Shown here: piece by piece, positions 1 through 64,000 of the stretch | Layout of the letters: each line of letters begins with the position of its first letter | How positions within the stretch are numbered: position 1 is the stretch's first letter | Origin: Alphaproteobacteria bacterium | GTDB taxonomy: Bacteria; Pseudomonadota; Alphaproteobacteria; Rs-D84 | DNA length: 64,000 bases | Reading direction: 5' to 3' | Assembly: GCA_017503725.1 (NCBI GenBank) | Contig: JAFVSL010000003.1 | Location: forward strand, 6,236-70,235 | The notes under the pieces: model-generated | Told to the model about the DNA's origin: nothing | The model's database searches: none | Seen by the model: only the letters and a program-made list of their open reading frames with translations | Program-made: the position numbers and the translations under genes

Positions 1-398
1 GTGAACCACACGCCCGTATGATTAACCGGGCCAAGCGTGTAATTGCGGTGGGAACGACATCTATGCGCGTGCTGGAATCGGCGGCGGCCGAACACGCCCG
101 TCGTGCGGCGCGGAACAAGAATCTTAATCCAAAACATCGTGTGTGTCCATTTGGTCAGAATACGGATATATTTATCACACCGGGCTATAAATTCCGTGCG
201 GTTGATGTACTGCTGACAAACTTTCATTTGCCGAAATCGACATTGTTTATGTTGGTGTCTGCGTTTTCTGGGCTGGATGAGATGCGCGCGGCATATAAAC
301 ACGCCGTTGATGAAAAATACAGATTTTTCAGTTATGGCGACTGCTGTCTGTTATTCAAAAGGGGGATAAGCGATGAAATACAATCCGACCCTGCATAA
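1..398 (+). CDS. queA: S-adenosylmethionine:tRNA ribosyltransferase-isomerase QueA, C-terminal part (5' end outside window)
   Basis: Frame is open from the window edge. [34 protein letters not shown] and [12 protein letters not shown] match the conserved QueA C-terminal half. tgt lies 1.3 kb downstream. Confidence 0.85.
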
Positions 399-1650
399 AT
401 TATCAAATGGTGTGACGGTTATCCTGGACCCGATGGATATTGAAACGGTTGCCATCAAGGTTCTGTTTACCACGGGCGATCGTGACGAGTTGCCGCACGA
501 ATATGGTATAACACATTTCTGTGAACATATGTTGTGCAAGGGAACATCCCAGTTGCCAAATAAAAAGGCCATTGATGATTATATGGATTATTATGGTGCA
601 TCGCGTAACGCGGTAACTGGCAATGCATATATGGCACTGATTGGGCGTGTGTTGGCGGAAAATGTAAATATCTTGATTGATTTCTTTGGTGACCAATTAC
701 AGGATTCTCTGTTTGAACCGGATAAGATAGAAATTGAGCGTAATGTTATTTGTGACGAACGTCGTCGTATGTTGGACAACCCTGATCGTCAGTTCGGCGA
801 TTTTATATCAAAGCATTTATTTGACTATGCAACATTTTCTTTCCGTGGCATAGGGCCGGTCGAAAACATTATGTCATTTACGCGCGAACAAATGCTGGAA
901 TTTATATCGCGCCGTTTTTCGGCTAAAAATTGCATAATATGCCTGTCGGGGCGCTTGGATAATCCCGATGCAACCTTGGCGCACATTGAAAAGCGTTTTT
1001 CGTTTTTGCCAACACACGATGTGTCACAAAACACAGAAATACATTATACACCGGCGGTGGCACATAATTCTTTGCCGGATAAAAACAATGTTCGCCTGCG
1101 TATTTTGTTTCCAGAAATATGGTCAAACACGATTGAAAACGAATATAAACGCATTTGTGTGTCGCGTTTCAAGCGATTTATAACGAAAAAGTTATCCGAT
1201 GTTCTGCGCCAGGAAAATGGCTTGGTCTATGGATTTGGCGGCACCACCGCCGGTAACGAGGTCTTTTCGGTTAATGGTTTTAGCACAGAAACATCGGCGC
1301 AAAATCTGGGGACGGTTGTGGCGCTGATTGCGAAAACCGCATATCAGATTTATTCACACCCAGACATAACGTTTGATGATTTAGACAGATTTAATCGCAA
1401 AGACAGATTGTCTGATGCAAACTGGCTGGAATCTGCCACGGCACGCTGTGACGCATTGGTTGGTGAATATCGTGTGCATGGAATTTTATACGATTTTTAT
1501 GATGCTGTACGTAAATATGATTCTGTGACCCCGGCTGATGTTATAAAATATTCACGTGGATTTTTTGATGGGCCGATATCTATTCTGACCCAGGGTGCGG
1601 ATTTTGACGGCGACTTAAAGCAAATATGGATTGATAATTTTAAGGAATAG
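373..1650 (+). CDS. M16 (pitrilysin/insulinase) family zinc peptidase
   Basis: 425 aa. HFCEH (HxxEH) zinc-binding motif near the N-terminus and an L-x-NG-x-x-V start are typical of the M16 family. The start overlaps the queA end by 26 nt. Confidence 0.75.
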
Positions 1651-1661
1651 GGTGGATATAA

Positions 1662-3078
<1,417 letters not shown>

Positions 3079-3140
3079 TTTATTGAAATATCGCATTACA
3101 ATCGTCTAAACTCTTTTACATAAAGTAAAGGAGTTTTTTT

Positions 3141-4124
3141 ATGGCAAAAAAACAAGTCGCGGTAATTGATATGGGCGGTGCAAAAACCGTACAGAAGAAG
3201 CAATCTGTTATCACCTGGACAAAACGTACATTTGCAATTGTGACGATTGTATGGCTGGCGTTGGTTGCCTGGTTCCCATTGCATGTTAAAAACACATATT
3301 CCCAACCGATAAAGAAGTCGATTGTTGTATCGATGTTCTTTGACCTGCAAAAGGGGATAGTAAAGCAATACGAAGCATTGTTGTCTGGTGTGGCAAAATC
3401 TATTAACCTTGAAAAACCAATCGCCGCCGCGATAAAGGGTGTCAAAATGGCTGATAACACTGTTGACAAGGTGACAAATGCCACTGATAAAGCCAAAGAT
3501 GCCACCGCAGACGTATCTGAAAAAACATCGGGGGTAAAGAAATTAACGGGCATTGCCAATAAATTCGGCATTAAAACCGGTGGCGTTGACAAAGCCGTCG
3601 CCCAGGTCGACCAGGGTGTCGCCCGTGCAAATGATGCAATCGCATCGGTTGATAAAACGGCACAACTGGTAAATGAAAAGTTGGATAAAATTCAGGGGGA
3701 TTTAACCCGTGTTGCACAAACCGAAATTGATAAAGCATTGGATGCGGCGGTAAAATTTGCGCTGGATAAAAACAGTGGTGGATTGGGCACAACATTGCTG
3801 ACTAATTACGGTATTGAACACGTTTACGCGTGGCGTCCGTCATCGTGGCCGGTCGCGACCAAGATTTATGATGATTTATCTAAATCGGATGTGGATACCA
3901 TAACCGTAATCACCCGCACGGTTGACACGTACTTTGGCTATGTTGCGTGGGGCCTGGTTGTGGGTGCGTGGGCGATTGGATTGTATATTTGGTGGTTGGT
4001 ATCTAAGAAGGTAAAATCTATTTTGAAACCGTTTAATGTATGTCCACGCTGTGGCCACACATATGCTGATAAACGCACGGCACTGGGGTTGTTAAAAGTG
4101 TTCCAGCCCTGGACGTGGTTTTGA
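3141..4124 (+). CDS. hypothetical membrane protein with coiled-coil middle and C-terminal CxxC
   Basis: aaaggag SD 7 nt upstream of the ATG. Hydrophobic helices FAIVTIVWLALVAWF and VAWGLVVGAWAIGLYIWWLV flank an Ala/Lys/Asp-rich repetitive middle. CPRCGH near the C-terminus. No family recognised. Confidence 0.55.
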   Translation: MAKKQVAVIDMGGAKTVQKKQSVITWTKRTFAIVTIVWLALVAWFPLHVKNTYSQPIKKSIVVSMFFDLQKGIVKQYEALLSGVAKSINLEKPIAAAIKGVKMADNTVDKVTNATDKAKDATADVSEKTSGVKKLTGIANKFGIKTGGVDKAVAQVDQGVARANDAIASVDKTAQLVNEKLDKIQGDLTRVAQTEIDKALDAAVKFALDKNSGGLGTTLLTNYGIEHVYAWRPSSWPVATKIYDDLSKSDVDTITVITRTVDTYFGYVAWGLVVGAWAIGLYIWWLVSKKVKSILKPFNVCPRCGHTYADKRTALGLLKVFQPWTWF

Positions 4125-4210
4125 TAATGGGTTGAAAATAGGATGGAAAATAAAAAGCGAAAAAAATACTTGCAATGCGAAAAAATATATGTCAATATAT
4201 ACCACGCAAT

Positions 4211-4287
4211 GCGAGCGTAGCTCAGTTGGCTAGAGCGCAACCTTGCCAAGGTTGAGGTCGAGGGTTCGAGCCCCTTTGCTCGCACCA
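4211..4287 (+). tRNA. tRNA-Gly (anticodon GCC), CCA encoded
   Basis: Hand-folded cloverleaf: acceptor GCGAGCG/TGCTCGC, D arm GCTC..GAGC, anticodon stem CAACC/GGTTG with loop TTGCCAA, T arm GAGGG-TTCGAGC-CCCTT, then ACCA. TTGCAA-N17-CAATAT promoter at 4170-4198. Confidence 0.9.
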
Positions 4288-4294
4288 GGATTTA

Positions 4295-4324
4295 TAAGAC
4301 CGTCCTTGTGGGCGGTCTTATTTC
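4295..4324 (+). terminator. rho-independent terminator after tRNA-Gly
   Basis: taagaccg..cggtctta hairpin followed by a T-run. Confidence 0.7.
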
Positions 4325-4459
4325 AAATAAACAGGATGCATAGAATAATGAAATTGTTTATTAAACGTTTTAATTGATTGTGCGACCAACAGTAACAAAA
4401 CTGCGGGCGCACTTTGGTACGTCCGTTTTTTTATAAAAAAAGCCAAGGGAAAACAAAAA

Positions 4460-5935
4460 ATGTCAGAAAATACAACAAATACAGCGATTTCAACAAACGA
4501 ATTGACGGCACGTCTGCAAAAGGCTGAAAATATCCATGCCCGTGACGGCGTTGTATGGAAAGACAAATTTGATCGCACACACACGATTGAAGCGGCACGT
4601 GAATTAGCCGATGGTACGGCGGTGCGTCTGGCGGGTCGTGTGACTGCATTGCGTTGGCTGGGCAAATTGATGTTTGGTCGTATTTATGACATCAATGGTG
4701 AAATTCAGTTTTCTATGTCCCGCGAAGAATTGGGCGAAGAAAATTACAAATTTATGAAGGCTAATGTTGACCTGGGTGATTTTATTGGTATTACGGGCGA
4801 ATTGTATCACACAACCGCGGGCGAATTGACGGTCAAAGTGTCCGCGTATGAAATTCTGGCCAAGGCCCTGCGCCCATTGCCGGAAAAGTATCACGGCCTG
4901 ACCGATATGGAAACCAGATATCGCCAGCGTTATTTAGATATCATCTCGAATCCAGAGGCACGCAATGCCTTGCTGGGGCGTTTCAAGATGACACAGTACT
5001 GGCGTGATTATATGAACCGCAACGGTTTCTTGGAAATTGAAACACCAATTATGCAGAATATTGCATCTGGTGCGGCGGCGCGTCCATTTACAACACATCA
5101 CAATGCCCTGGATACAGATTTTCAGTTGCGTATTTCGCCTGAATTATTCTTGAAACAGGCCATTGGTGCCGGCTTTGACCGCGTGTATGAGGTTGCCAAA
5201 GACTTCCGCAACGAGGGTATGGATGCAATGCACCTGCAAGAATTCACAATGGTTGAATGGTACGCGGCATATTGGGACTTTAACGACAATATTAAATTTA
5301 CGTGGGAACTAATCCAGGAATTATTGATGAAATGTCGCGGTACACTGCAAATCGAATATCAGGGTACGGCATTGGATTTCAGCAAATATGAAATGATTGA
5401 CTATACGGCCAAGATGAACGAATTCTTTGGTTGCGATATTCTGGATTTTGATGATGTCGATGCCCTGCGCCAGAAATTGGTGGATAACGGTATGTTCCCG
5501 ATGGCGGAATTAGAAGATTTAAAATCAATCCCGACATTGGTTGACTATGTATACAAGCGCAAGATTCGTGGCGACATTGTAAATCCAACATTCTTGTATA
5601 ACTATCCTGCGTATATGGTTCCATTGGCCCGTCGCAGCGATGCCGACGAACGCAGAATCGATATGTATCAGTTATTGGTATGTGGTGCCGAAATTTGCAA
5701 GGGGTATTCTGAACTTGTAAACCCAATCCAGCAATTGGCCGCATTCGAAGAACAGGCCCGCAATATCGCCGACGGCGACGAAGAAGCCTTTAACCCTGAC
5801 AACGACTTTGTTCGTGCGATGGAACACGGTTTCCCACCGATTTCCGGTGTTGGAATGGGTGTTGACAGATTGGCCAGCATCATTTTCGATCAGCCAACCT
5901 TGCGCGATGTAATCTTGTTCCCGATAATGAAATAG
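4460..5935 (+). CDS. lysS: lysine--tRNA ligase, class II
   Basis: 491 aa. N-terminal OB-fold region, then class II motifs (KDFRNEGMDAMHLQEFTMVEWY, GVGMGVDRL) characteristic of LysS. Confidence 0.93.
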   Translation: MSENTTNTAISTNELTARLQKAENIHARDGVVWKDKFDRTHTIEAARELADGTAVRLAGRVTALRWLGKLMFGRIYDINGEIQFSMSREELGEENYKFMKANVDLGDFIGITGELYHTTAGELTVKVSAYEILAKALRPLPEKYHGLTDMETRYRQRYLDIISNPEARNALLGRFKMTQYWRDYMNRNGFLEIETPIMQNIASGAAARPFTTHHNALDTDFQLRISPELFLKQAIGAGFDRVYEVAKDFRNEGMDAMHLQEFTMVEWYAAYWDFNDNIKFTWELIQELLMKCRGTLQIEYQGTALDFSKYEMIDYTAKMNEFFGCDILDFDDVDALRQKLVDNGMFPMAELEDLKSIPTLVDYVYKRKIRGDIVNPTFLYNYPAYMVPLARRSDADERRIDMYQLLVCGAEICKGYSELVNPIQQLAAFEEQARNIADGDEEAFNPDNDFVRAMEHGFPPISGVGMGVDRLASIIFDQPTLRDVILFPIMK

Positions 5936-5946
5936 TGGTGGTGATT

Positions 5947-7347
5947 ATGAACGATGGTATGCCAGATGGCTATGCGGAAACATTAACCCTGGAACGGGAC
6001 AGAAAGAATTTATCTGCAATTGATAATGCTGTTGAATCCGGTCGCATTAACGAAGAGGCGGCCGAATACCTGCGCACACTGTACAGCGACAGTATGACCT
6101 GGTTCCGCGAAATATTTCATATCCTGGGCAAATCGTTTGGTGCGCCCAAGGCCCCCGTTATGAAATACGATTATGCGACGGATTCGGCGATTGATGAACC
6201 GATGAAGATTTCAGACATTCATCCATTGTCGCCATATGTTGTTCAGCATCGTCTGGACGCCGACCCAATGCGTAATCAGTTCTTTACCAGTGCCCCTGGT
6301 CATAAAATCGAATTGTCTGTGTCGTCAATTGTAACGGTTATCGTCGCGGCCCAGAAGAAAATAGAACGTGCCCTGGACAAGATTACGGGCAAATATTATC
6401 GTGACTATGTAAATGACGTTGCGCGTGCAGCGTCCCGCGTATTAAGTGCCGATGGCCGTGATGCATCTGCGCGTGCGATATCTGACAAAATCCATAAAAT
6501 TTTTGACGAGAAATATATCACGAATGCATCTGAAACGGTCCTGTCGATTATTGGCCGTGGACACGAAAAAATAGCGGTTGAAATGGTTCGCGCCCTGGAT
6601 AAAATTGAAAAGCCGCATCAACGATTACAAGATGTCTGGCGTGTAAAGTGTCTTTTTGATTTAATCCCCCAGGCACGGACATTTGTTGAGCGTCTTTATT
6701 CCGCAATGCCAGAGCGCATTTTGTCCAGCCGTGACAAGTTTTATGATATGACGAACCCGCGTAATTATCGTGATGCCAAGATTATATTAAACATCGGTCA
6801 CGGCAAGACGGTAATTCCAATGGAAATTATATGCCAGGTTCGTACGTTCTTTGAATTCGAGCGCAAAACACACGAAGTGTATGAAACAACACGTCGCGCC
6901 AAAAATGCCAAATCCGATAATATGGAAAGTAAATTAGCCACGTTCTTGGAAGATGGTGTAAAATCGTACAACCACGTGATTTGTCGCTGTTTGGAAGCCT
7001 TGTTTGAACGCGTCGGTTGGAATATTTTATATTCCCAGGACAATCGCATATCTATGTTCGAAGGATTCCCACACGAATGTAAATTGTATTATCCACAAAA
7101 GATATTGGATAACATCAATGAAAAACTGGACGACGCCATTGAAAACGAAGTTTTTCGTGTCGAAAATGCGCCGACAAAATTAAGCGCTAATCAACAGGCC
7201 AAGATTTTCCATTTTATGGCGCGTTTTGTCCTGGTATCTGCGATGCCATATATGCAACGTGACTGGGCATTTGCCCCAACGACCCAGGCAGAAAAGTTAT
7301 TTAACTTTGTAATGAACGAGGTCCAACGTTACTATAAGAAATCATAA
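5947..7347 (+). CDS. RelA/SpoT-like nucleotidyltransferase domain protein (divergent, function unknown)
   Basis: The central segment DVWRVKCL...RDKFYDMTNPRNYRDAKIIL...MEIICQVRTFFEFERKTHEVYE resembles RSH synthetase motifs (D-x-x-G-x-R-[IV], NGY-x-S-x-H, E-[IV]-Q-[IV]-RT...H..YK). The frame is open from GTG 5935, which overlaps the lysS stop. ATG 5947 has a ggtggtga SD. Confidence 0.5.
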   Translation: MNDGMPDGYAETLTLERDRKNLSAIDNAVESGRINEEAAEYLRTLYSDSMTWFREIFHILGKSFGAPKAPVMKYDYATDSAIDEPMKISDIHPLSPYVVQHRLDADPMRNQFFTSAPGHKIELSVSSIVTVIVAAQKKIERALDKITGKYYRDYVNDVARAASRVLSADGRDASARAISDKIHKIFDEKYITNASETVLSIIGRGHEKIAVEMVRALDKIEKPHQRLQDVWRVKCLFDLIPQARTFVERLYSAMPERILSSRDKFYDMTNPRNYRDAKIILNIGHGKTVIPMEIICQVRTFFEFERKTHEVYETTRRAKNAKSDNMESKLATFLEDGVKSYNHVICRCLEALFERVGWNILYSQDNRISMFEGFPHECKLYYPQKILDNINEKLDDAIENEVFRVENAPTKLSANQQAKIFHFMARFVLVSAMPYMQRDWAFAPTTQAEKLFNFVMNEVQRYYKKS

Positions 7348-7356
7348 ACTGATTTT

Positions 7357-7381
7357 GCCCGCCATATGGCGGGTATTTTTA
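7357..7381 (+). terminator. rho-independent terminator
   Basis: cccgcc-atat-ggcggg hairpin plus a T-run. Confidence 0.75.
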
Positions 7382-7474
7382 TTCCCCTTGCGTTAAATGG
7401 TCAAAAATGTAAAAATAGTATCAGGTTCTTGACTGTCTTGCAGAACCATAACAAGCATAACAAAGGATACGATT

Positions 7475-7816
7475 ATGCGTCAGGGAAAAGTAAAATGGTA
7501 CAACGGTAAAAAATGTTTTGGGTTTATTACCCCGGACACACCAAATGAAAATGGTAACACAGATGATGTATTTGTTCATTCCAGTTCGTTAAAGGCTGCG
7601 GGCATCCGCTTCTTGAATGAAAATGATATCGTAGAATTCGAAGAAGAGGTGCGCAATGATAAATTATCAGCCACAACAATTACATTGATTCAGCGTGACG
7701 AAGAATCCGCCCGCCGTTTCCAAGAACGTCGTGCCGAACGTCGTCGCGCGATAGAGGACAGAAAGCAACGCGAAGAAAAATCAACCCGTCGTGGATTTGC
7801 ATTCTGGAAAAAATAA
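7475..7816 (+). CDS. cold-shock domain protein with Arg/Glu-rich C-terminal tail
   Basis: GKVKWYNGKKCFGFITPD...DVFVHSSSL is a CspA-type cold-shock domain. It is followed by a charged RRFQERRAERRRAIEDRKQREEK tail. Confidence 0.85.
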   Translation: MRQGKVKWYNGKKCFGFITPDTPNENGNTDDVFVHSSSLKAAGIRFLNENDIVEFEEEVRNDKLSATTITLIQRDEESARRFQERRAERRRAIEDRKQREEKSTRRGFAFWKK

Positions 7817-7827
7817 TATTTATATCT

Positions 7828-7859
7828 AAAAAAAAATCCCCCGTTTGGGGGATTTTTTA
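7828..7859. terminator. bidirectional rho-independent terminator (csp / dnaK)
   Basis: aaaaaaatcccccgtttgggggatttttt: a perfect hairpin flanked by an A-run and a T-run. It overlaps the dnaK stop. Confidence 0.85.
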
Positions 7860-9752
7860 TTTCTTTTCAGAAAAATCTGCATCAACCGTGCCGTCGTCGT
7901 TTTTCGTGTCGTTGGCACCGGATGCGGCGGCTTGTTCCGCCTGGGCGGCTTTATAAACCGCTTCGCCCAATTTCATTGCCTTTTCAGACAATGCATCGGT
8001 CTTGGCTTTCAAAGATTCTGCGGTTGCGTCCGCCTTGGCCAATTCGTCTGCCAATTCTTTTTTGGCGTCTTCAATGGCTTTCTTTTCATCTTCGCTGATT
8101 TTATCGCCGTGTTCTTTCAGTGACTTTTCAATACTGAATATCGCTGTCTCGGCGGTGTTTTTCGCCTCGGCCAGTTCGCGTTTCAGTTTATCTGCCTCTG
8201 CATTGGCGGCGGCTTCATCAACCATACGTTTGATTTCATCTTCCGACAGGCCACCGTCTGATTTAATAGAAATCGCCTGTTCTTTGCCGGTGCCTTTGTC
8301 TTTGGCCGATACATGAACAATGCCGTTTGCGTCGATATCGAACGAAACCTCAATCTGTGGCATACCACGTGGGGCCGGGGCAATACCTTCCAGGTTAAAT
8401 TGACCCAATAACTTGTTGTCTGCGGCCATATCACGTTCACCCTGGAATACGCGAATTGTCACGGCCGATTGATTGTCTTCGGCTGTACTGAATACCTGTG
8501 ACTTTTTCGTTGGGATTGTGGTATTGCGGTCGATTAAGCGTGTAAATACGCCGCCCAACGTTTCAATACCCAATGACAATGGTGTAACGTCCAGCAACAG
8601 AACATCTTTTACATCACCTTTTAAAACACCACCTTGAATTGCGGCACCCATACCGACAACTTCGTCTGGGTTAACGCCTTTGTGTGGTTCGCGACCAAAG
8701 AATTCTTTGACCGTTTCTGCAACCTTTGGCATACGGGTTTGGCCACCGACCAAGATAACTTCGTTAATCTGTGATTTTTCCAAGCCGGCGTCTTTTAATG
8801 CCTTTTTGCACGGTTCGATTGTGCGTTCAATCAAATCACCCACCAAAGATTCCAACTTTGCACGTGTCAGTGTCGTGTTAAAGTGCTTCGGACCTGTTGC
8901 GTCCGCCGTCAAGAACGGCAGGTTGATGTCCGTCGACGTCTTCGAAGATAATTCGATTTTTGCCTTTTCTGCGGCCTCTTTCAAGCGTTGCAGGGCCAAT
9001 TTATCGCCCGACAAATCAATTCCGGTCTGGGATTTGAATTCCGCAATCAGGTGTTCCAAAATACGCGCGTCAAAGTCCGAACCACCCAATGCGGTATCGC
9101 CGTTGGTGGATTTTACTTCGAACACACCGTCGATAATTTCCAGGATGGATACGTCAAACGTACCACCCCCCAGGTCGTAGACCGCGATAATGCCGTCTTT
9201 ACCCTTGTCCAGGCCATATGCCAACGCGGCGGCGGTTGGTTCATTAACGATACGTAATACATTCAGGCCCGCAATACGACCGGCGTCTTTTGTTGCCTGG
9301 CGCTGGGAATCATTAAAGTACGCAGGTACCGTAATAACCGCATCTGTTACCGGTTCGCCTAAATAGCTTTCCGCATCTTTTTTCAGTTTACCTAAAATCA
9401 TAGCGGAAATCTGGGATGGGGCATATTTTTTGCCATCCATTTCAACCCAGGCGTCACCATTGTCACCCGCAACGATTTTGTATGGAACACGTGCGGCAAT
9501 TTCTTTGACGGCCGGGCTGTCAAAACGCAAGCCCATTAAACGTTTAATTTCATAGATAGTATTCTCGGGGTTTGTGACGGCCTGATTCTTGGCGGTAATA
9601 CCAACCAATTGTTCGCCGTTTGATGTCAGTGCCACAACCGATGGTGTTGTGCGCTGTCCCTCTGAATTTTCGATAATTTTTGGGTCCGTTCCGTCCATAA
9701 AAGCCATCGCGGAATTAGTCGTCCCCAGGTCAATACCAATTACTTTTCCCAT
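7857..9752 (-). CDS. dnaK: molecular chaperone DnaK (Hsp70)
   Basis: [14 protein letters not shown] start with an AAGGAG SD 8 nt upstream (the track ORF starts 3 codons earlier at a GTG inside the SD). Hsp70 signatures DLGGGTFD and [11 protein letters not shown]. No grpE or dnaJ adjacent. Confidence 0.97.
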
Positions 9753-9786
9753 TTTGTTCACTCCTTAAAATTTTCGCTTAACCACC

Positions 9787-9817
9787 ATATAGTTATGCAA
9801 AAAATGTTTTCAAGGGG
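9787..9817 (-). promoter_or_regulatory. candidate RpoH (sigma32)-type heat-shock promoter for dnaK
   Basis: The minus strand reads CCCCTTGAA-N16-CTATAT, about 35 nt upstream of the dnaK start. The -35 matches the sigma32 CCCTTGAA consensus; the -10 is only approximate. Confidence 0.45.
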
Positions 9818-9825
9818 CAACAGAC

Positions 9826-10743
9826 TTATTTTCTTAATTTTTTATTCAGTTCTGGGACGTGTTTTAATATCGCGGTATCTTCGATATCATTCATATCGTG
9901 TTTATCAAAATCGGCACGCTGAAAAGTATTTTCTGCAAACGTCTGTCCGTGCATAACATCACCACGTGATTTGCGCCGCTGATATTCCGCCCACGATTTA
10001 CAGTAATAGTGATTGGTACGAATCACATTTTTGTTTGGGTAAATCGTCTTTGATGCACAGACCCCGACGTGCACAAACGCATCAAAAATCAGGCGTGGGT
10101 TAATAATAGATTTTCTGTGCCAAATTTTTCGCGCAGATTTTGTATAACTTTCAATAACCAGGCCACTGGGTTTTTCAACGTGCCCATTTGAGCCAAAGAA
10201 TAACCACGGTGTTGAAACCTGGCCAACAGATTTTGGTAATGAACGCAGATAGTCCGCGATATTTCCGTGCTTGATTGGTAAAATAAATTCGTCTAAATCC
10301 ACAACCGCCAACCACGTCGTATCAAATTTATGCGTTTCGATACAGTGTCTGTATGCGGGCAACTGTTGTCGTTGTCCGGGCCAGTATTTATATTCAACAA
10401 ACCCAGAATCGATATATGGCTTCAAGATTTCCATCGTGTTATCATCGCTTTCATTATCATAGATGTATATCTTGTCAACACCCAACAAAGAATAGTATTC
10501 CAACCATTCTGGTAAATACGCAGACTCGTTCTTAATAATTGCCAACACGGACAAGAAATGTTTCTGGTGTGGGTGTGATTTGTCGATGTGTTTCATTTGG
10601 CGTGCTTGCTTTAAAAATGCCCGCCATCCTTCTGGATAATCCAGTGCGCTTGTGATTCTGTGACGCCACGAACGAACCGGGACAAAGGTTGAAATTAAAC
10701 GTCTAATGGTTTTTCTGTGTTTTTGATAAAAAGACATCGCCAC
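9826..10743 (-). CDS. glycosyltransferase, GT92/DUF23-like (GT-A fold)
   Basis: LSVLAIIKNESAYLPEWLEYYSLLGVDKIYIYDNESDD and VVDLDEF (DxD-like) follow the pattern of GT92-type transferases. Assignment is by recall only. Confidence 0.55.
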   Translation of the reverse strand: MAMSFYQKHRKTIRRLISTFVPVRSWRHRITSALDYPEGWRAFLKQARQMKHIDKSHPHQKHFLSVLAIIKNESAYLPEWLEYYSLLGVDKIYIYDNESDDNTMEILKPYIDSGFVEYKYWPGQRQQLPAYRHCIETHKFDTTWLAVVDLDEFILPIKHGNIADYLRSLPKSVGQVSTPWLFFGSNGHVEKPSGLVIESYTKSARKIWHRKSIINPRLIFDAFVHVGVCASKTIYPNKNVIRTNHYYCKSWAEYQRRKSRGDVMHGQTFAENTFQRADFDKHDMNDIEDTAILKHVPELNKKLRK

Positions 10744-10801
10744 CCCCGTGTGATTATTATTGCGATAATAATCCTAGCAAAGGGATGGCGAATGTACAAA
10801 T

Positions 10802-10833
10802 AAAAAATCCCGCCATTTGGCGGGGATTTTTTT
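10802..10833 (-). terminator. rho-independent terminator after rplY
   Basis: aaaaaatcccgccatttggcggggattttttt hairpin with flanking A and T runs. Confidence 0.8.
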
Positions 10834-11431
10834 ATTTTGCGGCTGCGGCTTTTTTGTCGTCTTCTTCGGCCGGCATTTTACCACCGATTGTCGCAAAGGC
10901 TAATTCTGCCTGGTGCAGGCCCAATTCAACGCCCGCCGGCAATACCAAATCAGTACCGTGAACCACGTCACCAATTGTCAGGTCAGACAAATCGATTGTG
11001 ATTTTTTCTGGAATTACATCAACCAAACCACGCAACGCAACCTTACGTACCGCAAAGTTCAACGTGCCACCCAATTTCAATCCCTTGGATGTTTCGACAT
11101 TGATAACTTCGACCGGAACAACCACGCTAACCGGCTTTTTAACGTCGATACGTTTAAAGTCTGCGTGAATTGCCATATCGGTCACCGGATGATATTGAAT
11201 ATCCATCAGCATAGCATCTTCGGTGCCGTTTGGTGTTGCGATTTGGAACAATTTTGTCCGCAATCCTGGTATTTTAATCAGCATTTCAAATTCACGACCG
11301 TTCAGAACGATTGAAACAGGGGCTTTCTTTTCGCCATAGATAACAGCCGGAATATTTTTGTTATTGCGGGTGCTACGTGCGGCCCCCTTGCCGGTACGTT
11401 CGCGAATTTCTGCGTTAATGTTAATTGCCAT
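10832..11431 (-). CDS. rplY: 50S ribosomal protein L25 / general stress protein Ctc
   Basis: MAININAEIRERTGKGAARSTRNNKNIPAVIYG matches the L25 N-terminus, and the long form carries the Ctc C-domain. The track ORF starts 11 codons upstream. Confidence 0.88.
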   Translation of the reverse strand: MAININAEIRERTGKGAARSTRNNKNIPAVIYGEKKAPVSIVLNGREFEMLIKIPGLRTKLFQIATPNGTEDAMLMDIQYHPVTDMAIHADFKRIDVKKPVSVVVPVEVINVETSKGLKLGGTLNFAVRKVALRGLVDVIPEKITIDLSDLTIGDVVHGTDLVLPAGVELGLHQAELAFATIGGKMPAEEDDKKAAAAK

Positions 11432-11534
11432 TTTTATATCCTTTTTATAGCATTTGTTATACATTGCCCAGCCTCCAAGGGTGCTGTGCGACGCGTATTA
11501 TTACCCAAAAGAACCGAAAAATCAAGTGATTTTA

Positions 11535-12095
11535 TTACTTTTTCTGTAAGATCAAGAATCTTGCCCGACCATATGTTTTGTCTCGCACAATGTTCCATTT
11601 TTTTTCGTTTGGGGCGACCGCGTTTTGTGCATCTTGTTCCCAGATAACAATCATTCCGCGCTTTGCCACGCGGGCCAGTCCCTTTAAAAAACCCAAGCCC
11701 ATTTCTGGGTGCGCATATGGCGGGTCCAAGAATACCAGGTCAACCATCCCCCCATATGTTGGAATTGCCATCATTGCATCCGTTTTGCGTATGCGTGCGA
11801 TTGCGCCAAGTCCCAACAGTGACAGATTTGACCGGATTGTCTGCAAAGACGTTGGTGAATTATCTGTAAATAAAACTTGGACCCCTTGGTATCGTGACAG
11901 GCATTCCAATCCAAACGCCCCTGATCCCGCAAATGCATCCCAGATTATTAGGTTTGGCCGCGCCTGAAATACGCCGGATTCCATCATATTAAAAAGCGCG
12001 ATTCGCGCACGATTTTGTGTTGGGCGCGCATCTGGGGGCAAAAATAACTTTCGCCCGCGGAAACGCCCTGAAATAATTTGCAAATTCGATTCCAT
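11535..12095 (-). CDS. rsmD: 16S rRNA (guanine966-N2)-methyltransferase RsmD
   Basis: RGRKL..P....RPT..R.R.ALFN start, DAFAGSGAFGLECLSR SAM motif and FLDPPY catalytic motif. Confidence 0.85.
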   Translation of the reverse strand: MESNLQIISGRFRGRKLFLPPDARPTQNRARIALFNMMESGVFQARPNLIIWDAFAGSGAFGLECLSRYQGVQVLFTDNSPTSLQTIRSNLSLLGLGAIARIRKTDAMMAIPTYGGMVDLVFLDPPYAHPEMGLGFLKGLARVAKRGMIVIWEQDAQNAVAPNEKKWNIVRDKTYGRARFLILQKK

Positions 12096-12112
12096 AATGT
12101 AAAGTATAACGT

Positions 12113-12562
12113 ATGAAGTTTATGAAACAAGCATTTATTTTGGCCAACCGTGCCAAATCCCACGACGATGTTCCAATCGGCGCCGTAATTGTGCGTGATG
12201 GAAAAATCATTGCACGTGGCGAAAACCAGGTTCAATATAAAAAGAATCCAACCCTGCACGCGGAAATAGTCGCAATAAATCGTGCGTGCAAGAAATTGGG
12301 AACAAAATTCTTGGACGATTGCGATATCTATGTGACACTGGAACCGTGTGCGATGTGTGCAACCGCGATATCGTTTGCCCGCATAAAAAACATATATTTT
12401 GCCGCAACCGATGAAAAGGGCGGTGGAATCACATCCAACGCACGTATTTATGAAACCGACCGCCACCTTTGGCGACCGTCTGTGCACCAGGTGCCCGAAT
12501 ATGCGGACGAATCTGCACAAATGTTGCGAGATTTTTTTGCATTGCGTCGTAAAAAACAATAA
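12113..12562 (+). CDS. tadA: tRNA-specific adenosine deaminase TadA
   Basis: CDA-fold zinc motifs HAEIVAI and PCAMCATAI. Size of 149 aa fits. Confidence 0.9.
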   Translation: MKFMKQAFILANRAKSHDDVPIGAVIVRDGKIIARGENQVQYKKNPTLHAEIVAINRACKKLGTKFLDDCDIYVTLEPCAMCATAISFARIKNIYFAATDEKGGGITSNARIYETDRHLWRPSVHQVPEYADESAQMLRDFFALRRKKQ

Positions 12563-12589
12563 AAAAACCGGCAATCGCCGGGTTTTTTA
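12561..12589. terminator. bidirectional terminator (tadA / gpmI)
   Basis: aaaaaaaccggcaatcgccggtttttt. Confidence 0.8.
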
Positions 12590-14062
12590 AATAAGTGGCT
12601 TTCCCGTCATATCATCGGGCTGTTTTATCCCCAGTATTTTCAGCATTGTCGGCGCAATATCACTTAGACCGCCGTCGTGCACCACGGCCGGCGGATTATT
12701 CGATACCACAATCAAATTTACCGGATTTGTTGTGTGTGCCGTCCACGGGGCACTGTTTTTAATGTCCCACATTTGTTCTGCATTACCGTGGTCTGCCGTA
12801 ATCAAGACTGTCCCATCCAACGCCAACACCGCCGGCACCAATCGCGCTAATTGCGCGTCCAATGTTTCCATTGCGCGCACCGCTGCATCAATATTGCCGG
12901 TATGCCCAACCATATCCCCATTGGCCCAGTTCAAAATTACAACATCGTAATCCCCCAGTACCGGCAACAGTGCGTCTGTGATTTCGATTGCGGACATTTC
13001 CGGCTTTAAATCAAATGTCGCAACATCGGGTGACGGGACCAGAATCTTTTTTTCACCCGCATAGTCAATATTGCGTTCCGCGTCCATAAAATATGTGACG
13101 TGGTTGTATTTTTCGGTTTCTGCAATGCGCAGTTGCGACAGTCCATTTTCAGCCAGCACATCCCCCAAAGTATTTTCAACAACTTCGTCATCAATAAGTG
13201 CGGGGCATACCTCATTTAGCCCCTCGCCATATTGGGAAAAGCACAACACGCGAACGCCTGTTTTAACTATCTCGCGCATAATTTGGCGGGCACGATCACT
13301 GCGATAATTCCCGAATATAAATCCGTCGCGCTTTGTAATTGGCACGTCGCCGTTTATAACGGTTGGTTTGATAAATTCATCCGTTTCGCCACGTGCATAT
13401 GCATCACGCAGCGCGTCGTCAATTGTCGCCGCGCGATATTCAGATTTTGCCATTGCAATTGCGTCAATGGCCAATTCCGTGCGGTCCATATTGTTGTTTC
13501 GATCCATTGCATAGTATCGCCCAGACAGTGTCCCCCAAAACGCGCGTCCATCCGCGAAATAGGGGGCCAAAGTATCCTTAATCAAATCGACATACTTTTT
13601 TGCAGACTGTGGTGGTGTGTCACGCCCGTCGGCGATAAAGTGAATACACACGCGTAACCCCGAATCCAATACGTATTTTGCGATTGTCATAATGTCACGG
13701 ATATCCGAATGAACGCGCCCGTCACTCATCAGACCTGCGATATGCACAATTCCGCCAGATACCTTGATGTCGGCGACAAATGCGTTCAGTGCAACGTTTT
13801 TATTCCAGTCTTCGACCTCGAACCGGCGCAAGAATTGATTCACAACACGTCCGGCACCGATTGTAATGTGTCCGACCTCTGAATTTCCCATTGTTCCCGC
13901 CGGCAGGCCCACCGCCACCCCGCTGGCGTCCAGTTTTGAATGTGGATATTTGCAAAGCAAACCACCAAAAAACGGCATCTTTGCCATTGTAACCGCATTG
14001 TTTGTGCGTTCTGGATTTATTCCAACGCCGTCCATAATACATAAAACAAGTGGTTTTTTCAT
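12587..14062 (-). CDS. gpmI: 2,3-bisphosphoglycerate-independent phosphoglycerate mutase
   Basis: MKKPLVLCIMDGVG start (18 codons inside the track ORF), NSEVGH and ITADHGNAE motifs. About 491 aa. Confidence 0.92.
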   Translation of the reverse strand: MKKPLVLCIMDGVGINPERTNNAVTMAKMPFFGGLLCKYPHSKLDASGVAVGLPAGTMGNSEVGHITIGAGRVVNQFLRRFEVEDWNKNVALNAFVADIKVSGGIVHIAGLMSDGRVHSDIRDIMTIAKYVLDSGLRVCIHFIADGRDTPPQSAKKYVDLIKDTLAPYFADGRAFWGTLSGRYYAMDRNNNMDRTELAIDAIAMAKSEYRAATIDDALRDAYARGETDEFIKPTVINGDVPITKRDGFIFGNYRSDRARQIMREIVKTGVRVLCFSQYGEGLNEVCPALIDDEVVENTLGDVLAENGLSQLRIAETEKYNHVTYFMDAERNIDYAGEKKILVPSPDVATFDLKPEMSAIEITDALLPVLGDYDVVILNWANGDMVGHTGNIDAAVRAMETLDAQLARLVPAVLALDGTVLITADHGNAEQMWDIKNSAPWTAHTTNPVNLIVVSNNPPAVVHDGGLSDIAPTMLKILGIKQPDDMTGKPLI

Positions 14063-14173
14063 ATCAACTCCGTATTTTATCGACATTATACACGTTTTTT
14101 GATTGCAAAATAACATAAAATTTATACAATTACAGGTTGTATAAGATATTGTTCATATCACAGGAGAAAACAT

Positions 14174-14596
14174 ATGGCAGGAAAACCATACATCCCAACA
14201 GTTGTTGACGAACACATTGGTCGTCGTATTCAGTTGCGTCGTAATATGCTGGGGCTGTCCCAGAAAGATTTGGCCGACGCCTGTGGCGTCACCTTTCAAC
14301 AGGTTCAGAAATATGAAACGGCGGGTAATCGCGTTGCGGCATCGCGCTTGTTTGAAATTGGTATTGCGATGGATACGCCGGTGTCTTTTTTCTTTATGGG
14401 GTTGCCGGGTAATTTGCCAGACGAAACCAAGACCACGCGTTCCCAGCCGGCGATGCGCGTATGTTCCAGCGCGGCCGATGATCCAATGGGAAAAAACGAA
14501 ACATTAGAATTGATAAAGTTGTATTGGAAATTGGGTGATAGCAACAAACGCGAAGCCGTCTTGAATCTATTAAAAACAATGAATGGAATCGAATAA
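14174..14596 (+). CDS. XRE-family helix-turn-helix transcriptional regulator
   Basis: RIQLRRNMLGLSQKDLADACGVTFQQVQKYETAGNRVAASRLFEI is a Cro/C1-type HTH. Confidence 0.8.
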   Translation: MAGKPYIPTVVDEHIGRRIQLRRNMLGLSQKDLADACGVTFQQVQKYETAGNRVAASRLFEIGIAMDTPVSFFFMGLPGNLPDETKTTRSQPAMRVCSSAADDPMGKNETLELIKLYWKLGDSNKREAVLNLLKTMNGIE

Positions 14597-14621
14597 AAAA
14601 CCGCCGATTGGCGGTTTTTTA
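14595..14621. terminator. bidirectional terminator (XRE gene / bamD)
   Basis: aaaaaaccgccgattggcggtttttt. Confidence 0.8.
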
Positions 14622-15347
14622 TTTTAATTTTTTTGTCCATTCGTTATCAGGAAAGTTTAATTTTAACATTTCGCTGTACCCATACGCCTGTTCCGGCAGG
14701 CCAATCGCCGTATAACATTCCGTCAGGCGATACATTGCCTCTGGTGTCATAACGGTTTCTTGGGCGCCCGACACAACCGATTGCAGGTGTGAAATCGCAC
14801 TGGGCCAATTTTCGCGTGCCATATCATTGCGTGCGGCATACATAATTTTTCCCGCGATATAGTTTTTAAGAATGTTAATCTTGTTTTCTGCATTTTTTGC
14901 ATATGGGCTTTTTGGGAAACGTTGTACCAGGTTTTGAAATTCTGCCAACGCATATGCAGACATCCCCGGTTCACGACGAACATCGCTGACCTGGCGGTAA
15001 TAGCACATTCCGCGCAAATACATCATATATGCCACGTCCCTGTGCCCGGGGTGAAAGCGCATATATCGGTCAATCGCCAAAATCGCAGATGCAAAATCAC
15101 CGTCCATATAGTATGAATATGCACTCATCACCAATGCATCCGCGGCCCAGGGACTGGATGGATATTGTGTTTCAGCCTTTTGAAATTCCAGTGCCGCCAT
15201 TTCGTAATTTTCATCATTAAATTCCGCGTATGCGGTCTTGTATATTTCGTCCAATGGCATCTGTGCGACAATTTCGTTATCAGACGCGCCCGCGCACGCC
15301 CCCAGGATTCCCGTACACGCCAATAGCATAAATAATTTTTTCATCAC
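14619..15347 (-). CDS. bamD: outer membrane protein assembly factor BamD (TPR lipoprotein)
   Basis: Lipoprotein signal with lipobox LGAC, TPR-like repeats, and YPSSPWA / FPKSPYA motifs typical of YfiO/BamD. Confidence 0.85.
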   Translation of the reverse strand: MMKKLFMLLACTGILGACAGASDNEIVAQMPLDEIYKTAYAEFNDENYEMAALEFQKAETQYPSSPWAADALVMSAYSYYMDGDFASAILAIDRYMRFHPGHRDVAYMMYLRGMCYYRQVSDVRREPGMSAYALAEFQNLVQRFPKSPYAKNAENKINILKNYIAGKIMYAARNDMARENWPSAISHLQSVVSGAQETVMTPEAMYRLTECYTAIGLPEQAYGYSEMLKLNFPDNEWTKKLK

Positions 15348-15397
15348 GTATATTCCTGCCTTGATTTTAGTTTGATGAACGCAGTATAATCCAAACT

Positions 15398-16861
15398 ATG
15401 AAACTAGGCAAACATATTTTCGGTGTCGGCGCAATGACCGGCATCAGTCGTATTTTCGGATTTATTCGCGATATGCTTATCGCGCGCGTATTGGGGGCGG
15501 GGCGCCTGTCCGACGTGTTCCTGGCGGCGTTCAAGTTGCCGAATTTGTTCCGTGACCTGTTGGGCGAAGGGGCATTGTCTGCGATATTTATCCCAATGTA
15601 TACCGATTTAAAGAAAGATGATTCTTTTGCCAAGAATGTGTTTTCCTGGCTGATGGTTGTGCTGCTTGGGATAACAATCCTGTTTGAAATATTTATGCCG
15701 GTGGTTATATGGATTTTGGCGCCTGGGTTTGATGCAGACCCGGGCAAGATTGATTTAACCATCACAATTGCGCGCATAATGTTTGTATATGTAATATTTG
15801 TGTGTGGTGCGGCGTTTTTATCGGCGATTTTGAACGCTTTTTCGCGGTTTTTGTTGGCGGCATTTATGCCGGTGTTGCTAAACATTATGTTAATTGGTGC
15901 ATTGGTGTGCGCGATTGTATTCGGCTCGGAAAATGTACTGTATCTTATGGCGAGCACGGTTGTCTTGTCCGGGGTAATTCAGTTTGGAATTTTATGGTCG
16001 CGCATACGTCGTCGGCACTTTGGATTGCGCCTGGTGGTACCACGCTGGACCCCGGGGATAAAGAATCTGTTTAAACGCCTGGGGGTCAGTATCGTTGGCA
16101 CCGGCTTTTATCAGATAACGATGATAATCGGTACCTTTGTCGCCAGTTTCCAAAGCGGGGCCGTATCGTGGCTTTATTATTCGGACAGAATTGTTCAGTT
16201 ACCGTTTGCGATGATTGGCCTGGCGGTGGGGACGGTTTTAATGTCTTCGATATCAAATGCCCTGGCGGATAAAAATATGCGCAGTGTTTATTTACAGCAA
16301 AATTCATCAATGCGCCGTTCGCTTATGTTGATATTGCCGTGCGTTGTGGGACTGGTTGTCTTGGCGGAACCGATAATAAGATATTTGTTTGAATATGGTG
16401 CGTGGACATCTGCATCAACAACGGCGGTTGCGAATGCGATAATGATTCAGGTCTTGGTCCTGCCTGCGATGCTGGTCAGCCAGATTTACAGTAAAACTCT
16501 TTACGCGTCCCAGGACGTTAAAACCCCGGTCAAGACCAGTATGGTATCATTGGGGGTGGCGGCGGTGCTTTATTTGGCGCTGTTCCCGGTTGTTGGATAC
16601 TTGGCAATACCGATTGGTGTTGTGGTCAGTGGTTATTTGAAAAATTATTTACTGGGGCGGGCGTGCCGTCGGCGCGGATTGGTGCATCACGATGGCCGAA
16701 CCATACGTGCGATTGTCGCGTTTGGTCTGTGGGCGACGATTGTTGGTATGGGCCTGTATTTAGTGCCGGTACACAGTATTTGGATGTTGGCACTTGCAAT
16801 TGTTGGCTATGGAATTGTATATTTGCCGGTGGCATATATAATCGACCGCAAATTAAAGTAA
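15398..16861 (+). CDS. murJ: lipid II flippase MurJ (MviN)
   Basis: GISRIFGFIRDMLIARVLGAG...DVFLAAFKLPNLFRDLLGEGALSAIFIP matches the MurJ N-terminus. Polytopic membrane protein of 487 aa. Confidence 0.9.
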   Translation: MKLGKHIFGVGAMTGISRIFGFIRDMLIARVLGAGRLSDVFLAAFKLPNLFRDLLGEGALSAIFIPMYTDLKKDDSFAKNVFSWLMVVLLGITILFEIFMPVVIWILAPGFDADPGKIDLTITIARIMFVYVIFVCGAAFLSAILNAFSRFLLAAFMPVLLNIMLIGALVCAIVFGSENVLYLMASTVVLSGVIQFGILWSRIRRRHFGLRLVVPRWTPGIKNLFKRLGVSIVGTGFYQITMIIGTFVASFQSGAVSWLYYSDRIVQLPFAMIGLAVGTVLMSSISNALADKNMRSVYLQQNSSMRRSLMLILPCVVGLVVLAEPIIRYLFEYGAWTSASTTAVANAIMIQVLVLPAMLVSQIYSKTLYASQDVKTPVKTSMVSLGVAAVLYLALFPVVGYLAIPIGVVVSGYLKNYLLGRACRRRGLVHHDGRTIRAIVAFGLWATIVGMGLYLVPVHSIWMLALAIVGYGIVYLPVAYIIDRKLK

Positions 16862-16931
16862 AAATAAATTTGAATACGTCCCTGTTTTGTGATAAAATAC
16901 AATCATAAAAGAATGTAAGGAGTCACAAAAT

Positions 16932-17837
16932 ATGAAAAAAATAGTTTCCTTGGCGGTATTAACTGCATTGGTGTCCGCGTGTGCGGATTTAAGTACAACA
17001 TCTCAGCCTGCGGGTTATGGCGCGGATGGCTTTGGCGAAGAAACCTTGGTTGCGGCACCTGCGGCCGAACAATCATTGAATACGGATGCGTATTTGTTGG
17101 CGCCGGCACCAAAATATTACATTGGCACCGCGTACAAGGTCGAAGATGTTCAATACATCCCGGTCGAAGATATGTCTTATAACCAGACGGGTGTTGCGGG
17201 CATCATTCCAACTGAATTAAATGGCACCAAGACCAGCAATGGTGAAACATTTGATGCCGGTCAATTATTGGCGACCAGCAAAACATTACCATTGCCAACA
17301 ATTGCACGTGTGACAAATCTGGATAATGGTCAGTCTGTTGTTGTGCGTGTAAATAATCGTGGTCCATTTGTAAATACACGTATTATGGACTTGTCACCGG
17401 CGGCTGCACAAAAAATCGGTCTGAATGGCCAGGGCAAGGTCCAGGTCCAAGTTATGGTTAATGAATCCAACGCGGTCAAGGCCGCAACCCTGGGTGCAAA
17501 TACACCGGCCCAACCGGCGGTTGTTGCGGCCCCGGTTGTAACCGAGACGGTTGCCGTTGCCACGACCCCGGTTGAAACACCGGCACCCGTTGCCACCGGC
17601 GATTACAGTGTACAGGTTGCCGCATTCTATGCCGAAGATAGTGCAACAACATTGGCAAATCGTATGAAAACATACGGCGATGCGGTTGTTGTTAACGAGG
17701 GCGATATGTACAAGGTTCGCATTATCAACCTGGATGCAACCCAGGCACGTGGTGTAATTGATGCCCTGCGTAATAACGAGGGTATGGCCCCCGGCTTATT
17801 AAAATCCGGTCGTTGGGTCAACGCCGACAGCATTTAA
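16932..17837 (+). CDS. rlpA: septal ring lytic transglycosylase RlpA family lipoprotein with SPOR domain
   Basis: Lipobox VSAC. DPBB core TSNGETFD...TLPLPTIARVTNLDNGQSVVVRVNNRGPF. C-terminal SPOR domain (YSVQVAAFYAEDSATTLANRM). Confidence 0.88.
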   Translation: MKKIVSLAVLTALVSACADLSTTSQPAGYGADGFGEETLVAAPAAEQSLNTDAYLLAPAPKYYIGTAYKVEDVQYIPVEDMSYNQTGVAGIIPTELNGTKTSNGETFDAGQLLATSKTLPLPTIARVTNLDNGQSVVVRVNNRGPFVNTRIMDLSPAAAQKIGLNGQGKVQVQVMVNESNAVKAATLGANTPAQPAVVAAPVVTETVAVATTPVETPAPVATGDYSVQVAAFYAEDSATTLANRMKTYGDAVVVNEGDMYKVRIINLDATQARGVIDALRNNEGMAPGLLKSGRWVNADSI

Positions 17838-17869
17838 AAAAATCCCCGCCAAATGGCGGGATTTTTTTT
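17836..17869 (+). terminator. rho-independent terminator after rlpA
   Basis: aaaaaaatccccgccaaatggcgggatttttttt. Confidence 0.85.
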
Positions 17870-17959
17870 CAAAGTTCAAAGTGCATAGTGCAAAGTTCAA
17901 TTAATGAATACATAATACTTAGATAAATAAAAGTTTATTTAACAAAAACGTTTCAGATT

Positions 17960-18118
17960 TTTGTCATTCCGGGGCGTATCGGGCCCCGAAAAATTCAAAT
18001 GAATTTTTTGGGTGATGGTGCCCCCGGAATCCAGGTGTAGGCAAATAAAAAGGAAATATGACCTGGGTCCCGTGGTCAAGCCACGGGATGACAGAATTTT
18101 TTTTGCAAAAAATTCTGT
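17960..18118. repeat. small palindromic MITE/REP-like elements (gtcattccgggg...ccccggaat and cccgtggtcaagccacggg types)
   Basis: Hairpin-forming GC-rich palindromes. Spurious ORFs across them translate to 'VVKPRDD' and 'WIPGSSPGMT'-type peptides, as known for short palindromic repeats of intracellular proteobacteria. Copy 1 carries an extra nested palindrome (ccccgaaaaattcaaatgaattttttggg) that copy 2 lacks. Confidence 0.7.
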
Positions 18119-18155
18119 TGTACTTCCTGCGATAAACTTTTATTTATATAAGCAA

Positions 18156-18184
18156 TTGCGCAAATGGAAACAATCGGTTATAAT
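18156..18184 (+). promoter_or_regulatory. sigma70-type promoter TTGCGC-N17-TATAAT of cassette 1
   Basis: -35 at 18156-18161 and -10 at 18179-18184 with 17-nt spacing. The same geometry (TTGCGT-N17-TATAAT) sits at the equivalent position of copy 2. Confidence 0.7.
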
Positions 18185-18190
18185 AATCGT

Positions 18191-18422
18191 GTTATGGTGA
18201 TTTTGCCATAATGAGGTGTAGTGACCTCTGTACTGGTGTCGGAATACAAAACTATGCCCATAGCGGTGTCGGTGGCGTATTCTGATAAATAGCTCCTGAT
18301 ATTGACGTCAGGAGGGTTGCGAATATATTGAATAAGCACACAATTCCAGTAATTGTCACTAACCTCCTGGCCACTCGTGAGAACGCGTGGTTTTTTCTTG
18401 TTAAAAAAAGGAGAAAAAGACA
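18191..18422 (+). promoter_or_regulatory. conserved ~230-nt 5' leader (candidate cis-regulatory RNA) of cassette 1
   Basis: Elements in order:
- +1 palindrome TTATGGTGATTTTGCCATAA (18192-18211)
- 24-codon uORF (18211-18285)
- helix CTCCTGA/TCAGGAG (18293-18299 / 18308-18314)
- alternative partner AACCTCCTG (18361-18369)
- hairpin plus T-run (18371-18396)
- SD aggag and ATG 18423
All are mirrored in copy 2. Confidence 0.6.
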
Positions 18423-18902
18423 ATGAAAAAAATATTGTTTGCGTTATTGCTTTTTGGAACGACTACCCATAGTAATGCAGCGACAGATTCCCAACAACTA
18501 TGTCATCCGTATGCAAACACCAGCCTTGCCGCAGAGTGCACTGTAATAAAAACAAATGCAATTGGTGCAGACGTATCTTGTTCACATCCGCTACTTGACA
18601 AGCCAGTAATGATCCATATTGTATCCAGATGCACATCGGATAGATTGGACTGTGTCGCACCTGGCTGTTCTAGCACTTTAGGGTTAACCTCTTTTAGACA
18701 AAAATATACTGCAGAATATCCTTTGCGATATTGTTGGTGCCAACGAACCGAACCGACAATGTCAGGTTTTGTCTACGCAACTGATGATGGGGATGTAGAC
18801 CGCTGTTCAAAAAACTGCGCAGAAACCTGTGCGGACATTTTAACAACCAAGAACCTTACAACCGTTCGTCGTAATCTACTTCAAGGTGTAGTAGTTTTTT
18901 AA
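18423..18902 (+). CDS. secreted cysteine-rich protein, 'YC[WF]C' family (159 aa)
   Basis: Signal peptide MKKILFALLLFGTTTHSNA. 14 Cys in the mature part. Core motif RYCWCQRTEPTMSGFVYA...CSKNCAETCA is shared with the ORFs at 18921 and 35467. Confidence 0.75.
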   Translation: MKKILFALLLFGTTTHSNAATDSQQLCHPYANTSLAAECTVIKTNAIGADVSCSHPLLDKPVMIHIVSRCTSDRLDCVAPGCSSTLGLTSFRQKYTAEYPLRYCWCQRTEPTMSGFVYATDDGDVDRCSKNCAETCADILTTKNLTTVRRNLLQGVVVF

Positions 18903-18920
18903 ATAACAAGAGGCAGAATT

Positions 18921-19724
18921 ATGAATAAGAAATTTATAAACGCTTTTATATTTGTTTTATGCGCAAACACAGCGATAGCACGTTCTGTGACCCTGTGTGT
19001 CAATCCAGACATACTTAACACATCTGTGACAAATTGGACCATTGGCACGGGCATAATCCAAAATTCAGGGAGTGGATACATCAATTTTAAAGCAAGAGTT
19101 ACAATCAACGACGGTGCCAATTATTTTATGTATACTAACGTATTGATTGATTCAAGATGCGGCAAAGTTTTAGATACGAACGTGTACAATAAGGCTTTTA
19201 ATGAGGACGATTTCTTAAACGATGCACATACAGGCAACAGCTATTGTTTCTGTAAAATGGTACGCCCATTCGTAACCCCATATTTTGCAGCCACATATGG
19301 ACCGCAAACTTCGATCCCCTATGATAATTGCGTTAATAACTGCGCTTATTATTGTGCGCATACTGTTCCAAGAGACGGTTTTCCAAACTTCATACTGGGT
19401 CAGCTTTTCAATATGCCAAATTTTGGAACTGACTATATTTCTACAGATGCTGTAACGAGAGGCCAATGCCCAACGAATTATTTGCCTATCGAAAAGGACG
19501 GCGTTGGTTTTGAAACTGATTGTACAGACACCGGTGGCACAGTATACACTAACTCCGTATTTGACTATGCCACGGCAGTAACCAGTTGCTTTTCCTCCGA
19601 TTTAGTTCCTGGCGAACCTTGTGCGATGTTTTATTGGGGCGGATATGAAGGCTCTGACGCAAGTGGCTACTTTTCTATAAAATCTAAAATATGCAATGAA
19701 TTCCCAGCAGAAGGGCTGTTTTAA
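18921..19724 (+). CDS. secreted cysteine-rich protein, 'YC[WF]C' family with C-terminal G-x-Y-x-x-D-x-SG module (267 aa)
   Basis: Signal peptide MNKKFINAFIFVLCANTAIA. Core SYCFCKMVRPFVTPYFA...CVNNCAYYCA. The C-terminus CAMFYWGGYEGSDASGYFSIKSKIC resembles the C-termini of the 34976 ORF and the giant protein. Confidence 0.75.
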   Translation: MNKKFINAFIFVLCANTAIARSVTLCVNPDILNTSVTNWTIGTGIIQNSGSGYINFKARVTINDGANYFMYTNVLIDSRCGKVLDTNVYNKAFNEDDFLNDAHTGNSYCFCKMVRPFVTPYFAATYGPQTSIPYDNCVNNCAYYCAHTVPRDGFPNFILGQLFNMPNFGTDYISTDAVTRGQCPTNYLPIEKDGVGFETDCTDTGGTVYTNSVFDYATAVTSCFSSDLVPGEPCAMFYWGGYEGSDASGYFSIKSKICNEFPAEGLF

Positions 19725-19751
19725 AAAATCCCCCGTTTGGGGGATTTTTTA
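19723..19751. terminator. bidirectional terminator (cassette 1 / rnj)
   Basis: aaaaaatcccccgtttgggggatttttt; the hairpin core matches the one at 7828-7859. Confidence 0.85.
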
Positions 19752-21518
19752 TTTCTGAATGAAATGCACACTGTATTGTGGTTTCTTGTCCGCCCCCAGG
19801 GACGCACGCACAACCTTGTTAGATGCAATTTGGACCGCACGGACCAGATTATCACGGTCTTTGCGTTCGGCCTTGCTTAACGCGTCAATCGCCTTGGTTA
19901 TTTCAATCTGAATCTGGCGTTTCATAAATCCGGTTGTGTCGGTTTCAAAGATTCCGGCACTGGAAACCTCTGGTACGCCCTTTAAAAATCCGCGCTTGTC
20001 AACCGGCAATGTTACGAATACCGCACCGTTGGACGCAATTTTGCGACGGTTCTTATAAACCTGGTCATCGGCACTGCGTTCGGTTTCACCCTCCATCACG
20101 ACATAGGATGTCTCGATTGTTTCGGCAACATATGGTTCTTCGCCATCGCGCAGGGCGACCATTTCACCATTATGCACAACCATCATATGTTTTGCGCCAC
20201 CACGTTCCATCGCCATTTTACCATTCAGCATTTCGTTGATATAGTCGCCGTGCATTGGAATTGATACCTGGGGGTGAACCATATCATAAAAGCGTTCCAA
20301 TTCTGGACGGCCGGCGTGACCACTGGCGTGAAGGTTATCGGTATCAAAGATTGTGTGTGTTTTAATCCCCATACGCGCCAATTTATTGTACAGGAATGAA
20401 ACATCTTGTTCGCGCCCCGGGATAATAATAGAACTGAATATAACCGTGTCGGTTGGCATCAGTTTCATTTCTTTTACCTGGCCACGGCACAGACGCGTCA
20501 GCATTGCGAATTTTTCGCCCTGGGATCCGGTCAAGAATATAGCCTGTTTTTCCGCTGGCAAATCCTTGATTTCGCCGTGGGTGTAAACTTCGTCTTTGCC
20601 GATATATCCAAATTCGATTCCCATTTCACGAAATTCCGGCAGGCCCACATAAGGCACCGGATTTGGATTTGTGCGCTCTTTGATTGCGGCAATGCGTCCG
20701 GCGGCACGTGCGGCCTCTGCAAACATTTTGATACGGGCCAGACTGCGTGAATATCCCGTCACGATAACGCGCCCCGGGGCATTTTTCATAATTTCAGTTA
20801 ACGTGTCACGAACCTGGGTTTCGGTAACTTGTTTTGTCTGGCGTGATGAATTTGTTGAATCGCACATACACGCCAATAATTTCGGGTCGGAACCAATTTC
20901 GCGCAAACGTGCGAAATCAGTTGGCGCTTCGATTGGAATATCGTCGTTGAATGTCCAGTCACCCGTATGCAAGATTTTACCCGCATCGGTTGAAATAATC
21001 AGCATCTGTGCCTCTGGCACGGAATGGGTAACGTGGAATGTTTCGACCGTGAACGGTGCCAAATCCAGTGTCGCACCATTGTGATCAAATTCAACAATAT
21101 CCGTTTTTTCGTTGAAATCTAATTCAATACCACGGAATGTGCGGCGCAGAATTTCCGCCGGGAATCGTGTGCAGTAAATCGGCTTTCTGAATTTTGGCCA
21201 AATGTACTTTAATGCGCCAATATGGTCTTCGTGACCGTGTGTGATGACAAAGCCAACAACATCTTTGCGGCGTTTTTCAAGCCACGTTGTGTCACAGTAT
21301 TGAACGTCGCCGGCACCGATTTCTTCTTCCAGGAAACCCATACCACAATCAACGATTAAATATTTACCCTGGTACTTATAGACATACATATTCTGGCCGA
21401 TGTGTTCCAATCCGCCCAATGCCATAAAGTACATTTTATCATCATTTTTGTCACTTTCGTGTTTTGTTTTACCGGTAATTTTTGCCGGCAAATTTTTCTT
21501 TTCTTTTACTTTTACCAT
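19749..21518 (-). CDS. rnj: ribonuclease J (metallo-beta-lactamase/beta-CASP RNase)
   Basis: 589 aa with the HGHEDHIG motif, a beta-CASP region and a C-terminal domain. aaagga SD before ATG 21518. Lys-rich N-terminal extension. Confidence 0.88.
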   Translation of the reverse strand: MVKVKEKKNLPAKITGKTKHESDKNDDKMYFMALGGLEHIGQNMYVYKYQGKYLIVDCGMGFLEEEIGAGDVQYCDTTWLEKRRKDVVGFVITHGHEDHIGALKYIWPKFRKPIYCTRFPAEILRRTFRGIELDFNEKTDIVEFDHNGATLDLAPFTVETFHVTHSVPEAQMLIISTDAGKILHTGDWTFNDDIPIEAPTDFARLREIGSDPKLLACMCDSTNSSRQTKQVTETQVRDTLTEIMKNAPGRVIVTGYSRSLARIKMFAEAARAAGRIAAIKERTNPNPVPYVGLPEFREMGIEFGYIGKDEVYTHGEIKDLPAEKQAIFLTGSQGEKFAMLTRLCRGQVKEMKLMPTDTVIFSSIIIPGREQDVSFLYNKLARMGIKTHTIFDTDNLHASGHAGRPELERFYDMVHPQVSIPMHGDYINEMLNGKMAMERGGAKHMMVVHNGEMVALRDGEEPYVAETIETSYVVMEGETERSADDQVYKNRRKIASNGAVFVTLPVDKRGFLKGVPEVSSAGIFETDTTGFMKRQIQIEITKAIDALSKAERKDRDNLVRAVQIASNKVVRASLGADKKPQYSVHFIQK

Positions 21519-21649
21519 TTATAAATAATCCTTTGTTATAATTAACCTTTTCGCGACCAACCCGCAGTTTATTGCCAATAAAGACGTATCTTTATTTGTA
21601 GTAAACCTGGGGGTCGCGTACCATCCCCCGGATGTTTTATTCGCCGATA

Positions 21650-21822
21650 AAATACAAAAGGGGGTTATTTTGTCGGAATTTTTCCACCGACGGAACCGAT
21701 TGTACTATTTTCTTTACAGATATGCAAGTTTATTTATCAAAACGATTGCACCACTCGGTATATCGTATACCGACGACACAGGAACATACGAATTTACAGA
21801 TGCGTGTACGATGAGCAACTAA
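21650..21822 (+). pseudogene. frameshifted relic of a cysteine-rich family gene (C-terminal module only)
   Basis: Frame 1 reads ...APLGISYTDDTGTYEFTDACTMSN*, against APAGESYTDDTGIYEFTDACAME* for the 34976 ORF. Upstream similarity (STDGTDCTIFF vs SSPSGDCIMYA) lies in a different frame. There is no start codon or signal peptide. Confidence 0.55.
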
Positions 21823-21848
21823 AAATCCCCCAATTGGGGGATTTTTTT
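21821..21848. terminator. bidirectional terminator
   Basis: aaaaatcccccaattgggggattttttt. Confidence 0.85.
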
Positions 21849-21852
21849 GTAT

Positions 21853-22323
21853 TTATTCTGCGACGGGCGCTTCTGGTGCCGGCGTCGGTTTACGCATTTT
21901 ATGTTTAAATGCTTTAAATTCAGACTTATCCACACAGCCATCGTTATTCACATCGATTTGTGGTAACATTTCAACCATCTTTGGGCATTTTACAACCAGG
22001 CATCCATTATCATCGAACTGTGGACGTGGCATCTTGGCGTGTTTTTTGCACGGCATAACCTTTGCCGCCGCGAATCCCAGTGCAAAAAATACCAATACAA
22101 CAATGAATTTTTTCCAGAAACCACAGTGATGCTTTTTGCATTCACAATTTCCACCGCACGGACAACCCTTGTCACATCCGCACGCGTGTGTTTCTACGAC
22201 CGGCGCGACAACTTTTAATTCAGGGGCCTTTTTTGCGACGGTTTTCTTAACAGGGGTCTTTTTTGCGACTGTCTTCTTAGTAGTTGTTTTCTTTACAACT
22301 TTTTTTGTTGTTTTTTCTGCCAT
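21853..22323 (-). CDS. membrane protein with Lys-rich repeat N-terminus, Cys/His cluster and EF-hand
   Basis: The N-terminus is a KK[TV]xxKK repeat (KKVVKKTTTKKTVAKKTPVKKTVAKKAP). It is followed by HACGCDKGCPCGGNCECKKHHCG, the TM helix FIVVLVFFALGFAAA and a canonical EF-hand loop DVNNDGCVDKSE. Confidence 0.6.
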   Translation of the reverse strand: MAEKTTKKVVKKTTTKKTVAKKTPVKKTVAKKAPELKVVAPVVETHACGCDKGCPCGGNCECKKHHCGFWKKFIVVLVFFALGFAAAKVMPCKKHAKMPRPQFDDNGCLVVKCPKMVEMLPQIDVNNDGCVDKSEFKAFKHKMRKPTPAPEAPVAE

Positions 22324-22396
22324 TTGTCCTTTCCTTTGGTTGTTGACGCTTTGATTGTATTCAATAATTTTTTTGTTGTAAAGATTTTTTTTGAAC

Positions 22397-23920
22397 TTAT
22401 TTCACACCGTATTTGCCACGGTTAATTGGCCGATACGACAGGGCCTCTGCCAAATCAGACATTTCAATATCCGTCGCCCCGCGCAGGTCCGCAATCGTTC
22501 GCGCCAGCCGCTTTATACGATTGTATCCACGTGCCGACATTCCCATTTTTTCTGCGGCGGCGTTCAAGAAATTTGTTAATTCATCCGTCAAAGGCGCAAA
22601 TTGTTCCAGTTCTGGCCCGTCCAGGGTTGCATTAACGTGCCCCTGACGCGCAATTTGTCGATTGCGTGCGGCAACGACACGCGCGCGAATTTGCGCACTG
22701 GTTTCACGTGGCGTGCCATTATCTTTGTTCATTTCCCATGGATTTACCGCATCGACATCAACGTGCAAATCAATTCGGTCCAGTAATGGGCCGGAAATTT
22801 TATTTTGATATGCCTCGGCACAGCGTGGGGCGCGCGAACACGACAGCGTCGCATTCCCCAGGTGCCCGCACGGACACGGATTCATTGCCGCAATTAGTTG
22901 AAAGCGCGCCGGATATGTCGCATTGCGACGTGCACGTGAAATTAAAATTTTGCCGCTTTCCATTGGCTGGCGCAGGATTTCCAGTGTCGCACGATTAAAT
23001 TCTGGCAATTCGTCCAGGAACAACACCCCATTATGCGCCAGGGATATTTCACCGGGTCTGGCATCTGAACTGCCCCCGGCCAGGGCGACCGGACTGGACG
23101 TATGGTGAACGCTGCGGAATGGGCGCGATGACATCAGGCTTTTGTTATCCAATTGGCCCGCAATAGAATAAATAATAGACGTTTCCAAGATTTCTTCGGC
23201 GGTCATTTCCGGCATAATTGTCGGCAACCGTGACGCCAACATAGTTTTGCCCGACCCCGGGGGACCAACCATAAGCATTGCGTGCCCACCCGCCGCCGCA
23301 ATTTCCAACGCACGTTTAGCCGCGGCCTGGCCGTGAACATCAGACATATCAATTGTATGCTGCTGTGGGCCATCGGTCCCAGATACGGCATCGGGTAATG
23401 TCAAAGGCGACGTGCCATTAAAATGATTTATCAATTCCAAGACGTGAAATGGCGCCAAAATGTCATCGTGCCCGGACAGGCGTGCCTCGCCCCCTTGGGG
23501 GCCGGGACAAATTAAACCCAAATCATTTCGTTTTGCCCATACGCCCGCGGGTAAAACCGCATCGGTCTTTACGATTGCACCGTTTAAGCCAACCTCGCCC
23601 AGGATAAGGTATTGTGACAATTTTTCTTCGGGTAAAATTCCGATTGCACATAAAATTCCGCACAGTATCGGCAAATCAAAATGCGAACCACTTTTTTCAA
23701 CGTCCGCCGGCGATAAATTCACCGTCAGTTTTTTTGGTGGCAACGCAATATTCAGTGCCGCCAACACATTCAGTATACGTTCGGCGGATTCTTTGACCGC
23801 ACGGTCCGCCAGGCCGATAATATTAAACTCTGATTTTGCAAAGCCACTGGACAATTGCACCTGAACATCAATGCGTGTGGCGTCCATTCCGTTAAAAATT
23901 ATTGAATTTAATGATATCAT
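22397..23920 (-). CDS. comM: YifB/ComM family Mg-chelatase-like AAA+ ATPase
   Basis: 507 aa. Lon-like N-terminal domain, Walker A GPPGSGKTMLA, Walker B VLFLDELPEF, and the AAMNPCPCG zinc motif typical of ComM/YifB. Confidence 0.9.
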   Translation of the reverse strand: MISLNSIIFNGMDATRIDVQVQLSSGFAKSEFNIIGLADRAVKESAERILNVLAALNIALPPKKLTVNLSPADVEKSGSHFDLPILCGILCAIGILPEEKLSQYLILGEVGLNGAIVKTDAVLPAGVWAKRNDLGLICPGPQGGEARLSGHDDILAPFHVLELINHFNGTSPLTLPDAVSGTDGPQQHTIDMSDVHGQAAAKRALEIAAAGGHAMLMVGPPGSGKTMLASRLPTIMPEMTAEEILETSIIYSIAGQLDNKSLMSSRPFRSVHHTSSPVALAGGSSDARPGEISLAHNGVLFLDELPEFNRATLEILRQPMESGKILISRARRNATYPARFQLIAAMNPCPCGHLGNATLSCSRAPRCAEAYQNKISGPLLDRIDLHVDVDAVNPWEMNKDNGTPRETSAQIRARVVAARNRQIARQGHVNATLDGPELEQFAPLTDELTNFLNAAAEKMGMSARGYNRIKRLARTIADLRGATDIEMSDLAEALSYRPINRGKYGVK

Positions 23921-23990
23921 ACGCGCATATTATAACTTGCTTTAATAGATTTCAAGGTCTAAAATACCCCACATCAAGAAAGGATATATA

Positions 23991-24944
23991 ATGCCCGCAA
24001 AAAGTAAAAATGTCGCACGTGAATGGTTTAATACAATATTCTATGGGGCACTAATCGCAATCGTTTTCCGCAGTTTGTTATTGGAACCGTTTAATATTCC
24101 ATCCGGTTCTATGATTCCGACATTGCACGTGGGCGATCATATATTTGTGACCAAATGGTCGTATGGATATTCGCGATATTCATTTCCATTTGGTTCGTGG
24201 AAATTATGGAACGGGCGTTTCTGGGCAACGGAACCGGAAATTGGCGATGTTATCGTTTTCAGAAACCCGGTCGATGAATCCCAGGATTATGTCAAGCGCC
24301 TGATTGGCAAACCCGGTGACAAGATTCAGATGATAAACGGACGCCTGCACATCAACGGCGAACAGGTTAAACGCGAAAACCCACGTCCGTATGTTTGGGC
24401 GACATTGCCAACCGAACCAAAGCGCGGCAAATATCAAAATGGCAAATTTGAAATAGACGGCAATAAAATCTTTATTGATAATAAACCGGCCGAATTTAAC
24501 TATACAATTCAATACAATCCGATGTGCAGCAACCAATACAAACGTGTGATAAACCTGTATGATGGGCCAAATGGCGAAAACCTGCCGGTATCCGAGGGGA
24601 ACTGGAAACCATCGGATGTTCCGTGTGGCATATTTATTATGACCGAATACACCGAAACATTGCCCAACGGCATCACGCACAGCATAATTGAAACATCTGA
24701 TAATGAACATTATTCAGATAATACACCGGTCTATACCGTACCGGAAAATCATTTCTTCTTTATGGGCGATAACCGCGACAACAGCGGGGACAGCCGTATG
24801 CATATTGGCTTTGTATCGCGTGACAATGTGTTAGGGCGCGTTTGGTTTACGTGGTATTCGCATAACTATTATGCGCCAATGTTGGCAATATGGTCGTGGG
24901 GCGACAAAATGCGCTGGGGCCGATTTGGAATGGGTGTAAACTAA
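23991..24944 (+). CDS. lepB: signal peptidase I
   Basis: SGSMIPTL (catalytic Ser), VKRLIG (catalytic Lys) and GDNRDNSGDSR boxes. N-terminal TM helix. Confidence 0.93.
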   Translation: MPAKSKNVAREWFNTIFYGALIAIVFRSLLLEPFNIPSGSMIPTLHVGDHIFVTKWSYGYSRYSFPFGSWKLWNGRFWATEPEIGDVIVFRNPVDESQDYVKRLIGKPGDKIQMINGRLHINGEQVKRENPRPYVWATLPTEPKRGKYQNGKFEIDGNKIFIDNKPAEFNYTIQYNPMCSNQYKRVINLYDGPNGENLPVSEGNWKPSDVPCGIFIMTEYTETLPNGITHSIIETSDNEHYSDNTPVYTVPENHFFFMGDNRDNSGDSRMHIGFVSRDNVLGRVWFTWYSHNYYAPMLAIWSWGDKMRWGRFGMGVN

Positions 24945-24945
24945 G

Positions 24946-25581
24946 ATGGAAAAATTAAACTATACTTTTAAAAATCAACTGTTGTTGGATTTGGCATTGA
25001 CCCAAAGTGGGGCGGATGCCACAAATAATAATGAACGCTTGGAATTTATCGGCGATCGCGTGTTGGGTCTGGTTGTGGCGGAATTACTGTATAAAATGTT
25101 CCCGACCGAGCCCGAGGGCCACCTTGCACGACGTCACGCATTGCTGGTGTCGGCAAAGACGTTGGCAAATGTCGCAATGCGCCTGGGCTTGCATAAACAA
25201 ATTCGTCACGGTCATTTAACAGGGGGGCGCCTGCAACATATCTTGGCCGACGCGATGGAAGCGGTTCTGGGGGCAATATTTATCGACAGCGGTTGGCGTG
25301 CCGCGCGTGCGGTTGTAACAGAAATATGGACCGAATTGGCACGTGAAAATGTCGTTGCGCCCAAGGATCCAAAAACCAAATTACAAGAATATGTTCAGAA
25401 AAACGATAACGGTGCATTGCCGATATATAATTACCTGACGCCACGTGGGGAATCGCATTGTCCAGAATTTGTTGTACGCGTTACCGCAATGGGCAAAACG
25501 ACCGAGGGTCGCGGGCAATCTAAAAAAGCGGCCAGTATTGCCGCCGCGGACGAAATGCTGAAAGTCCTTGCAATTTCTTGA
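24946..25581 (+). CDS. rnc: ribonuclease III
   Basis: NERLEFIGDRVLG signature, a catalytic domain and a C-terminal dsRBD. Sits immediately after lepB, the usual lepB-rnc order; era is not adjacent. Confidence 0.93.
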   Translation: MEKLNYTFKNQLLLDLALTQSGADATNNNERLEFIGDRVLGLVVAELLYKMFPTEPEGHLARRHALLVSAKTLANVAMRLGLHKQIRHGHLTGGRLQHILADAMEAVLGAIFIDSGWRAARAVVTEIWTELARENVVAPKDPKTKLQEYVQKNDNGALPIYNYLTPRGESHCPEFVVRVTAMGKTTEGRGQSKKAASIAAADEMLKVLAIS

Positions 25582-25624
25582 AACGCCCTATAAAATCAAC
25601 ACAATACAAGACAAAGGATAAAGT

Positions 25625-25954
25625 ATGTTTTCAATTTTACTGGTTTTATTGATAATCGTTGCGGTATTTATGATTGGGATTATCTTGTTACAGAAATCCG
25701 AGGGGTCTGGGATGTCTGGATCATCTGCGGCATCTATGTTTGGTGGCGCATTGACGGGCGCGGCGGCGGGGAATTTCTTGACCCGTGCGACGGCGTGGTT
25801 GGCAACATTGTTCTTTATATTGTGCGCGGCATTGGCGTTGGTCGCGGCCAAGACGGATATGACAACACAACAAAGTCACCTGCGCCAGGAAATCATAGAG
25901 CAGGGCGCGACCGCCCCGGCGCAGACACCGGCCGAAACCCCATCCGAGAAATAA
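25625..25954 (+). CDS. secG: preprotein translocase subunit SecG
   Basis: LLVLLIIVAVFMIGIILLQKSEGSG start and two TM helices, 109 aa. Confidence 0.85.
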   Translation: MFSILLVLLIIVAVFMIGIILLQKSEGSGMSGSSAASMFGGALTGAAAGNFLTRATAWLATLFFILCAALALVAAKTDMTTQQSHLRQEIIEQGATAPAQTPAETPSEK

Positions 25955-25984
25955 AAATTACCCGCCATCCGGCGGGTTTTTTTA
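25953..25984. terminator. bidirectional terminator (secG / flavoprotein gene)
   Basis: aaaaattacccgccatccggcgggttttttt. Confidence 0.8.
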
Positions 25985-27139
25985 TGCATATCTGCCGGCA
26001 ATACGCCCACTGGCCCACGCCCAGTGCAGGTTGAATCCCCCCAAGTCGCCCGATATATCCAACACTTCGCCCGCAAAGAACAGCCCCGGGCACAGTTTTG
26101 ATTCCATTGTCTTGGATGAAATGTGTTCGGTTGATATGCCACCGCGAACAATTTCTGCGCTTTGCATATTATATAATTTTATATCCGACGACTGAATTTG
26201 TGTTTTGTTAATGCGGTCGGCAATTGCACGAATTTCTGAATCGCGCCAATCTGCAATATTTCGCACGTCATTATTTGAAAAATATTTGGCAATACGTACC
26301 GGTAAATATTCGGACAGTATGCTTGATATGTTGCGCTTGCCGTTTTTCTGTTTTGCATTTTTAAGCGCGCCAAACATATCCGCGCCCGGACACAGATTGA
26401 TTGTTATGCCATTTGATATGTCACGAACACTGGCGCGATAAACGGCCGGACCGCCGATACCAAAGTGTGTAAACAGCAAATTGTCTTGAATTTTCTCGCG
26501 TGCCACCGTAATTTCAACCGGCACTGAAATACCCGCCAAATCCGGCCCAAACATCGATGTCGCCATTGCGCACAGGGCCGGGCGCACCGGTATAATCTTG
26601 TGCCCGAATGATTTGGCGATTTTATACCCCACGTCAGACACCCCCAACGTCCCAAAAGACGTCCCACCCGTTGCAACAATCACAGAATTTGCACAAAATT
26701 TGGTGCCGTTTGCGGCAACAATAAATTGGTCGTCGTGCCGTGTCACAGATTCCACCGCGTGATTATATTTTATATCCGCCCCCATTGCATCGTGAATCAG
26801 CGCATCAACCACCACGCCCGCGCCATCTGTACAGAAATATCGGCCGGGTTCTTTTTCGTACAGTTTGATTTTGTGCCTGTTGCACCATTGCAAGATGTCG
26901 GTCGGCCCAATGCGACTTAGCGCGCCACGTACAAAGTTTGGATTTTCGCCAAAGTATCGTGTGACATCGGCGGCCATATTTGTAATGTTGCATTTGCCAC
27001 CACCGGATACGGCCACCTTGCGCGCGGGTGTGTTTCCCATATCCAGCGCCAGCACACGTTTCCCACGTGTCACCAGTTCCCCCGTCGCGCTCAGGCCCGC
27101 CGCCCCCGCACCAATAATAATTACGTCATATTGTTTCAT
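25982..27139 (-). CDS. NAD(P)/FAD-dependent oxidoreductase, HI0933/BaiN (YhiN) family
   Basis: MKQYDVIIIGAGAAGL dinucleotide-binding start (the track ORF begins 12 codons earlier at TTG). GGGKCNITN and the C-terminal GGFNL motif are typical of the family. Confidence 0.8.
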   Translation of the reverse strand: MKQYDVIIIGAGAAGLSATGELVTRGKRVLALDMGNTPARKVAVSGGGKCNITNMAADVTRYFGENPNFVRGALSRIGPTDILQWCNRHKIKLYEKEPGRYFCTDGAGVVVDALIHDAMGADIKYNHAVESVTRHDDQFIVAANGTKFCANSVIVATGGTSFGTLGVSDVGYKIAKSFGHKIIPVRPALCAMATSMFGPDLAGISVPVEITVAREKIQDNLLFTHFGIGGPAVYRASVRDISNGITINLCPGADMFGALKNAKQKNGKRNISSILSEYLPVRIAKYFSNNDVRNIADWRDSEIRAIADRINKTQIQSSDIKLYNMQSAEIVRGGISTEHISSKTMESKLCPGLFFAGEVLDISGDLGGFNLHWAWASGRIAGRYA

Positions 27140-27201
27140 AGAAATAATTCTATATGACGGCACTGTATTTTGCAAATTTCAAAAAAGATAATTTTTCCCA
27201 C

Positions 27202-27230
27202 TTGCAATTAAATTTATGATTCTATATAAT
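27202..27230 (+). promoter_or_regulatory. sigma70 promoter TTGCAA-N17-TATAAT for tRNA-Ser
   Basis: The consensus -10 ends about 17 nt upstream of the tRNA 5' end. Confidence 0.65.
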
Positions 27231-27247
27231 ACGCAACGCAACCACAC

Positions 27248-27335
27248 GGAGCGTTGGCAGAGTGGTAATGCAGCAGATTGCTAATCTGTGACCGGTATTA
27301 TCGGTCCATAGGTTCGAGTCCTATACGCTCCGCCA
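27248..27335 (+). tRNA. tRNA-Ser (anticodon GCT), long variable arm, CCA encoded
   Basis: Acceptor GGAGCGT/ACGCTCC, anticodon loop TTGCTAA, extra arm ACCGGTATTATCGGTCC, T arm ATAGG-TTCGAGT-CCTAT, then GCCA. Confidence 0.9.
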
Positions 27336-27344
27336 TAAAAATTC

Positions 27345-27370
27345 AACCGACCATCTGGTCGGTTTTTCTT
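27345..27370 (+). terminator. rho-independent terminator after tRNA-Ser
   Basis: aaccgacc-atct-ggtcggtt hairpin plus a T-run. Confidence 0.75.
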
Positions 27371-27542
27371 TGTCTTGACTTTGCGGTGTATGTTGTGCCA
27401 CAATCACGATGATATGACAATACGTTTTATTAACTTTTACTGTTGTTGTTAAGTGTTGCATTTTTCGCAAACTGATTTTGTTTGCATTTAAATAACCTGT
27501 TTACTAAACTCTACACATAAAATTAACAAAGGAAGAACGCAT

Positions 27543-28961
27543 ATGACAATCAGACTGTATAACACGATGAGTCGCAAAATAGAAGAATTTAAACCGCTGG
27601 TTCCAGGCAAGATGGGCTTTTATTCGTGTGGTCCAACGGTCTATTGGGATGCCCATATTGGCAATATGCGTACATTTGTTAACAATGATATTATCAAGCG
27701 TGTGTTTATTGAAAACGGTTACGATGTCACACACGTAACAAATATCACAGACGTTGGTCACCTGACCAGTGACGAAGACGACGGCGACGACAAAATGGAA
27801 AAGGGGGCCGCCCGTGAAAATGTCTCTGTTTGGGATATTGCAAAGAAGTACACGGATGCGTTTTTAAATGATGCAGACCTGTTGAATATTATTCGTCCGA
27901 CGTTTTTGCCACGTGCAACGGACCATATCGCGGAACAAATCGCCCTGGTCCAGGAATTGGAAAAAATGGGCTATACATACGAAATTCCGGGTAATGGAAT
28001 TTACTATGACACGTCACGTTTTGCGGCCTATGGCGCATTGGGTGGACAAAATTTATCGGAATTACGGGGTGGGGCACGTATTGATGATACCGGCAAGCGT
28101 AATCCAACCGATTTCGCATTATGGAAATTTTCCCCAACCGATGCCAAGCGCGCAATGGAATGGGACAGTCCCTGGGGTGTCGGATTCCCGGGCTGGCATA
28201 TCGAATGCAGCGCGATGAGTATGAAATACCTGGGACCTCATTTTGATATTCATACCGGCGGCCAAGAACATACCAAGGTTCATCATACAAATGAAATTGC
28301 CCAGGCGGAACCAATTGTTGGCAATCCGTGGGTGTCATATTGGGTGCATTATGCGTGGCTGTTGCTAAAAGATGGCAAAATGTCAAAATCGGCGGGTACG
28401 GCGTATACTGTGCGTAATCTTATAGAGCGTGGCTATGATCCAATGGCGTTCAGATATCTGTTGCTACAGGGGCACTATCGCCAACCATTAGAATTTTCAT
28501 TTGAATCCTTGGATGCGGCGGCAAATGGATACAAAAATATCGTTCGTCGTGTCGCAGATATTTTGAATACAGAAAATCGTGGCGATGTTGATACTGCGGT
28601 TTATGATGTGTGGCACGATAAAATTCTGGCACCGGCATCTGATAACTTTAAAACGGCGGAATCGCTGGTTGTTGTCCAAGAATTGTTAAAGGATGCAACC
28701 GTAAATCCGGCGACCAAGATTGCGCTGTTTGAATTTATTGATCGCCTGTTGGGGGCCCAGTTTATTGATCGCGCAAAGAAACTGATTGCGCTGGAATCAG
28801 AAACGGCGCCGGCTGAAATTGTGGCAATGGCCGAATCCCGTGCAGCTGCCAAGGCATCCAAGGATTGGGCAACCGCGGACGCGTTGCGATCTGAAATTGA
28901 TGCGGCGGGTTGGACGGTTCTGGATTCCAAGGACGGATATAAAATCGTCAAAAAGGCATAA
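27543..28961 (+). CDS. cysS: cysteine--tRNA ligase
   Basis: Class I motifs DAHIGNMR (HIGH-type) and KMSKS. The WGVGFPGWHIECSAM zinc/cysteine-binding region is characteristic of CysRS. Confidence 0.93.
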   Translation: MTIRLYNTMSRKIEEFKPLVPGKMGFYSCGPTVYWDAHIGNMRTFVNNDIIKRVFIENGYDVTHVTNITDVGHLTSDEDDGDDKMEKGAARENVSVWDIAKKYTDAFLNDADLLNIIRPTFLPRATDHIAEQIALVQELEKMGYTYEIPGNGIYYDTSRFAAYGALGGQNLSELRGGARIDDTGKRNPTDFALWKFSPTDAKRAMEWDSPWGVGFPGWHIECSAMSMKYLGPHFDIHTGGQEHTKVHHTNEIAQAEPIVGNPWVSYWVHYAWLLLKDGKMSKSAGTAYTVRNLIERGYDPMAFRYLLLQGHYRQPLEFSFESLDAAANGYKNIVRRVADILNTENRGDVDTAVYDVWHDKILAPASDNFKTAESLVVVQELLKDATVNPATKIALFEFIDRLLGAQFIDRAKKLIALESETAPAEIVAMAESRAAAKASKDWATADALRSEIDAAGWTVLDSKDGYKIVKKA

Positions 28962-29050
28962 ATTGCCAAAATAAAAAAATAATAAAAATCGGTTGAAATT
29001 GGGGTAATATTGGTGTATATTACCCCGCGTAATTACAAGAGGAATTTTCC

Positions 29051-29602
29051 ATGAACTATCCATATATGCCAAAATCGACCGCCCTGTGGTTAATTGAAAA
29101 TACAGCATTGACATTTGAACAAATTGCGGATTTCTGCGGTCTGCACGAACTTGAGGTTAAAAGTATCGCCGACGCAGAAACATATAAAATTCAACCATTA
29201 AACCCAATTTTAAGCGGTCAATTAACGCGCGAAGATATCGAAAAGTGCGAGGCTGATGCGTCTGCGCGCCTGACATTGCGTGATGAAATTGTTGCCGCCC
29301 AGAACAAACAGAACAAACGTGGCGTTGGCTATACCCCAAAATTGCATCGTCAAAATCGTTTGGGTGGAATATTGTGGATTTTGAAAAATTATCCAGAATT
29401 ATCAGACGGCCAGGTTGCACGCCTGATGCGCAGTACAAACCCAACGGTTGCATCTGTTCGTAACAAAACGCATAATTCATATTCTTTGATTCAAATTCAG
29501 AGTCCGATTGTATTGGGTTTGGTTTCTGAATCTGCGATTCACGATGCCGTGGCCAAGGCGCAAAAAGCTGCCAGCAAACCCGCAAAAAAGAAGAAAAAAT
29601 AA
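29051..29602 (+). CDS. DUF1013 (TrcR-like) alphaproteobacterial conserved protein
   Basis: The N-terminus PYMPKSTALWLIENTALTFEQIADFCGLHELEVKSIAD matches the conserved DUF1013 start seen across Alphaproteobacteria. Promoter TTGAAA-N17-TATATT at 28993-29021. Confidence 0.7.
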   Translation: MNYPYMPKSTALWLIENTALTFEQIADFCGLHELEVKSIADAETYKIQPLNPILSGQLTREDIEKCEADASARLTLRDEIVAAQNKQNKRGVGYTPKLHRQNRLGGILWILKNYPELSDGQVARLMRSTNPTVASVRNKTHNSYSLIQIQSPIVLGLVSESAIHDAVAKAQKAASKPAKKKKK

Positions 29603-29638
29603 TAAAATCAACCCATTAACACACGCAAAGGTTAATTG

Positions 29639-31720
29639 ATGGTAAAAAAACTGGACGACGCAACAAGACTTTTAATCGAGTCTTTGCCAGAAAATTTGCA
29701 AAAATTGGCTGAATCCGCGATTGAGGTTGGATATATGTCCCAAATGGATTTTGCCAACGCCACCGCCGCTGACGAGGTCCCAGACGAAGAACAAGACGAA
29801 GTCTTGGATTTCTTTCAACAGGATTTGGGGCTAGAGGTCTTGGAATCAGACACATATGCACGCGATTTGGGCAAATACTATGACGACGATGATTCAGACG
29901 AACCACGTGATAAAACGCGTAATCTGTTAAATGCCGACGCCGAACAGGTTGACGTCAGTGACGATGACTATGAACATTATGCTAAACAGTTAGAACGCAG
30001 TCAGACTGGCTCGCTGGTACTGGGGGTCCAGGATTCTGTCCAATCTTATTTAAAACAAATTGGCACGGTCCAATTACTGACCGCCGCCGGCGAGGTTGCA
30101 ATCGCCCAACGTATAGAGGCGGCGTCCCGCTTGATGGTCTATGGTCTGTGTGAAAGCCCAATGACAATCCAGGCTATGCTTGATTGGTATCAACAGTTGT
30201 TAAACGAAGACATTCGCCTGCGCTATATCGTTAACCTGGAAGTAATGTATTCCAGTGAATCTGAACAAAAATCCCTGGCGGCATTGTCCGAGGCCCTGAA
30301 ATCCAAGGGGGTCGAGCACGTTGATGAATTGGACGATGATGACCTGGACGATTTAGCAGATGCCACCGTCGACGAAGAGGAAGAAGAAGATCTTGATGAC
30401 GATGAAGATGGTATCAAAAAAGAAGATACCCCACGCAGTACGTCTGGTGTTCCAATCCCCGTGATGGAAGAATCTTTGATGCCAATGGTGACGGAATTAT
30501 TTGCCAAGATAAAGCGCATCTTTAACAGTATGCAAAAATTACAGGCAAAACGCTTGGAAAATCTGTTGGTGTCCGATACACCGGATGCGGCCCTGGAAAA
30601 GAAATATAACAAAATGCGCCTGGAATTGTTCGAACACGTCAGCAAGATTCGCCTGAATGACGACCGTGTTGCGGAAATTCTGGAACAATTAACCAAACGC
30701 GACCAGTTGTTGATGGGACTGGAAGGTAAATTGTTGCGTCTGGCGATGGCTAACAAGGTTAAACGCGAAGATTTCTTGGCTGAATACGCCGGCAATGAAT
30801 TAAATCGCAACTGGGTTAAAAAGTTGGCCAAGCATAAAAATGCAGTATGGTCTAATTTTGCCAAAAAGCACGAAAAAGATATCTTGAAGATTCAAGAAGA
30901 CATCACCGCAATCGCAACCGAAACCGGCCAACCAACAACAGAATATAAAAAGGTTGTTGAACTGGTTCGTCGTGGCCAGGCCGAGGCCGCCCGCGCCAAA
31001 CGCGAAATGATAGAGGCCAACTTACGTTTGGTTATCAAGTTCGCGAAAAAGTCCAGTAATCGTGGTCTGGGATTGGATTTCTCGGACCTGGTCCAGGATG
31101 GAAATATCGGTTTGATGAAGGCGGTTGATAAATTTGATTATCGTTTGGGGAACAAGTTCTCTACGTATGCCACCAACTGGATTCAACAGGGGATCTCGCG
31201 CAGTATTGCCGACCAGGCACGTACAATCCGCATCCCGGTTCATATGATTGATAACATTCACAAGATTCAGCGTGCCACGCGCCAGTTTATGCATAAATAT
31301 GGCCGTCAGCCAACCGCCGAAGAATTGTCCAAGATTATCTATCTGCCGGTGGATAAAATTCACAAGGCGATGAAGGTTAACCTGAAACCTATATCCCTCG
31401 AAGCGCCCGTTGGCACCGAGGATGACAGTTCACGTATCGAAATCATCGCGGACGAAACGGCCAAGAATCCGTTTACATCGGCTGCGCAAAAGAATCTGCG
31501 TAAAATTGTTACCCAGATTCTGTCTGAACTGGACCCCAAAGAGGAAACAGTTCTGCGTCAACGCTTTGGTATGTCAACAAATAAAACCAGCACCCTGGAA
31601 GAGGTTGGTGAATACATCGGCGTTACCCGCGAACGTATCCGCCAGATTGAACAAAAGGCGTTGAATAAATTGAAACATCCAACACGTGCACGTAAATTGC
31701 GCAGTTTCTTGGAAGATTAA
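29639..31720 (+). CDS. rpoD: RNA polymerase sigma factor RpoD (sigma70)
   Basis: Acidic region 1.1 and a non-conserved spacer (DELDDDDLDDL...). Region 2 GNIGLMKAVDKFDYRLGNKFSTYATNWIQQ. Region 4.2 TLEEVGEYIGVTRERIRQIEQKAL. Confidence 0.95.
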   Translation: MVKKLDDATRLLIESLPENLQKLAESAIEVGYMSQMDFANATAADEVPDEEQDEVLDFFQQDLGLEVLESDTYARDLGKYYDDDDSDEPRDKTRNLLNADAEQVDVSDDDYEHYAKQLERSQTGSLVLGVQDSVQSYLKQIGTVQLLTAAGEVAIAQRIEAASRLMVYGLCESPMTIQAMLDWYQQLLNEDIRLRYIVNLEVMYSSESEQKSLAALSEALKSKGVEHVDELDDDDLDDLADATVDEEEEEDLDDDEDGIKKEDTPRSTSGVPIPVMEESLMPMVTELFAKIKRIFNSMQKLQAKRLENLLVSDTPDAALEKKYNKMRLELFEHVSKIRLNDDRVAEILEQLTKRDQLLMGLEGKLLRLAMANKVKREDFLAEYAGNELNRNWVKKLAKHKNAVWSNFAKKHEKDILKIQEDITAIATETGQPTTEYKKVVELVRRGQAEAARAKREMIEANLRLVIKFAKKSSNRGLGLDFSDLVQDGNIGLMKAVDKFDYRLGNKFSTYATNWIQQGISRSIADQARTIRIPVHMIDNIHKIQRATRQFMHKYGRQPTAEELSKIIYLPVDKIHKAMKVNLKPISLEAPVGTEDDSSRIEIIADETAKNPFTSAAQKNLRKIVTQILSELDPKEETVLRQRFGMSTNKTSTLEEVGEYIGVTRERIRQIEQKALNKLKHPTRARKLRSFLED

Positions 31721-31725
31721 ACCCG

Positions 31726-31749
31726 GCCCACATTTTGTGGGTCTTTTTA
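31726..31749 (+). terminator. rho-independent terminator after rpoD
   Basis: gcccaca-ttt-tgtgggt hairpin plus ctttttat. Confidence 0.65.
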
Positions 31750-31771
31750 TATAAACAAAAAGGAAAAACAT

Positions 31772-32455
31772 ATGCCATCTGGAAAACTTATCGCCGTCGA
31801 AGGGGCCGACAAGGCCGGAAAACACACCCAGGTTATGAATATTGTAAATTATTTAAAATCACTTGGAATTCCGGTGCAGACACTGGATTTCCCCCAGTAC
31901 AAGGCATTCTTTGGCCGTCTTACGCGTGATTATTTGAATGGCAAATTTGGCGCGACACGTGATTTGCCGGCCGAATATACTATGTTGCCATATGCGCTTG
32001 ACCGGCAACAGCATATGCCACTTATCAAAGGTTGGCTGGATTCTGGTAATTGGGTGATTCTGGACAGATATACATACAGCAACGCTTTTTCTATTGCTAA
32101 AACACCGCGCGAACAATGGGATTCAAAAATAAACTTTCTAGAAGACCTGGAATTTACAAATATGGGCATATTGCGTCCAGACTATAATATATATTTGTAT
32201 CTGGATCCGCGTGTGGCATACGAAATGCGCAACACCGGCCTGAAAGAATACCAAAATGGCAAGCCTGATATTCACGAGTCTGATTTTCAGTTGTTGTATG
32301 ACGTATCAAATGTTTATCGTCATATTGCGTCGCGCAATCCGGGGCAGTGGACAATTGTGGATGAAATGCGTGCGGATGGCACACGTATGAACATAGACCA
32401 GGTCTTTGATGTTATACGCCCAACAATCGATGGTATGCTGCAAAAGAAAAGATAA
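31772..32455 (+). CDS. tmk: thymidylate kinase family protein
   Basis: P-loop IAVEGADKAGKHTQ and LDRYTYSN (DRY/H-like) motif. Lid region less canonical. Confidence 0.7.
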   Translation: MPSGKLIAVEGADKAGKHTQVMNIVNYLKSLGIPVQTLDFPQYKAFFGRLTRDYLNGKFGATRDLPAEYTMLPYALDRQQHMPLIKGWLDSGNWVILDRYTYSNAFSIAKTPREQWDSKINFLEDLEFTNMGILRPDYNIYLYLDPRVAYEMRNTGLKEYQNGKPDIHESDFQLLYDVSNVYRHIASRNPGQWTIVDEMRADGTRMNIDQVFDVIRPTIDGMLQKKR

Positions 32456-32489
32456 AAGCGGCGGTATAATAATACCGTATTGATTTTTC

Positions 32490-32518
32490 TTGACATTTCT
32501 GGGGCGTTGCGTCATAAT
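32490..32518 (+). promoter_or_regulatory. sigma70 promoter TTGACA-N17-CATAAT for rplM-rpsI
   Basis: Perfect -35 at 32490-32495 and -10 at 32513-32518. Confidence 0.7.
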
Positions 32519-32556
32519 ATGCGCGCTATAACAAAATAAACAAGGGAAAAACAAAA

Positions 32557-33030
32557 ATGGCAGCGACAAAATCGTTAAAAAAGTGCGAATTAGATGCCAA
32601 ATGGTATCTGATTGACGCAACTGATTGCACGTTGGGTCGTTTGGCGGCATATACCGCAAACATCTTGCGTGGCAAGAACAAGCCAACATGGACACCAAAT
32701 ATGGATTGTGGTGACCACGTTATCATTATCAACGCGGACAAGGTTGCTTTGTCTGGCCACAAGGCTGACAAGGATCGTTTCTTCTGGCATTCTTTGTGGA
32801 CTGGGTCATTGAAATCACGTACCCTGGGCCAGATGCGCGAAGAAAAACCTGAAAAATTGGTTACAAACGCGGTAAAACGTATGATGGGTCGTCGTACGGC
32901 GGTTGCATTGGCAAACAAACGTTTGACAAAACTGCACGTATATGCGGGCGCTGAACACAAACACGCGGCCCAGAACCCAATCGTTATTGATTTCGCATCA
33001 TTAAATCGTAAAAACAAAAGGGGCGAATAA
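32557..33030 (+). CDS. rplM: 50S ribosomal protein L13
   Basis: [44 protein letters not shown] matches the L13 consensus. Confidence 0.95.
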
Positions 33031-33515
33031 TGGCAGAAGCAAAAAAGACAGCCACAAAAGCTACAACTAAGAAGGCTGCAACGGCAAAAACAACTGCCAA
33101 GAAGGCACCTGTTGTTGCACCAAAATTAAACGACGCGACATATGCAACCGGCAAGCGCAAAGATTCTGTTGCGCGCGTATATCTGATGCCGGGCAAGGGC
33201 AACATCATCGTTAACGGCAAGGCATCTGCGGAATACTTCCGTCGTGCGGTATTACAGATGATTATTGCACAGCCATTCGGTGTTACAAATCGCGAAACTG
33301 CATACGACATTGTTGCCTTCGTAGAAGGTGGCGGTTTATCCGGCCAGGCGGGTGCCGTTAAACACGGTATTTCCAAGGCCCTGGAAAAGAAAGAACCAGA
33401 ATTACGCGCCACATTAAAGGCTGCTGGATTCTTGACCCGCGACAGCCGTGTTGTTGAACGTAAACACTACGGTTTCCGCAAGGCACGTCGTTCTACTCAG
33501 TTCAGCAAACGTTAA
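33030..33515 (+). CDS. rpsI: 30S ribosomal protein S9
   Basis: [10 protein letters not shown]...[19 protein letters not shown]...[25 protein letters not shown]. Lys/Ala-rich N-terminal extension. The start overlaps the rplM stop. Confidence 0.95.
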
Positions 33516-33528
33516 TACGTTTCTGGAA

Positions 33529-33560
33529 CAAAAAATTCCCGCTTCGGCGGGATTTTTTTA
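33529..33560 (+). terminator. rho-independent terminator after rpsI
   Basis: aaaaaattcccgcttcggcgggattttttt. Confidence 0.85.
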
Positions 33561-33625
33561 TTATTGCTTTCATATAAAAACAGTGTATAATCACCTGGCA
33601 ATTCTAATTAATTAGGGGAAAACAT

Positions 33626-34933
33626 ATGTTCAAAAAAGAAAAAATCAAAGATTTACATTATTCTGTAAATGGCGTAATTTCTGCGGACGAATTGCAGAAA
33701 TCGGCCGACGAAATTCTGTTGGAATACGGTAAAAAGGTTAAAATGCCGGGATTCCGCACGGGCAAGGTTCCATTAAGCATCCTGCGCCAGAAATACAACG
33801 CATCCGCATACGGCGAGGCAATCGATAAATTGATGAACCGTGATCTGGAAACATATGTCGCAGACAAGAAAATTCGCCTGGCTGGCGCGCCAAAGGTTGA
33901 CCTGTCGGGCTGGACCGTTGGTCAAGATGCCGAATATTCAATGGAATTCGATATTTTGCCAACTTTGCCGGCAATTGATTTGGAAAAAATCACTGTAACC
34001 AAGAAGGTCGCAAAACTGGACGAGAAAGAAGTCGAAACCGCACTGGAAAACATTCGCAAATCTCGCAGCACGGCCGAAAAACAGGATGCAGAATACAAGG
34101 CCGCCGACGGTGACACCGCTGTTATCGACTTTACTGGTTTTATTGGAGACGAAGCATTCGAAGGTGGCGCAGCAACAAAGCATCACTTGATTTTGGGCTC
34201 TGGTTCGTTCATCCCGGGATTTGAAGATCAAATTATTGGTCACAAGGTTGGCGATGAATTTGATGTAAATGTCAAATTCCCAGAAAACTATCACGCTGAA
34301 AACTTGGCGGGCAAAGACGCACGTTTCGCGGTAAAAATCCACGAAATCCGTAAACATATCTTGCCGGAATTGAATGATGATTTGGCAAAACAGGTCGGCC
34401 AAGAATCTGTCGAGGCTTTGCGTGAACACATCCGCAAAATCATCAACGAACAGTATGACGAAGCGGCCAAACGCGATATGCGTAACGAATTGCTGGACGC
34501 CCTGGCGGATAAAGTCAAACTGGATTTGCCAGAAACATTGGTTGAACAAGAATACAATATGGCGAAATCTGAATTTGAACATCAGCATTCCCATTGTCAC
34601 GATGAAAAATGCGACCACAAATGGGATGAAAAACAAGAACACAAAGACGCCGAACGCCGCGTTAAATTAGGCCTGATATTGGCGGAATGGGGCACCCAGA
34701 ACAAGGTAGAGGTCACACGTGAAGACCTGCAACAGGCCATCTGGGCCGAGGCCGCACGCTATCCAGATCCAAAACAGGTTTTTGAATTCTATAACAAGAA
34801 TCAGAATGCTTTGGCAATGTTGCGCGGAATGATTTTCGAACGCAAGGCCCTGGATGCAATGTTGACACACGTCAAGACCAAAGAAAAAACGGTCCCAGCG
34901 GACGAATTGTTCAAACAGGCATCTGTAAGATAA
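33626..34933 (+). CDS. tig: trigger factor
   Basis: N-terminal ribosome-binding GFRTGKVP motif, central FKBP-type PPIase (FIPGFEDQIIGHKVGDEF) and a C-terminal arm domain. Promoter TTGCTT-N16-TATAAT about 50 nt upstream. Confidence 0.92.
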   Translation: MFKKEKIKDLHYSVNGVISADELQKSADEILLEYGKKVKMPGFRTGKVPLSILRQKYNASAYGEAIDKLMNRDLETYVADKKIRLAGAPKVDLSGWTVGQDAEYSMEFDILPTLPAIDLEKITVTKKVAKLDEKEVETALENIRKSRSTAEKQDAEYKAADGDTAVIDFTGFIGDEAFEGGAATKHHLILGSGSFIPGFEDQIIGHKVGDEFDVNVKFPENYHAENLAGKDARFAVKIHEIRKHILPELNDDLAKQVGQESVEALREHIRKIINEQYDEAAKRDMRNELLDALADKVKLDLPETLVEQEYNMAKSEFEHQHSHCHDEKCDHKWDEKQEHKDAERRVKLGLILAEWGTQNKVEVTREDLQQAIWAEAARYPDPKQVFEFYNKNQNALAMLRGMIFERKALDAMLTHVKTKEKTVPADELFKQASVR

Positions 34934-34941
34934 ATATAAAG

Positions 34942-34968
34942 AAAACGCGCCACATGGCGCGTTTTTTC
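34942..34968. terminator. bidirectional terminator (tig / cassette 2)
   Basis: aaaacgcgccacatggcgcgtttttt. Confidence 0.85.
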
Positions 34969-34975
34969 TTGCTCT

Positions 34976-35455
34976 TTATTCCATCGCACACGCATCTGTA
35001 AATTCATATATGCCGGTGTCATCGGTATACGACTCGCCCGCGGGCGCGTACATTATGCAATCCCCGGATGGGCTTGACACCAAACACGATTCCGCCGTGC
35101 CAATGGCGATTGTGCCACTGGGGCAACTGGTTGCAAGGGTGATATATGGCCTGTCAATCGCGATATATCCCGCTGGACAATCCGTACTGGGCACATTACC
35201 CAAAATACACACACCGGCGTCACCGCATTTGAATCCACTGGCACAGGGTGGCACACCGGTGTAAACCGTCAGTGTGCTACTGGTACAGGTCTGTCCCAGT
35301 GTTGCCGCCGCCACACAGGTTGCCAGTGATAGACTACTCGTTCGCAAACATACCCCAGAATCACATTGCGTACTGTATAAACAATTTTGACCATTTGCGA
35401 GCCCTGCAATCGCGGATAACGGCGCCAGAGACATTAAAAATATCAATCGCTTCAT
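34976..35455 (-). CDS. secreted cysteine-rich protein with C-terminal G-E-x-Y-x-D-D-T-G...C module (159 aa)
   Basis: ATG 35455 with an aaggg SD 8 nt upstream (the track ORF begins at GTG 35464). Signal peptide MKRLIFLMSLAPLSAIAG. 15 Cys in the mature part. C-terminus CIMYAPAGESYTDDTGIYEFTDACAME. Starts 11 nt after the stop of the upstream gene. Confidence 0.75.
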   Translation of the reverse strand: MKRLIFLMSLAPLSAIAGLANGQNCLYSTQCDSGVCLRTSSLSLATCVAAATLGQTCTSSTLTVYTGVPPCASGFKCGDAGVCILGNVPSTDCPAGYIAIDRPYITLATSCPSGTIAIGTAESCLVSSPSGDCIMYAPAGESYTDDTGIYEFTDACAME

Positions 35456-35466
35456 TCGCGCCACCC

Positions 35467-35916
35467 TTAGTTTGATATTGAGCTAAACAGCGCGGACCGG
35501 AACTCGGGATAGTACTGAGCGTGCGTCGCACAATTGCCCGAACAGTAGAACGCGCAATTACTGGCGGGCGTGTATATGTTGGTGTATACCCAAGACGAAA
35601 CGGCCGGTTCAACCATCTTGCACCAGCAATAAAAATTGACTTCACTTGAGGCGTCGCTTAGCGTTGGTAATGCGCCGTCTGAATATATTGCATAATCCGT
35701 ATCGCCCTTTACATTAGAACACGCCGAAACTCCCTTAATCGGGACGTTGGTACCATCGGTGGTACAAGTTACCTCCCATTCGGCCGTACCATTCCAGTTG
35801 ACTGGCGTTGATGTACACGTGGTGGTTGATGAATCCAATGCCACGCATTGTTGTACCGCCATTGCGGGCACGGCAAGCAACGTGCCGACTGCGGTTAAGG
35901 TTAAAAGTTTTTTCAT
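35467..35916 (-). CDS. secreted cysteine-rich protein, 'YC[WF]C' family (149 aa)
   Basis: ATG 35916 with a gggag SD (the track ORF begins 13 codons upstream). Signal peptide MKKLLTLTAVGTLLAVPAMA. Core FYCWCKMVEPAVSSWVYT...CAFYCSGNCA. Confidence 0.75.
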   Translation of the reverse strand: MKKLLTLTAVGTLLAVPAMAVQQCVALDSSTTTCTSTPVNWNGTAEWEVTCTTDGTNVPIKGVSACSNVKGDTDYAIYSDGALPTLSDASSEVNFYCWCKMVEPAVSSWVYTNIYTPASNCAFYCSGNCATHAQYYPEFRSALFSSISN

Positions 35917-36161
35917 ATGTATCACTCCCTTTCTTTGTTCTTCGCGAAAAAACAAAAACCACCGAAAACTTTCGAGTGGTCAGGAGGTTAGAAACAATCT
36001 TGTGAATTGTGTGCTTATTCAATATATTCGCAACCCTCCTGACACTAATGTGCTCAGGAGTTTTATTTCATCAAAACACGACACGCCGGCAATTTACCAT
36101 TGCGTCATCTTTTAATGCACAAGTCGGGTTTCTACACCCCATTATGGCAAATCGCCATAAC
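35917..36161 (-). promoter_or_regulatory. conserved ~245-nt 5' leader (candidate cis-regulatory RNA) of cassette 2
   Basis: Mirror of 18191-18422:
- palindrome TTATGGCGATTTGCCATAA (36142-36160)
- 23-codon uORF (36071-36142)
- CTCCTGA/TCAGGAG helix with a different loop
- the same 40-nt invariant core
- AACCTCCTG
- hairpin plus T-run (about 35949-35980). Confidence 0.6.
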
Positions 36162-36167
36162 ACACCA

Positions 36168-36196
36168 ATTATAACTAAATCTTTCCCCTTACGCAA
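36168..36196 (-). promoter_or_regulatory. sigma70-type promoter TTGCGT-N17-TATAAT of cassette 2
   Basis: -35 at 36191-36196 and -10 at 36168-36173 on the minus strand. Same spacing and position as in copy 1. Confidence 0.7.
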
Positions 36197-36454
36197 TTGC
36201 AATGATAAATAAAAGTTTATCGCAGGAAGTACGAACAGAATTTTTTGCAAAAAAATTCTGTCATCCCGTGGCTTGACCACGGGACCCAGGTCATATTTCT
36301 TTTTTTATTTGCTTTCACCTGGATTCCGGGGTCAAGCCCCGGAATGACAAAAACGTTAAACGTTTTTGTAAACTGATTACCCCACTAAACTTTTATTTAA
36401 CGAAGTAATATTATGTATGCCAACACTAATCACTAACCACTTACGGCTCACCAC

Positions 36455-36480
36455 TAAAAAATCCCCCAAACGGGGGATTT
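36455..36480 (-). terminator. rho-independent terminator after the giant gene
   Basis: The minus strand reads aaatcccccgtttgggggatttttt directly after the stop at 36484. Confidence 0.85.
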
Positions 36481-36483
36481 CCC

Positions 36484-39400
36484 TTACCAAGACATATATC
36501 CGGGGTTACATTTACGTTCGCACTTTTTCGTGTCTGGATTCCATATCATTGTTCCGGTTTCGTCTTCGTATTCTTCACCAACTGGACAAATTGGAACGCA
36601 CTCATTATTTTCAAGGTTATACAATTCTCCCTGGTACATACAGGCCGCAATCGTACATCCTTCAATATAACTGCTTGCCGCGTCTTGCCCCAGTACGCTT
36701 TTGGCATTGCGACAGCGTCCACATTGTTTGTTTGGTTCGTCTGATTCATATGAATCATTTGTATATCCGGGTTCGCACGACGTTGCGATACATTCGCCCC
36801 ACGTGCCGCGATTTTCATCCCATTCACGTGTTCCCGTACCGTGTTCAACCGAGCACACCTCTACATCCGGGACACAGGCATTTGATGAAACGTGATATCC
36901 ATCAACGCATTCTGTAATCTTGCAGATTCCAAATGCGCCCAACTTGTTGTCCCACGTCTGACTGGCCGCATATGCGTTTGGTGCCGTGCAAGTTTTTACG
37001 TCATCTGCGCACTGGTCGCCCTCTGGATGGAATCCTGTATGACATTTCGCCACCAGACAGTTTCCATTTGGTTTGTACGCGGTTGCATTGGCGCGTTCAC
37101 ATCTCTGACAACGACCATCAATCAATTCATAGTCTGGATTACAAGATGTTTCAACGCACGTCTCGTATCCCTTGATTGTCTGAATTTCGCACGGATTTCC
37201 CGTCTCAGACATTCCCTTGAATGTACAAACATTGTCGTACTGTACGGTGTCACTGTCGCGTATTGCCATACCGCCCAAGATTTCGTAATCTTCACACGTT
37301 GTATAGCATTGTTCAATCTTGGTTGAACCCGCACCGGACAATTTATGTGTGCCACCCGTTAATTCATCACAGGTCATTGGTACGCCATCTGGGGTACCGT
37401 CTAAATCAATATCCGACCCAGACATTGCATCACAAACACTGTTTTCTGGGCACAATTCACATTGTGATTTATCCCCCGCCAGATAGTATCTTGTATCACA
37501 TACCTGAATTTCACAAGTGTCTGTCATATCCGCACCCTGATAGTCGCGGCCAACCATTGTTGTGACGTTGATCGGCGCATCACAGTCGCCAAAGCATTGT
37601 CCCACATTGGTCGAACCCGCATCTGATTCTGGGTAACGCCCATCAAACAGCGCGCTACACACCTGTGGTTCAGCATTCGCGACACCGTCAAATCCTGTAC
37701 GTGTGGATTCATCACAAATACTGCCGGCTGGACAAATATCACACTGATTATTATTGATGTAATATTTTTCATCACACGTATCCAACATACACGCCGTGCA
37801 ATCGGACGAATAATCTTCTGCATTCGTGTTGTATCCACAGGTCTTAATTCCGCCACCGTGTGCAACAGAGCAGGGCATTTCAGTCATAAAGCACGCGGAT
37901 GCATCACTGCTGGTGTCTGATTCTGTTTGTCCCGCGCGACCGTCAAATGTTGCACAACCCTGGCGTGCTGTTGGGCGTCCCTCGTTACCCGCATCTGCAA
38001 CCGGCCCAAAGAAGCCATAGCCAACCTTGGTACAATCCGTATCGCCAATCGCATTCCAATAGTATCCTGGGTCACACTTCTGGAACATACGCGCACGACA
38101 TTCCGTGTATCCTTTGTTCTCGGGCGAATAGATACAGTATTGGAATCCAGAACCGTGATCTGATGTGAATGGATTTTCCGCCTTGAAGCACGATGTAGAT
38201 TCCGCAGCATTATCGACGTTTGTGTCACCACCGTCTGGACATGGCGTTCTGTTCAAACTGCCTGGTTCACTGTACGCATCATATCCAACCGCCGTACAAT
38301 CAATTGCCGCCGCATTTTCACGATAGTATCCACCCTGGCACGTTGTTATATACTTGTCACGACAATTGGTCGCATACTTCGCACTGCCGTCTGCATTGTC
38401 GGACGTGTAATTACATACCTGGGTACCCGCGCCGTATGTCGCGTTGTATTCAACGGTCTTGTAACATTCACCGGCATCATCTGCGGTCGTCAGTGTGCCC
38501 GTCAACCCATTTTCTGGACACTCATAACGTTTCAGGTCATCTGTACCACTGTAATGGTTTATACCAACCTCGACACAGTCTATACCAGATACATAATAGT
38601 ATCCCGCAACACATTTCTTGACCGAATGGTCGCGACAGGAGGCATCATATGCCTTTGTGTCTTCATCATAGTTACACGTTTGTGTCCCACTGGCCTTGCC
38701 GGTTGTGGACGTGTATGCCAACCCTTGCTTATAGCATACACCACTGTTGGTCGCGCTTGCGCCACCGGCCGATATGCCACCATCTGGGCAAATTTCGTGA
38801 CCGCCAACGACACCCGTATCTGTTGGGTATGTTCCGCCCGGACACCAGTGATCGGCTGCACAAACAACACAATCTCCGCCCCGGCCTGGGTAATAATATC
38901 CAGCCTCACAGACCGTGTCGCCTTCGGACCAAACAACATTTGCGGTTGTATCGTTTGTTGTCACACGCAGGGCCGCATTTGTATTTTGCAAAGTACCCGC
39001 CGCATCAATAATCATAACGTCGCCGACGCTGTAACCCGCAAAGTTGTATCCAGATTTACCGGGCAGGGCACTCGTATCTATTGTTGTTAATGCCTTGTTT
39101 GCCGCTACATCTTCGAACCAGCCCACCGTGTATTTCAAATATACTGGTTTTTGTGTTGCGTTTTCTGTGGCATCACTTGCCACCAATTCAATTTTGAATA
39201 CATCTGGTTCCCAAATGGCGTACAGTTTTGTATCGCTACCGTTGGCCGAGATGTTTTCAGATGTTGCGACATTCGCGGCATAGCACGCACCCGAACCGTT
39301 CGCATTGGTGCACCATTTGTTCGCAGACACATATCCCGCACGTGCCAGTCCATCCGTCGCTGGTAACTTACAGGCGCCACTGTCAAATGTGCATTCGACA

Positions 39401-42400
39401 TATGCTGTAACATCGCCTGTGCCCTGGTTTTTATCCAGCGTAACCGTATATTTATTCGCGACACATTGCGGATTTGTGCCGTTTTTCGCAGTATAACCCG
39501 CATTGCACGTAATTGTATAAGAACAGGCTGCGTATTCAGCACTGGCCGTGTTGTATGGCGCGTTGGCTTCGTCTGGTGTTACAGTCTTGCTGTTTGTGAT
39601 GTCTGACGTTGTCAAAGAACAGGCACTGTAACAATCCGCCTCTGTTGCACGTGGCGCATTAGAACCGATTCCGTCATTTGCCGCACCGGTTTCGCCTGGA
39701 CAGGCGTGCGCGGCCATACTTTCTGTGTCCTCGGTCCCGTTTTCTACAACCGGTGCCGGACTGTAATATCCATCTGTTACCGGCGTACATGCGTTGCCAA
39801 CACCGCTATAGTAATAGCCCGCATCACACGTCAGCGCAATAGAGTCACAGTTTGTTGTGTATATTGCACTATTACCGCTACCACTTGTATACCAACAATC
39901 CCACTTTGCGGTACCAAAGTTGAATGTCATATCACCCCCATCGGTTGTAACCTTGCGACAGTCTGATATGCTGTCCGCACCAGCGGTGGTTGTTGCACCA
40001 TTCGCCGGACAAGTTTCCATACAACCGGTCGAGCCTTCGTTAATTTCGCCACTGCCCGGGCAATATTTTCCCAATTCACAGCGTGTACGCACACCGTTGT
40101 TGTAATAATATCCGGCCTCGCACGCAACCATATTCTGGTCCCAAATCGCATACAGGGTAATTTCACCACCATCCGACAGCAGGTTTTTAATACTGCCGTT
40201 TGCGACAATGGTTTTTCCTTTGCCGTCTTTCTGGGTATTCCAGACACTGAATGTCTTGTTCGGCATTTCAATTGTATCAGCGGCTGCACATTCCATATCA
40301 TACACGCATGTAACATCCGCAACATTCAGGCTTCCTGCATCTGTCGGATCAAAATGCACCGTAAATGTTGTTGGTGTCCAGTTTGCAACAACGGTTATGT
40401 GACCTGTTGTGCCCGCAACAATTTCATTGTTTTCAACCTTGTCACCGGTCCAACCATCAAAGATATAGCCCGTTTTTACAGGATCCTTTAATGCAATTGG
40501 CGTATCTGATATTGTATAAGCATCCGGATTTTCGGCATTGTTGGTACCGCCGTCCAAATCATATGTAATCACATACGAATCAGAAGTCCAGTTCGCAGTC
40601 AGAACCATATCGCCGATTGAACCATTTATAATCTGTGTAACCGTATTGCCATTTGCGTCGGTCCACTTGCTGAAAGTAAACCCTGTTTTTTCTGGTTTCT
40701 TTAAAACGATAGTGTTTGTTTCAACAGTGTACTCATCTGGGTTAGATTCACCGGTCTTATAAGTCCCGCCATTAAGATTGTATGTAATCTTATAGGTAAC
40801 AGGTGTCCACTTTGCCCAGAATTCTTTGTTGCCGATTGTGCCTGCTGAAATCTCGGTAACACTTGTGTTGAAACCGCTGTCGCTGAACCAGCCACCAAAA
40901 TCATAACCACGTTTTGTTGGATTGGATAACACAAATGCATCTTCAATTGTATATGTTTCTGGGTTTGAATTGCCCGCATAATATCCGCCATTCAAGTTGT
41001 ATTTGATGGTATACGAATTTGGCGTCCACTGTGCAACAAGCGTTATGTCTGCCGTATACGTGTTATTTGCAGGCAACAGACCATCTGTGCCGATAACAAG
41101 TGTACCCTTGCTATCATAATAGCCCATAAATGTATAACCATTGCGTGTAGGCAATACAATCGATTCCAAGGACGCACCACCGGCGGCATTGTCATACCAG
41201 CCAACCGTATATGTTTGATAAACGGTGCCCTGACCACCAACGCCGTTATTATCATTCAGCGTAACCGCATATGTGCCCGGTGTACATGATGCAACATCCG
41301 ATGCCGTCATTGGTGAACCATACAATGTTTTTCTATAACCATATTGAACCGCAGACGTCGTATTTGCAACATATCCAGCATCACAAACAAATGTAAACGA
41401 ACAGAAAGAGGTTGGTGTACAAACCGTCTGTGGATACCAACGATATCCCTTGTTAGGCAATGTACCTTCTGTACACGTGGCGTGTTCTGGACAGTGGTTT
41501 ATATTGCCAGACACTTCTCCTTGCTCATTTATAACATAATCGTTCGCATAATCACACGTTGGTGCACAGGCATCATAACAAGCATTTGGACCATTCTGTA
41601 TCGAAGCCATAGAAGAATAGTTATAAAAGTCAACGGGTTCCAAACTCTCGCACGTTGCGCTGCAGGTTGGATATTCTTCAGACATGTAATAGCCCGATTT
41701 ACACACGGTTTGTGAAGAATATAAATCAACCGGACACGCTGTGCTAGATACAACACACTCTTCTGAATCGTAATACTGTACGCCGGACAACTTTGTGTCA
41801 GAAAGAAATTCGCATTTTAAGAAATTTCCTGGACAACTGCTTGGTACTACACAGCTTATCTCACAAGTCTTGTAACACTGTTGTTCGGCGTCGCCGGCAA
41901 CACAAATATTGTAAGTGCCCTGATATTCGGCGCCCAGCGCAGAACACGACGTTGTACAACTTGAGCATACGCCATTGCTTGGGTATGTGCCACTTGCGCA
42001 ACCACAGGCACCATCTTCAGTGCTGTTGCACGCATTCCATTGTGCGGTAAAGGTCAGACTGGCCGTACAGGTGCCCTTTGTGACTGATGTGACCGTCGCA
42101 CCCGTGTCATCCTTCCATCCTGCAAATGTATAACCCGCGCGTGCAATGTTATCAGCCGTCGGCAGGGCAAACGTATCCGTATCCGCATTACACGACAACA
42201 TATAGTCACCGCTCCATTTTGTGTCGTCTGGGGTTACGTATGTGATGGTCTTTGCCCCTTCGGCAACATATTCTGCGGTAAATGTTTTTCCACTTGTATA
42301 AGTCCATAGAAAATCTGTTCCCGCGGTGTGAATTGTTGTCCCGTCATTCCAGTGGCTGAAATCATAACCAACTGGTTCGGTGCAAGTATTTGTCGCCGGT

Positions 42401-45400
42401 GCAAAGCCCGTATTATAGATTGCCGTTGCATTTGCCGGTGCGGTACCCGTTCCGTCGCCACAATTGTATGTAACGGTATAGGACTTTGGAGTACATACAC
42501 AGGACAAGCCGGTGCATTTTGGTGTTTCGTAACCCGTGGCGCATTCCGCACTTGCCACACAGGTGTTATTAGAAACACTGACCGAACACGTTGATACACC
42601 GGTACCCTTGGTGCAATCTGCACACTTGGTCCATTTTGCGGTGAACGACATTTCGGATACACACGTGCCCGCCGCAACAGATGTTGCCTTTTCCCCCGTT
42701 GCGTCGTTGTACCATCCATCAAATGTATGACCAGCGCGTGTAATTGTTGGCAATGTGATATCGCCCGACATAACGTTACATTCTGTGTCACTGACCGTTG
42801 TTCCACCGTTTTCATTAAATGTAACATTGTTCATACCGCCAACAGCCCACTGGGCATATAGTGTCGTTGCCTTTGCAATATCCCAGGTGCGTGCCGATTG
42901 ACCCACCGCAGTATAGTACTGTGTGCCACCCGTCTTGGCATCAAACCAACCTGTGAACACGTATCCAGCCTTTGTTGGTGCGGTCGCACTGATTGCCGGC
43001 ATTGTGCTGTCATACGTTGCTAAAACATCTGCTGACTGACCGCCTGTACCACCATTTGCGTCAAACGATATTGTGTACTGGTTCGCCGTCTTACAGGCAT
43101 AGTATGTGCTGTTTGACGGTGTTGTAAACGTGCTTACCTTAGCGGTACAGGATTGGGATGTTCCCCAACCGCCTGTAAATGTATATCCGGTCTGTGTCAG
43201 GACAGATGCATCACCAAAATTACAATCTGCACCCTGGTAACAGGTCACAGATGCGCCAAGCGAACCGGCCCCGCCATTTTTATCCAGCGTTATCACGCGA
43301 TAACAGTCGGATGATGAATCGTGGTCTGCCGCTGTTGTGCCGGTGATGGTATATCCAGTCGTACAACTGTTTGCGCAACTGGTTGCAGACGAACCGTTTG
43401 TGATCTGGTATTTACCTGTTCCACATACAACGCACGACAGGGTTGCGCCATTCACATATGCACCGGCTTTGGCTGTAACAGATGTAACAGTTGGCACACA
43501 CGCGGTCTCGGTTGTAATGCCATAAAAGTCTTTATAATTGCAAGACGCCCATGTCGCACTGTGACAGTTTGTTGGGATATTGCCCTTGGTAACCGTTACA
43601 AGATTATAACAATCTTCTTTTGCATCAGCCCCCAGTTCACTGTCCGGATATTCCGTCGGACAGGTCCCAGTAATCCCCTGATTAACAGAGGTGCTATATG
43701 TGTATTCACCACCACCACAGTAACTGTCTTCTGGACAGGATTCACACTGTGTTTTTAACATTGGCAAATATTCGCCTTTGTCACACGTATATTTGTTGGC
43801 GGTCCATTGTGCGGCCAGTGTCGTGTTCCCCACCGTTGTATAGGTGTATTCGGTGTTCGCCTTTGGGTACTTGCCGTTCCAACCCGTAAATGTATATCCC
43901 GTACGGGCACACATAGCCCCTGGCTGGGTTGTGAATTTATCGTCAAATGTCACCGTTTGTGTATTGCTGTATGGGGTTTGAGTATTGCCACCATTACAAT
44001 TATAAGTGACTGTATATTCATTTGGGGTTAATTTACCATAGACCGTGATATTTCCCGTGCCAGATGTCTTTGTAATTCTGTTGTTGTATGCGGCATCATT
44101 AAACCAACCGCCAAACGTATATCCGGCTTTGGATGCGTCTGTGAACGTCACAGGCGATTCGACCGTATAGGTTGTAGCATTGCTGTGTGTCGCACCATCA
44201 GCGATTTTATATGTAATTGTATATGATACTGCATCACCCCAAATTGCATATAGCGAAACGCTGCCATTATTATTGGTTGTCAGGTTGGAAACGCTTTCTT
44301 TGTCTGAATATTCAACATTGCCATCACTGCTGCGTGCCCATCCCTGGAATTTTAGACCGTCTTTTGTAAACTTGTTTTCGCTCAGATTTTGTGCAACACC
44401 ATATGTAAATGACTGGCTGCTCATTGTGCCCGAACCGGTATTTGCATTAAACGTAACCGTATATTTATTTGGTGTAGCGGAACATTTGCTTACGTTGTTA
44501 CTGGACGTGCCACAGGTTGCTGTATTATATCCTGCCGACGCGGTTGCTGTTGCGGTACCACAGATGCCCAACGGTGCACTTGGTGTACAGGATGCAACAC
44601 CTGTTCCCCGGTCACAGGTACACTCTGCGCCCCAGACTGCGTACAAATTAACCTTGGCGCCGTCTACACTGCTCAGGTTTGATACACTTTGTTTGTTGGC
44701 GTATTTGGCACTGCTTGCGCCACTGGTTTCGGCCCAACCCAAGAACTGTTTCGCGCCATTTGTGAATCCATTTGTGGACAAGGTGTCCGACTTGTTGTAT
44801 GTGTGCGTGCTGGTTGCGGTTGTTCCAGAACCACCATTTGCATTATATACAATCGTATATGTAATCGGATCACAACTTGGGTTATACGCTCCGGAATTTG
44901 AGATGTCCTTGTACCCGGTTGCACAGTTGGTTGCATAAGAACACTGGTTATTCACGACACTTAACACACAGGTCGCACCCGTTCCCTCTGCACACGCTGT
45001 ACAGGCGCTCCACACCGCATACAGTGTCTTTTCACCACTTGTGATAATATTTTTGATACTTGCGCCCGGCGCGTATTCGGCCACCGTTGCATTGTTTGTC
45101 GATGCCCAACCTTGGAAAGTACTGTTGGTCTTCAACATTGTACCCTGGCTTGTCGCCAAACAGGTCCCATTATAAGAACAGTTCTGCGAACTGACCGCTG
45201 GTACGCCAGAGGTTGCGCCGTTTGTATCATATTTAATGGTTATCGAATTTGCAGAACACGCATAATTATAAGATGTAGAACCAACCGTGCCCGTGTATGT
45301 CCCGCTGGTCCCATAGCCATTGTTACAAGTAACTGTACATTTTGGTGCGTTTGTCGTTGTGTTCGCTGGTTTCGCGGTTCCATTATCAGCACTGCAAGTT

Positions 45401-46608
45401 GGTGTTTCCCAAACTGCGTATACAGTTGTGGTCGCCTTGAATGTCAAAGCAGTGCTGCCACTTGTGGCGTCGTTTGATGTGGCCCATCCTTTGAATATCT
45501 TTGCGCCATTGCTAAGCCCGCAAGAAGATGCGTTCCACGATGGTAATGTGCAGGCCTTATTATAGTAACACGTTGCCGAACCATCAGATGTGCTGGATGT
45601 ACCACCACAGGTGCCCGACCCACCATTTTTATTTAATGTAATTGTGAAATAACAGTCATTTTCTGTTTTTGCGCTTGTTGCACTGGTACCCGCCGGACAT
45701 ATTGTCAGACCCGCATCAACACCGCTGTTTGACCCGGCTACGCCCTTGCAATAATTGCCGGCCGTACACTGTGCACATTTCGCTGTATCTGCATCCCAAT
45801 ATGTACCGGCCTCACAATCATATGTGCTACCACCCCAAATCGCATAAAGTTTTACATTGTCTGCCGGTGTGTATTCGCCGGTGCTGCCGCTTGTGGCGGT
45901 GCTTGATGTGGCCCAGCCATTAAAGATATATCCGGCGCGTTCAGGGGTTGGCATTGTTACGGGTACTCCCGTCCATTGGGCATACAACGTTAAATTTTTT
46001 GAGGTTGCTTTGATTTGTGTTGTTCCGGCGTCTGTTATATATCCAGTTGCACCAACAAGTTGTGTGCCACCCGTTGCCGCAGTGAAATATCCATTAAATG
46101 TGTACGTGGCAGTTTGGGATGTTGTGGCAACTGTACCACCGTTTGCATCATATGTAATTGTATATGAACGCTTTGGTACGGTAATTGGGTTCGCAGATGT
46201 GGTCATAACCTTTGTGCGCGCGGCGTCCAAATACACATTTGTTCCATATTTCCCATAGATTTTAGTTGTGCCGGCGGTTGTCGCACTTGTGTTATTCAAA
46301 GTAATAGTTGTTTCAATTAGCGAACAAGCTGTTGTTGTGGTAGTGGTTGCCCCCGTTGTGGTGCCACCAACACTGTATCCGGTTGAACACGTACAGGCCG
46401 ACGCCGAATTTTCATCGGTCGTAGAGGAATTTTCTGGACACGCCACACAGGAATTTCCGACCTCGGTTCCATTCAGATAATACCCTGCATTACAGGACGT
46501 ATACATCTTGATATCGTCACAGATGTATCCCGCCGCAAACGAATTCGTTGTGAAAACGACACCCGCAAATAATACAAAAAACCTCAGGAAACAGCGTATT
46601 TTTCCCAT
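36484..46608 (-). CDS. giant secreted cysteine-rich mosaic protein (3,374 aa): Listeria/Bacteroides-type B-repeat modules plus CxxGYY cysteine-rich repeats; putative surface adhesin/host-interaction protein
   Basis: Uninterrupted 10.1-kb frame. ATG 46608 with a gagaggaag SD. Signal peptide MGKIRCFLRFFVLFAGVVFTTNSFA.
- About 19 modules resemble YT[VI]T[FY]xxNGG....GY.F.GW......[LF][YT]A.W (Flg_new/InlB B-repeat-like), spanning roughly 40140-46100.
- A Cys-rich insert lies at about 41350-42030.
- The C-terminal region 36484-40140 is dominated by C-x-[AGP]-G-Y-Y...C...G-x-Y repeats resembling ephrin-receptor-like/GCC2_GCC3/VSP-type modules. Confidence 0.85.
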   Translation of the reverse strand: MGKIRCFLRFFVLFAGVVFTTNSFAAGYICDDIKMYTSCNAGYYLNGTEVGNSCVACPENSSTTDENSASACTCSTGYSVGGTTTGATTTTTTACSLIETTITLNNTSATTAGTTKIYGKYGTNVYLDAARTKVMTTSANPITVPKRSYTITYDANGGTVATTSQTATYTFNGYFTAATGGTQLVGATGYITDAGTTQIKATSKNLTLYAQWTGVPVTMPTPERAGYIFNGWATSSTATSGSTGEYTPADNVKLYAIWGGSTYDCEAGTYWDADTAKCAQCTAGNYCKGVAGSNSGVDAGLTICPAGTSATSAKTENDCYFTITLNKNGGSGTCGGTSSTSDGSATCYYNKACTLPSWNASSCGLSNGAKIFKGWATSNDATSGSTALTFKATTTVYAVWETPTCSADNGTAKPANTTTNAPKCTVTCNNGYGTSGTYTGTVGSTSYNYACSANSITIKYDTNGATSGVPAVSSQNCSYNGTCLATSQGTMLKTNSTFQGWASTNNATVAEYAPGASIKNIITSGEKTLYAVWSACTACAEGTGATCVLSVVNNQCSYATNCATGYKDISNSGAYNPSCDPITYTIVYNANGGSGTTATSTHTYNKSDTLSTNGFTNGAKQFLGWAETSGASSAKYANKQSVSNLSSVDGAKVNLYAVWGAECTCDRGTGVASCTPSAPLGICGTATATASAGYNTATCGTSSNNVSKCSATPNKYTVTFNANTGSGTMSSQSFTYGVAQNLSENKFTKDGLKFQGWARSSDGNVEYSDKESVSNLTTNNNGSVSLYAIWGDAVSYTITYKIADGATHSNATTYTVESPVTFTDASKAGYTFGGWFNDAAYNNRITKTSGTGNITVYGKLTPNEYTVTYNCNGGNTQTPYSNTQTVTFDDKFTTQPGAMCARTGYTFTGWNGKYPKANTEYTYTTVGNTTLAAQWTANKYTCDKGEYLPMLKTQCESCPEDSYCGGGEYTYSTSVNQGITGTCPTEYPDSELGADAKEDCYNLVTVTKGNIPTNCHSATWASCNYKDFYGITTETACVPTVTSVTAKAGAYVNGATLSCVVCGTGKYQITNGSSATSCANSCTTGYTITGTTAADHDSSSDCYRVITLDKNGGAGSLGASVTCYQGADCNFGDASVLTQTGYTFTGGWGTSQSCTAKVSTFTTPSNSTYYACKTANQYTISFDANGGTGGQSADVLATYDSTMPAISATAPTKAGYVFTGWFDAKTGGTQYYTAVGQSARTWDIAKATTLYAQWAVGGMNNVTFNENGGTTVSDTECNVMSGDITLPTITRAGHTFDGWYNDATGEKATSVAAGTCVSEMSFTAKWTKCADCTKGTGVSTCSVSVSNNTCVASAECATGYETPKCTGLSCVCTPKSYTVTYNCGDGTGTAPANATAIYNTGFAPATNTCTEPVGYDFSHWNDGTTIHTAGTDFLWTYTSGKTFTAEYVAEGAKTITYVTPDDTKWSGDYMLSCNADTDTFALPTADNIARAGYTFAGWKDDTGATVTSVTKGTCTASLTFTAQWNACNSTEDGACGCASGTYPSNGVCSSCTTSCSALGAEYQGTYNICVAGDAEQQCYKTCEISCVVPSSCPGNFLKCEFLSDTKLSGVQYYDSEECVVSSTACPVDLYSSQTVCKSGYYMSEEYPTCSATCESLEPVDFYNYSSMASIQNGPNACYDACAPTCDYANDYVINEQGEVSGNINHCPEHATCTEGTLPNKGYRWYPQTVCTPTSFCSFTFVCDAGYVANTTSAVQYGYRKTLYGSPMTASDVASCTPGTYAVTLNDNNGVGGQGTVYQTYTVGWYDNAAGGASLESIVLPTRNGYTFMGYYDSKGTLVIGTDGLLPANNTYTADITLVAQWTPNSYTIKYNLNGGYYAGNSNPETYTIEDAFVLSNPTKRGYDFGGWFSDSGFNTSVTEISAGTIGNKEFWAKWTPVTYKITYNLNGGTYKTGESNPDEYTVETNTIVLKKPEKTGFTFSKWTDANGNTVTQIINGSIGDMVLTANWTSDSYVITYDLDGGTNNAENPDAYTISDTPIALKDPVKTGYIFDGWTGDKVENNEIVAGTTGHITVVANWTPTTFTVHFDPTDAGSLNVADVTCVYDMECAAADTIEMPNKTFSVWNTQKDGKGKTIVANGSIKNLLSDGGEITLYAIWDQNMVACEAGYYYNNGVRTRCELGKYCPGSGEINEGSTGCMETCPANGATTTAGADSISDCRKVTTDGGDMTFNFGTAKWDCWYTSGSGNSAIYTTNCDSIALTCDAGYYYSGVGNACTPVTDGYYSPAPVVENGTEDTESMAAHACPGETGAANDGIGSNAPRATEADCYSACSLTTSDITNSKTVTPDEANAPYNTASAEYAACSYTITCNAGYTAKNGTNPQCVANKYTVTLDKNQGTGDVTAYVECTFDSGACKLPATDGLARAGYVSANKWCTNANGSGACYAANVATSENISANGSDTKLYAIWEPDVFKIELVASDATENATQKPVYLKYTVGWFEDVAANKALTTIDTSALPGKSGYNFAGYSVGDVMIIDAAGTLQNTNAALRVTTNDTTANVVWSEGDTVCEAGYYYPGRGGDCVVCAADHWCPGGTYPTDTGVVGGHEICPDGGISAGGASATNSGVCYKQGLAYTSTTGKASGTQTCNYDEDTKAYDASCRDHSVKKCVAGYYYVSGIDCVEVGINHYSGTDDLKRYECPENGLTGTLTTADDAGECYKTVEYNATYGAGTQVCNYTSDNADGSAKYATNCRDKYITTCQGGYYRENAAAIDCTAVGYDAYSEPGSLNRTPCPDGGDTNVDNAAESTSCFKAENPFTSDHGSGFQYCIYSPENKGYTECRARMFQKCDPGYYWNAIGDTDCTKVGYGFFGPVADAGNEGRPTARQGCATFDGRAGQTESDTSSDASACFMTEMPCSVAHGGGIKTCGYNTNAEDYSSDCTACMLDTCDEKYYINNNQCDICPAGSICDESTRTGFDGVANAEPQVCSALFDGRYPESDAGSTNVGQCFGDCDAPINVTTMVGRDYQGADMTDTCEIQVCDTRYYLAGDKSQCELCPENSVCDAMSGSDIDLDGTPDGVPMTCDELTGGTHKLSGAGSTKIEQCYTTCEDYEILGGMAIRDSDTVQYDNVCTFKGMSETGNPCEIQTIKGYETCVETSCNPDYELIDGRCQRCERANATAYKPNGNCLVAKCHTGFHPEGDQCADDVKTCTAPNAYAASQTWDNKLGAFGICKITECVDGYHVSSNACVPDVEVCSVEHGTGTREWDENRGTWGECIATSCEPGYTNDSYESDEPNKQCGRCRNAKSVLGQDAASSYIEGCTIAACMYQGELYNLENNECVPICPVGEEYEDETGTMIWNPDTKKCERKCNPGYMSW

Positions 46609-46741
46609 ATCTTCCTCTCTTTTGTCTTTTATGGTAGTAAAAATGCGCCATATCGCGCAAGGGGAAATATTAAAAATCAATTTAAAAAATATATTTGACG
46701 CATTTTTGGTGCTTGACTTTTTATAAAAGTGTATTTTTTTG

Positions 46742-46772
46742 TAAAAAAAGTCCCAGCCGGATGGCTGGGACT
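46742..46772 (-). terminator. rho-independent terminator after tRNA-Met
   Basis: gtcccagcc-ggat-ggctgggac hairpin followed (minus strand) by a T-run. Confidence 0.8.
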
Positions 46773-46777
46773 AATCC

Positions 46778-46853
46778 TGGTGGGTTAGGTAGGACTTGAA
46801 CCCACGACCAAAGCGTTATGAGCGCTCCGCTCTAACCACTGAGCTACTAACCC
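46778..46853 (-). tRNA. tRNA with CAT anticodon (elongator Met or Ile2-lysidine type), CCA encoded
   Basis: Minus strand: acceptor GGGTTAG/CTAACCC, D arm TAGC..., anticodon stem GAGCG/CGCTT with loop CTCATAA, T arm GTGGG-TTCAAGT-CCTAC, then ACCA. It lacks the three G-C pairs of initiator tRNA. TTGCAC-N16-TATAAT promoter just upstream (about 46865-46893). Confidence 0.85.
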
Positions 46854-46937
46854 ACGGCGCCCATTATATATTATTTATAATTTCGTGCAAGACAATTTTT
46901 TGTTCTATTTAATGAATTTTTATGTAATGATGCGCGT

Positions 46938-48221
46938 ATGGGTCTGATTGCACCGATTTTAAATGATGTTCAGATATCTGCGTTTAATGCGATTGAACGC
47001 ACAAATTCTAATATTCTTATCCTGGGCCAGGCGGGAACGGGCAAATCTACATTTGTGAATTATTTAAAGTCTGCATCGAAAAAACGTATCGTTTGTGCGT
47101 GTCCAACGGCGGTGTCGGCGTTAAATATCGGTGGCCAAACGATTCATTCCCTGTTTCAGATTCAGCCACGCGATTTCATTATGCCCGAATTGTTAAAATT
47201 AAAGGCAAAGCCACGCAATATCCTAAATGCCACGGATGTGTTAATTATAGACGAGATTTCAATGGTTGCGCCCGATTTACTGGACGCAATTGATATCTTG
47301 GCACGTATGGCGCGTCACAACAATGCCCCCTTTGGCGGGATTCAGGTTGTTGCCATCGGGGATTTGTTCCAATTACCCCCGGTTATAACGCGTGAAGCAA
47401 TGTCTTACTATGAATCCGCGTACGAACATCCAAATTCTTATTTCTTTGACAGCAACGTTTATAAGCGTGCTAATTTTATTCGGTTCAGTTTTGATATGGT
47501 TTATCGTCAAAATGATGGGGCGCTATTGGAAAATCTGACCAGGCTGCGTAATCGCAATATCGATGCACTAAATTTCTTTAACGATTGCAAGATAGAAGAT
47601 GCCGAACGTCGTGCAAATGCTGTTTTAATAACACCGTTTCGTGACACGGCCGAACGAATAAATTCGTCGCGCCTGGCCCAAATTGATGCGCCGGAAATAG
47701 TATATACCGGAACATTGTCTGGAACATTTTCAGAACGCGATGTCCCTGCGCCATTGAACCTTACGTTAAAGGTTGGTGCGTTGGTTGTTTTTGTGAAAAA
47801 TGGCGACAAATGGCACAATGGTTCAATGGGGATTGTGCGCGCAATGTCTGCGCGTGACATAACCGTACAATTGTTGTCTGATAATCGTGAAATTGTATCG
47901 GTAAAACCTGAAAAGTGGGAAAAGATAGAATATTCCCGTGATGAAAACGATAGAATTGTCGAAAACGAAGTAGGGGGATATAAACAATTTCCGCTGAATC
48001 TGGGGTATGCAATGACCATACACAAGGCCCAGGGAAAAACACTGGATGCGGTTGTTGTAGATATGTCGCGTGGCGCATTCGCCCACGGTCAGACTTATGT
48101 TGCGTTGTCCCGCACACGTGCGGCCACCGATATGCATATTTCGTCGCCCCTGCGACCACGCGATGTTATTTTTGATGATCGTGTACTTGAATTTGTGGGG
48201 ATCGATATGCCACACGCATAA
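46938..48221 (+). CDS. PIF1/RecD-like superfamily 1 DNA helicase
   Basis: Walker A GQAGTGKST, Walker B LIIDEISMV, then GDLFQLPPV, TIHKAQGKTLD and YVALSRTR motifs in the order typical of Pif1-family helicases. Confidence 0.8.
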   Translation: MGLIAPILNDVQISAFNAIERTNSNILILGQAGTGKSTFVNYLKSASKKRIVCACPTAVSALNIGGQTIHSLFQIQPRDFIMPELLKLKAKPRNILNATDVLIIDEISMVAPDLLDAIDILARMARHNNAPFGGIQVVAIGDLFQLPPVITREAMSYYESAYEHPNSYFFDSNVYKRANFIRFSFDMVYRQNDGALLENLTRLRNRNIDALNFFNDCKIEDAERRANAVLITPFRDTAERINSSRLAQIDAPEIVYTGTLSGTFSERDVPAPLNLTLKVGALVVFVKNGDKWHNGSMGIVRAMSARDITVQLLSDNREIVSVKPEKWEKIEYSRDENDRIVENEVGGYKQFPLNLGYAMTIHKAQGKTLDAVVVDMSRGAFAHGQTYVALSRTRAATDMHISSPLRPRDVIFDDRVLEFVGIDMPHA

Positions 48222-49230
48222 AATCTTGTGCATTTTGTGTCAAATCGGAAAACTTAACGCCACGACCTGTAATTAGATTGGTTGGGATTGGTTTACGCTC
48301 AATCGCCGCCAATACAGATTTAACAACTGCATTTCGTTCGGCGGCGAACAAGATTTTACCCGATTTGCTGATTTTATATGGGCTTTTTTCACCCAGGTCA
48401 AATGTTGAATGTTCGTCCGTTTCGGCATCGGGCATTTCGTTCCGAACGTTTGGAACAATCAATGTGCGCGTATTTTCTATGTACATTGGGTTAACCCTTT
48501 CGGCATTTTCCAGAAAAACCGCATCTATCATATTGTTATTGCGCAGGACCGCATCGTGTATCGACATAAAAGATACGCTGGTTGTCTTCAATTGCGATAA
48601 TGGCGCCAACGGTTCGTGATTTATCGTAACAATATTCTTCAAGAATAAATCAATTTCCGCCTGCGTATAACCCGCGTTTAGCATCGCCTGTTGCAGCATA
48701 CGCTGCAACATCAACAATGTTGATGTGCCTTGGCAATGCGTAAAGAAAATCGCATTGCGCGCATATTGGATGGCGGTGTTTATATCGTGACGACGACCGT
48801 ATTGATTGACGATGCGTGGCTTAAATATGTGTTCAAACAAAATTTGTACGAAAACAGGTTTTGTTTCAAATTTATCAACGGTTGCGATTTGCTGGGCACG
48901 CTTTGTGTTATCTGCGTCCAGTTCTATAACATTGCGTCCCGCCGCGCGAAACAGTTCCGCCCGATCGTGCGATGGCACACGTGAACCAAATGCATAGAAC
49001 GTCGAATATAAATCAATGCCTTTGATGTCATTTTGTCTTAAAATCTCGCGAATATATCGTCCGTAGAATCGTGCTTTGTATTCGTCAATTGTTTCTTCGC
49101 CGCCCAGTGCAAATATAGCCAGTTTACCAACCGGTATTTGCGATGGGTTGCGAATAAACTCGTTGTCATTTACCGATTTAGGAACAATTTTTATAATCTG
49201 CGCGCTGCTGCGCTGAAAAGACTGATTCAT
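48166..49230 (-). CDS. hypothetical protein, paralogue A of a tandem pair (HC-x-G motif)
   Basis: 354 aa, alignable with the 49244-50266 product: ALGGEETIDEYKARFYG / ILGGGVTTDEKRASGYI; IFFTHCQGTSTL / IFYNHCHGAVAL; NHEPLAPL / QHNPVGPL; both end ..HQK. The 3' end overlaps the helicase 3' end by 56 nt (convergent). Confidence 0.65.
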   Translation of the reverse strand: MNQSFQRSSAQIIKIVPKSVNDNEFIRNPSQIPVGKLAIFALGGEETIDEYKARFYGRYIREILRQNDIKGIDLYSTFYAFGSRVPSHDRAELFRAAGRNVIELDADNTKRAQQIATVDKFETKPVFVQILFEHIFKPRIVNQYGRRHDINTAIQYARNAIFFTHCQGTSTLLMLQRMLQQAMLNAGYTQAEIDLFLKNIVTINHEPLAPLSQLKTTSVSFMSIHDAVLRNNNMIDAVFLENAERVNPMYIENTRTLIVPNVRNEMPDAETDEHSTFDLGEKSPYKISKSGKILFAAERNAVVKSVLAAIERKPIPTNLITGRGVKFSDLTQNAQDFMRVAYRSPQIQVHDHQK

Positions 49231-49243
49231 ATCTATGCCTTTA

Positions 49244-50266
49244 TCATTTTTGATGATTGTTTTTCGACATTTGTCTTATGCCCATCATAGCATTACTTAG
49301 TTTGTCACCGCCAGATTTCATTGCGTTAAAATCAACTATGTCATCAGATACACATTGTTCGATATTTGGTATTGGTGCTTTGTCTTGTGCGGCGATAATC
49401 ACATTTCTTAATGCGTTTTGTTCGGCGCGGAATATGATTTGTCCGTTTTTTGTAAGACGTGCCCCAGAATCGCTTTTATAACCATCACTGAAACCGTGTT
49501 CTGCGCCTTGCTGTACGTTCAGTTTCCCTGCAACAAAAACGTTGCCATATGTTTCGCCAAAGAAAGACGGTTCCAGATTGTGAACACCCATAACGTGATC
49601 AGAAAACGGATTGTGGTATTCCAGAACATCATCGGACGCAGATAAAAAATTGATAGTCGTGACACCTGGTTTTTCCAACGGCCCAACAGGATTGTGTTGA
49701 ATTGCTATGATGCTTTTAAGAATTGCGCTAACGGATTTGTCATCAAATCCCGCATTTTTTAATTCTTTGTGTGTAACTTCTGATAACAACCGCAATGCGA
49801 CCGCGCCGTGACAGTGATTATAAAATATTAAATTGCGCATATTCTGGATTGTGGTTGCCACATCACCAATAACAATACGCGGTTCAATTATTTCATCATA
49901 AAGGTCCAACACATATTCGGGCACAGGTTCGTTTTCGTTTATTTGATTCAGTTTTTGTTCTTGTTGAATCGCATTTTTAATTTTACGTCCCGCGCGACGA
50001 AATAAATTTATTTTTAACAAATCTGAATCCAGCGAACCGAAAGAATAAACCGCACTGTATATATTCACATCTTTTATATTGGAATTTTTAAGTACGGGTT
50101 CAATGTGTTCAATATATCCAGATGCGCGTTTCTCGTCTGTGGTGACGCCACCACCCAGTATGACCAGCGCAACCTTGTCCAATGGGATATTGTCCGCCAT
50201 TGAATATCCCATATTATTCGGCATCATACGAATTAAACAAGAACGACTGGGCACATATTTATTCAT
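49244..50266 (-). CDS. hypothetical protein, paralogue B of a tandem pair (HC-x-G motif)
   Basis: 340 aa; see paralogue A. The start ATG overlaps the rimI stop (ATGA), implying co-transcription. Confidence 0.65.
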   Translation of the reverse strand: MNKYVPSRSCLIRMMPNNMGYSMADNIPLDKVALVILGGGVTTDEKRASGYIEHIEPVLKNSNIKDVNIYSAVYSFGSLDSDLLKINLFRRAGRKIKNAIQQEQKLNQINENEPVPEYVLDLYDEIIEPRIVIGDVATTIQNMRNLIFYNHCHGAVALRLLSEVTHKELKNAGFDDKSVSAILKSIIAIQHNPVGPLEKPGVTTINFLSASDDVLEYHNPFSDHVMGVHNLEPSFFGETYGNVFVAGKLNVQQGAEHGFSDGYKSDSGARLTKNGQIIFRAEQNALRNVIIAAQDKAPIPNIEQCVSDDIVDFNAMKSGGDKLSNAMMGIRQMSKNNHQK

Positions 50267-50664
50267 ATATCCTTCCTCATCATTATGGCATCTACGCCGT
50301 CATAGTACTTTGGGCGTACGCCGATTTGCTTGTACCCGTTACCGGTATACAGGCTTCGCGCCGGCGCGTTGTCCGCCGCCACCTCTAAGAATATATGTTT
50401 TATGCCACGTTTTTTCAAGTCACCTTCAATAATCCCCAACATTGCCGCCGCAATTCCACCGCGACGCGCATCAGGTGCAACGCCGATGGTGATTATCTCG
50501 GCTTCATCACAGGTCGCGCGATAAACGATAAAGCCATTTTGACTGGCGATGATTTCGCACCCAGATTTTTGCAAGTCTGCAAAGTCCGCCGTCCCCCACG
50601 GTTTGTGTGGGAAACATTTGGCGTGTAATTCAGCCAGGTTGCCAAGTAAGTTTTCGTTCGGCAA
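50263..50664 (-). CDS. rimI: ribosomal-protein-alanine N-acetyltransferase RimI (GNAT)
   Basis: GNAT motif A (VAPDARRGGIAAAMLG), LEVAADNAPARSLYTGNGYKQIGVRPKYY. Position downstream of tsaB. Confidence 0.8.
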   Translation of the reverse strand: MPNENLLGNLAELHAKCFPHKPWGTADFADLQKSGCEIIASQNGFIVYRATCDEAEIITIGVAPDARRGGIAAAMLGIIEGDLKKRGIKHIFLEVAADNAPARSLYTGNGYKQIGVRPKYYDGVDAIMMRKDI

Positions 50665-50685
50665 TGTGCATCCCCCTGTGATAGA

Positions 50686-51033
50686 TTAACGTTTGCGTAC
50701 AAATGCGCGATTGTGAAAGTTTTTCTTTAACTGTGTTCTGGCAATTTGTGCCTCGTGTTTTGCGGACAGGGTGTTATACATAGTCTGTGCCACATTACCG
50801 GTGATTTCCTGTGCATTACCATCAGTTTTTATTTTCAGAATATATTTTGATACAGCGTGTGTCTTTTTATTCTTTACCGCATACACGCATATACTAACCT
50901 TTTTCGAATCTATGTAATAGCAATGTACGACGATATTTTCGCTTTTGCCTGAACTGTTTGTGTATATAACAGTGTTGCGTTTTATCGCTTTATCAATTAA
51001 ATCGTTATGTTCTTTTATTAAGTCTTTTATCAT
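50686..51033 (-). CDS. hypothetical protein (ORFan between tsaB and rimI)
   Basis: 115-aa ORF filling the tsaB-rimI gap with short spacers. No motif recognised. Confidence 0.45.
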   Translation of the reverse strand: MIKDLIKEHNDLIDKAIKRNTVIYTNSSGKSENIVVHCYYIDSKKVSICVYAVKNKKTHAVSKYILKIKTDGNAQEITGNVAQTMYNTLSAKHEAQIARTQLKKNFHNRAFVRKR

Positions 51034-51044
51034 AATGTTCTTCT

Positions 51045-51584
51045 TTATTGTTTGTTTTGTTCAGCATAGCTGGGGCGCAGGTACATTGGTACAACCGGTT
51101 CTAAATCACCGTTTGCAATTTTTTGTGCAACAATTTGCGTTCCCAATTTTAAATCAAATGGCTTGTGCCCAACGGTGCGTGGCCACGCCATCTGTTTAGT
51201 TTCTAATTCTTCGATTTCCATTGTGCACGGGGCCAGGCCCGGTGCCGCCACAAAGAAATCACCACGACCCGAATCCAGGGCAACAAACGCATCCGGTGTC
51301 GCCGCCAGATACAGGTCGAATAAACTTATCCCCACAACGGGAATTTTTAATCCAATCCCCAGCCCCTTGGCATACGCGATGCCTAGGCGGATGCCGGTAA
51401 AACTGCCCGGTCCAACAACAATCCCAATGGCGGATAAATCAGACCATTTTGCGCCACATTCGGATATGAATTTTTCACATTCGACGGGCAGGGCGACAGA
51501 TTGTTTTTCCACCGCAACAGATTTGTATTTATCGCCCAATACAAATTCCAGATTTCCGCCCGATGTATTGATAATTAAAATCAT
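51045..51584 (-). CDS. tsaB: tRNA threonylcarbamoyladenosine biosynthesis protein TsaB (YeaZ)
   Basis: MILIINTSGG start (12 codons inside the track ORF; ATGA overlap with the upstream gene). The GPGSFTGIRLGIAYAKGL motif is typical of TsaB. Confidence 0.85.
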   Translation of the reverse strand: MILIINTSGGNLEFVLGDKYKSVAVEKQSVALPVECEKFISECGAKWSDLSAIGIVVGPGSFTGIRLGIAYAKGLGIGLKIPVVGISLFDLYLAATPDAFVALDSGRGDFFVAAPGLAPCTMEIEELETKQMAWPRTVGHKPFDLKLGTQIVAQKIANGDLEPVVPMYLRPSYAEQNKQ

Positions 51585-51943
51585 TTTTGTTTGTCCTTTA
51601 ATTCGTGCAACAAATCCCAAAAACAGTGTGAAATCGTTCCGTAATCTATTTTACTTTTAGATGTTTCGTTATCAAAGACATACGATTGATACTGTTTAAA
51701 GGGCGGATAAGACTTAGGCATTTTGGTTTCTATAACACGTATTGTATACTTTTTACTGCGTGCTATAACAACGGTTTCTAGCATACCTGGAAGTTGCGAG
51801 TTCTGTATGCGTGTAAAAAAATGCCATTTATTGGCGTTGGCATAGTCCGCCACAGAATTAAAGAAATCAATCTGCTCTTGCCCGTTGCCAAACACGACGG
51901 CTTCAATTGGTCTGCCGTTAAGTATTACCATATCTGTTTTCAT
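51581..51943 (-). CDS. hypothetical protein (ORFan following the Lon-like gene)
   Basis: 120-aa ORF, 4-nt overlapped at both ends with its neighbours. No similarity to a Lon protease domain. Confidence 0.45.
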   Translation of the reverse strand: MKTDMVILNGRPIEAVVFGNGQEQIDFFNSVADYANANKWHFFTRIQNSQLPGMLETVVIARSKKYTIRVIETKMPKSYPPFKQYQSYVFDNETSKSKIDYGTISHCFWDLLHELKDKQK

Positions 51944-53697
51944 ATGCGTACCCCAAATCCAATTTTCTTTGAAAATCCGGCCGTCTGACGTACAGATAAT
52001 AATTCATCAATTTTATCACACGTAAATTCGGTACGCACATCTTCGGCATTGTTTTCCAATAATGCACGACGCAGGATTGCGGTTATTTCACGCTGTAATT
52101 GGCGTACCCCTTGTTCAGATGTGTATTTTTGAATGATATGACGAATCGCATCATCCGACAGAATGATATGTTCCATATCCCATCCGGTGTCACGCGCGGC
52201 GCGTTTGATTAAATGCTCGCGTGCAATCTGAACTTTTTCTTCGATTGAATATCCCGGTATCTCGATAATTTCCATACGGTCTTTTAATGCGTTCGACATA
52301 TTCAGCGAATTTGCGGTCGCAATGAACAAGACATTTGATAAATCAAAATCGACTTCCAAATAATGGTCACGGAAGGCCTTGTTCTGTTCCGGGTCCAGAA
52401 TTTCCAGCAACGCAGATTCCGGGTCACCACGCCAGTCACGGCCCATCTTGTCGATTTCGTCCAAAACAATAACCGGATTATTTGACTTGCATCGTTTTAA
52501 TGCGTCCATAATGCGACCCGTCTGTGCACCTATATATGTTTTACGGTGGCCTCGGAAATGTGCCTCGTCCGATACCCCGCCCAGGGATATACGCTGATAC
52601 TTACGCCCCAGTGCCGTTGCGATTGATTTGCCCAGTGATGTTTTTCCAACACCCGGCGCACCAACAAAGCACAAAATCGACCCCTGGTTAGATTTGGTCT
52701 TTTTCATCACCGCAATATGTTCCAAGATGCGTTCTTTGACACCACGCATACCTGAATGTTCGGAATCCAGCACACTGCGTGCCATATTTAAATCAATCTG
52801 TGATTTATCAGATTTATTCCACGGCATCGCCAACAATTCATCCAGATATGTTTTAAGCAATCCGCCTTCGTTCGACATCGGTGACAGGGATTTCATACGT
52901 TTCCATTCACTTATTGCTTTTTCTTTTGCCTCGCGTGGCAGGTGTGCATTCTCGATCCGCTTGCGAATGTTTTCTGTATCCATTTCCAGGTCGTCGTCAC
53001 CCATTTCGCGCTGAATGGCGCGCATTTTTTCTTGCAAGATTGCCTCGCGTCGACCTTTTTCCATTTGCTGATGAATACGCTTGTTAATAGATTCTTCGAT
53101 TTTTGCGGTTTCAGCCATTAAATTAACCTGTTCCAACAGGATGATTAACTTTTCCCGCCACGATGACGCAGACAGTATTTTCAGTGCCGGCTCAACATCC
53201 ATTTCGATTGTCTGAACGACAAAGTCAATGAATGCCGGCAATGGATAGTTGGTCGCAACATTGCGCAACTTTTCCATTTTAAATCTTTTTACATTTGCCA
53301 AGAATTGCATATTTTCGGCAATTTTATCACGCAACGCCAATGTTTGTTCGTGGCTGGTGTCGTCTTGGATTGCGATTGGTTCCACGTTTCCGACAAATAT
53401 ACCGTCTTCGATAACGACATCACTGACGCGCACCGCATCGGTTGTGCGAACAATGGCGTGCAGACTGCCATCGGGCATACGTAAAATCTGAACAATATCA
53501 CCGATTGTGCCAACATTGTAAATATCGTCGGGATTGGATGGATAGTTCCACGTGCGCTGCGCCACCAAGACCAGGCGCTGTCCCGTCTTTGCCGCGGATT
53601 CAATGCACGCAATAGATGTTTTATTATCAATGTACACCGGCACCGTCAGCCCCGGATGCACCACAAAATCCCGAAATGGTAAAATATATTCTTTCAT
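51940..53697 (-). CDS. Lon-like AAA+ protein lacking the S16 protease domain (LON N-domain + AAA+ module only)
   Basis: The N-terminus ILPFRDFVVHPGLTVPVYI and DIYNVGTIGDIVQ form a LON substrate-binding domain. Walker A GAPGVGKTSLGKSIA, Walker B VIVLDEIDKM, sensor FIATAN and DRMEIIEIPGYS are present. The ORF stops after the AAA+ lid, where canonical Lon continues with about 200 aa of protease domain. Confidence 0.8.
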   Translation of the reverse strand: MKEYILPFRDFVVHPGLTVPVYIDNKTSIACIESAAKTGQRLVLVAQRTWNYPSNPDDIYNVGTIGDIVQILRMPDGSLHAIVRTTDAVRVSDVVIEDGIFVGNVEPIAIQDDTSHEQTLALRDKIAENMQFLANVKRFKMEKLRNVATNYPLPAFIDFVVQTIEMDVEPALKILSASSWREKLIILLEQVNLMAETAKIEESINKRIHQQMEKGRREAILQEKMRAIQREMGDDDLEMDTENIRKRIENAHLPREAKEKAISEWKRMKSLSPMSNEGGLLKTYLDELLAMPWNKSDKSQIDLNMARSVLDSEHSGMRGVKERILEHIAVMKKTKSNQGSILCFVGAPGVGKTSLGKSIATALGRKYQRISLGGVSDEAHFRGHRKTYIGAQTGRIMDALKRCKSNNPVIVLDEIDKMGRDWRGDPESALLEILDPEQNKAFRDHYLEVDFDLSNVLFIATANSLNMSNALKDRMEIIEIPGYSIEEKVQIAREHLIKRAARDTGWDMEHIILSDDAIRHIIQKYTSEQGVRQLQREITAILRRALLENNAEDVRTEFTCDKIDELLSVRQTAGFSKKIGFGVRI

Positions 53698-53780
53698 AGT
53701 GGATTAAATATAATACATTTTGCGAATATTTCAAGCACTATGAAATCCCAATGTTATGATAAACTACGCGATTTGGTAAT

Positions 53781-53808
53781 AAAAAACCCGGCATTTGCCG
53801 GGATTTTA
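53781..53808 (-). terminator. rho-independent terminator
   Basis: aaaaaacccggcatttgccgggatttt. Confidence 0.8.
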
Positions 53809-54045
53809 TTAACGACGACGATTGTGCCCGCCGAAACTGCCGTGTTGGGCACTGTTGCTGGAACGCTTTGATAAATAGCGTGCCGCAATCAGGACCAGCC
53901 ATTCCAATGACAGCATTGCCAAGCCAATCAATTTATTTTCAATACCATTCATCCAACCCAATACATAAACCAACTGGGCAACAAAAGAAATGTATAAAAC
54001 ACCGAATACGCCGGTAAAGAATACTTTTTTAATTTTTCCAAACAT
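53809..54045 (-). CDS. small hypothetical membrane protein
   Basis: 78 aa with two hydrophobic helices and a basic C-terminus. aaggacag SD-like sequence upstream. Confidence 0.5.
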   Translation of the reverse strand: MFGKIKKVFFTGVFGVLYISFVAQLVYVLGWMNGIENKLIGLAMLSLEWLVLIAARYLSKRSSNSAQHGSFGGHNRRR

Positions 54046-54071
54046 TTTCTGTCCTTATGTTCCATTTTTAT

Positions 54072-54424
54072 AATAAATTAAGAATGCCGGGTTTCTGGTG
54101 CCATGTACCCGGCGAACACCGCAATTGCTTAAACGAATACGGTCAACAATCGCCAACCATATTCAACGCCATATTTAGGCAGCCATTGCAAGGCGAACAT
54201 TGTCGTTCGCAGCGATTCTATCGCCATTCAGTTTTTATTTGGCTTTTAACGACACCACGTCGGATTCACCCAGTTTGTCTTTCATCATCTGTCGAATCTA
54301 TGTCAGCCCCATAACCAAATACGACCATAAATCGTATCAAGTAATGGTGGAGCTGTGGGGTACCGCCCCCCAGTCCATAATGACTATTTCACAACGGATT
54401 CAGAATCATCATCGTTTGCACGAC
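54072..54424 (-). ncRNA. ssrA: tmRNA gene, circularly permuted two-piece type (acceptor piece, spacer, coding piece)
   Basis: Reading the minus strand:
- Acceptor piece ends ...GGGG-GGCGGTA-CCCC-ACAGCTCC-ACCA at 54345.
- The coding piece starts 35 nt later (54310) with GGGGCTGACATAGATTCGAC, which pairs with CAGCTCC and includes the G3:U70 Ala identity pair.
- Tag frame gct gcg aac gac aat gtt cgc ctt gca atg gct gcc taa gives (A)ANDNVRLAMAA*, with its stop at 54175-54177.
- Terminator hairpin gccgggt...acccggc at about 54086-54113. Confidence 0.9.
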
Positions 54425-54430
54425 CCCAAG

Positions 54431-54459
54431 ATTATAGTCTTTTACACTGGAAATTGCAA
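54431..54459 (-). promoter_or_regulatory. sigma70 promoter TTGCAA-N17-TATAAT for ssrA
   Basis: -35 at 54454-54459 and -10 at 54431-54436 on the minus strand. Confidence 0.75.
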
Positions 54460-54467
54460 GTTTTTAG

Positions 54468-55989
<1,522 letters not shown>

Positions 55990-56075
55990 CCAAGAAAATA
56001 ATTTTTTGATTTTTAGTACATTCTCTGCTAAGATTTTCTTACGAACAAAACCAAAAACAGAAGGAGAAGTACACA

Positions 56076-56699
56076 ATGGTATCATTAAAAGGTACACAGA
56101 CAGAAAAAAATCTGTTAATCGCGTTTGCTGGCGAATCCCAGGCACGTAATCGCTATACATTCTTTGCGTCTGCCGCAAAGAAAGAGGGGTATCAGGCAAT
56201 TTCTAAAATTTTCCTGGAAACCGCAGATCAGGAAAAAGAACACGCATCACGTTTGTTCAAGTTCTTGGAGGGTGGTGACTTGGAAATCACGGCATCTTTC
56301 CCAGCTGGCAAAATCGGCACAACATTGGAAAATTTACAGGCCGCCGCATACGGTGAACACGAAGAAAATACTGAAATGTATCCAAAGTTTGCACAGATTG
56401 CCGCCCAAGAAGGCTTCCCTGCAATCGCTGAAATTCTGAAAAACATCGGTTTGGCGGAACGTTATCACGAATCTCGTTTCCGTGCGCTGGCCGAAGCCCT
56501 GGAAGATGGCACATTGTTCAAACAAGATAACATTGTTATGTGGCGCTGCACAAATTGTGGTATGTGGCACATTGGAACAGATGCACCAAAAGTTTGTCCC
56601 GCGTGCCTGCACGAACAGGGCTACTTTATCAGCGAGGGCACAACATCCCGCTGTGACACGAACGAAGGGTTTTGTGAATACGCGGTCATTGATGACTAA
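56076..56699 (+). CDS. rubrerythrin
   Basis: N-terminal ferritin-like diiron domain (AGESQARNRY, EKEHA, EHEENTEMYP, ERYHESRF) and a C-terminal rubredoxin-like CTNCG...CPAC. ggagaag SD upstream. Confidence 0.88.
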   Translation: MVSLKGTQTEKNLLIAFAGESQARNRYTFFASAAKKEGYQAISKIFLETADQEKEHASRLFKFLEGGDLEITASFPAGKIGTTLENLQAAAYGEHEENTEMYPKFAQIAAQEGFPAIAEILKNIGLAERYHESRFRALAEALEDGTLFKQDNIVMWRCTNCGMWHIGTDAPKVCPACLHEQGYFISEGTTSRCDTNEGFCEYAVIDD

Positions 56700-56702
56700 T
56701 AC

Positions 56703-56731
56703 AAAAATCCCGCAAACGCGGGATTTTTTAT
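56703..56731. terminator. bidirectional terminator (rubrerythrin / lipoprotein gene)
   Basis: aaaaatcccgcaaacgcgggatttttt. Confidence 0.85.
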
Positions 56732-57183
56732 TTTTCTAGCGTGTCCAGAATTTTATCCAATTTACGCAACGAACTGTTTGCACATCCCCGCCCGCGCCAC
56801 GTTAAAATTTCCTCGCCAGACTGCTGATTTACAATGGATATATTAAAATTCCACCACCAAAATCCGTTAAGTGCGCACCAGATTGGACGAAATTTTTCCT
56901 CGCGTTCCGATATAGTTAATAAATAATGTGCATTTGCCGGAATTTCAAAGCGTTCATAGTCTGCAATATCTGTTTCAATAATGTTGTTGGTGCTTTTAAC
57001 TTTTCCAATTTTTAGTGTATATCCACGCTGTTGCAGACGTTCTTTTGTTGCCTGACGCATATTATATCCCCCACGTGTAGTATATATATCTTGCGTTTTA
57101 TCCAACGTTCCGGGTTTCATATGTACGTGATTACACGCGCCCAACATCCCAATCATCATAAATAAAATCAAATTGCGAAACAT
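56728..57183 (-). CDS. hypothetical lipoprotein
   Basis: Signal peptide with lipobox MLGAC, 151 aa. No family recognised. Confidence 0.55.
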   Translation of the reverse strand: MFRNLILFMMIGMLGACNHVHMKPGTLDKTQDIYTTRGGYNMRQATKERLQQRGYTLKIGKVKSTNNIIETDIADYERFEIPANAHYLLTISEREEKFRPIWCALNGFWWWNFNISIVNQQSGEEILTWRGRGCANSSLRKLDKILDTLEK

Positions 57184-57297
57184 TTCCCAGGTCCTTTTTC
57201 TTGTATTCTATGTCTGGACATTAAATAACACAAGATAAAAATAACTTGATAAAAAATATTTGCTTCTGTACGATTTGGAAAACAAACGGGGGTACAG

Positions 57298-57972
57298 ATG
57301 CTGTTTTTTAAAAAGATACACAGAATTAAATATCGCGACAAATCAAATCACTTTATTTTGCATCGGGCTGATGGCACAACCGTAACCAACCCCAGATATG
57401 TGCGTGGATATATTATCCGTTTCAAGGGCAAGAACAGCACGCTTGAAATATATGAACCTTGCCATCTTAATAGTTCCAGAATAGTTTTATTTGATGGTGA
57501 TCACTTTATAATCAAAAAGTCCAGCGGACCAATCTTTGTAATGGGTGGGATTTCGTCCAGACTGTTCATAGACGAAGGGTGTACGCTAAATCATACACAT
57601 TTTTATTTAAATTCTTGCCCGAATGCATTTGTTCGTTTGGGGTGCGACTGTATGTTTTCCACAGATGTTGCCCTTTGGGCCAGTGATACGCATCAAATAC
57701 TGGATAATCATAGTCGTGAAATTTTAAATAATCGCTATGGCATTACAATTGGCGATCATGTTTGGTGTGGTACCAGATGCACAATTTTAAAAGGGACCAA
57801 GGTCTCTAATAATTCCATTATTGGCGCGGCCAGTGTGGTTAGTGGTACATTTGATACACCAAATATAATTATTGCGGGTAATCCGGCCCGACAAATCAAA
57901 ACGAATACAGATTGGTTACGTGATTCCTTGCCCGGCCATAATGATAAAAATAACTTGCAAACGGGAAATTAA
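57298..57972 (+). CDS. hexapeptide-repeat (LbH) acetyltransferase
   Basis: The C-terminal half ITIGDHVWCGTRCTILKGTKVSNNSIIGAASVVSGTF..IIAGNPARQI is a left-handed beta-helix acyltransferase signature. TTGATA-N17-TACGAT promoter upstream. Confidence 0.8.
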   Translation: MLFFKKIHRIKYRDKSNHFILHRADGTTVTNPRYVRGYIIRFKGKNSTLEIYEPCHLNSSRIVLFDGDHFIIKKSSGPIFVMGGISSRLFIDEGCTLNHTHFYLNSCPNAFVRLGCDCMFSTDVALWASDTHQILDNHSREILNNRYGITIGDHVWCGTRCTILKGTKVSNNSIIGAASVVSGTFDTPNIIIAGNPARQIKTNTDWLRDSLPGHNDKNNLQTGN

Positions 57973-58007
57973 TTCTGTATGATAAGCATTGAACTTAATG
58001 GGAATTG

Positions 58008-58214
58008 GGTTCGCGGGCCGTAAGAAAGCCCAACCTACGTGGCGCAGATTGCGCTGTATCCGTTTAAATGGGTTGCGCGCAGTTTGCGCCGTTTCTCGGT
58101 CTTTTTGACTGGGAAGCCGCCGGTTATAAAACAGGTTTTCAACCGAAGGCCGTCGGGGGCGACTCGTAGGTAGCTTTTCTTAACTTCCCGGTCACTTTTT
58201 AGTGGCTTTTTTTT
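58008..58214 (+). other. GC-rich structured non-coding element (unclassified RNA candidate)
   Basis: Features seen:
- long-range helix aagaaagc..cctacg (58022-58039) with cgtagg..gcttttctt (58165-58180)
- twin hairpins gcgca-gat-tgcgc and gcgca-gtt-tgcgc
- GACTGGGAAG (58107-58116), complementary to CTTCCCGGTC (58184-58193)
- that second arm overlaps a weak GTCAC/GTGGC hairpin plus T8 (58191-58214)
The class was not recognised. Confidence 0.4.
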
Positions 58215-58355
58215 ATTTCCATTTTCCGTATTAAGTTTCCATAAAACGTGGGTGGGTGTGGCGCATCGCAAGACCGCCAAATTGGAACCTTATATACTAT
58301 AAGTCACCCCAGTTGTTTGAACCCCACCCGTTCAAAAGGTAACGAAGGGGAAAAT

Positions 58356-59195
58356 ATGCCACGTGTATCTGTACTGACTCCGCTTTATAACACCAATCCG
58401 GTGCATTTGCGTGAAATGATAGAATCCATTTTAAATCAAACATTTACAGATTTTGAGTTTTTGATTTTAAATGATTCGCCAAACAATACCGAAATCGAAG
58501 AAGTTGTGAAGTCTTACAAGGACAAGCGCATCAAATATGCCAAGAATGAACAAAATATGGGTATCACGCCATCGCGTAACAAGTTGCTTAAAATGGCACG
58601 CGGAGAATACGTTGCAATATTCGATCACGATGACATCTCTGTGCCGGAACGATTGGCATTGTGCGTGGAATACCTGGATAAAAATCCGCGCGTTGGTGTG
58701 GTTTCTGGCTGGTTACAGTTTTTTGGAACGGATGATAACCTGGTTAAGAATCCGGAAAGTGATACCGATATCAAGATTTATACGACCGTAAATTGCTATG
58801 TTGCGCACACGGCGGCGATGATACGCAAAAGTGTCCTAACCGACAATAATATTGAATACGAAGAATATTACACCCCGGCCGAAGACTATCGTCTGTGGGC
58901 ACGCCTGATGGATGTGACGCACTTTCATAATTTACAGACGGTATTGGTGAAATATCGTTGGTTTGGCAATAATACATCTGCGACATTTGCCGATCGGACA
59001 GAGGCCGCACGTCGTTCAATCAGTCTGCAATTACAGAACAAATATCCGGCATATTATCGTGAATATTGCCGTCGCTTTGAACCAAAAACGCGTATCAAGG
59101 TACGCCTGTTTGGTTTTATCCCGTTGTTCAAGATAAAACACAATTGGTTCTATTTGTTTGAATGTATACCAGTTTGCAAAATTTATTGGGGGTAA
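58356..59195 (+). CDS. family 2 glycosyltransferase
   Basis: MPRVSVLTPLYNTNPVHLREMIESILNQTFTDFEFLILNDSP and a DHDD motif. gaagggg SD before ATG 58356. The track ORF extends 36 codons upstream from a GTG. Confidence 0.85.
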   Translation: MPRVSVLTPLYNTNPVHLREMIESILNQTFTDFEFLILNDSPNNTEIEEVVKSYKDKRIKYAKNEQNMGITPSRNKLLKMARGEYVAIFDHDDISVPERLALCVEYLDKNPRVGVVSGWLQFFGTDDNLVKNPESDTDIKIYTTVNCYVAHTAAMIRKSVLTDNNIEYEEYYTPAEDYRLWARLMDVTHFHNLQTVLVKYRWFGNNTSATFADRTEAARRSISLQLQNKYPAYYREYCRRFEPKTRIKVRLFGFIPLFKIKHNWFYLFECIPVCKIYWG

Positions 59196-59196
59196 T

Positions 59197-60333
59197 ATGG
59201 CTATCAATTTTAATTCACCGACATACAATGATGATACGATTGCGAACATTCTGGACGCGTTAAATGGCAGGCATGTATCAGGGGATGGGAAATACACAAA
59301 ACTGGTACATAGTTGGTTTCAGAATAATATGGGGGTTGCGTCGGCGTTGCTGGTTCATTCCGGTACGGCGGCGTTGGAATTGGCAGCGGTATTGGCCAGC
59401 TTGCACCCCGGAGACGAGGTTATTATGCCGTCCTACACATTTTGTTCAACAGCAAATGCGTTTGTTATGGCGGGTGCGGTACCTGTATTTGTTGATATCC
59501 GCGCCGATACATTAAATATTGATGAAAATTTAATAGAATCTGCAATCACCCCCAAAACGCGTGCAATCGTTCCGGTGCATTATGCGGGTGTGGCGTGCGA
59601 GATGGACAAAATCATGGATATTGCGCGTCGTCATAACTTGCTGGTTATTGAAGATGCCGCCCAGGCATTTGATTCGTCTTATCGTGGGCAGAAACTGGGG
59701 ACAATTGGTGATATGGGGTGTTTCAGCTTTCATGAAACAAAAAATATTATGTCGGGCGAGGGTGGTTTGTTCGTTACAAATAATCCGGCATATGCTGAGC
59801 GCGCAGAAATTGTTCGCGAAAAGGGTACCAATCGCAGTAAATTCTTTCGTGGCCAGGTTGACAAGTATACATGGGTTGATAAAGGCTCGTCATATTTGCC
59901 CAGTGATATTATTGCAGCATATCTGTATTCTATCTTAAATGTTGCGCCAGATATTCAAGCGCGCCGTAAAGAGATTTGGAATAAATATAATGATGCATTT
60001 GCAGAATTTGAAACACGTGGTATAATCCGTCGTCCAATAATTCCAGATGAATGCACAAATAATGCACATATGTTTTATGTGTTGTTTAATGATCTGGATA
60101 CACGTACACGTTTTATCGCGCATATGCGTGCGCATGAAATTGGTACACCATTTCATTATATCCCGTTGCATTCTGCGCCCGCGGGCATGTCATATTGTCG
60201 TACGGGGTCTGATATGTCTGTGACAAATCGTGTATCTGATACATTGGTGCGTTTGCCACTGTACTATGATATGTCTGATACAGATGTTCAGCGTGTAATT
60301 GATACCGCGTGTGAATTTTTACAGGGGTTATAG
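59197..60333 (+). CDS. DegT/DnrJ/EryC1 family aminotransferase, WecE-like (dTDP-4-amino-4,6-dideoxyhexose synthesis)
   Basis: MAINFNSPTYNDD...HVSGDGKYTKLVHSWF resembles the WecE N-terminus. FHETKNIMSGEGG carries the PLP lysine motif. The start lies 13 codons inside the track ORF. Confidence 0.8.
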   Translation: MAINFNSPTYNDDTIANILDALNGRHVSGDGKYTKLVHSWFQNNMGVASALLVHSGTAALELAAVLASLHPGDEVIMPSYTFCSTANAFVMAGAVPVFVDIRADTLNIDENLIESAITPKTRAIVPVHYAGVACEMDKIMDIARRHNLLVIEDAAQAFDSSYRGQKLGTIGDMGCFSFHETKNIMSGEGGLFVTNNPAYAERAEIVREKGTNRSKFFRGQVDKYTWVDKGSSYLPSDIIAAYLYSILNVAPDIQARRKEIWNKYNDAFAEFETRGIIRRPIIPDECTNNAHMFYVLFNDLDTRTRFIAHMRAHEIGTPFHYIPLHSAPAGMSYCRTGSDMSVTNRVSDTLVRLPLYYDMSDTDVQRVIDTACEFLQGL

Positions 60334-61631
60334 TGTTAAATTTTTTGTACCAGTTTAAGTATAAAAAAATTCGTCGGTCATTTAACCGTCATTATGACCG
60401 TCGTATCTTTGATGTGTCTTGGCATGACGATGCAATATGCAGGCTGGCGGAAAAAATTTATGAAACTAATCATCACAAGTTCAAGGATTTTACGGGGTTT
60501 GGTGTTGATGTTGGGTTTTTTGCGACCATGCTTTACAAGACGGGTGGTCATACCCCATGTTTGGTAAATCTGTTAAAATCAATTTCGTCCGATGTTACGA
60601 CGTATGTATTCTTGTCGCAATTGCGTGATACAATGGATGCGGCCCCGGGTGTTGTGACCAATATTTGTGATATTTCAAGCATTGGTGGCATCACATTAAA
60701 TCACAAGAATTTTGTTAACGATGTTATAAGTTTGTATAATCAGATTATATCTAATTGTCCCCGTGTCGCGCTTGTATACATTCATATGTGGGATTTATTG
60801 TTTGTTGCGGTTATGCACCTGTTAAGGCAGCACGCCGGCATTAAAATAATATTCTTTAATCATGCCAGTCATTTTCCGAATGTTGGTATGACGATATCAG
60901 ATTTGATTTTAGAGGGTATGCCCACAACCCAGAAAAAAACAGAAAATGAAAGACACCTGCACAACTGTAAAATTATTGGTTTGCAGTCTGTTGGGGCACA
61001 TGACACAAAATATTACACCAAATCAGAATTAAATGCTAAAAGGTTAGAATTAGGTATTCCAAAAAATTCGCCATTAACGGTCAGTGGTGGTACCGGATAT
61101 AAATTTTTTGACGTTGATTCCAGTCCGTATTTTGAAATGATACGTGATTTGTTGGTCCGTAATCCTAAATTGCATCATATGGTGATAACAAATCTGGATG
61201 AAAAACAATGGGCGGTGGTTAAGAATCTATTCGATAGGCATCCGGACATACTTAATCGGTTACACATTGTGCCAATGACCCCAGATTTTGATGTGCTGTT
61301 TCAATGTGCTGATGTATTCATTGACAGTTTTCCGGTTTCCGCCGCTTTGACCCAGGTTGATTTGATGCGTATGCGTGTTGCGTCTGTGGTAAAAATCAAT
61401 CGTGTTACACCGGAATATTCTTTTCATGAATATATGCCATCTAATTATCCATACATGTACGAAACGGTATCTGATATGCGTGATGGCATTGAATTTTTGC
61501 TGGGCAATGTGGTTGCGCGCACAAAAATTATAAACAGTCAGTATGAATATTGGCTAAAAACGTATGAATGCAACGTGGTAAAGGATAAATATATTGCTAT
61601 AATCAAAGAGGTTTTAGATGCTAAAAACTAA
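60333..61631 (+). CDS. hypothetical protein, possibly a GT-B fold glycosyltransferase
   Basis: 432 aa. GTG start overlaps the stop of the upstream gene. The N-terminal ..KTGGHTP.. and C-terminal ..CADVFIDSFPVSAALTQVDLMRM.. loosely resemble GT-B donor-binding regions. Weak assignment. Confidence 0.35.
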   Translation: MLNFLYQFKYKKIRRSFNRHYDRRIFDVSWHDDAICRLAEKIYETNHHKFKDFTGFGVDVGFFATMLYKTGGHTPCLVNLLKSISSDVTTYVFLSQLRDTMDAAPGVVTNICDISSIGGITLNHKNFVNDVISLYNQIISNCPRVALVYIHMWDLLFVAVMHLLRQHAGIKIIFFNHASHFPNVGMTISDLILEGMPTTQKKTENERHLHNCKIIGLQSVGAHDTKYYTKSELNAKRLELGIPKNSPLTVSGGTGYKFFDVDSSPYFEMIRDLLVRNPKLHHMVITNLDEKQWAVVKNLFDRHPDILNRLHIVPMTPDFDVLFQCADVFIDSFPVSAALTQVDLMRMRVASVVKINRVTPEYSFHEYMPSNYPYMYETVSDMRDGIEFLLGNVVARTKIINSQYEYWLKTYECNVVKDKYIAIIKEVLDAKN

Positions 61632-62367
61632 TGCCACATGGGAACGCAGAAACTTTGGTTGCGACGCCTATGAATTTAAGTTAGATGCAAATGATTGTGT
61701 TGATGTGACGTCGACGATAAATGAAATGAATCTGGCTAATATGGATAATTGTTTTGTGACGGTTAAAATGCCGGCCGGACAGATAAAAATGTTGCACGCA
61801 TTGGAATCCAATGGTTTTAATTTTATGGAAAATCAGTTTCGCATAACGCGTTCATTAAAAAATTATCAAAGCCCAGATTTAATCAAGCGTTTGGGCACCG
61901 GTTGTACCCAGCAAGAGGTGGCAAAGACGTCATCTCAATGGCGTGCCGTTGCAGATATGTTAACGGATAATATTTTTACAACAGACAGGGTTTACCTGGA
62001 TCCATTGCTGCCATCTGGGACATCGGCTACACGGTACAGGAATTGGATAATGGATTTAGTGGATAATCCGGCGGCGCATTTATTCTTGTATTACAAAGAC
62101 AATGTCGCCATCGGCTTCAGTTTAGCGTTATATAAAGATGGTTATATTGATGACTTGCTAGCGGGTGTTTTTGAGGCCTTTTTATCATCTGGTTATGGTT
62201 TTTTACTGTTTGATGCGGCGTTGAAAAATTATTCAGGGCTTGGTTTTACTAAGATAGAAACCAGCATTTCATCAAATAATTTTTCAATTATGAAATTGTA
62301 TCAATTTTTTGATTATGAAATAATATCACAACATTATGTTCTGCGGAAATACAAAGGTGTAAAATAA
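61618..62367 (+). CDS. GNAT acyltransferase, WecD (dTDP-fucosamine acetyltransferase)-like
   Basis: The N-terminal TWERRNFGCDAYEF resembles the WecD start (TWENAFFG). C-terminal GNAT-like region. Context next to the WecE-like gene. Confidence 0.5.
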   Translation: MLKTNATWERRNFGCDAYEFKLDANDCVDVTSTINEMNLANMDNCFVTVKMPAGQIKMLHALESNGFNFMENQFRITRSLKNYQSPDLIKRLGTGCTQQEVAKTSSQWRAVADMLTDNIFTTDRVYLDPLLPSGTSATRYRNWIMDLVDNPAAHLFLYYKDNVAIGFSLALYKDGYIDDLLAGVFEAFLSSGYGFLLFDAALKNYSGLGFTKIETSISSNNFSIMKLYQFFDYEIISQHYVLRKYKGVK

Positions 62368-63434
62368 TGGCAAAATTATTATTTAATCATTCCAAAATTA
62401 CTGGTGTTTGCACGGTCGTCCCACAAGAGCGGATTTTATTAGACAACGAAGCATCATTTTATGATGATGTGGCGAAATTACAGCGATTAAAGATGGTCGT
62501 TGGTTTAAATTCACGCACGGTTGCACCCCATAATGTAACGCCGTCTGATTTGATGTATGATGCGGCCGTCCGCATAATGTCGGGAATGAATTTAGGGACT
62601 GATGACATAGATGCATTGGTTTGTGTTTTGGATAATCCAGACTATAAATGTCCGCCGACAGCGTGTGTCTTGCATGGACGTTTGGGTTTGGTTGAATCAT
62701 GTATGTCATTTGACGTAACGCATGGATGCGCGGGATATGTATATGGATTAAGTGTTGCACATTCATTGATAGAAAGTGGTTTGAAGCGCGTTTTGTTATT
62801 GGTGGGCGATACAAAAACACATACAATCAATATCCAAGACCGTGTGTCTGCACCAATCTTTGGTGACGGTGCGGCCGCAACCGTTATTGAACGCACAGAA
62901 CAACCAAATCCTGCATACTTTGTATTGGGCACCGTTGGCAGTTTGTACGAAAATATTATGATACCTGCGGGTGGCGCACGTATCCCATATTCTGCGGAAA
63001 CATCTGTGGATGTAGCGGATGAATATGGCAACATCAGAAATCAAAATCAATTCCGTATGAACGGCAAGAATGTGTTTGATTTTACAATGACTTATGTTCC
63101 CAAAAATATCCAAGAAGTCTTGGAATATTCAAACAAAAGCATTGATGATATAGACTACTTTATTTTGCACCAGGCAAACAAAAGTATTATCCGAAATATC
63201 ACCAGTCGCGCCGGTGTTTCAGATACGGCCAAGGTCCCAACGCGCGCTTTATCTGAATATGGAAATCTGGCGGTTGCATCCATTCCCAGTGCCATATCAA
63301 ACCAACTGTTTGATTGTGCAAATAATAAAACAATGCTATTATCCGGATTTGGTGTGGGATTGGCATATGCTACCGCAATTATTAACACGGATAACATATA
63401 TACCCCAGAAACCTTTATTTACCAAGGAGAATAA
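62367..63434 (+). CDS. 3-oxoacyl-ACP synthase III (FabH-like KAS III)
   Basis: Catalytic triad contexts HGCAGYVYGL (Cys), ILHQANKSII (His) and YGNLAVASIP (Asn). Confidence 0.85.
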   Translation: MAKLLFNHSKITGVCTVVPQERILLDNEASFYDDVAKLQRLKMVVGLNSRTVAPHNVTPSDLMYDAAVRIMSGMNLGTDDIDALVCVLDNPDYKCPPTACVLHGRLGLVESCMSFDVTHGCAGYVYGLSVAHSLIESGLKRVLLLVGDTKTHTINIQDRVSAPIFGDGAAATVIERTEQPNPAYFVLGTVGSLYENIMIPAGGARIPYSAETSVDVADEYGNIRNQNQFRMNGKNVFDFTMTYVPKNIQEVLEYSNKSIDDIDYFILHQANKSIIRNITSRAGVSDTAKVPTRALSEYGNLAVASIPSAISNQLFDCANNKTMLLSGFGVGLAYATAIINTDNIYTPETFIYQGE

Positions 63435-63436
63435 AT

Positions 63437-63658
63437 ATGACAACACAGGAACTTTTATCTGAATTAAAAACCGCAATAAATTGTGAGGCTGATTTAACGC
63501 CGGAAATGATTTTAAAAGATATCCCTCAGTGGGATTCGTTGGCAATTATATGTGTTATTACACTATTCGAAGAAAAGTTACAAAAACACACATCTTTTGA
63601 ACAATTGCAAGATGTTAAAAGTGTTCAAGATTTAATTAGCCTGGCGGGATTAAACTGA
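63437..63658 (+). CDS. acyl carrier protein
   Basis: 73 aa. The DSL phosphopantetheine attachment motif (QWDSLAIICVI) sits at the expected position. Confidence 0.8.
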   Translation: MTTQELLSELKTAINCEADLTPEMILKDIPQWDSLAIICVITLFEEKLQKHTSFEQLQDVKSVQDLISLAGLN

Positions 63659-63688
63659 TACCCGATATAACCATATCGGGTATGTCTT
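63657..63688. terminator. hairpin between convergent genes (possible terminator)
   Basis: atacccgatat-aacc-atatcgggtat perfect 11-bp stem. T-run weak. Confidence 0.5.
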
Positions 63689-63691
63689 GTC

Positions 63692-63985
63692 TTATTGATT
63701 TTGTTCGCAGATACATGGATAGAATTTAATATACTGGTCCGCTGCGGCGCGTGAAAATACGACCTTGTAAGTTGTGTTCCGTGGAATTGGTATAAAGGTA
63801 TGTGATGCGCTAATCTGGTTCGATGACGTTCCGTTAATGGCGTGGGCTGTACCGTTAATAAACATATATGCGTATGTGTTATCTGTGCTAAAACAGGTTG
63901 AAAATATTTCCAGCCATCCTGCTACATCTGTTGTATATTCGGTGGCACCTTGTTTTTGGATGCCGTTATCATAGTCTGGCATCAT
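63692..63985 (-). CDS. hypothetical protein
   Basis: 97-aa ORF near the window end. No motif recognised. Confidence 0.35.
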   Translation of the reverse strand: MMPDYDNGIQKQGATEYTTDVAGWLEIFSTCFSTDNTYAYMFINGTAHAINGTSSNQISASHTFIPIPRNTTYKVVFSRAAADQYIKFYPCICEQNQ

Positions 63986-64000
63986 ATTGCAAATAAATTG

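Follow-up and report, generated by a model that had tools for sequence, protein, structure and literature searches.

A highly structured leader RNA family, putatively a riboswitch-like attenuator, in tiny-genome gut Alphaproteobacteria

Results

Two related blocks in front of two-gene operons

The analysed stretch of 64,000 nucleotides (hereafter the window) carries two related blocks, each with a promoter-proximal leader of ∼230 nt in front of a two-gene operon. The operon of copy 2 (34976..35916, − strand) encodes two proteins, one of 149 aa that has a signal peptide and a YCWCK motif (35467-35916) and a Cys-rich one of 162 aa (34976-35464); it ends at a bidirectional terminator (34940-34967). 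Its first gene has the Shine-Dalgarno (SD) sequence GGGAG (35926-35930) and the ATG 35916-35914 (together 35914..35930, − strand), in exact agreement with the block boundary at 35917 given by the original prediction. Apart from a borderline match of the 162-aa protein to the Colipase N-terminal family (29.6 bits, cutoff 27), the two proteins match no family at the curated cutoff. The operon of copy 1 (18423..19724, + strand) encodes Cys-rich proteins with a signal peptide of 159 aa (18423-18902) and 267 aa (18921-19724), the first of them weakly paralogous to the first gene product of copy 2 (E 3e-7); the operon also ends at a bidirectional terminator (19724-19750). Housekeeping genes flank the window copies, with rlpA-like and RNase J to one side and trigger factor together with a giant surface protein to the other, and this neighbourhood is not that of a mobile element (integron cassette, transposon, plasmid or prophage). 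Phage-like genes are found near only a few relatives of the leader family. The original prediction had noted an inward orientation of the two leaders, with 17.5 kb of essential genes between them; this geometry is incidental and has no functional support, each leader driving at most its adjacent two-gene operon, and the genes in between occur on both strands.

A repeat search of the window returned the blocks as inverted arms of 157 nt (18047-18203/36149-36305, 83%) and 96 nt (18307-18402/35948-36043, 80%), with further shorter arms more upstream. Aligned with MAFFT, 17880-18425(+) and 35915-36440(−) share 82% column identity; copy 1 carries a 42-nt insertion, and over a stretch of ∼60 nt the two sequences are unrelated. 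A 32-nt core occurs exactly twice, with 0 occurrences expected. The covariance model matches copy 1 over 18185..18413 (+ strand; R1 match, 142.9 bits, E 2.9e-36) and copy 2 over 35936..36167 (− strand; R1 match, 141.9 bits, E 5e-36, model positions 1-193), and its search of the window revealed no further copy. Paralogy of the downstream genes was rejected as the cause of this similarity, since the proteins share only a 35-aa motif (37%) while the upstream DNA is 82% identical. Within the putatively transcribed leader the copies are only 75% identical, and the orthologous leader L154 from the genome of another species is nearer to copy 2 (86% identity). Upstream of the leader the copies are 83-91% identical, which has its source in a common MITE-like palindromic element that is missing at L154. 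The two related copies are real, as proposed; they are, however, old paralogues of a multi-copy family and not a simple recent duplication, and the MITE-like block upstream is the one part that seems to have been shared recently.

The MITE-like element lies upstream of the copy-2 promoter (36242..36366, arms of the GTCATTCCGGGGC..GCCCCGGAATGAC type) and, with the 42-nt insertion, upstream of copy 1 (17945..18111; WsnRNA46 20.4 bits), and within the window its arms were found solely at these two blocks. Its copy-2 version, a long GTCATTCC...GGAATGAC-type palindrome, resembles WsnRNA46 (RF02625); the scores for the two strands of 36242-36366 were 48.8 and 40.9 bits, under the cutoff of 65.3. The palindromic element is located upstream of the −35 box and does not belong to the leader.

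Putative promoters were read from the sequence as TTGCGC, 17 nt and TATAAT for copy 1 (18156..18184, + strand), and as a −35 TTGCGT (36191..36196, − strand) at 17 nt from a −10 TATAAT (36168..36173, − strand) for copy 2, this −10 being conserved with L154. Most family members have a TATAAT-like −10 located 7-10 nt before the first leader hairpin (P0), several with a TTGCAA-like −35. A consensus scanner did not flag the copy-2 −35, since only 3/6 bases match TTGACA. A sigma-70 promoter inside the core itself (TTGCGA-N17-CACAAT, or TTGACG-N16-TATATT as proposed by the scanner) was rejected, because the −10-like hexamer lies within the covarying helix P5 and many members lack the conserved A at its position 2.

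Helices of the leader

The leader begins with the 5' hairpin P0 (18191-18212 in copy 1; 36141..36161, − strand, in copy 2), the GTTATGG..CCATAAT element previously described as a "+1 palindrome"; 7/7 of its pairs covary in the family (helix 1; 97.5% and 97.6% paired). It is followed by P1 (helix 2), a 12-bp long-range helix with 8-9 compensatory pairs, in which 18213-18225 pairs with 18355-18366 in copy 1, and GGGGUGUAGAAAC (36128..36140) with GUUUCUAACCUC (35984..35995) in copy 2. P1 contains GUGAC/GUCAC in copy 1 and GAAAC/GUUUC in copy 2, and its complementarity is present in every member, by more than 20 different sequences. The P2 5' strand (18231-18236; CUUGUG, 36118..36123, in copy 2) base-pairs with the loop of P5 (CACAAG), which creates a pseudoknot once P5 is present. 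Duplex energies for native versus swapped partners were −5.7 versus −1.4 kcal/mol in sequence set A3 and −9.0 versus −4.3 kcal/mol in set A4, with 106 distinct P2 5'-strand duplex segments among 109 sequences. P3 (18237-18287; 36069..36117) is a variable insert, predicted as a long hairpin in both copies. The original prediction had called the region after P0 almost entirely different between the copies; the sequences are indeed unrelated, and the region represents the variable, optional P3, which is shorter or absent in other members, together with the 5' strand of the pseudoknot.

Strand a (18293-18299; CUCCUGA, 36054..36060, in copy 2) is the 5' half of P4, in which it pairs with strand b (18307-18315; GUCAGGAGG, 36035..36043, in copy 2), and a:b corresponds to model helix 3 with 5-7 compensatory pairs. 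This is the CTCCTGA/TCAGGAG helix of the original prediction, closed over tattgacg in copy 1 (18293-18315) and gcacattagtg in copy 2 (36035-36060, − strand). The Pj hairpin (18317-18338; UUGC-GAAUAUAUUGAAUAA-GCA(C), 36012..36033, in copy 2) is the most conserved element, is identical in both copies and carries the conserved GAAUA...AAUAA in its loop. Its stem covaries in diverged members (UCGU/ACGG, CCGU/ACGG, CAGC/GCUG, UGGU/ACCG), and in L006:820-1017 a hairpin replaces the middle of the loop. P5 (18340-18356; ACAAU..AUUGU, 35994..36010, in copy 2) provides the P2 3' strand by its loop and is compensatory in 3/3 pairs (helix 5). Strand c (18363-18371; CCUCCUGAC, 35979..35987, in copy 2), the second possible partner of strand b, overlaps the P1 3' end and the base of the last hairpin. 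This last element, CCACTCGTGAGAACGCGTGG at 18370-18396 and ACCACTCGAAAGTTTTCGGTGGT at 35947-35980 (− strand, directly before the SD), is a G+C-rich hairpin with a U-run, as expected for an intrinsic terminator; across the family it is 86-87% paired (helix 6) and has a T-run in 161/167 members. A simple scanner missed both terminators because of bulges.

Every helix named in the original prediction is present in both copies. Three features were overlooked there: the main long-range helix, the pseudoknot and b:c as an alternative pairing. Thermodynamic folding gave z = −5.55 and −5.75, 0/200 shuffles being as stable, with the same architecture for both copies, and in the pairwise structural alignment (RNAalifold) both partners had changed in 8 of the 47 pairs. 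A short coding frame (leader peptide or mini-ORF) behind the strand-b GGAGG was rejected, as no frame is kept in diverged members. Pairing of a leader loop with the coding region was also rejected: the complement in copy 2 (35681-35695, 1 mismatch) is not family-wide, and among 154 loci 4 complement-strand matches stand against 6 loop-like matches on the mRNA strand.

A leader family in gut Alphaproteobacteria

An exact 23-mer from the core was found at 56 metagenome loci and an exact 19-mer at at least 118 genome loci, nearly all from uncultured Alphaproteobacteria of the gut (order Rs-D84, Candidatus Enterousia, genomes <1 Mb). Covariance-model searches gave 69 + 111 + 31 matches and 167 full-length members. 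The leaders have a length of 170-250 nt and share the order of 5' hairpin, 12-bp long-range helix, pseudoknot, optional insert hairpin, GAAUA...AAUAA hairpin, intrinsic terminator and SD. Since members were found through the exact core, the conservation of the core is partly due to ascertainment.

The helices are kept across the 167 homologous leaders. In A4 (111 distinct genome-derived sequences) 94.9% of cells were paired versus 75.8% after shuffling, with compensatory changes in 33/38 modelled pairs, and in A3 93.2% versus 76.4%, with 29/38 pairs, although these counts lean towards structure, as both sets were fitted to the model and their members found via the exact core. The observed values were reached by 0/500 shuffles, and pairing with slid partners was 31-49%. 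This supports, far more strongly than two sequences could, the original claim that the differences between the copies reflect selection on a structured RNA and not the neutral decay of a duplication. By covariation, a structured domain is located in the 5'-UTR, as placed by the putative promoter.

No Rfam 15 family reached its gathering score within the leader, the whole window being covered, and a search of both copies at E<=10 also gave nothing relevant there. The core sequence was absent from the literature searched, including the first 200/408 supplementary files of Fremin & Bhatt 2021, the text of Weinberg 2017 gave no match for Alphaproteobacteria, XRE or related terms, and a literature search on RF32 gave nothing relevant. 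We conclude that this is an undescribed, highly structured leader RNA in more than 100 tiny-genome gut bacteria.

Genes downstream of the leaders

Signal-peptide-like proteins are encoded behind 83/167 leaders and XRE-type HTH proteins behind 35/167, and the relative L005 is located upstream of a Bro-N protein gene. The downstream genes have no coherent metabolic or transport function: they encode XRE-type HTH proteins and proteins with a signal peptide, which are often Cys-rich and belong to no Pfam family. As these genes are not metabolic they suggest no ligand. The orientation of the leader relative to the gene is constant. In 138/167 copies an SD and a start codon follow at a median of 10 nt past the model end, which leaves no space for a second promoter, so that expression of the gene would depend on read-through. 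No ORF was found within 150 nt of 23/167 copies. Copies are arranged in tandem in L006 (four copies) and L175 (six copies); every copy has its own promoter-like boxes and terminator, and a gene follows only the last one.

Alternative pairing of strand b

Strands b and c are complementary in ∼146/151 parsed members, ∼5/151 being without extended complementarity. These were counted by per-sequence parsing and not with a fixed-column b:c structure, the UUGG and CAGG types being out of register by one column. In most members the b:c duplex has 9-10 bp and −18 to −22 kcal/mol, and at least 7 co-varying variants occur, including changes at c positions that no other helix uses. Strands a, b and c co-vary and, as judged from their sequences, can form mutually exclusive helices. 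By nearest-neighbour energies, the fold with P1 and P4 (fold A) beats the b:c-enforced fold (fold B) by ∼8-10 kcal/mol in both window copies, pseudoknot aside. The overlap of b:c with the terminator stem is 1-4 nt overall and 1-2 nt in the window copies, making mutual exclusion of the two weak there. The conserved terminator and the conserved alternative helix could make up an expression platform, but their overlap is small and fold A is favoured. In the minimum-energy folds of several members, c is paired with the SD around the terminator.

Matches to sRNA-Xcc1

At the gathering score (53 bits), sRNA-Xcc1 (RF02221) was detected neither in the window nor at 5 further loci, and the window copies gave no match even at E<=10. 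Below that score, L004 (35.7 bits, E 5e-5) and L125 (36.5 bits, E 2e-3) aligned over the whole model, positions 1-87. An outer helix of ∼9 bp enclosing two hairpins, the RF02221 trait, is formed by b:c, Pj and P5, and the AAUA...UAA loop and the UUUGA-like joiner align in these two sub-threshold matches.

Discussion

We propose that in each block a sigma-70-type promoter precedes a riboswitch-like leader RNA acting in cis, which would set whether RNA polymerase reaches the gene ∼30 nt past the intrinsic terminator. In fold A, the predicted minimum-energy state, the P1 5' strand GRGG-N-7/8 nt would pair across 110-180 nt with 7/8 nt-ACCUC, the following segment would pair with the P5 loop as P2, and a would pair with b in P4 so that Pj (GAAUA...AAUAA) is displayed. 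The tail of strand c would then be free to form the terminator base, and transcription would stop. In fold B, strand b (GGUUGGAGG or GUCAGGAGG) would pair with strand c (CCUCCAACC or CCUCCUGAC), thereby breaking P4 and the base of P1 and removing 1-4 nt from the terminator base. The anti-SD-like CCUCC would be withdrawn from the SD, and the gene would be read through and translated. The balance between both folds might be set by an effector, either a small molecule or a protein recognizing Pj or the junction. We consider it probable, with moderate confidence, that the leader is a riboswitch-like transcription attenuator controlling signal-peptide, often Cys-rich proteins and XRE-type regulators.

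Each copy could instead be primarily an independent small RNA (∼180 nt), transcribed from its own promoter up to its own terminator, that acts in trans, e.g. as a decoy for a protein binding the Pj loop or via its CCUCC anti-SD motifs, downstream expression being incidental read-through. The tandem arrays with a gene only after the last copy and the 23 copies without a nearby ORF would agree with this, as would the closest Rfam family, sRNA-Xcc1: a Northern blot showed it as an 88-nt RNA (PMC2996969), and a Xylella island contains five copies of it in a cluster (PMC12189769). However, the start codon follows too closely in 138 copies to leave room for a separate promoter, the orientation to the gene is constant and neither predicted fold leaves the CCUCC motifs unpaired, and we therefore regard a trans-acting RNA as unlikely.

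A low probability is also assigned to a leader that adopts fold A constitutively, either as a processive antitermination element of the HK022 put or Bacillus EAR kind, bound by a protein or RNA polymerase, or as an element for mRNA stability or processing, with b:c as a by-product. The strong thermodynamic preference for fold A and the long P1 would fit such an element, and so would the complex pseudoknotted fold, the invariant loop and the non-metabolic genes. It would leave unexplained why b:c complementarity is kept through at least 7 variants at positions outside the fold-A helices and why the RF02221 match comes from the b:c-closed fold, and the leader matches neither EAR nor another Rfam antitermination family. 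It is very improbable that the blocks lack any RNA function and owe their similarity to a recent duplication, to a mobile promoter cassette or MITE, or to an operator on the DNA for XRE proteins, the helices being incidental. The MITE-like palindrome just upstream of both copies, the DNA palindrome AATATATT within the core and the frequent XRE gene neighbours are outweighed by compensatory changes on both sides of the helices that are strand-specific and include G-U pairs, by the orthologous leader L154 without a MITE-like element, and by diverged members that lose the palindrome and keep the stem and the GAAUA/AAUAA flanks, one of them inserting a hairpin. For the same reason, palindrome lost and RNA stem kept, a dif/Xer-like or XRE operator reading of the core was rejected.

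Bacteria of the Rs-D84/Enterousia group have not been cultured; their genomes are <1 Mb, and a dependence on partner cells has been suggested (PMC12306168). Several copies per genome, of which about half precede secreted, often Cys-rich proteins and many precede small XRE regulators, point to a dedicated RNA-based regulon for cell-surface and interaction genes. With 167 members and heavy covariation, the family offers a well-supported orphan riboswitch-like class whose putative three-strand switch is open to mutational test. More tentatively, the leaders may represent a new class of signal-responsive RNA switch (riboswitch or protein-gated attenuator), in which a 5' "anti-fold" and a terminator were added to an sRNA-Xcc1-like three-way junction. 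If true, an obligately partner-dependent gut bacterium with a genome <1 Mb would coordinate its secreted and surface proteins and a set of XRE regulators by one cue. By extension, the sRNA-Xcc1 RNAs that integron cassettes, prophages and islands carry would be attenuated leaders working in cis and not trans-acting sRNAs, and this would possibly give a mechanistic explanation for this long-unexplained family on mobile elements.

The leader resembles riboswitches and attenuated leaders by its promoter-proximal, pseudoknotted multi-helix domain with invariant unpaired nucleotides, followed by terminator and SD, and it shares with terminator/antiterminator leaders that one strand can take part in mutually exclusive helices. 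Unlike riboswitches, it precedes genes for secreted proteins and XRE regulators and not for metabolism or transport, its P1 is unusually long and stable and the overlap of the alternative helix with the terminator is small; none of the Rfam riboswitch families matches it. A P1 of 12 bp is much longer than typical ligand-gated P1 helices. Structured cis RNAs between promoter and terminator with non-metabolic targets are also known from HK022 put and Bacillus EAR; these are not known to rely on three-strand alternative pairing, and no similarity to processive antitermination RNAs was detected by sequence or model.

The nearest known RNA is sRNA-Xcc1 of Xanthomonas campestris, an 88-nt RNA with published transcript ends for Xcc 8004 only (PMC2996969), which occurs in integron cassettes, prophages and genomic islands and has been described as trans-acting. 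In cassettes it is found directly upstream of symE (bioRxiv 10.1101/2025.06.18.660453) and in the APSE phage directly upstream of an ORF6N protein gene. The context of our leaders is similar, with a gene directly downstream, as for L005 in front of Bro-N, and with clustered copies in tandem arrays. The b-to-c module of fold B has the layout of RF02221 in that a G/C-rich 9-bp outer helix (GGxxGGxGG / CCxCCxxCC) encloses two hairpins, and it probably also shares the AAUA...UAA loop of the first hairpin and the UUUGA-like joiner. Unlike sRNA-Xcc1, the leader family is chromosomal, multi-copy and restricted to gut Alphaproteobacteria of the Rs-D84 type. Its members are 2-3x longer and add P0, the 5' strands of P1 and P2, strand a and a separate terminator, and these added parts compete with the Xcc1-like fold.

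Two copies of a structured leader

The window, a scaffold of an uncultured alphaproteobacterium with TrcR, RNase J and other housekeeping genes as well as an alpha-type two-piece (permuted) tmRNA (54083-54463, tag peptide AANDNVRLAMAA), carries an inverted pair of ∼500-nt blocks. The repeat search resolved inverted arms of 157 nt (18047-18203/36149-36305, 83%) and 96 nt (18307-18402/35948-36043, 80%), with further shorter arms more upstream. Aligned with MAFFT, 17880-18425 (+) and 35915-36440 (-) reach a column identity of 82%, the copy 1 block having a 42-nt insertion relative to copy 2 and one ∼60-nt stretch showing no sequence relation between the blocks. Each block contains a leader RNA, copy 1 at 18185-18413 (+) and copy 2 at 35936-36167 (-), for which a structured RNA under selection had originally been predicted. 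This prediction was right in substance, and the finding is real. The CTCCTGA/TCAGGAG helix with differing loops, the GC-rich hairpin with T-run ahead of the SD and the palindrome directly after the TATAAT box are all present where they had been placed, and the suggested pairwise RNAalifold of both leaders yields 47 pairs, of which 8 differ on both sides. Compared to their own shuffles the leaders fold with z = -5.55 and -5.75 into the same architecture, and a 32-nt core (GGTTGCGAATATATTGAATAAGCACACAATTC) occurs exactly twice, while no occurrence is expected.

Inside the transcribed leader the copies are 75% identical, while copy 2 is 86% identical to a leader from another species-level genome (L154). 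The two window leaders are therefore old paralogues in which selection on the structure has preserved the likeness. The near-identical 200-250 nt more upstream are a shared MITE-like element, acquired via recent insertion or gene conversion. This element is palindromic (arms GTCATTCCGGGGC.. and GTCATCCCGTGG..) and precedes both promoters, at 36242-36366 and 17945-18111, its only places within the window; in copy 1 it is interrupted by the 42-nt insertion (∼17976-18017). It is separate from the leader. L154 has the promoter in common with copy 2, but not the palindromic element. A weak similarity of the element to WsnRNA46 was seen on both strands (48.8 and 40.9 bits at 36242-36366, cutoff 65.3).

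Genes behind the leaders

Copy 1 precedes genes at 18423-18902 and 18921-19724 (+), copy 2 genes at 35916-35467 and 35464-34976 (-). All four proteins have a signal-peptide-like N-terminus and many cysteines, and none reaches Pfam or NCBIfam cutoffs except for a borderline Colipase N-terminal match of the 162-aa protein (29.6 bits, cutoff 27). Since the first genes of the two operons have only a short YCWC(K/Q) motif in common (E 3e-7), conservation is far higher in the non-coding DNA than in the genes behind it. Both operons end at bidirectional terminators (19724-19750 for copy 1, 34940-34967 for copy 2) and the 15 kb between them hold unrelated genes on both strands; therefore, the inward orientation of the leaders across essential genes, to which the original prediction had drawn attention, is incidental.

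Several gene ends share a near-identical bidirectional terminator, AAAAATCCCCC-NNNN-GGGGGATTTTTT (19724-19750, 21821-21847, 33532-33558, 36457-36483). A 60-aa ORF (21632-21814), followed by a terminator, ends in a second occurrence of the 3' end of the 162-aa Cys-rich gene, second in the copy 2 operon, seen as a 51-nt inverted repeat of 88% complementarity (21763-21813 and 34982-35032); this ORF is probably a remnant or mini-paralogue without leader. Just upstream of the copy 2 block ends an ORF of 3398 aa (36484-46680, -) that contains ten stretches of Listeria-Bacteroides repeat (Flg_new) and probably encodes a giant surface protein; it has no leader matching our covariance model. At 21853-22323 (-) a 156-aa protein combines a histone-H1-like lysine/alanine-rich N-terminus, whose coding region contains a tandem 30-nt repeat (22221-22280), with a weak EF-hand match. 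That 15 nt on the mRNA strand of a copy 2 gene (35681-35695) are complementary, with one mismatch, to the conserved leader loop is probably due to chance; across 154 loci such a complement in the coding region is no family feature.

A leader family of Rs-D84

The leader is a family and not a local duplication. Its exact core 23-mer was found at 56 metagenome loci (human gut, rumen, termite gut and other sources) and a 19-mer at at least 118 loci in species-representative genomes. Among the matches listed, the latter were almost all animal-gut MAGs named Alphaproteobacteria bacterium, Rickettsiales bacterium or Candidatus Enterousia sp., with three chance matches in unrelated taxa. Candidatus Enterousia is a member of GTDB order Rs-D84, which has genomes of <1 Mb and a presumed partner-dependent lifestyle (PMC12306168). 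We found no description of the leader in the literature; catalogue papers list thousands of unnamed motifs, so its absence there is unproven. It makes up a large family of pseudoknotted leader RNAs, not catalogued before, in gut Alphaproteobacteria of the order Rs-D84.

All non-termite loci share one layout: a TATAAT-like box, the 5' hairpin P0, a GRGG-N-7/8 nt strand, an optional insert hairpin, strand a (CUCCAAC or CUCCUGA), strand b (GGUUGGAGG or GUCAGGAGG), the core, the short hairpin P5, 7/8 nt-ACCUC, strand c (CCUCCAACC or CCUCCUGAC), a terminator hairpin with U-run, SD and start codon. A termite-gut subtype from metagenomes (L009, L012, L021, L027, L034, L035, L037, L043, L051, L057, L058) has the identical 23-nt core in other flanks (GAAGGGUGG..., GGACCUCCAGC...) and no ORF close downstream; here the covariance model matched the core alone or scored 28-35 bits. 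The core is also present on four IMG/VR 'viral' contigs. The UViG locus L177, with its leader (12016-12211) at the edge after restriction-modification genes, encodes contractile-tail sheath, tube, tape measure and baseplate hub, and probably represents a prophage or a tail-like element within an Rs-D84 genome.

The covariance model (R1) was built from 28 non-redundant leaders and comprises 193 positions and 38 pairs, covering P0, the long-range helix P1, the a:b helix P4, the core hairpin Pj, P5 and the terminator. In the window it detects the two copies only (142.9 and 141.9 bits); it gave 69 matches at metagenome loci, including diverged copies without the exact core, 111 at 100 genome loci and 31 further matches at the remaining loci. 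In alignments fitted to the model, 93.2% of cells are paired for 56 distinct metagenome sequences (shuffled control 76.4%) and 94.9% for 111 distinct genome sequences (75.8%), values attained by 0 of 500 shuffles in either set; sliding the 3' partner by 1-3 columns reduces pairing to 36-49% and 31-49%, respectively. Compensatory changes affect 29 of the 38 pairs in the metagenome and 33 in the genome set. Since members were found via the exact core, its conservation is partly ascertainment, in which helices outside the core had no part.

In P1, every member keeps the strand following P0 complementary to that preceding CCUCC, through more than 20 different sequences (e.g. UAGUAAC/GUUACUA, UCAUAAC/GUUAUGA, UUCAAGAC/GUCUUGAA, CUGAUAGC/GUUAUCAG); GUGAC/GUCAC of copy 1 corresponds to GAAAC/GUUUC in copy 2. 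Immediately 3' of the P1 5' strand lies a segment that is complementary to the P5 loop and forms a pseudoknot (P2), from ACUGG/CCAGU in copy 1, CUUGUG/CACAAG in copy 2, and CGUAAG/CUUACG, CAACAUG/CAUGUUG, AAAGUAG/CUACUUU and more elsewhere. Its mean duplex energy is -5.7 kcal/mol for native versus -1.4 for swapped partners (genome set -9.0 versus -4.3); for 78 of 109 genome-set sequences, the native partner is among the best-ranking 5%. The Pj stem covaries in diverged members (UUGC/GCAA, UCGU/ACGG, UCGC/GCGG, CCGU/ACGG, CAGC/GCUG, UGGU/ACCG), while its loop retains GAAUA...AAUAA and one member has a hairpin in place of the loop middle, which speaks for an element at the RNA level and against a DNA operator.

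Proposed strand exchange and function

Strand b can pair with a, forming the helix of the original prediction, or with c. The b:c duplex comprises 9-10 bp (-18 to -22 kcal/mol in most members), and its variable part is kept complementary in at least seven variants (UCA/UGA, GUU/AAC, GCU/AGC, GCA/UGC, UCG/CGA, GUG/CAC, UGU/ACA), with ∼5 exceptions among 151 parsed members. Since some c positions that covary with b lie in no helix of the minimum-energy fold, the alternative b:c pairing appears to be under selection. Strand c also supplies ACCUC to P1 and 1-4 nt to the terminator base, and several members' minimum-energy folds pair it with the SD around the terminator.

For the window copies, the fold with P1, P2, P4 and terminator beats the b:c-enforced fold by ∼8-10 kcal/mol, in the full leader as well as in transcription intermediates, so that termination is the predicted default and b:c would have to be favoured for expression. 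We consider it most likely that the leader is a transcription attenuator, perhaps acting on translation as well, and that an effector shifts it between two folds: by default the terminator would form and transcription stop, until something tips the leader to b:c and allows expression. Of 167 full-length leaders, 83 precede signal-peptide-like proteins of several families, many Cys-rich and none with a Pfam match, and 35 small XRE-type HTH proteins (HTH_3, HTH_31, HTH_19), whose genes were monocistronic where examined; 23 have no ORF within 150 nt and 6 lie at contig ends. A T-run is present in 161, and the start codon follows at a median of 10 nt past the model end, ∼30 nt after the U-run.

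A stand-alone trans-acting or decoy RNA seems unlikely to us, although tandem arrays of two to six copies would suit it (four in L006, 151-1017; six in L175, 82-1416; further arrays in L025, 8159-8606, and L023, 8683-9123), the L006 copies each having TTGCAA-N17-TATAAT-like boxes and an own terminator, with a gene behind the last only. Slightly more doubtful still is a constitutive antitermination or stability element: the energetic preference against b:c would be consistent with it, but the b:c complementarity retained through so many variants argues against it. That the leader has no RNA function is highly improbable given the compensatory pairs and, as far as a DNA operator is concerned, the Pj covariation.

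Comparison with sRNA-Xcc1

Searched against Rfam 15, the leader reached the gathering score of no family, and both window copies lack a relevant match at E≤10. Two other members align with the whole sRNA-Xcc1 model (RF02221), L004 with 35.7 bits (E 5e-5) and L125 with 36.5 bits (E 2e-3). The alignment covers precisely the b-to-c module with b:c closed, comprising an outer helix and Pj-like and P5-like hairpins. Since the defining score of 53 bits is not reached, membership in sRNA-Xcc1 is not established.

In Xanthomonas campestris, Northern blots detected sRNA-Xcc1 as an RNA of 88 nt (PMC2996969). Of the Xanthomonas integron cassettes, the one with the widest distribution carries it ahead of symE (bioRxiv 10.1101/2025.06.18.660453); certain APSE phages have it in front of a gene for an ORF6N protein, and on a Xylella genomic island it is present in five clustered copies (PMC12189769). 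A leader relative with exact core and b:c-type outer helix, without recognisable P0/P1 (L005, 332-546), is located upstream of a 226-aa phage antirepressor-like Bro-N domain protein, paralleling these contexts. Both RNAs share a site just upstream of a gene and clustered copies, our tandem arrays being reminiscent of those in Xylella, and we regard these parallels as suggestive.

What the first reader, a model, noticed from the sequence alone, without database searches (positions are those of the whole stretch)
36484..46608. 10.1-kb gene encoding a 3,374-aa mosaic of bacterial B-repeat modules and eukaryote-like CxxGYY cysteine repeats
One uninterrupted frame with a good SD and a Sec signal peptide.

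The N-terminal two thirds carry about 19 modules by my count of [LF][YT]A.W ends. They follow the pattern YT[VI]T[FY]..NGG...GY.F.GW...LYA.W, i.e. the Listeria/Bacteroides 'Flg_new'/InlB B-repeat type.

The C-terminal roughly 1,200 aa are dense in repeats such as CEAGYYYNNGVRTRCELGKYCPG, CVAGYYYVSGIDCVEVGINHYSG and CDPGYYWNAIGDTDCTKVGYGFFG. These resemble ephrin-receptor-like/GCC2_GCC3 or protist VSP-type cysteine modules that are mostly eukaryotic.

The protein ends in ...GYMSW, an aromatic terminus, but I see no beta-barrel, LPXTG, RTX or T9SS signal. Its export or anchoring route in a diderm is therefore unexplained. Such a fusion in an alphaproteobacterial housekeeping neighbourhood suggests host mimicry or adhesion.
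Basis: partly seen in the sequence, partly recalled or inferred. Interest (0 to 1): 0.8.

Follow-up and report, generated by a model that had tools for sequence, protein, structure and literature searches.

The report
Giant cysteine-rich surface protein of Enterousia
The 10.1-kb gene is real and encodes a 352-kDa exported repeat protein that takes up about 1% of the tiny genome of an uncultured gut alphaproteobacterium (Candidatus Enterousia), and it is probably the cell's main contact fibre, although how it crosses the outer membrane is still unknown.

Summary
Window 36484-46608 (-) is one intact ORF of 3,374 aa with a strong SD and a Sec signal peptide, in a housekeeping neighbourhood. The organism is a Candidatus Enterousia (order Rs-D84), a lineage with genomes under 1 Mb.

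Pfam confirms Flg_new/InlB B-repeats: 14 stretches by Pfam, about 19-20 by my own HMM. The Cys-rich repeats are real, but they are interleaved along the whole protein rather than confined to the C-terminus.

The dominant unit is a roughly 91-aa composite module with 6 invariant Cys. Its first half is a remote relative of Ephrin_rec_like (PF07699). It scores below Pfam's cutoff, but hhalign gives 85% probability and its profile retrieves bona fide PF07699 proteins. Its second half, and the last 225 aa (the CTD), match nothing known.

The gene belongs to a lineage-wide family with at least 150 loci. Members share a promoter, a signal peptide, a C-terminal block and a terminal G[YF]xxW. The middle region varies in length and is swapped as cassettes.

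dN/dS is 0.02-0.3, and Cys counts are even in 38 of 47 mature proteins, which points to a functional, disulfide-bonded protein.

The best reading is a surface adhesin or coat fibre. Transfer from eukaryotes is not supported, and the route across the outer membrane is unresolved.

The parts
46631..46660 (-). Conserved sigma-70-type promoter: -35 TTGCGC (46660-46655) and -10 TACCAT (46636-46631), preceded by a T-rich tract
   Evidence: Read from the sequence. The CTTGC and TTTTT-CTA..AT blocks are at least 90% conserved in an alignment of 50 upstream regions of family members from other species. The consensus scan did not list it. The 5-bp hairpin that scan reported at 46659-46644 lies in the non-conserved spacer.
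46611..46620 (-). Shine-Dalgarno region AGAGAGGAAG
   Evidence: AAAAGAGAGGAAG is at least 90% conserved across 50 family members.
36484..46608 (-). Coding sequence of 3,374 aa plus the stop codon. The mature protein is about 352 kDa, acidic, has 184 Cys and is 14% Thr.
   Evidence: dN/dS against the orthologue in L005 is 0.18 overall.
46534..46608 (-). Sec-type signal peptide (aa 1-25), predicted cleavage NSFA|AG
   Evidence: Read from the sequence. The MGK.R.FLGF...N[AS]FA|AGY.C pattern is conserved in 47 full-length relatives. A signal peptidase I gene lies in the window at 23991-24944.
46309..46533 (-). Conserved mature N-terminus (AGYxC..Y.SCNAGYYLNG) with the first Ephrin_rec_like-like Cys module, followed by a Thr-rich linker
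   Evidence: PF07699, 15.1 bits, sub-threshold.
40141..46167 (-). Variable stalk (aa 148-2156): 18 Flg_new/InlB B-repeats with Cys-rich linkers between them (aa 259-318, 401-454, 534-582, 660-714, 936-1101, 1327-1375, 1525-1778)
   Evidence: Identity to distant orthologues is only 20-40%. dN/dS is 0.12-0.32.
41036..41903 (-). Cassette (aa ~1569-1858) replaced by unrelated sequence in the closest relative, L005
   Evidence: The blastn alignment between the window and L005 has a gap here, while the flanks are 86-90% identical. dS is saturated. The same stretch is 66-74% identical to L007 and L008.
39508..40122 (-). Composite Cys modules M1-M2 (aa 2163-2367), divergent copies
   Evidence: PF07699 scores 17.6 bits on aa ~2166-2217.
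38929..39453 (-). Two Flg_new-type repeats inside the conserved C-terminal block (aa 2386-2466 and the divergent 2470-2560)
37777..38910 (-). Four canonical ~91-aa composite modules, M3-M6 (aa 2567-2944). Each has 6 invariant Cys: an Ephrin_rec_like-like hairpin half plus a three-stranded beta-sheet half.
   Evidence: AF2 model of M4 has pLDDT 90. hhalign result. The block of four is conserved in most relatives.
37162..37776 (-). Variant modules M7-M8 (aa 2945-3149) with CxxC-type hairpins
   Evidence: conserved in homologues.
36487..37161 (-). C-terminal domain (aa 3150-3374): 22 invariant Cys in units of about 45 aa, ending in GYMSW-COOH. It is the most conserved part of the family.
   Evidence: Alignment A2. 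It was found in 74 protein clusters and 152 genomic stretches. It has no PDB sequence hit. The AF2 model has pLDDT 75 and is all beta-hairpins, with no significant fold match. It is kept in family members from 597 aa to more than 3,500 aa.
36463..36477 (-). Intrinsic terminator directly after the stop codon

Best explanation
This is the intact local member of a lineage-wide family of giant extracytoplasmic fibre proteins of Candidatus Enterousia and related Rs-D84 alphaproteobacteria. These are uncultured, mostly gut-derived bacteria with genomes under 1 Mb that are suspected to depend on a partner organism.

**Shown**
- The gene has a conserved promoter and a strong RBS.
- The product has a cleavable Sec signal peptide and no other hydrophobic segment.
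- It consists of a length-variable, fast-evolving stalk of Flg_new (InlB B-repeat) domains interleaved with Cys-rich hairpin modules, which is exchanged as cassettes.
- A conserved C-terminal block of about 1,200 aa follows. It is built of ~91-aa composite modules, each an Ephrin_rec_like-like half plus an unmatched beta-sheet half.
- The protein ends in an unmatched 225-aa Cys-rich domain that terminates in G[YF]xxW-COOH.
- The whole gene is under purifying selection. Cysteines come in even numbers.

**Inferred**
- After Sec export and signal peptidase I cleavage, the chain is oxidatively folded into a rigid, protease-resistant, disulfide-stapled rod.
- The rod is displayed on the cell surface.
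- The invariant C-terminal block serves as the cell-proximal anchor, or as a conserved binding head.
- The variable N-terminal two thirds form the exposed, diversifying part.
- The function is contact or adhesion to gut surfaces or to a partner cell.
- The step across the outer membrane is not explained by any known signal.
For: **The gene is real and selected**
- The ORF is intact.
- There are no near-identical internal DNA repeats.
- 47 relatives with an in-locus start were found in other assemblies, 938-3,404 aa long.
- dN/dS against L005 is 0.18 overall. It is 0.02-0.10 in the C-terminal third and 0.12-0.32 in the N-terminal two thirds.

**Export**
- The conserved signal peptide has an AXA cleavage site.
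- LepB, BamD and MurJ genes lie in the window, and Mla genes lie in related locus L001. This indicates a diderm envelope.
- The only hydrophobic stretch is the signal peptide.

**Disulfides**
- The mature protein has 184 Cys.
- Mature Cys counts are even in 38 of 47 relatives, although the counts range from 70 to 218. The binomial P is 1.2e-5, ignoring relatedness.
- Each module has 6 invariant Cys and the CTD has 22.

**Domains**
- Flg_new.
- Module structure, pLDDT 90.
- Link to Ephrin_rec_like.

**Family-wide conservation**
- Promoter and SD.
- CTD in 74 protein clusters and 152 genomic stretches, almost all from Enterousia or uncultured alphaproteobacterial MAGs.
- 75 of 80 ORFs end in G[YF]xxW.
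- The CTD is retained while total length varies about six-fold.
- Conservation rises from N- to C-terminus, and one cassette is replaced.

**Biological context**
- Enterousia genomes are 0.75-1.0 Mb, lack the TCA cycle, respiration and standard transporters, and are thought to be partner-dependent (PMC12306168).
- Flg_new proteins are regarded as gut adhesin-like proteins (PMC9723798).
Against: - There is no direct evidence of expression, surface localisation or binding.
- No recognised adhesive domain, anchor motif or outer-membrane translocation signal was found.
- The lineage lacks a respiratory chain, so the usual quinone-dependent DsbB route for disulfide formation is doubtful. Dsb genes could not be searched for.
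- The polarity (which end is proximal to the cell) is inferred only from the conservation pattern.
- No window of the gene shows dN/dS above 1, so diversifying selection is not demonstrated.
Confidence: 0.6

Rival explanations
1. It is a protective surface coat or S-layer-like protein rather than a specific adhesin. In this reading it forms an abundant, Cys-rich, protease-resistant and antigenically variable layer, functionally like the VSP coat of Giardia.
For: - The strongly conserved promoter and strong SD suggest high expression.
- Cassette replacement and several tandem paralogues occur in some genomes.
- The protein is Cys-rich and Thr-rich.
- No dedicated adhesive domain was found.
Against: - At 352 kDa with a rod-like repeat architecture, it is atypical for lattice-forming S-layer proteins.
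- It has only 13 CXXC motifs and no C-terminal membrane anchor, so it is not a VSP.
- The window holds one copy, which limits VSP-style switching.
Confidence: 0.2
2. The Cys-rich modules were acquired from a eukaryote (a gut protist or the host) and act as host mimics.
For: - The module profile hits eukaryotic Ephrin_rec_like or furin-like repeat proteins: Raphidocelis, Mya arenaria PCSK5-like, Carpediemonas and Gefionella.
- One paper states that the domain arose in early eukaryotes (PMC6993872).
Against: - Similar half-modules also occur in a Euryarchaeota MAG, in Tara Oceans proteins and in other metagenome proteins of unidentified origin.
- Only about 50 aa per module is related, and it scores below Pfam's cutoff.
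- The family is conserved across the whole lineage, with its own promoter and partial synteny.
- GC content is only slightly above that of the flanks.
- No specific eukaryotic donor or target stands out.
Confidence: 0.08
3. It is a periplasmic or outer-membrane-tethered structural protein that never reaches the cell surface.
For: - It has a Sec signal but no recognisable outer-membrane translocation signal.
- The paper on this lineage reports no flagella and mentions type IV pili only for another lineage.
Against: - A stalk of about 20 Flg_new domains with the fastest evolution in the N-terminal two thirds fits an exposed protein.
- A 352-kDa rod is hard to fit in a periplasm.
- Flg_new proteins described elsewhere are treated as surface, adhesin-like proteins.
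Confidence: 0.08
4. It is an assembly artefact or a decaying pseudogene.
For: - In two related loci the gene is called as two overlapping ORFs: 2104+1408 aa in L002 and 3092+339 aa in L004.
- Most database relatives are contig-end fragments.
Against: - The frame here is uninterrupted.
- Internal repeats are only 60-80% identical at the DNA level.
- dN/dS is 0.18.
- There are dozens of intact orthologues with the same start and end.
Confidence: 0.02

Closest known systems
Flg_new / InlB B-repeat (PF09479, TIGR02543) adhesin-like proteins of gut bacteria and gut archaea. NCBI annotates relatives that share this protein's Cys module as 'InlB B-repeat-containing protein [Alphaproteobacteria bacterium]', e.g. 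MBR2285905.1 at 4,430 aa.
   Same: - There are 14-20 B-repeats well above the curated cutoffs.
- The source is a gut-associated organism.
- The NCBI-annotated proteins named here match this protein's Cys-module profile very strongly.
   Different: - The B-repeats are interleaved with Cys-rich modules.
- The conserved C-terminal third is not covered by any B-repeat model.
- There is no LRR/internalin domain, LPXTG, GW module, PGF-CTERM or T9SS tail.
Ephrin_rec_like / GCC2_GCC3 (PF07699) furin-like Cys-rich repeats, as in ELAPOR1, PCSK5/SCUBE and the Chlamydomonas mastigoneme protein Mst1
   Same: - The pattern C..GYY...C..(C)..G.Y......CP.G..T......CY is shared.
- hhalign probability is 85%.
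- The weak best PDB sequence and fold hits are ELAPOR1, Mst1 and GPCR Cys-rich domains.
- As in Mst1, the repeats would build an extracellular fibre.
   Different: - The match is below Pfam's gathering score.
- Most copies have lost one Cys pair.
- Each copy is fused to an extra ~40-aa three-stranded sheet that has no match.
Fibrillar adhesins of bacteria: a stalk of tandem domains, an adhesive tip and a cell anchor
   Same: It has a signal peptide, a long stalk of tandem domains, rapid evolution and a variable repeat number.
   Different: - No known adhesive domain and no known anchor were found.
- It is a Sec-dependent giant in a diderm without a T5SS barrel, TPS domain or RTX/T1SS signal.
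Giardia variant-specific surface proteins and other protist Cys-rich coats
   Same: It is a Cys-rich extracellular protein of an anaerobic gut dweller, and the related repeat superfamily is shared (Carpediemonas hit).
   Different: It has only 13 CXXC motifs in 3,374 aa, no C-terminal transmembrane helix or CRGKA tail, and one copy in this window.

Membership tests
Flg_new / List_Bact_rpt repeat proteins (PF09479, TIGR02543) | HMM match above the curated cutoff, in tandem copies | tested here: met
   PF09479 scores 331.9 bits against a cutoff of 27, with 14 stretches. TIGR02543 scores 184.6 against 20.95, with 11 stretches. My own HMM finds 19 repeats plus one divergent copy.
Flg_new / List_Bact_rpt repeat proteins (PF09479, TIGR02543) | Beta-grasp-like B-repeat fold | not tested
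Ephrin_rec_like (PF07699, formerly GCC2_GCC3) | Pfam HMM score at or above the gathering score of 23.1 bits | tested here: not met
   The whole protein gives no hit at E<=0.1. Fragments score 15.1 bits (aa ~38-75) and 17.6 bits (aa ~2166-2217).
Ephrin_rec_like (PF07699, formerly GCC2_GCC3) | Profile-level homology to bona fide repeats | tested here: met
   hhalign of the first half of the module against 26 repeats from PF07699-positive proteins (25 from Mya arenaria P0199, one from P0154) gives 85% probability, P 6.4e-6, over 43 columns. The second half, used as a control, gives 0.2%. The module profile retrieves proteins that score 44-866 bits on PF07699.
Ephrin_rec_like (PF07699, formerly GCC2_GCC3) | Fold match to a solved member | tested here: inconclusive
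   The Foldseek top hit is ELAPOR1, with E 1.4, probability 0.51 and TMq 0.41. The PDB sequence-profile hits ELAPOR1, Mst1 and T1R3 CRD have E about 0.2.
Fibrillar adhesins | Secretion signal plus a stalk of tandem repeat domains | tested here: met
Fibrillar adhesins | Recognisable adhesive domain and cell-anchor motif | tested here: not met
   No such Pfam or NCBIfam model hits. There is no C-terminal hydrophobic segment.
Known diderm surface-export classes (T5SS autotransporter or TPS, T1SS RTX adhesin, T9SS CTD) and LPXTG sorting | Beta-barrel or TPS domain; RTX repeats without a Sec signal; Por_Secre_tail; LPXTG plus a transmembrane segment | tested here: not met
   There are no hits on the whole protein at E<=0.1, or on the Cys-rich N-terminal, middle and C-terminal segments at E<=10. 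A Sec signal is present. The CTD model is made of beta-hairpins. No hydrophobic segment lies outside the signal peptide.
Giardia-type VSP | Dense CXXC motifs, a C-terminal transmembrane helix and a CRGKA tail | tested here: not met
   There are 13 CXXC motifs in 3,374 aa, no transmembrane segment, and the protein ends in GYMSW.
Enterousia/Rs-D84 giant CTD protein family (defined here) | Conserved promoter and SD, MGK..FLGF signal peptide, ~91-aa composite modules, and a 225-aa CTD ending in G[YF]xxW | tested here: met

The most novel reading that the evidence does not exclude
The invariant 225-aa Cys-rich C-terminal domain with its strictly terminal G[YF]xxW-COOH could be a new sorting or anchoring signal. 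It would serve a so far unknown route that takes Sec-exported, disulfide-folded giant proteins to the surface of a minimal diderm. The fibre itself would be the attachment organelle through which these sub-1-Mb alphaproteobacteria hold on to a partner cell, whether a bacterium, a protist or host epithelium.
Probability: 0.2. Interest if true: 0.8.

Novelty: new variant of a known kind. Interest (0 to 1): 0.55.

Why it matters
Candidatus Enterousia and the Rs-D84 order are widespread in human, livestock, bird and termite guts. They have genomes under 1 Mb and lack the usual transporters and respiration, and their way of life is unknown (PMC12306168).

A single conserved gene that takes about 1.1% of such a genome, and sits behind a near-invariant promoter, is likely to be central to how the cell meets its surroundings. 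It gives a concrete handle for experiments. Possible uses are antibody or FISH-guided localisation, using the C-terminal block as bait to find a receptor or partner, and use as a strain-typing marker.

It also adds two unmodelled Cys-rich domain types. It is a clear prokaryotic example of Ephrin_rec_like-type repeats used to build a fibre. And it poses an open question about how a heavily disulfide-bonded giant protein gets across an outer membrane.

Tried and rejected
- **Pfam and NCBIfam on the whole protein and on fragments.** Nothing beyond Flg_new and sub-threshold Cys-rich families. Hits such as YobH, IMUP, Sushi and cEGF are weak and were dismissed.
- **PDB sequence searches.** The CTD profile gave no hit at E<=10. 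The module profile gave only E about 0.2. A three-repeat Flg_new stretch gave no hit.
- **Foldseek against PDB.** The CTD model's best hit had E 0.04 with TM 0.14. Local similarities with probability 0.5-0.66 were to R-spondin furin repeats and fibronectin type I modules. The module model's best hit was ELAPOR1 at E 1.4. Neither is significant.
- **Are the CTD units shortened copies of the 91-aa module or of Ephrin_rec_like?** hhalign gives 3% and 0.8%, so this was rejected.
- **Tandem or near-identical DNA repeats that could cause assembly collapse.** None found.
- **Homopolymer tracts for phase variation.** None of 8 nt or longer, or 7 nt for G/C.
- **A second family member in the window.** None found.
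- **A conserved secretion partner next to the gene.** Downstream genes differ between loci. The two small secreted Cys-rich ORFs recur nearby in only about 6 loci, and on the other strand there.
- **OMP beta-signal reading of the terminal Trp.** The last ten residues lack the alternating hydrophobic pattern (read from the sequence), so this was rejected.
- **Positive selection.** No 150-codon window has dN/dS above 1.
- **The leader hairpin plus T-run at 46659-46644 as an attenuator.** It lies in the non-conserved promoter spacer, so this was rejected.
- **Literature.** No paper found with the terms Enterousia or Rs-D84 describes this protein.
Full report

The mechanical ORF list gives one open frame at 36484..46680 on the minus strand. 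The ATG at 46608 is preceded by AGAGAGGAAG. It opens a 3,374-aa protein that ends in ...CNPGYMSW, followed by TAA and a GC-rich hairpin with a T-run at 36463-36477. A tRNA-Met gene with its own strong terminator lies just upstream, at 46778-46853 and 46749-46772. The gene therefore looks like a monocistronic unit.

The first 25 residues, MGKIRCFLRFFVLFAGVVFTTNSFA|AG, have the shape of a Sec/SPase I signal. They are the only hydrophobic segment in the protein. The mature chain is about 352 kDa and acidic (337 D+E against 184 K+R). It is 14% Thr, 10% Gly and 5.5% Cys.

The gene contains no tandem or near-identical DNA repeats. Its internal repeats are only 61-80% identical at the DNA level. Repeat collapse during assembly is therefore unlikely.

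**2. Whose gene is it?**

The flanks are housekeeping genes: rpoD, tmk, rplM, rpsI, tig, dnaK, aminoacyl-tRNA synthetases, obg and lon. The alphaproteobacterial regulator TrcR and a permuted tmRNA are also present. BamD, MurJ and signal peptidase I lie in the window. A related locus carries MlaE/MlaD. The cell therefore has a diderm envelope with peptidoglycan.

A scan of GTDB species representatives with the C-terminal domain returned 152 confirmed stretches. Nearly all come from MAGs named Candidatus Enterousia, or uncultured Alphaproteobacteria or 'Rickettsiales'. The named sources are human, chicken and ruminant gut. A few records carry other names (Bacteroides fragilis, Muribaculaceae, Clostridia bins), and some isolate names look non-mammalian. 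The best match, L005, is an Enterousia MAG about 90% identical in flanking DNA.

According to PMC12306168, Enterousia (order Rs-D84) has genomes of 0.75-1.0 Mb. It has no TCA cycle, no respiratory chain and no standard sugar or amino-acid transporters. A partner-dependent life is suspected. A 10.1-kb gene is about 1.1% of such a genome.

**3. Anatomy**

- **Flg_new repeats.** Pfam PF09479 scores E 3e-101 with 14 stretches. TIGR02543 gives 11 stretches. There are partial matches to the B-repeat region of internalins. An HMM built from the protein's own repeats maps 19 copies with i-E below 1e-5, plus one divergent copy at aa 2470-2560.
- **Cys-rich segments.** These sit between the Flg_new repeats along the whole protein: aa 26-100, 259-318, 401-454, 534-582, 660-714, 936-1101, 1327-1375 and 1525-1778. 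The mosaic therefore runs the whole length rather than splitting into an N-terminal and a C-terminal part.
- **C-terminal third.** In order it contains M1-M2 (2163-2367), two Flg_new-type repeats (2386-2560), four canonical modules M3-M6 (2567-2944), two variants M7-M8 (2945-3149) and a 225-aa C-terminal domain (3150-3374).

**4. The ~91-aa composite module**

An alignment of 21 modules from this protein and its homologues shows six invariant Cys. The consensus is CxAGYY...DC..VG.GYYSP....R..CP..G.T.T.TS....CYK.G..Y....G.GTQTC.Y.......Y...C.

AlphaFold2 on this alignment gives pLDDT 90. The model has two short hairpins and a loop, followed by a three-stranded antiparallel sheet.

Pfam's Ephrin_rec_like model (PF07699) matches only below threshold, at 15.1 and 17.6 bits against a cutoff of 23.1. 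Three independent lines nevertheless link the first ~50 residues to that family:

- The module profile's best, non-significant PDB sequence hits are ELAPOR1, the Chlamydomonas mastigoneme protein Mst1 (deposited as an ephrin-receptor-like domain protein) and the Cys-rich domain of taste receptor T1R3.
- The top Foldseek hit is ELAPOR1, with E 1.4 and probability 0.51.
- An exhaustive HMMER search of 1.84 billion representatives found 479 proteins. About 60 are giant proteins that match the full module. Many others match only positions 1 to about 52. Some of those sampled are bona fide PF07699 proteins. One is a Mya arenaria PCSK5-like protein with 29 repeats at 866 bits, and another is from Carpediemonas.

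A profile-profile comparison of the first half against 26 repeats from PF07699-positive proteins gives 85% probability, P 6e-6. The second half, used as a control, gives 0.2%.

So the first half is a diverged Ephrin_rec_like-type repeat, and most copies have lost one Cys pair. The second half has no detectable relative.

**5. The C-terminal domain**

The last 225 aa are the most conserved part of the protein. They are 57-77% identical among homologues that share only 20-40% identity in the N-terminal part. The domain has 22 invariant Cys arranged in units of about 45 aa, for example C.xGYH....C..D...C.....G.G..EW......WG.C.

It has no Pfam, NCBIfam or PDB sequence match. The AF2 model (pLDDT 75) is a string of beta-hairpins with no significant fold match. 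The best local similarities are to furin-like and fibronectin type I modules. hhalign does not relate its units to the 91-aa module or to Ephrin_rec_like.

Of 80 ORFs that carry the domain, 75 end exactly in G[YF]xxW. The domain is kept in family members from 597 aa to more than 3,500 aa, and some genomes carry two or three tandem members.

**6. A lineage-wide family with conserved expression signals**

Forty-seven relatives with an in-locus start share the signal peptide MGK.R.FLGF...N[AS]FA|AGY.C and the mature N-terminal motif ..Y.SCN.GYY.

The 85 nt upstream of 50 family genes align almost without gaps. The blocks with at least 90% conservation are CTTGC (-35), TTTTT-CTA..AT (-10) and AAAAGAGAGGAAG (SD). 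The spacer is not conserved. In the window these lie at 46660-46655, 46636-46631 and 46620-46611. This suggests strong, constitutive-type expression, which is an inference.

Synteny is partly conserved. The lon-tsaB-rimI-PIF1-like helicase block next to the gene recurs in L003.

NCBI's pipeline names some relatives 'InlB B-repeat-containing protein [Alphaproteobacteria bacterium]', up to 4,430 aa. No paper found with the terms Enterousia or Rs-D84 describes them.

**7. Selection and variability**

Against L005, dS is about 0.3-0.8 throughout. dN/dS is 0.12-0.32 in the N-terminal two thirds and 0.02-0.10 in the C-terminal third. The frame is therefore under purifying selection along its whole length, most strongly at the C-terminus.

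One segment, aa ~1569-1858 (window 41036-41903), does not align with L005 at the DNA level, although its flanks are 86-90% identical. The same stretch is 66-74% identical to more distant orthologues. This points to cassette exchange by recombination. No window of the gene exceeds dN/dS = 1.

**8. Disulfides**

The mature protein has 184 Cys. Across the 47 relatives the mature Cys counts range from 70 to 218, and 38 of the counts are even. The binomial P is 1.2e-5 if relatedness is ignored.

Together with the invariant even Cys sets in the module and the CTD, this argues that cysteines are gained and lost in pairs, meaning that they form disulfides. That fits an extracytoplasmic, oxidatively folded rod.

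One caveat is that the lineage lacks a respiratory chain. How disulfides are introduced is therefore unclear, and I could not search whole genomes for Dsb or VKOR.

**9. Most likely mechanism**

The steps below combine what is shown with what is inferred.

1. *Shown:* the precursor has a Sec signal and the cell has SPase I and a BAM component.
2. *Inferred:* the precursor is exported by Sec, cleaved after NSFA, folded with about 90 disulfides and displayed as a long fibre.
3. *Inferred:* the conservation gradient, and retention of the CTD whatever the stalk length, suggest that the C-terminal block is the constant functional end. It would be either the cell-proximal anchor or a conserved binding head. 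The N-terminal Flg_new/Cys stalk would be the exposed part that is varied by cassettes.
4. *Inferred:* Flg_new proteins are widely regarded as gut adhesin-like proteins (PMC9723798), and Enterousia is suspected to depend on partners. Contact or adhesion is therefore the best-supported function.
5. *Unexplained:* the step across the outer membrane. There is no barrel, TPS, RTX, T9SS or sortase-type signal. The terminal Trp does not sit in an OMP-type beta-signal.

**10. Rival explanations**

- **Protective, variable surface coat.** This is hard to separate from an adhesin with these data, and I give it about 0.2.
- **Eukaryote-derived mimicry.** This is not supported. The half-module type also occurs in a Euryarchaeota MAG and in metagenome proteins of unidentified origin. 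The gene is also old in its lineage.
- **A purely periplasmic role.** This cannot be excluded but fits the data poorly.
- **Artefact or pseudogene.** This is effectively excluded.

**11. Novelty and score**

The kind of protein is known: a giant repeat surface protein with B-repeats. Relatives are already deposited and auto-annotated.

What is new:

- The family definition.
- The composite module that joins an Ephrin_rec_like-type half to an unmatched sheet.
- The unmatched CTD with an invariant terminal motif.
- The conserved promoter.
- The context of a sub-1-Mb diderm.

I rate it a new variant of a known kind, with interest 0.55.

Noticed in passing
window 34976-35464 (-) and 35467-35955 (-): Two small ORFs with signal peptides lie just downstream of the giant gene. 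They encode Cys-rich proteins of about 150-160 aa. The first passes Pfam's cutoff for the Colipase N-terminal domain (29.6 against 27 bits), a domain best known from animal pancreatic colipase. Homologues lie within a few kb of the giant gene in about 6 other loci, but on the opposite strand there.
   Followed up: partly
window 36205-36331 and 18022-18147: A palindromic, MITE/REP-like intergenic element occurs twice in the window at 95% identity and in opposite orientation. Each copy contains the hairpin TGTCATCCCGTGGCTTGACCACGGGA. One copy sits just downstream of the giant gene's terminator.
   Followed up: partly
window 46611-46660, and the upstream regions of 50 related genes (loci L005-L082): The promoter (-35 CTTGC, T-run, -10 TA..AT) and the SD (AAAAGAGAGGAAG) are nearly invariant across species, while the spacer varies. 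This is unusually strong conservation for a non-coding stretch.
   Followed up: yes
window 41036-41903 compared with L005 5199-6126: A cassette of about 870 bp inside the gene is replaced by unrelated sequence in the closest relative. It resembles the same stretch in more distant orthologues (L007, L008), which suggests recombinational exchange.
   Followed up: partly
L002 3690-14227 and L004 726-11020: In two related genomes the family gene next to iPGM is called as two ORFs overlapping by 4 nt (2104+1408 aa and 3092+339 aa). This could be a frameshift, a sequencing error or a real gene fission. It was not resolved.
   Followed up: no
window 9826-10743 (-): A glycosyltransferase matches family GT92 (PF01697, E 6e-27). 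GT2 and DegT-type sugar genes lie at 58248-60333. These may be relevant to glycosylation of the Thr-rich giant protein.
   Followed up: no
window 54084-54438 (-): A permuted (two-piece) tmRNA gene with tag peptide AANDNVRLAMAA.
   Followed up: no
window 48166-49230 (-), 49244-50266 (-), 5935-7347 (+), 60333-61631 (+), 3141-4124 (+): Several sizeable ORFs (327-470 aa) have no Pfam match at the E-value limits used (0.01, 1e-8 or 1e-6). A 338-aa gene sits at the same position as the 340-aa ORF in the syntenic locus L003, but the two were not compared.
   Followed up: no
L033 (CALXLG010000010.1): One locus carries three CTD-bearing genes, including a minimal 597-aa version made of a signal peptide, a Cys-rich segment, one Flg_new repeat and the CTD. 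This shows that the CTD is the constant element of the family.
   Followed up: partly
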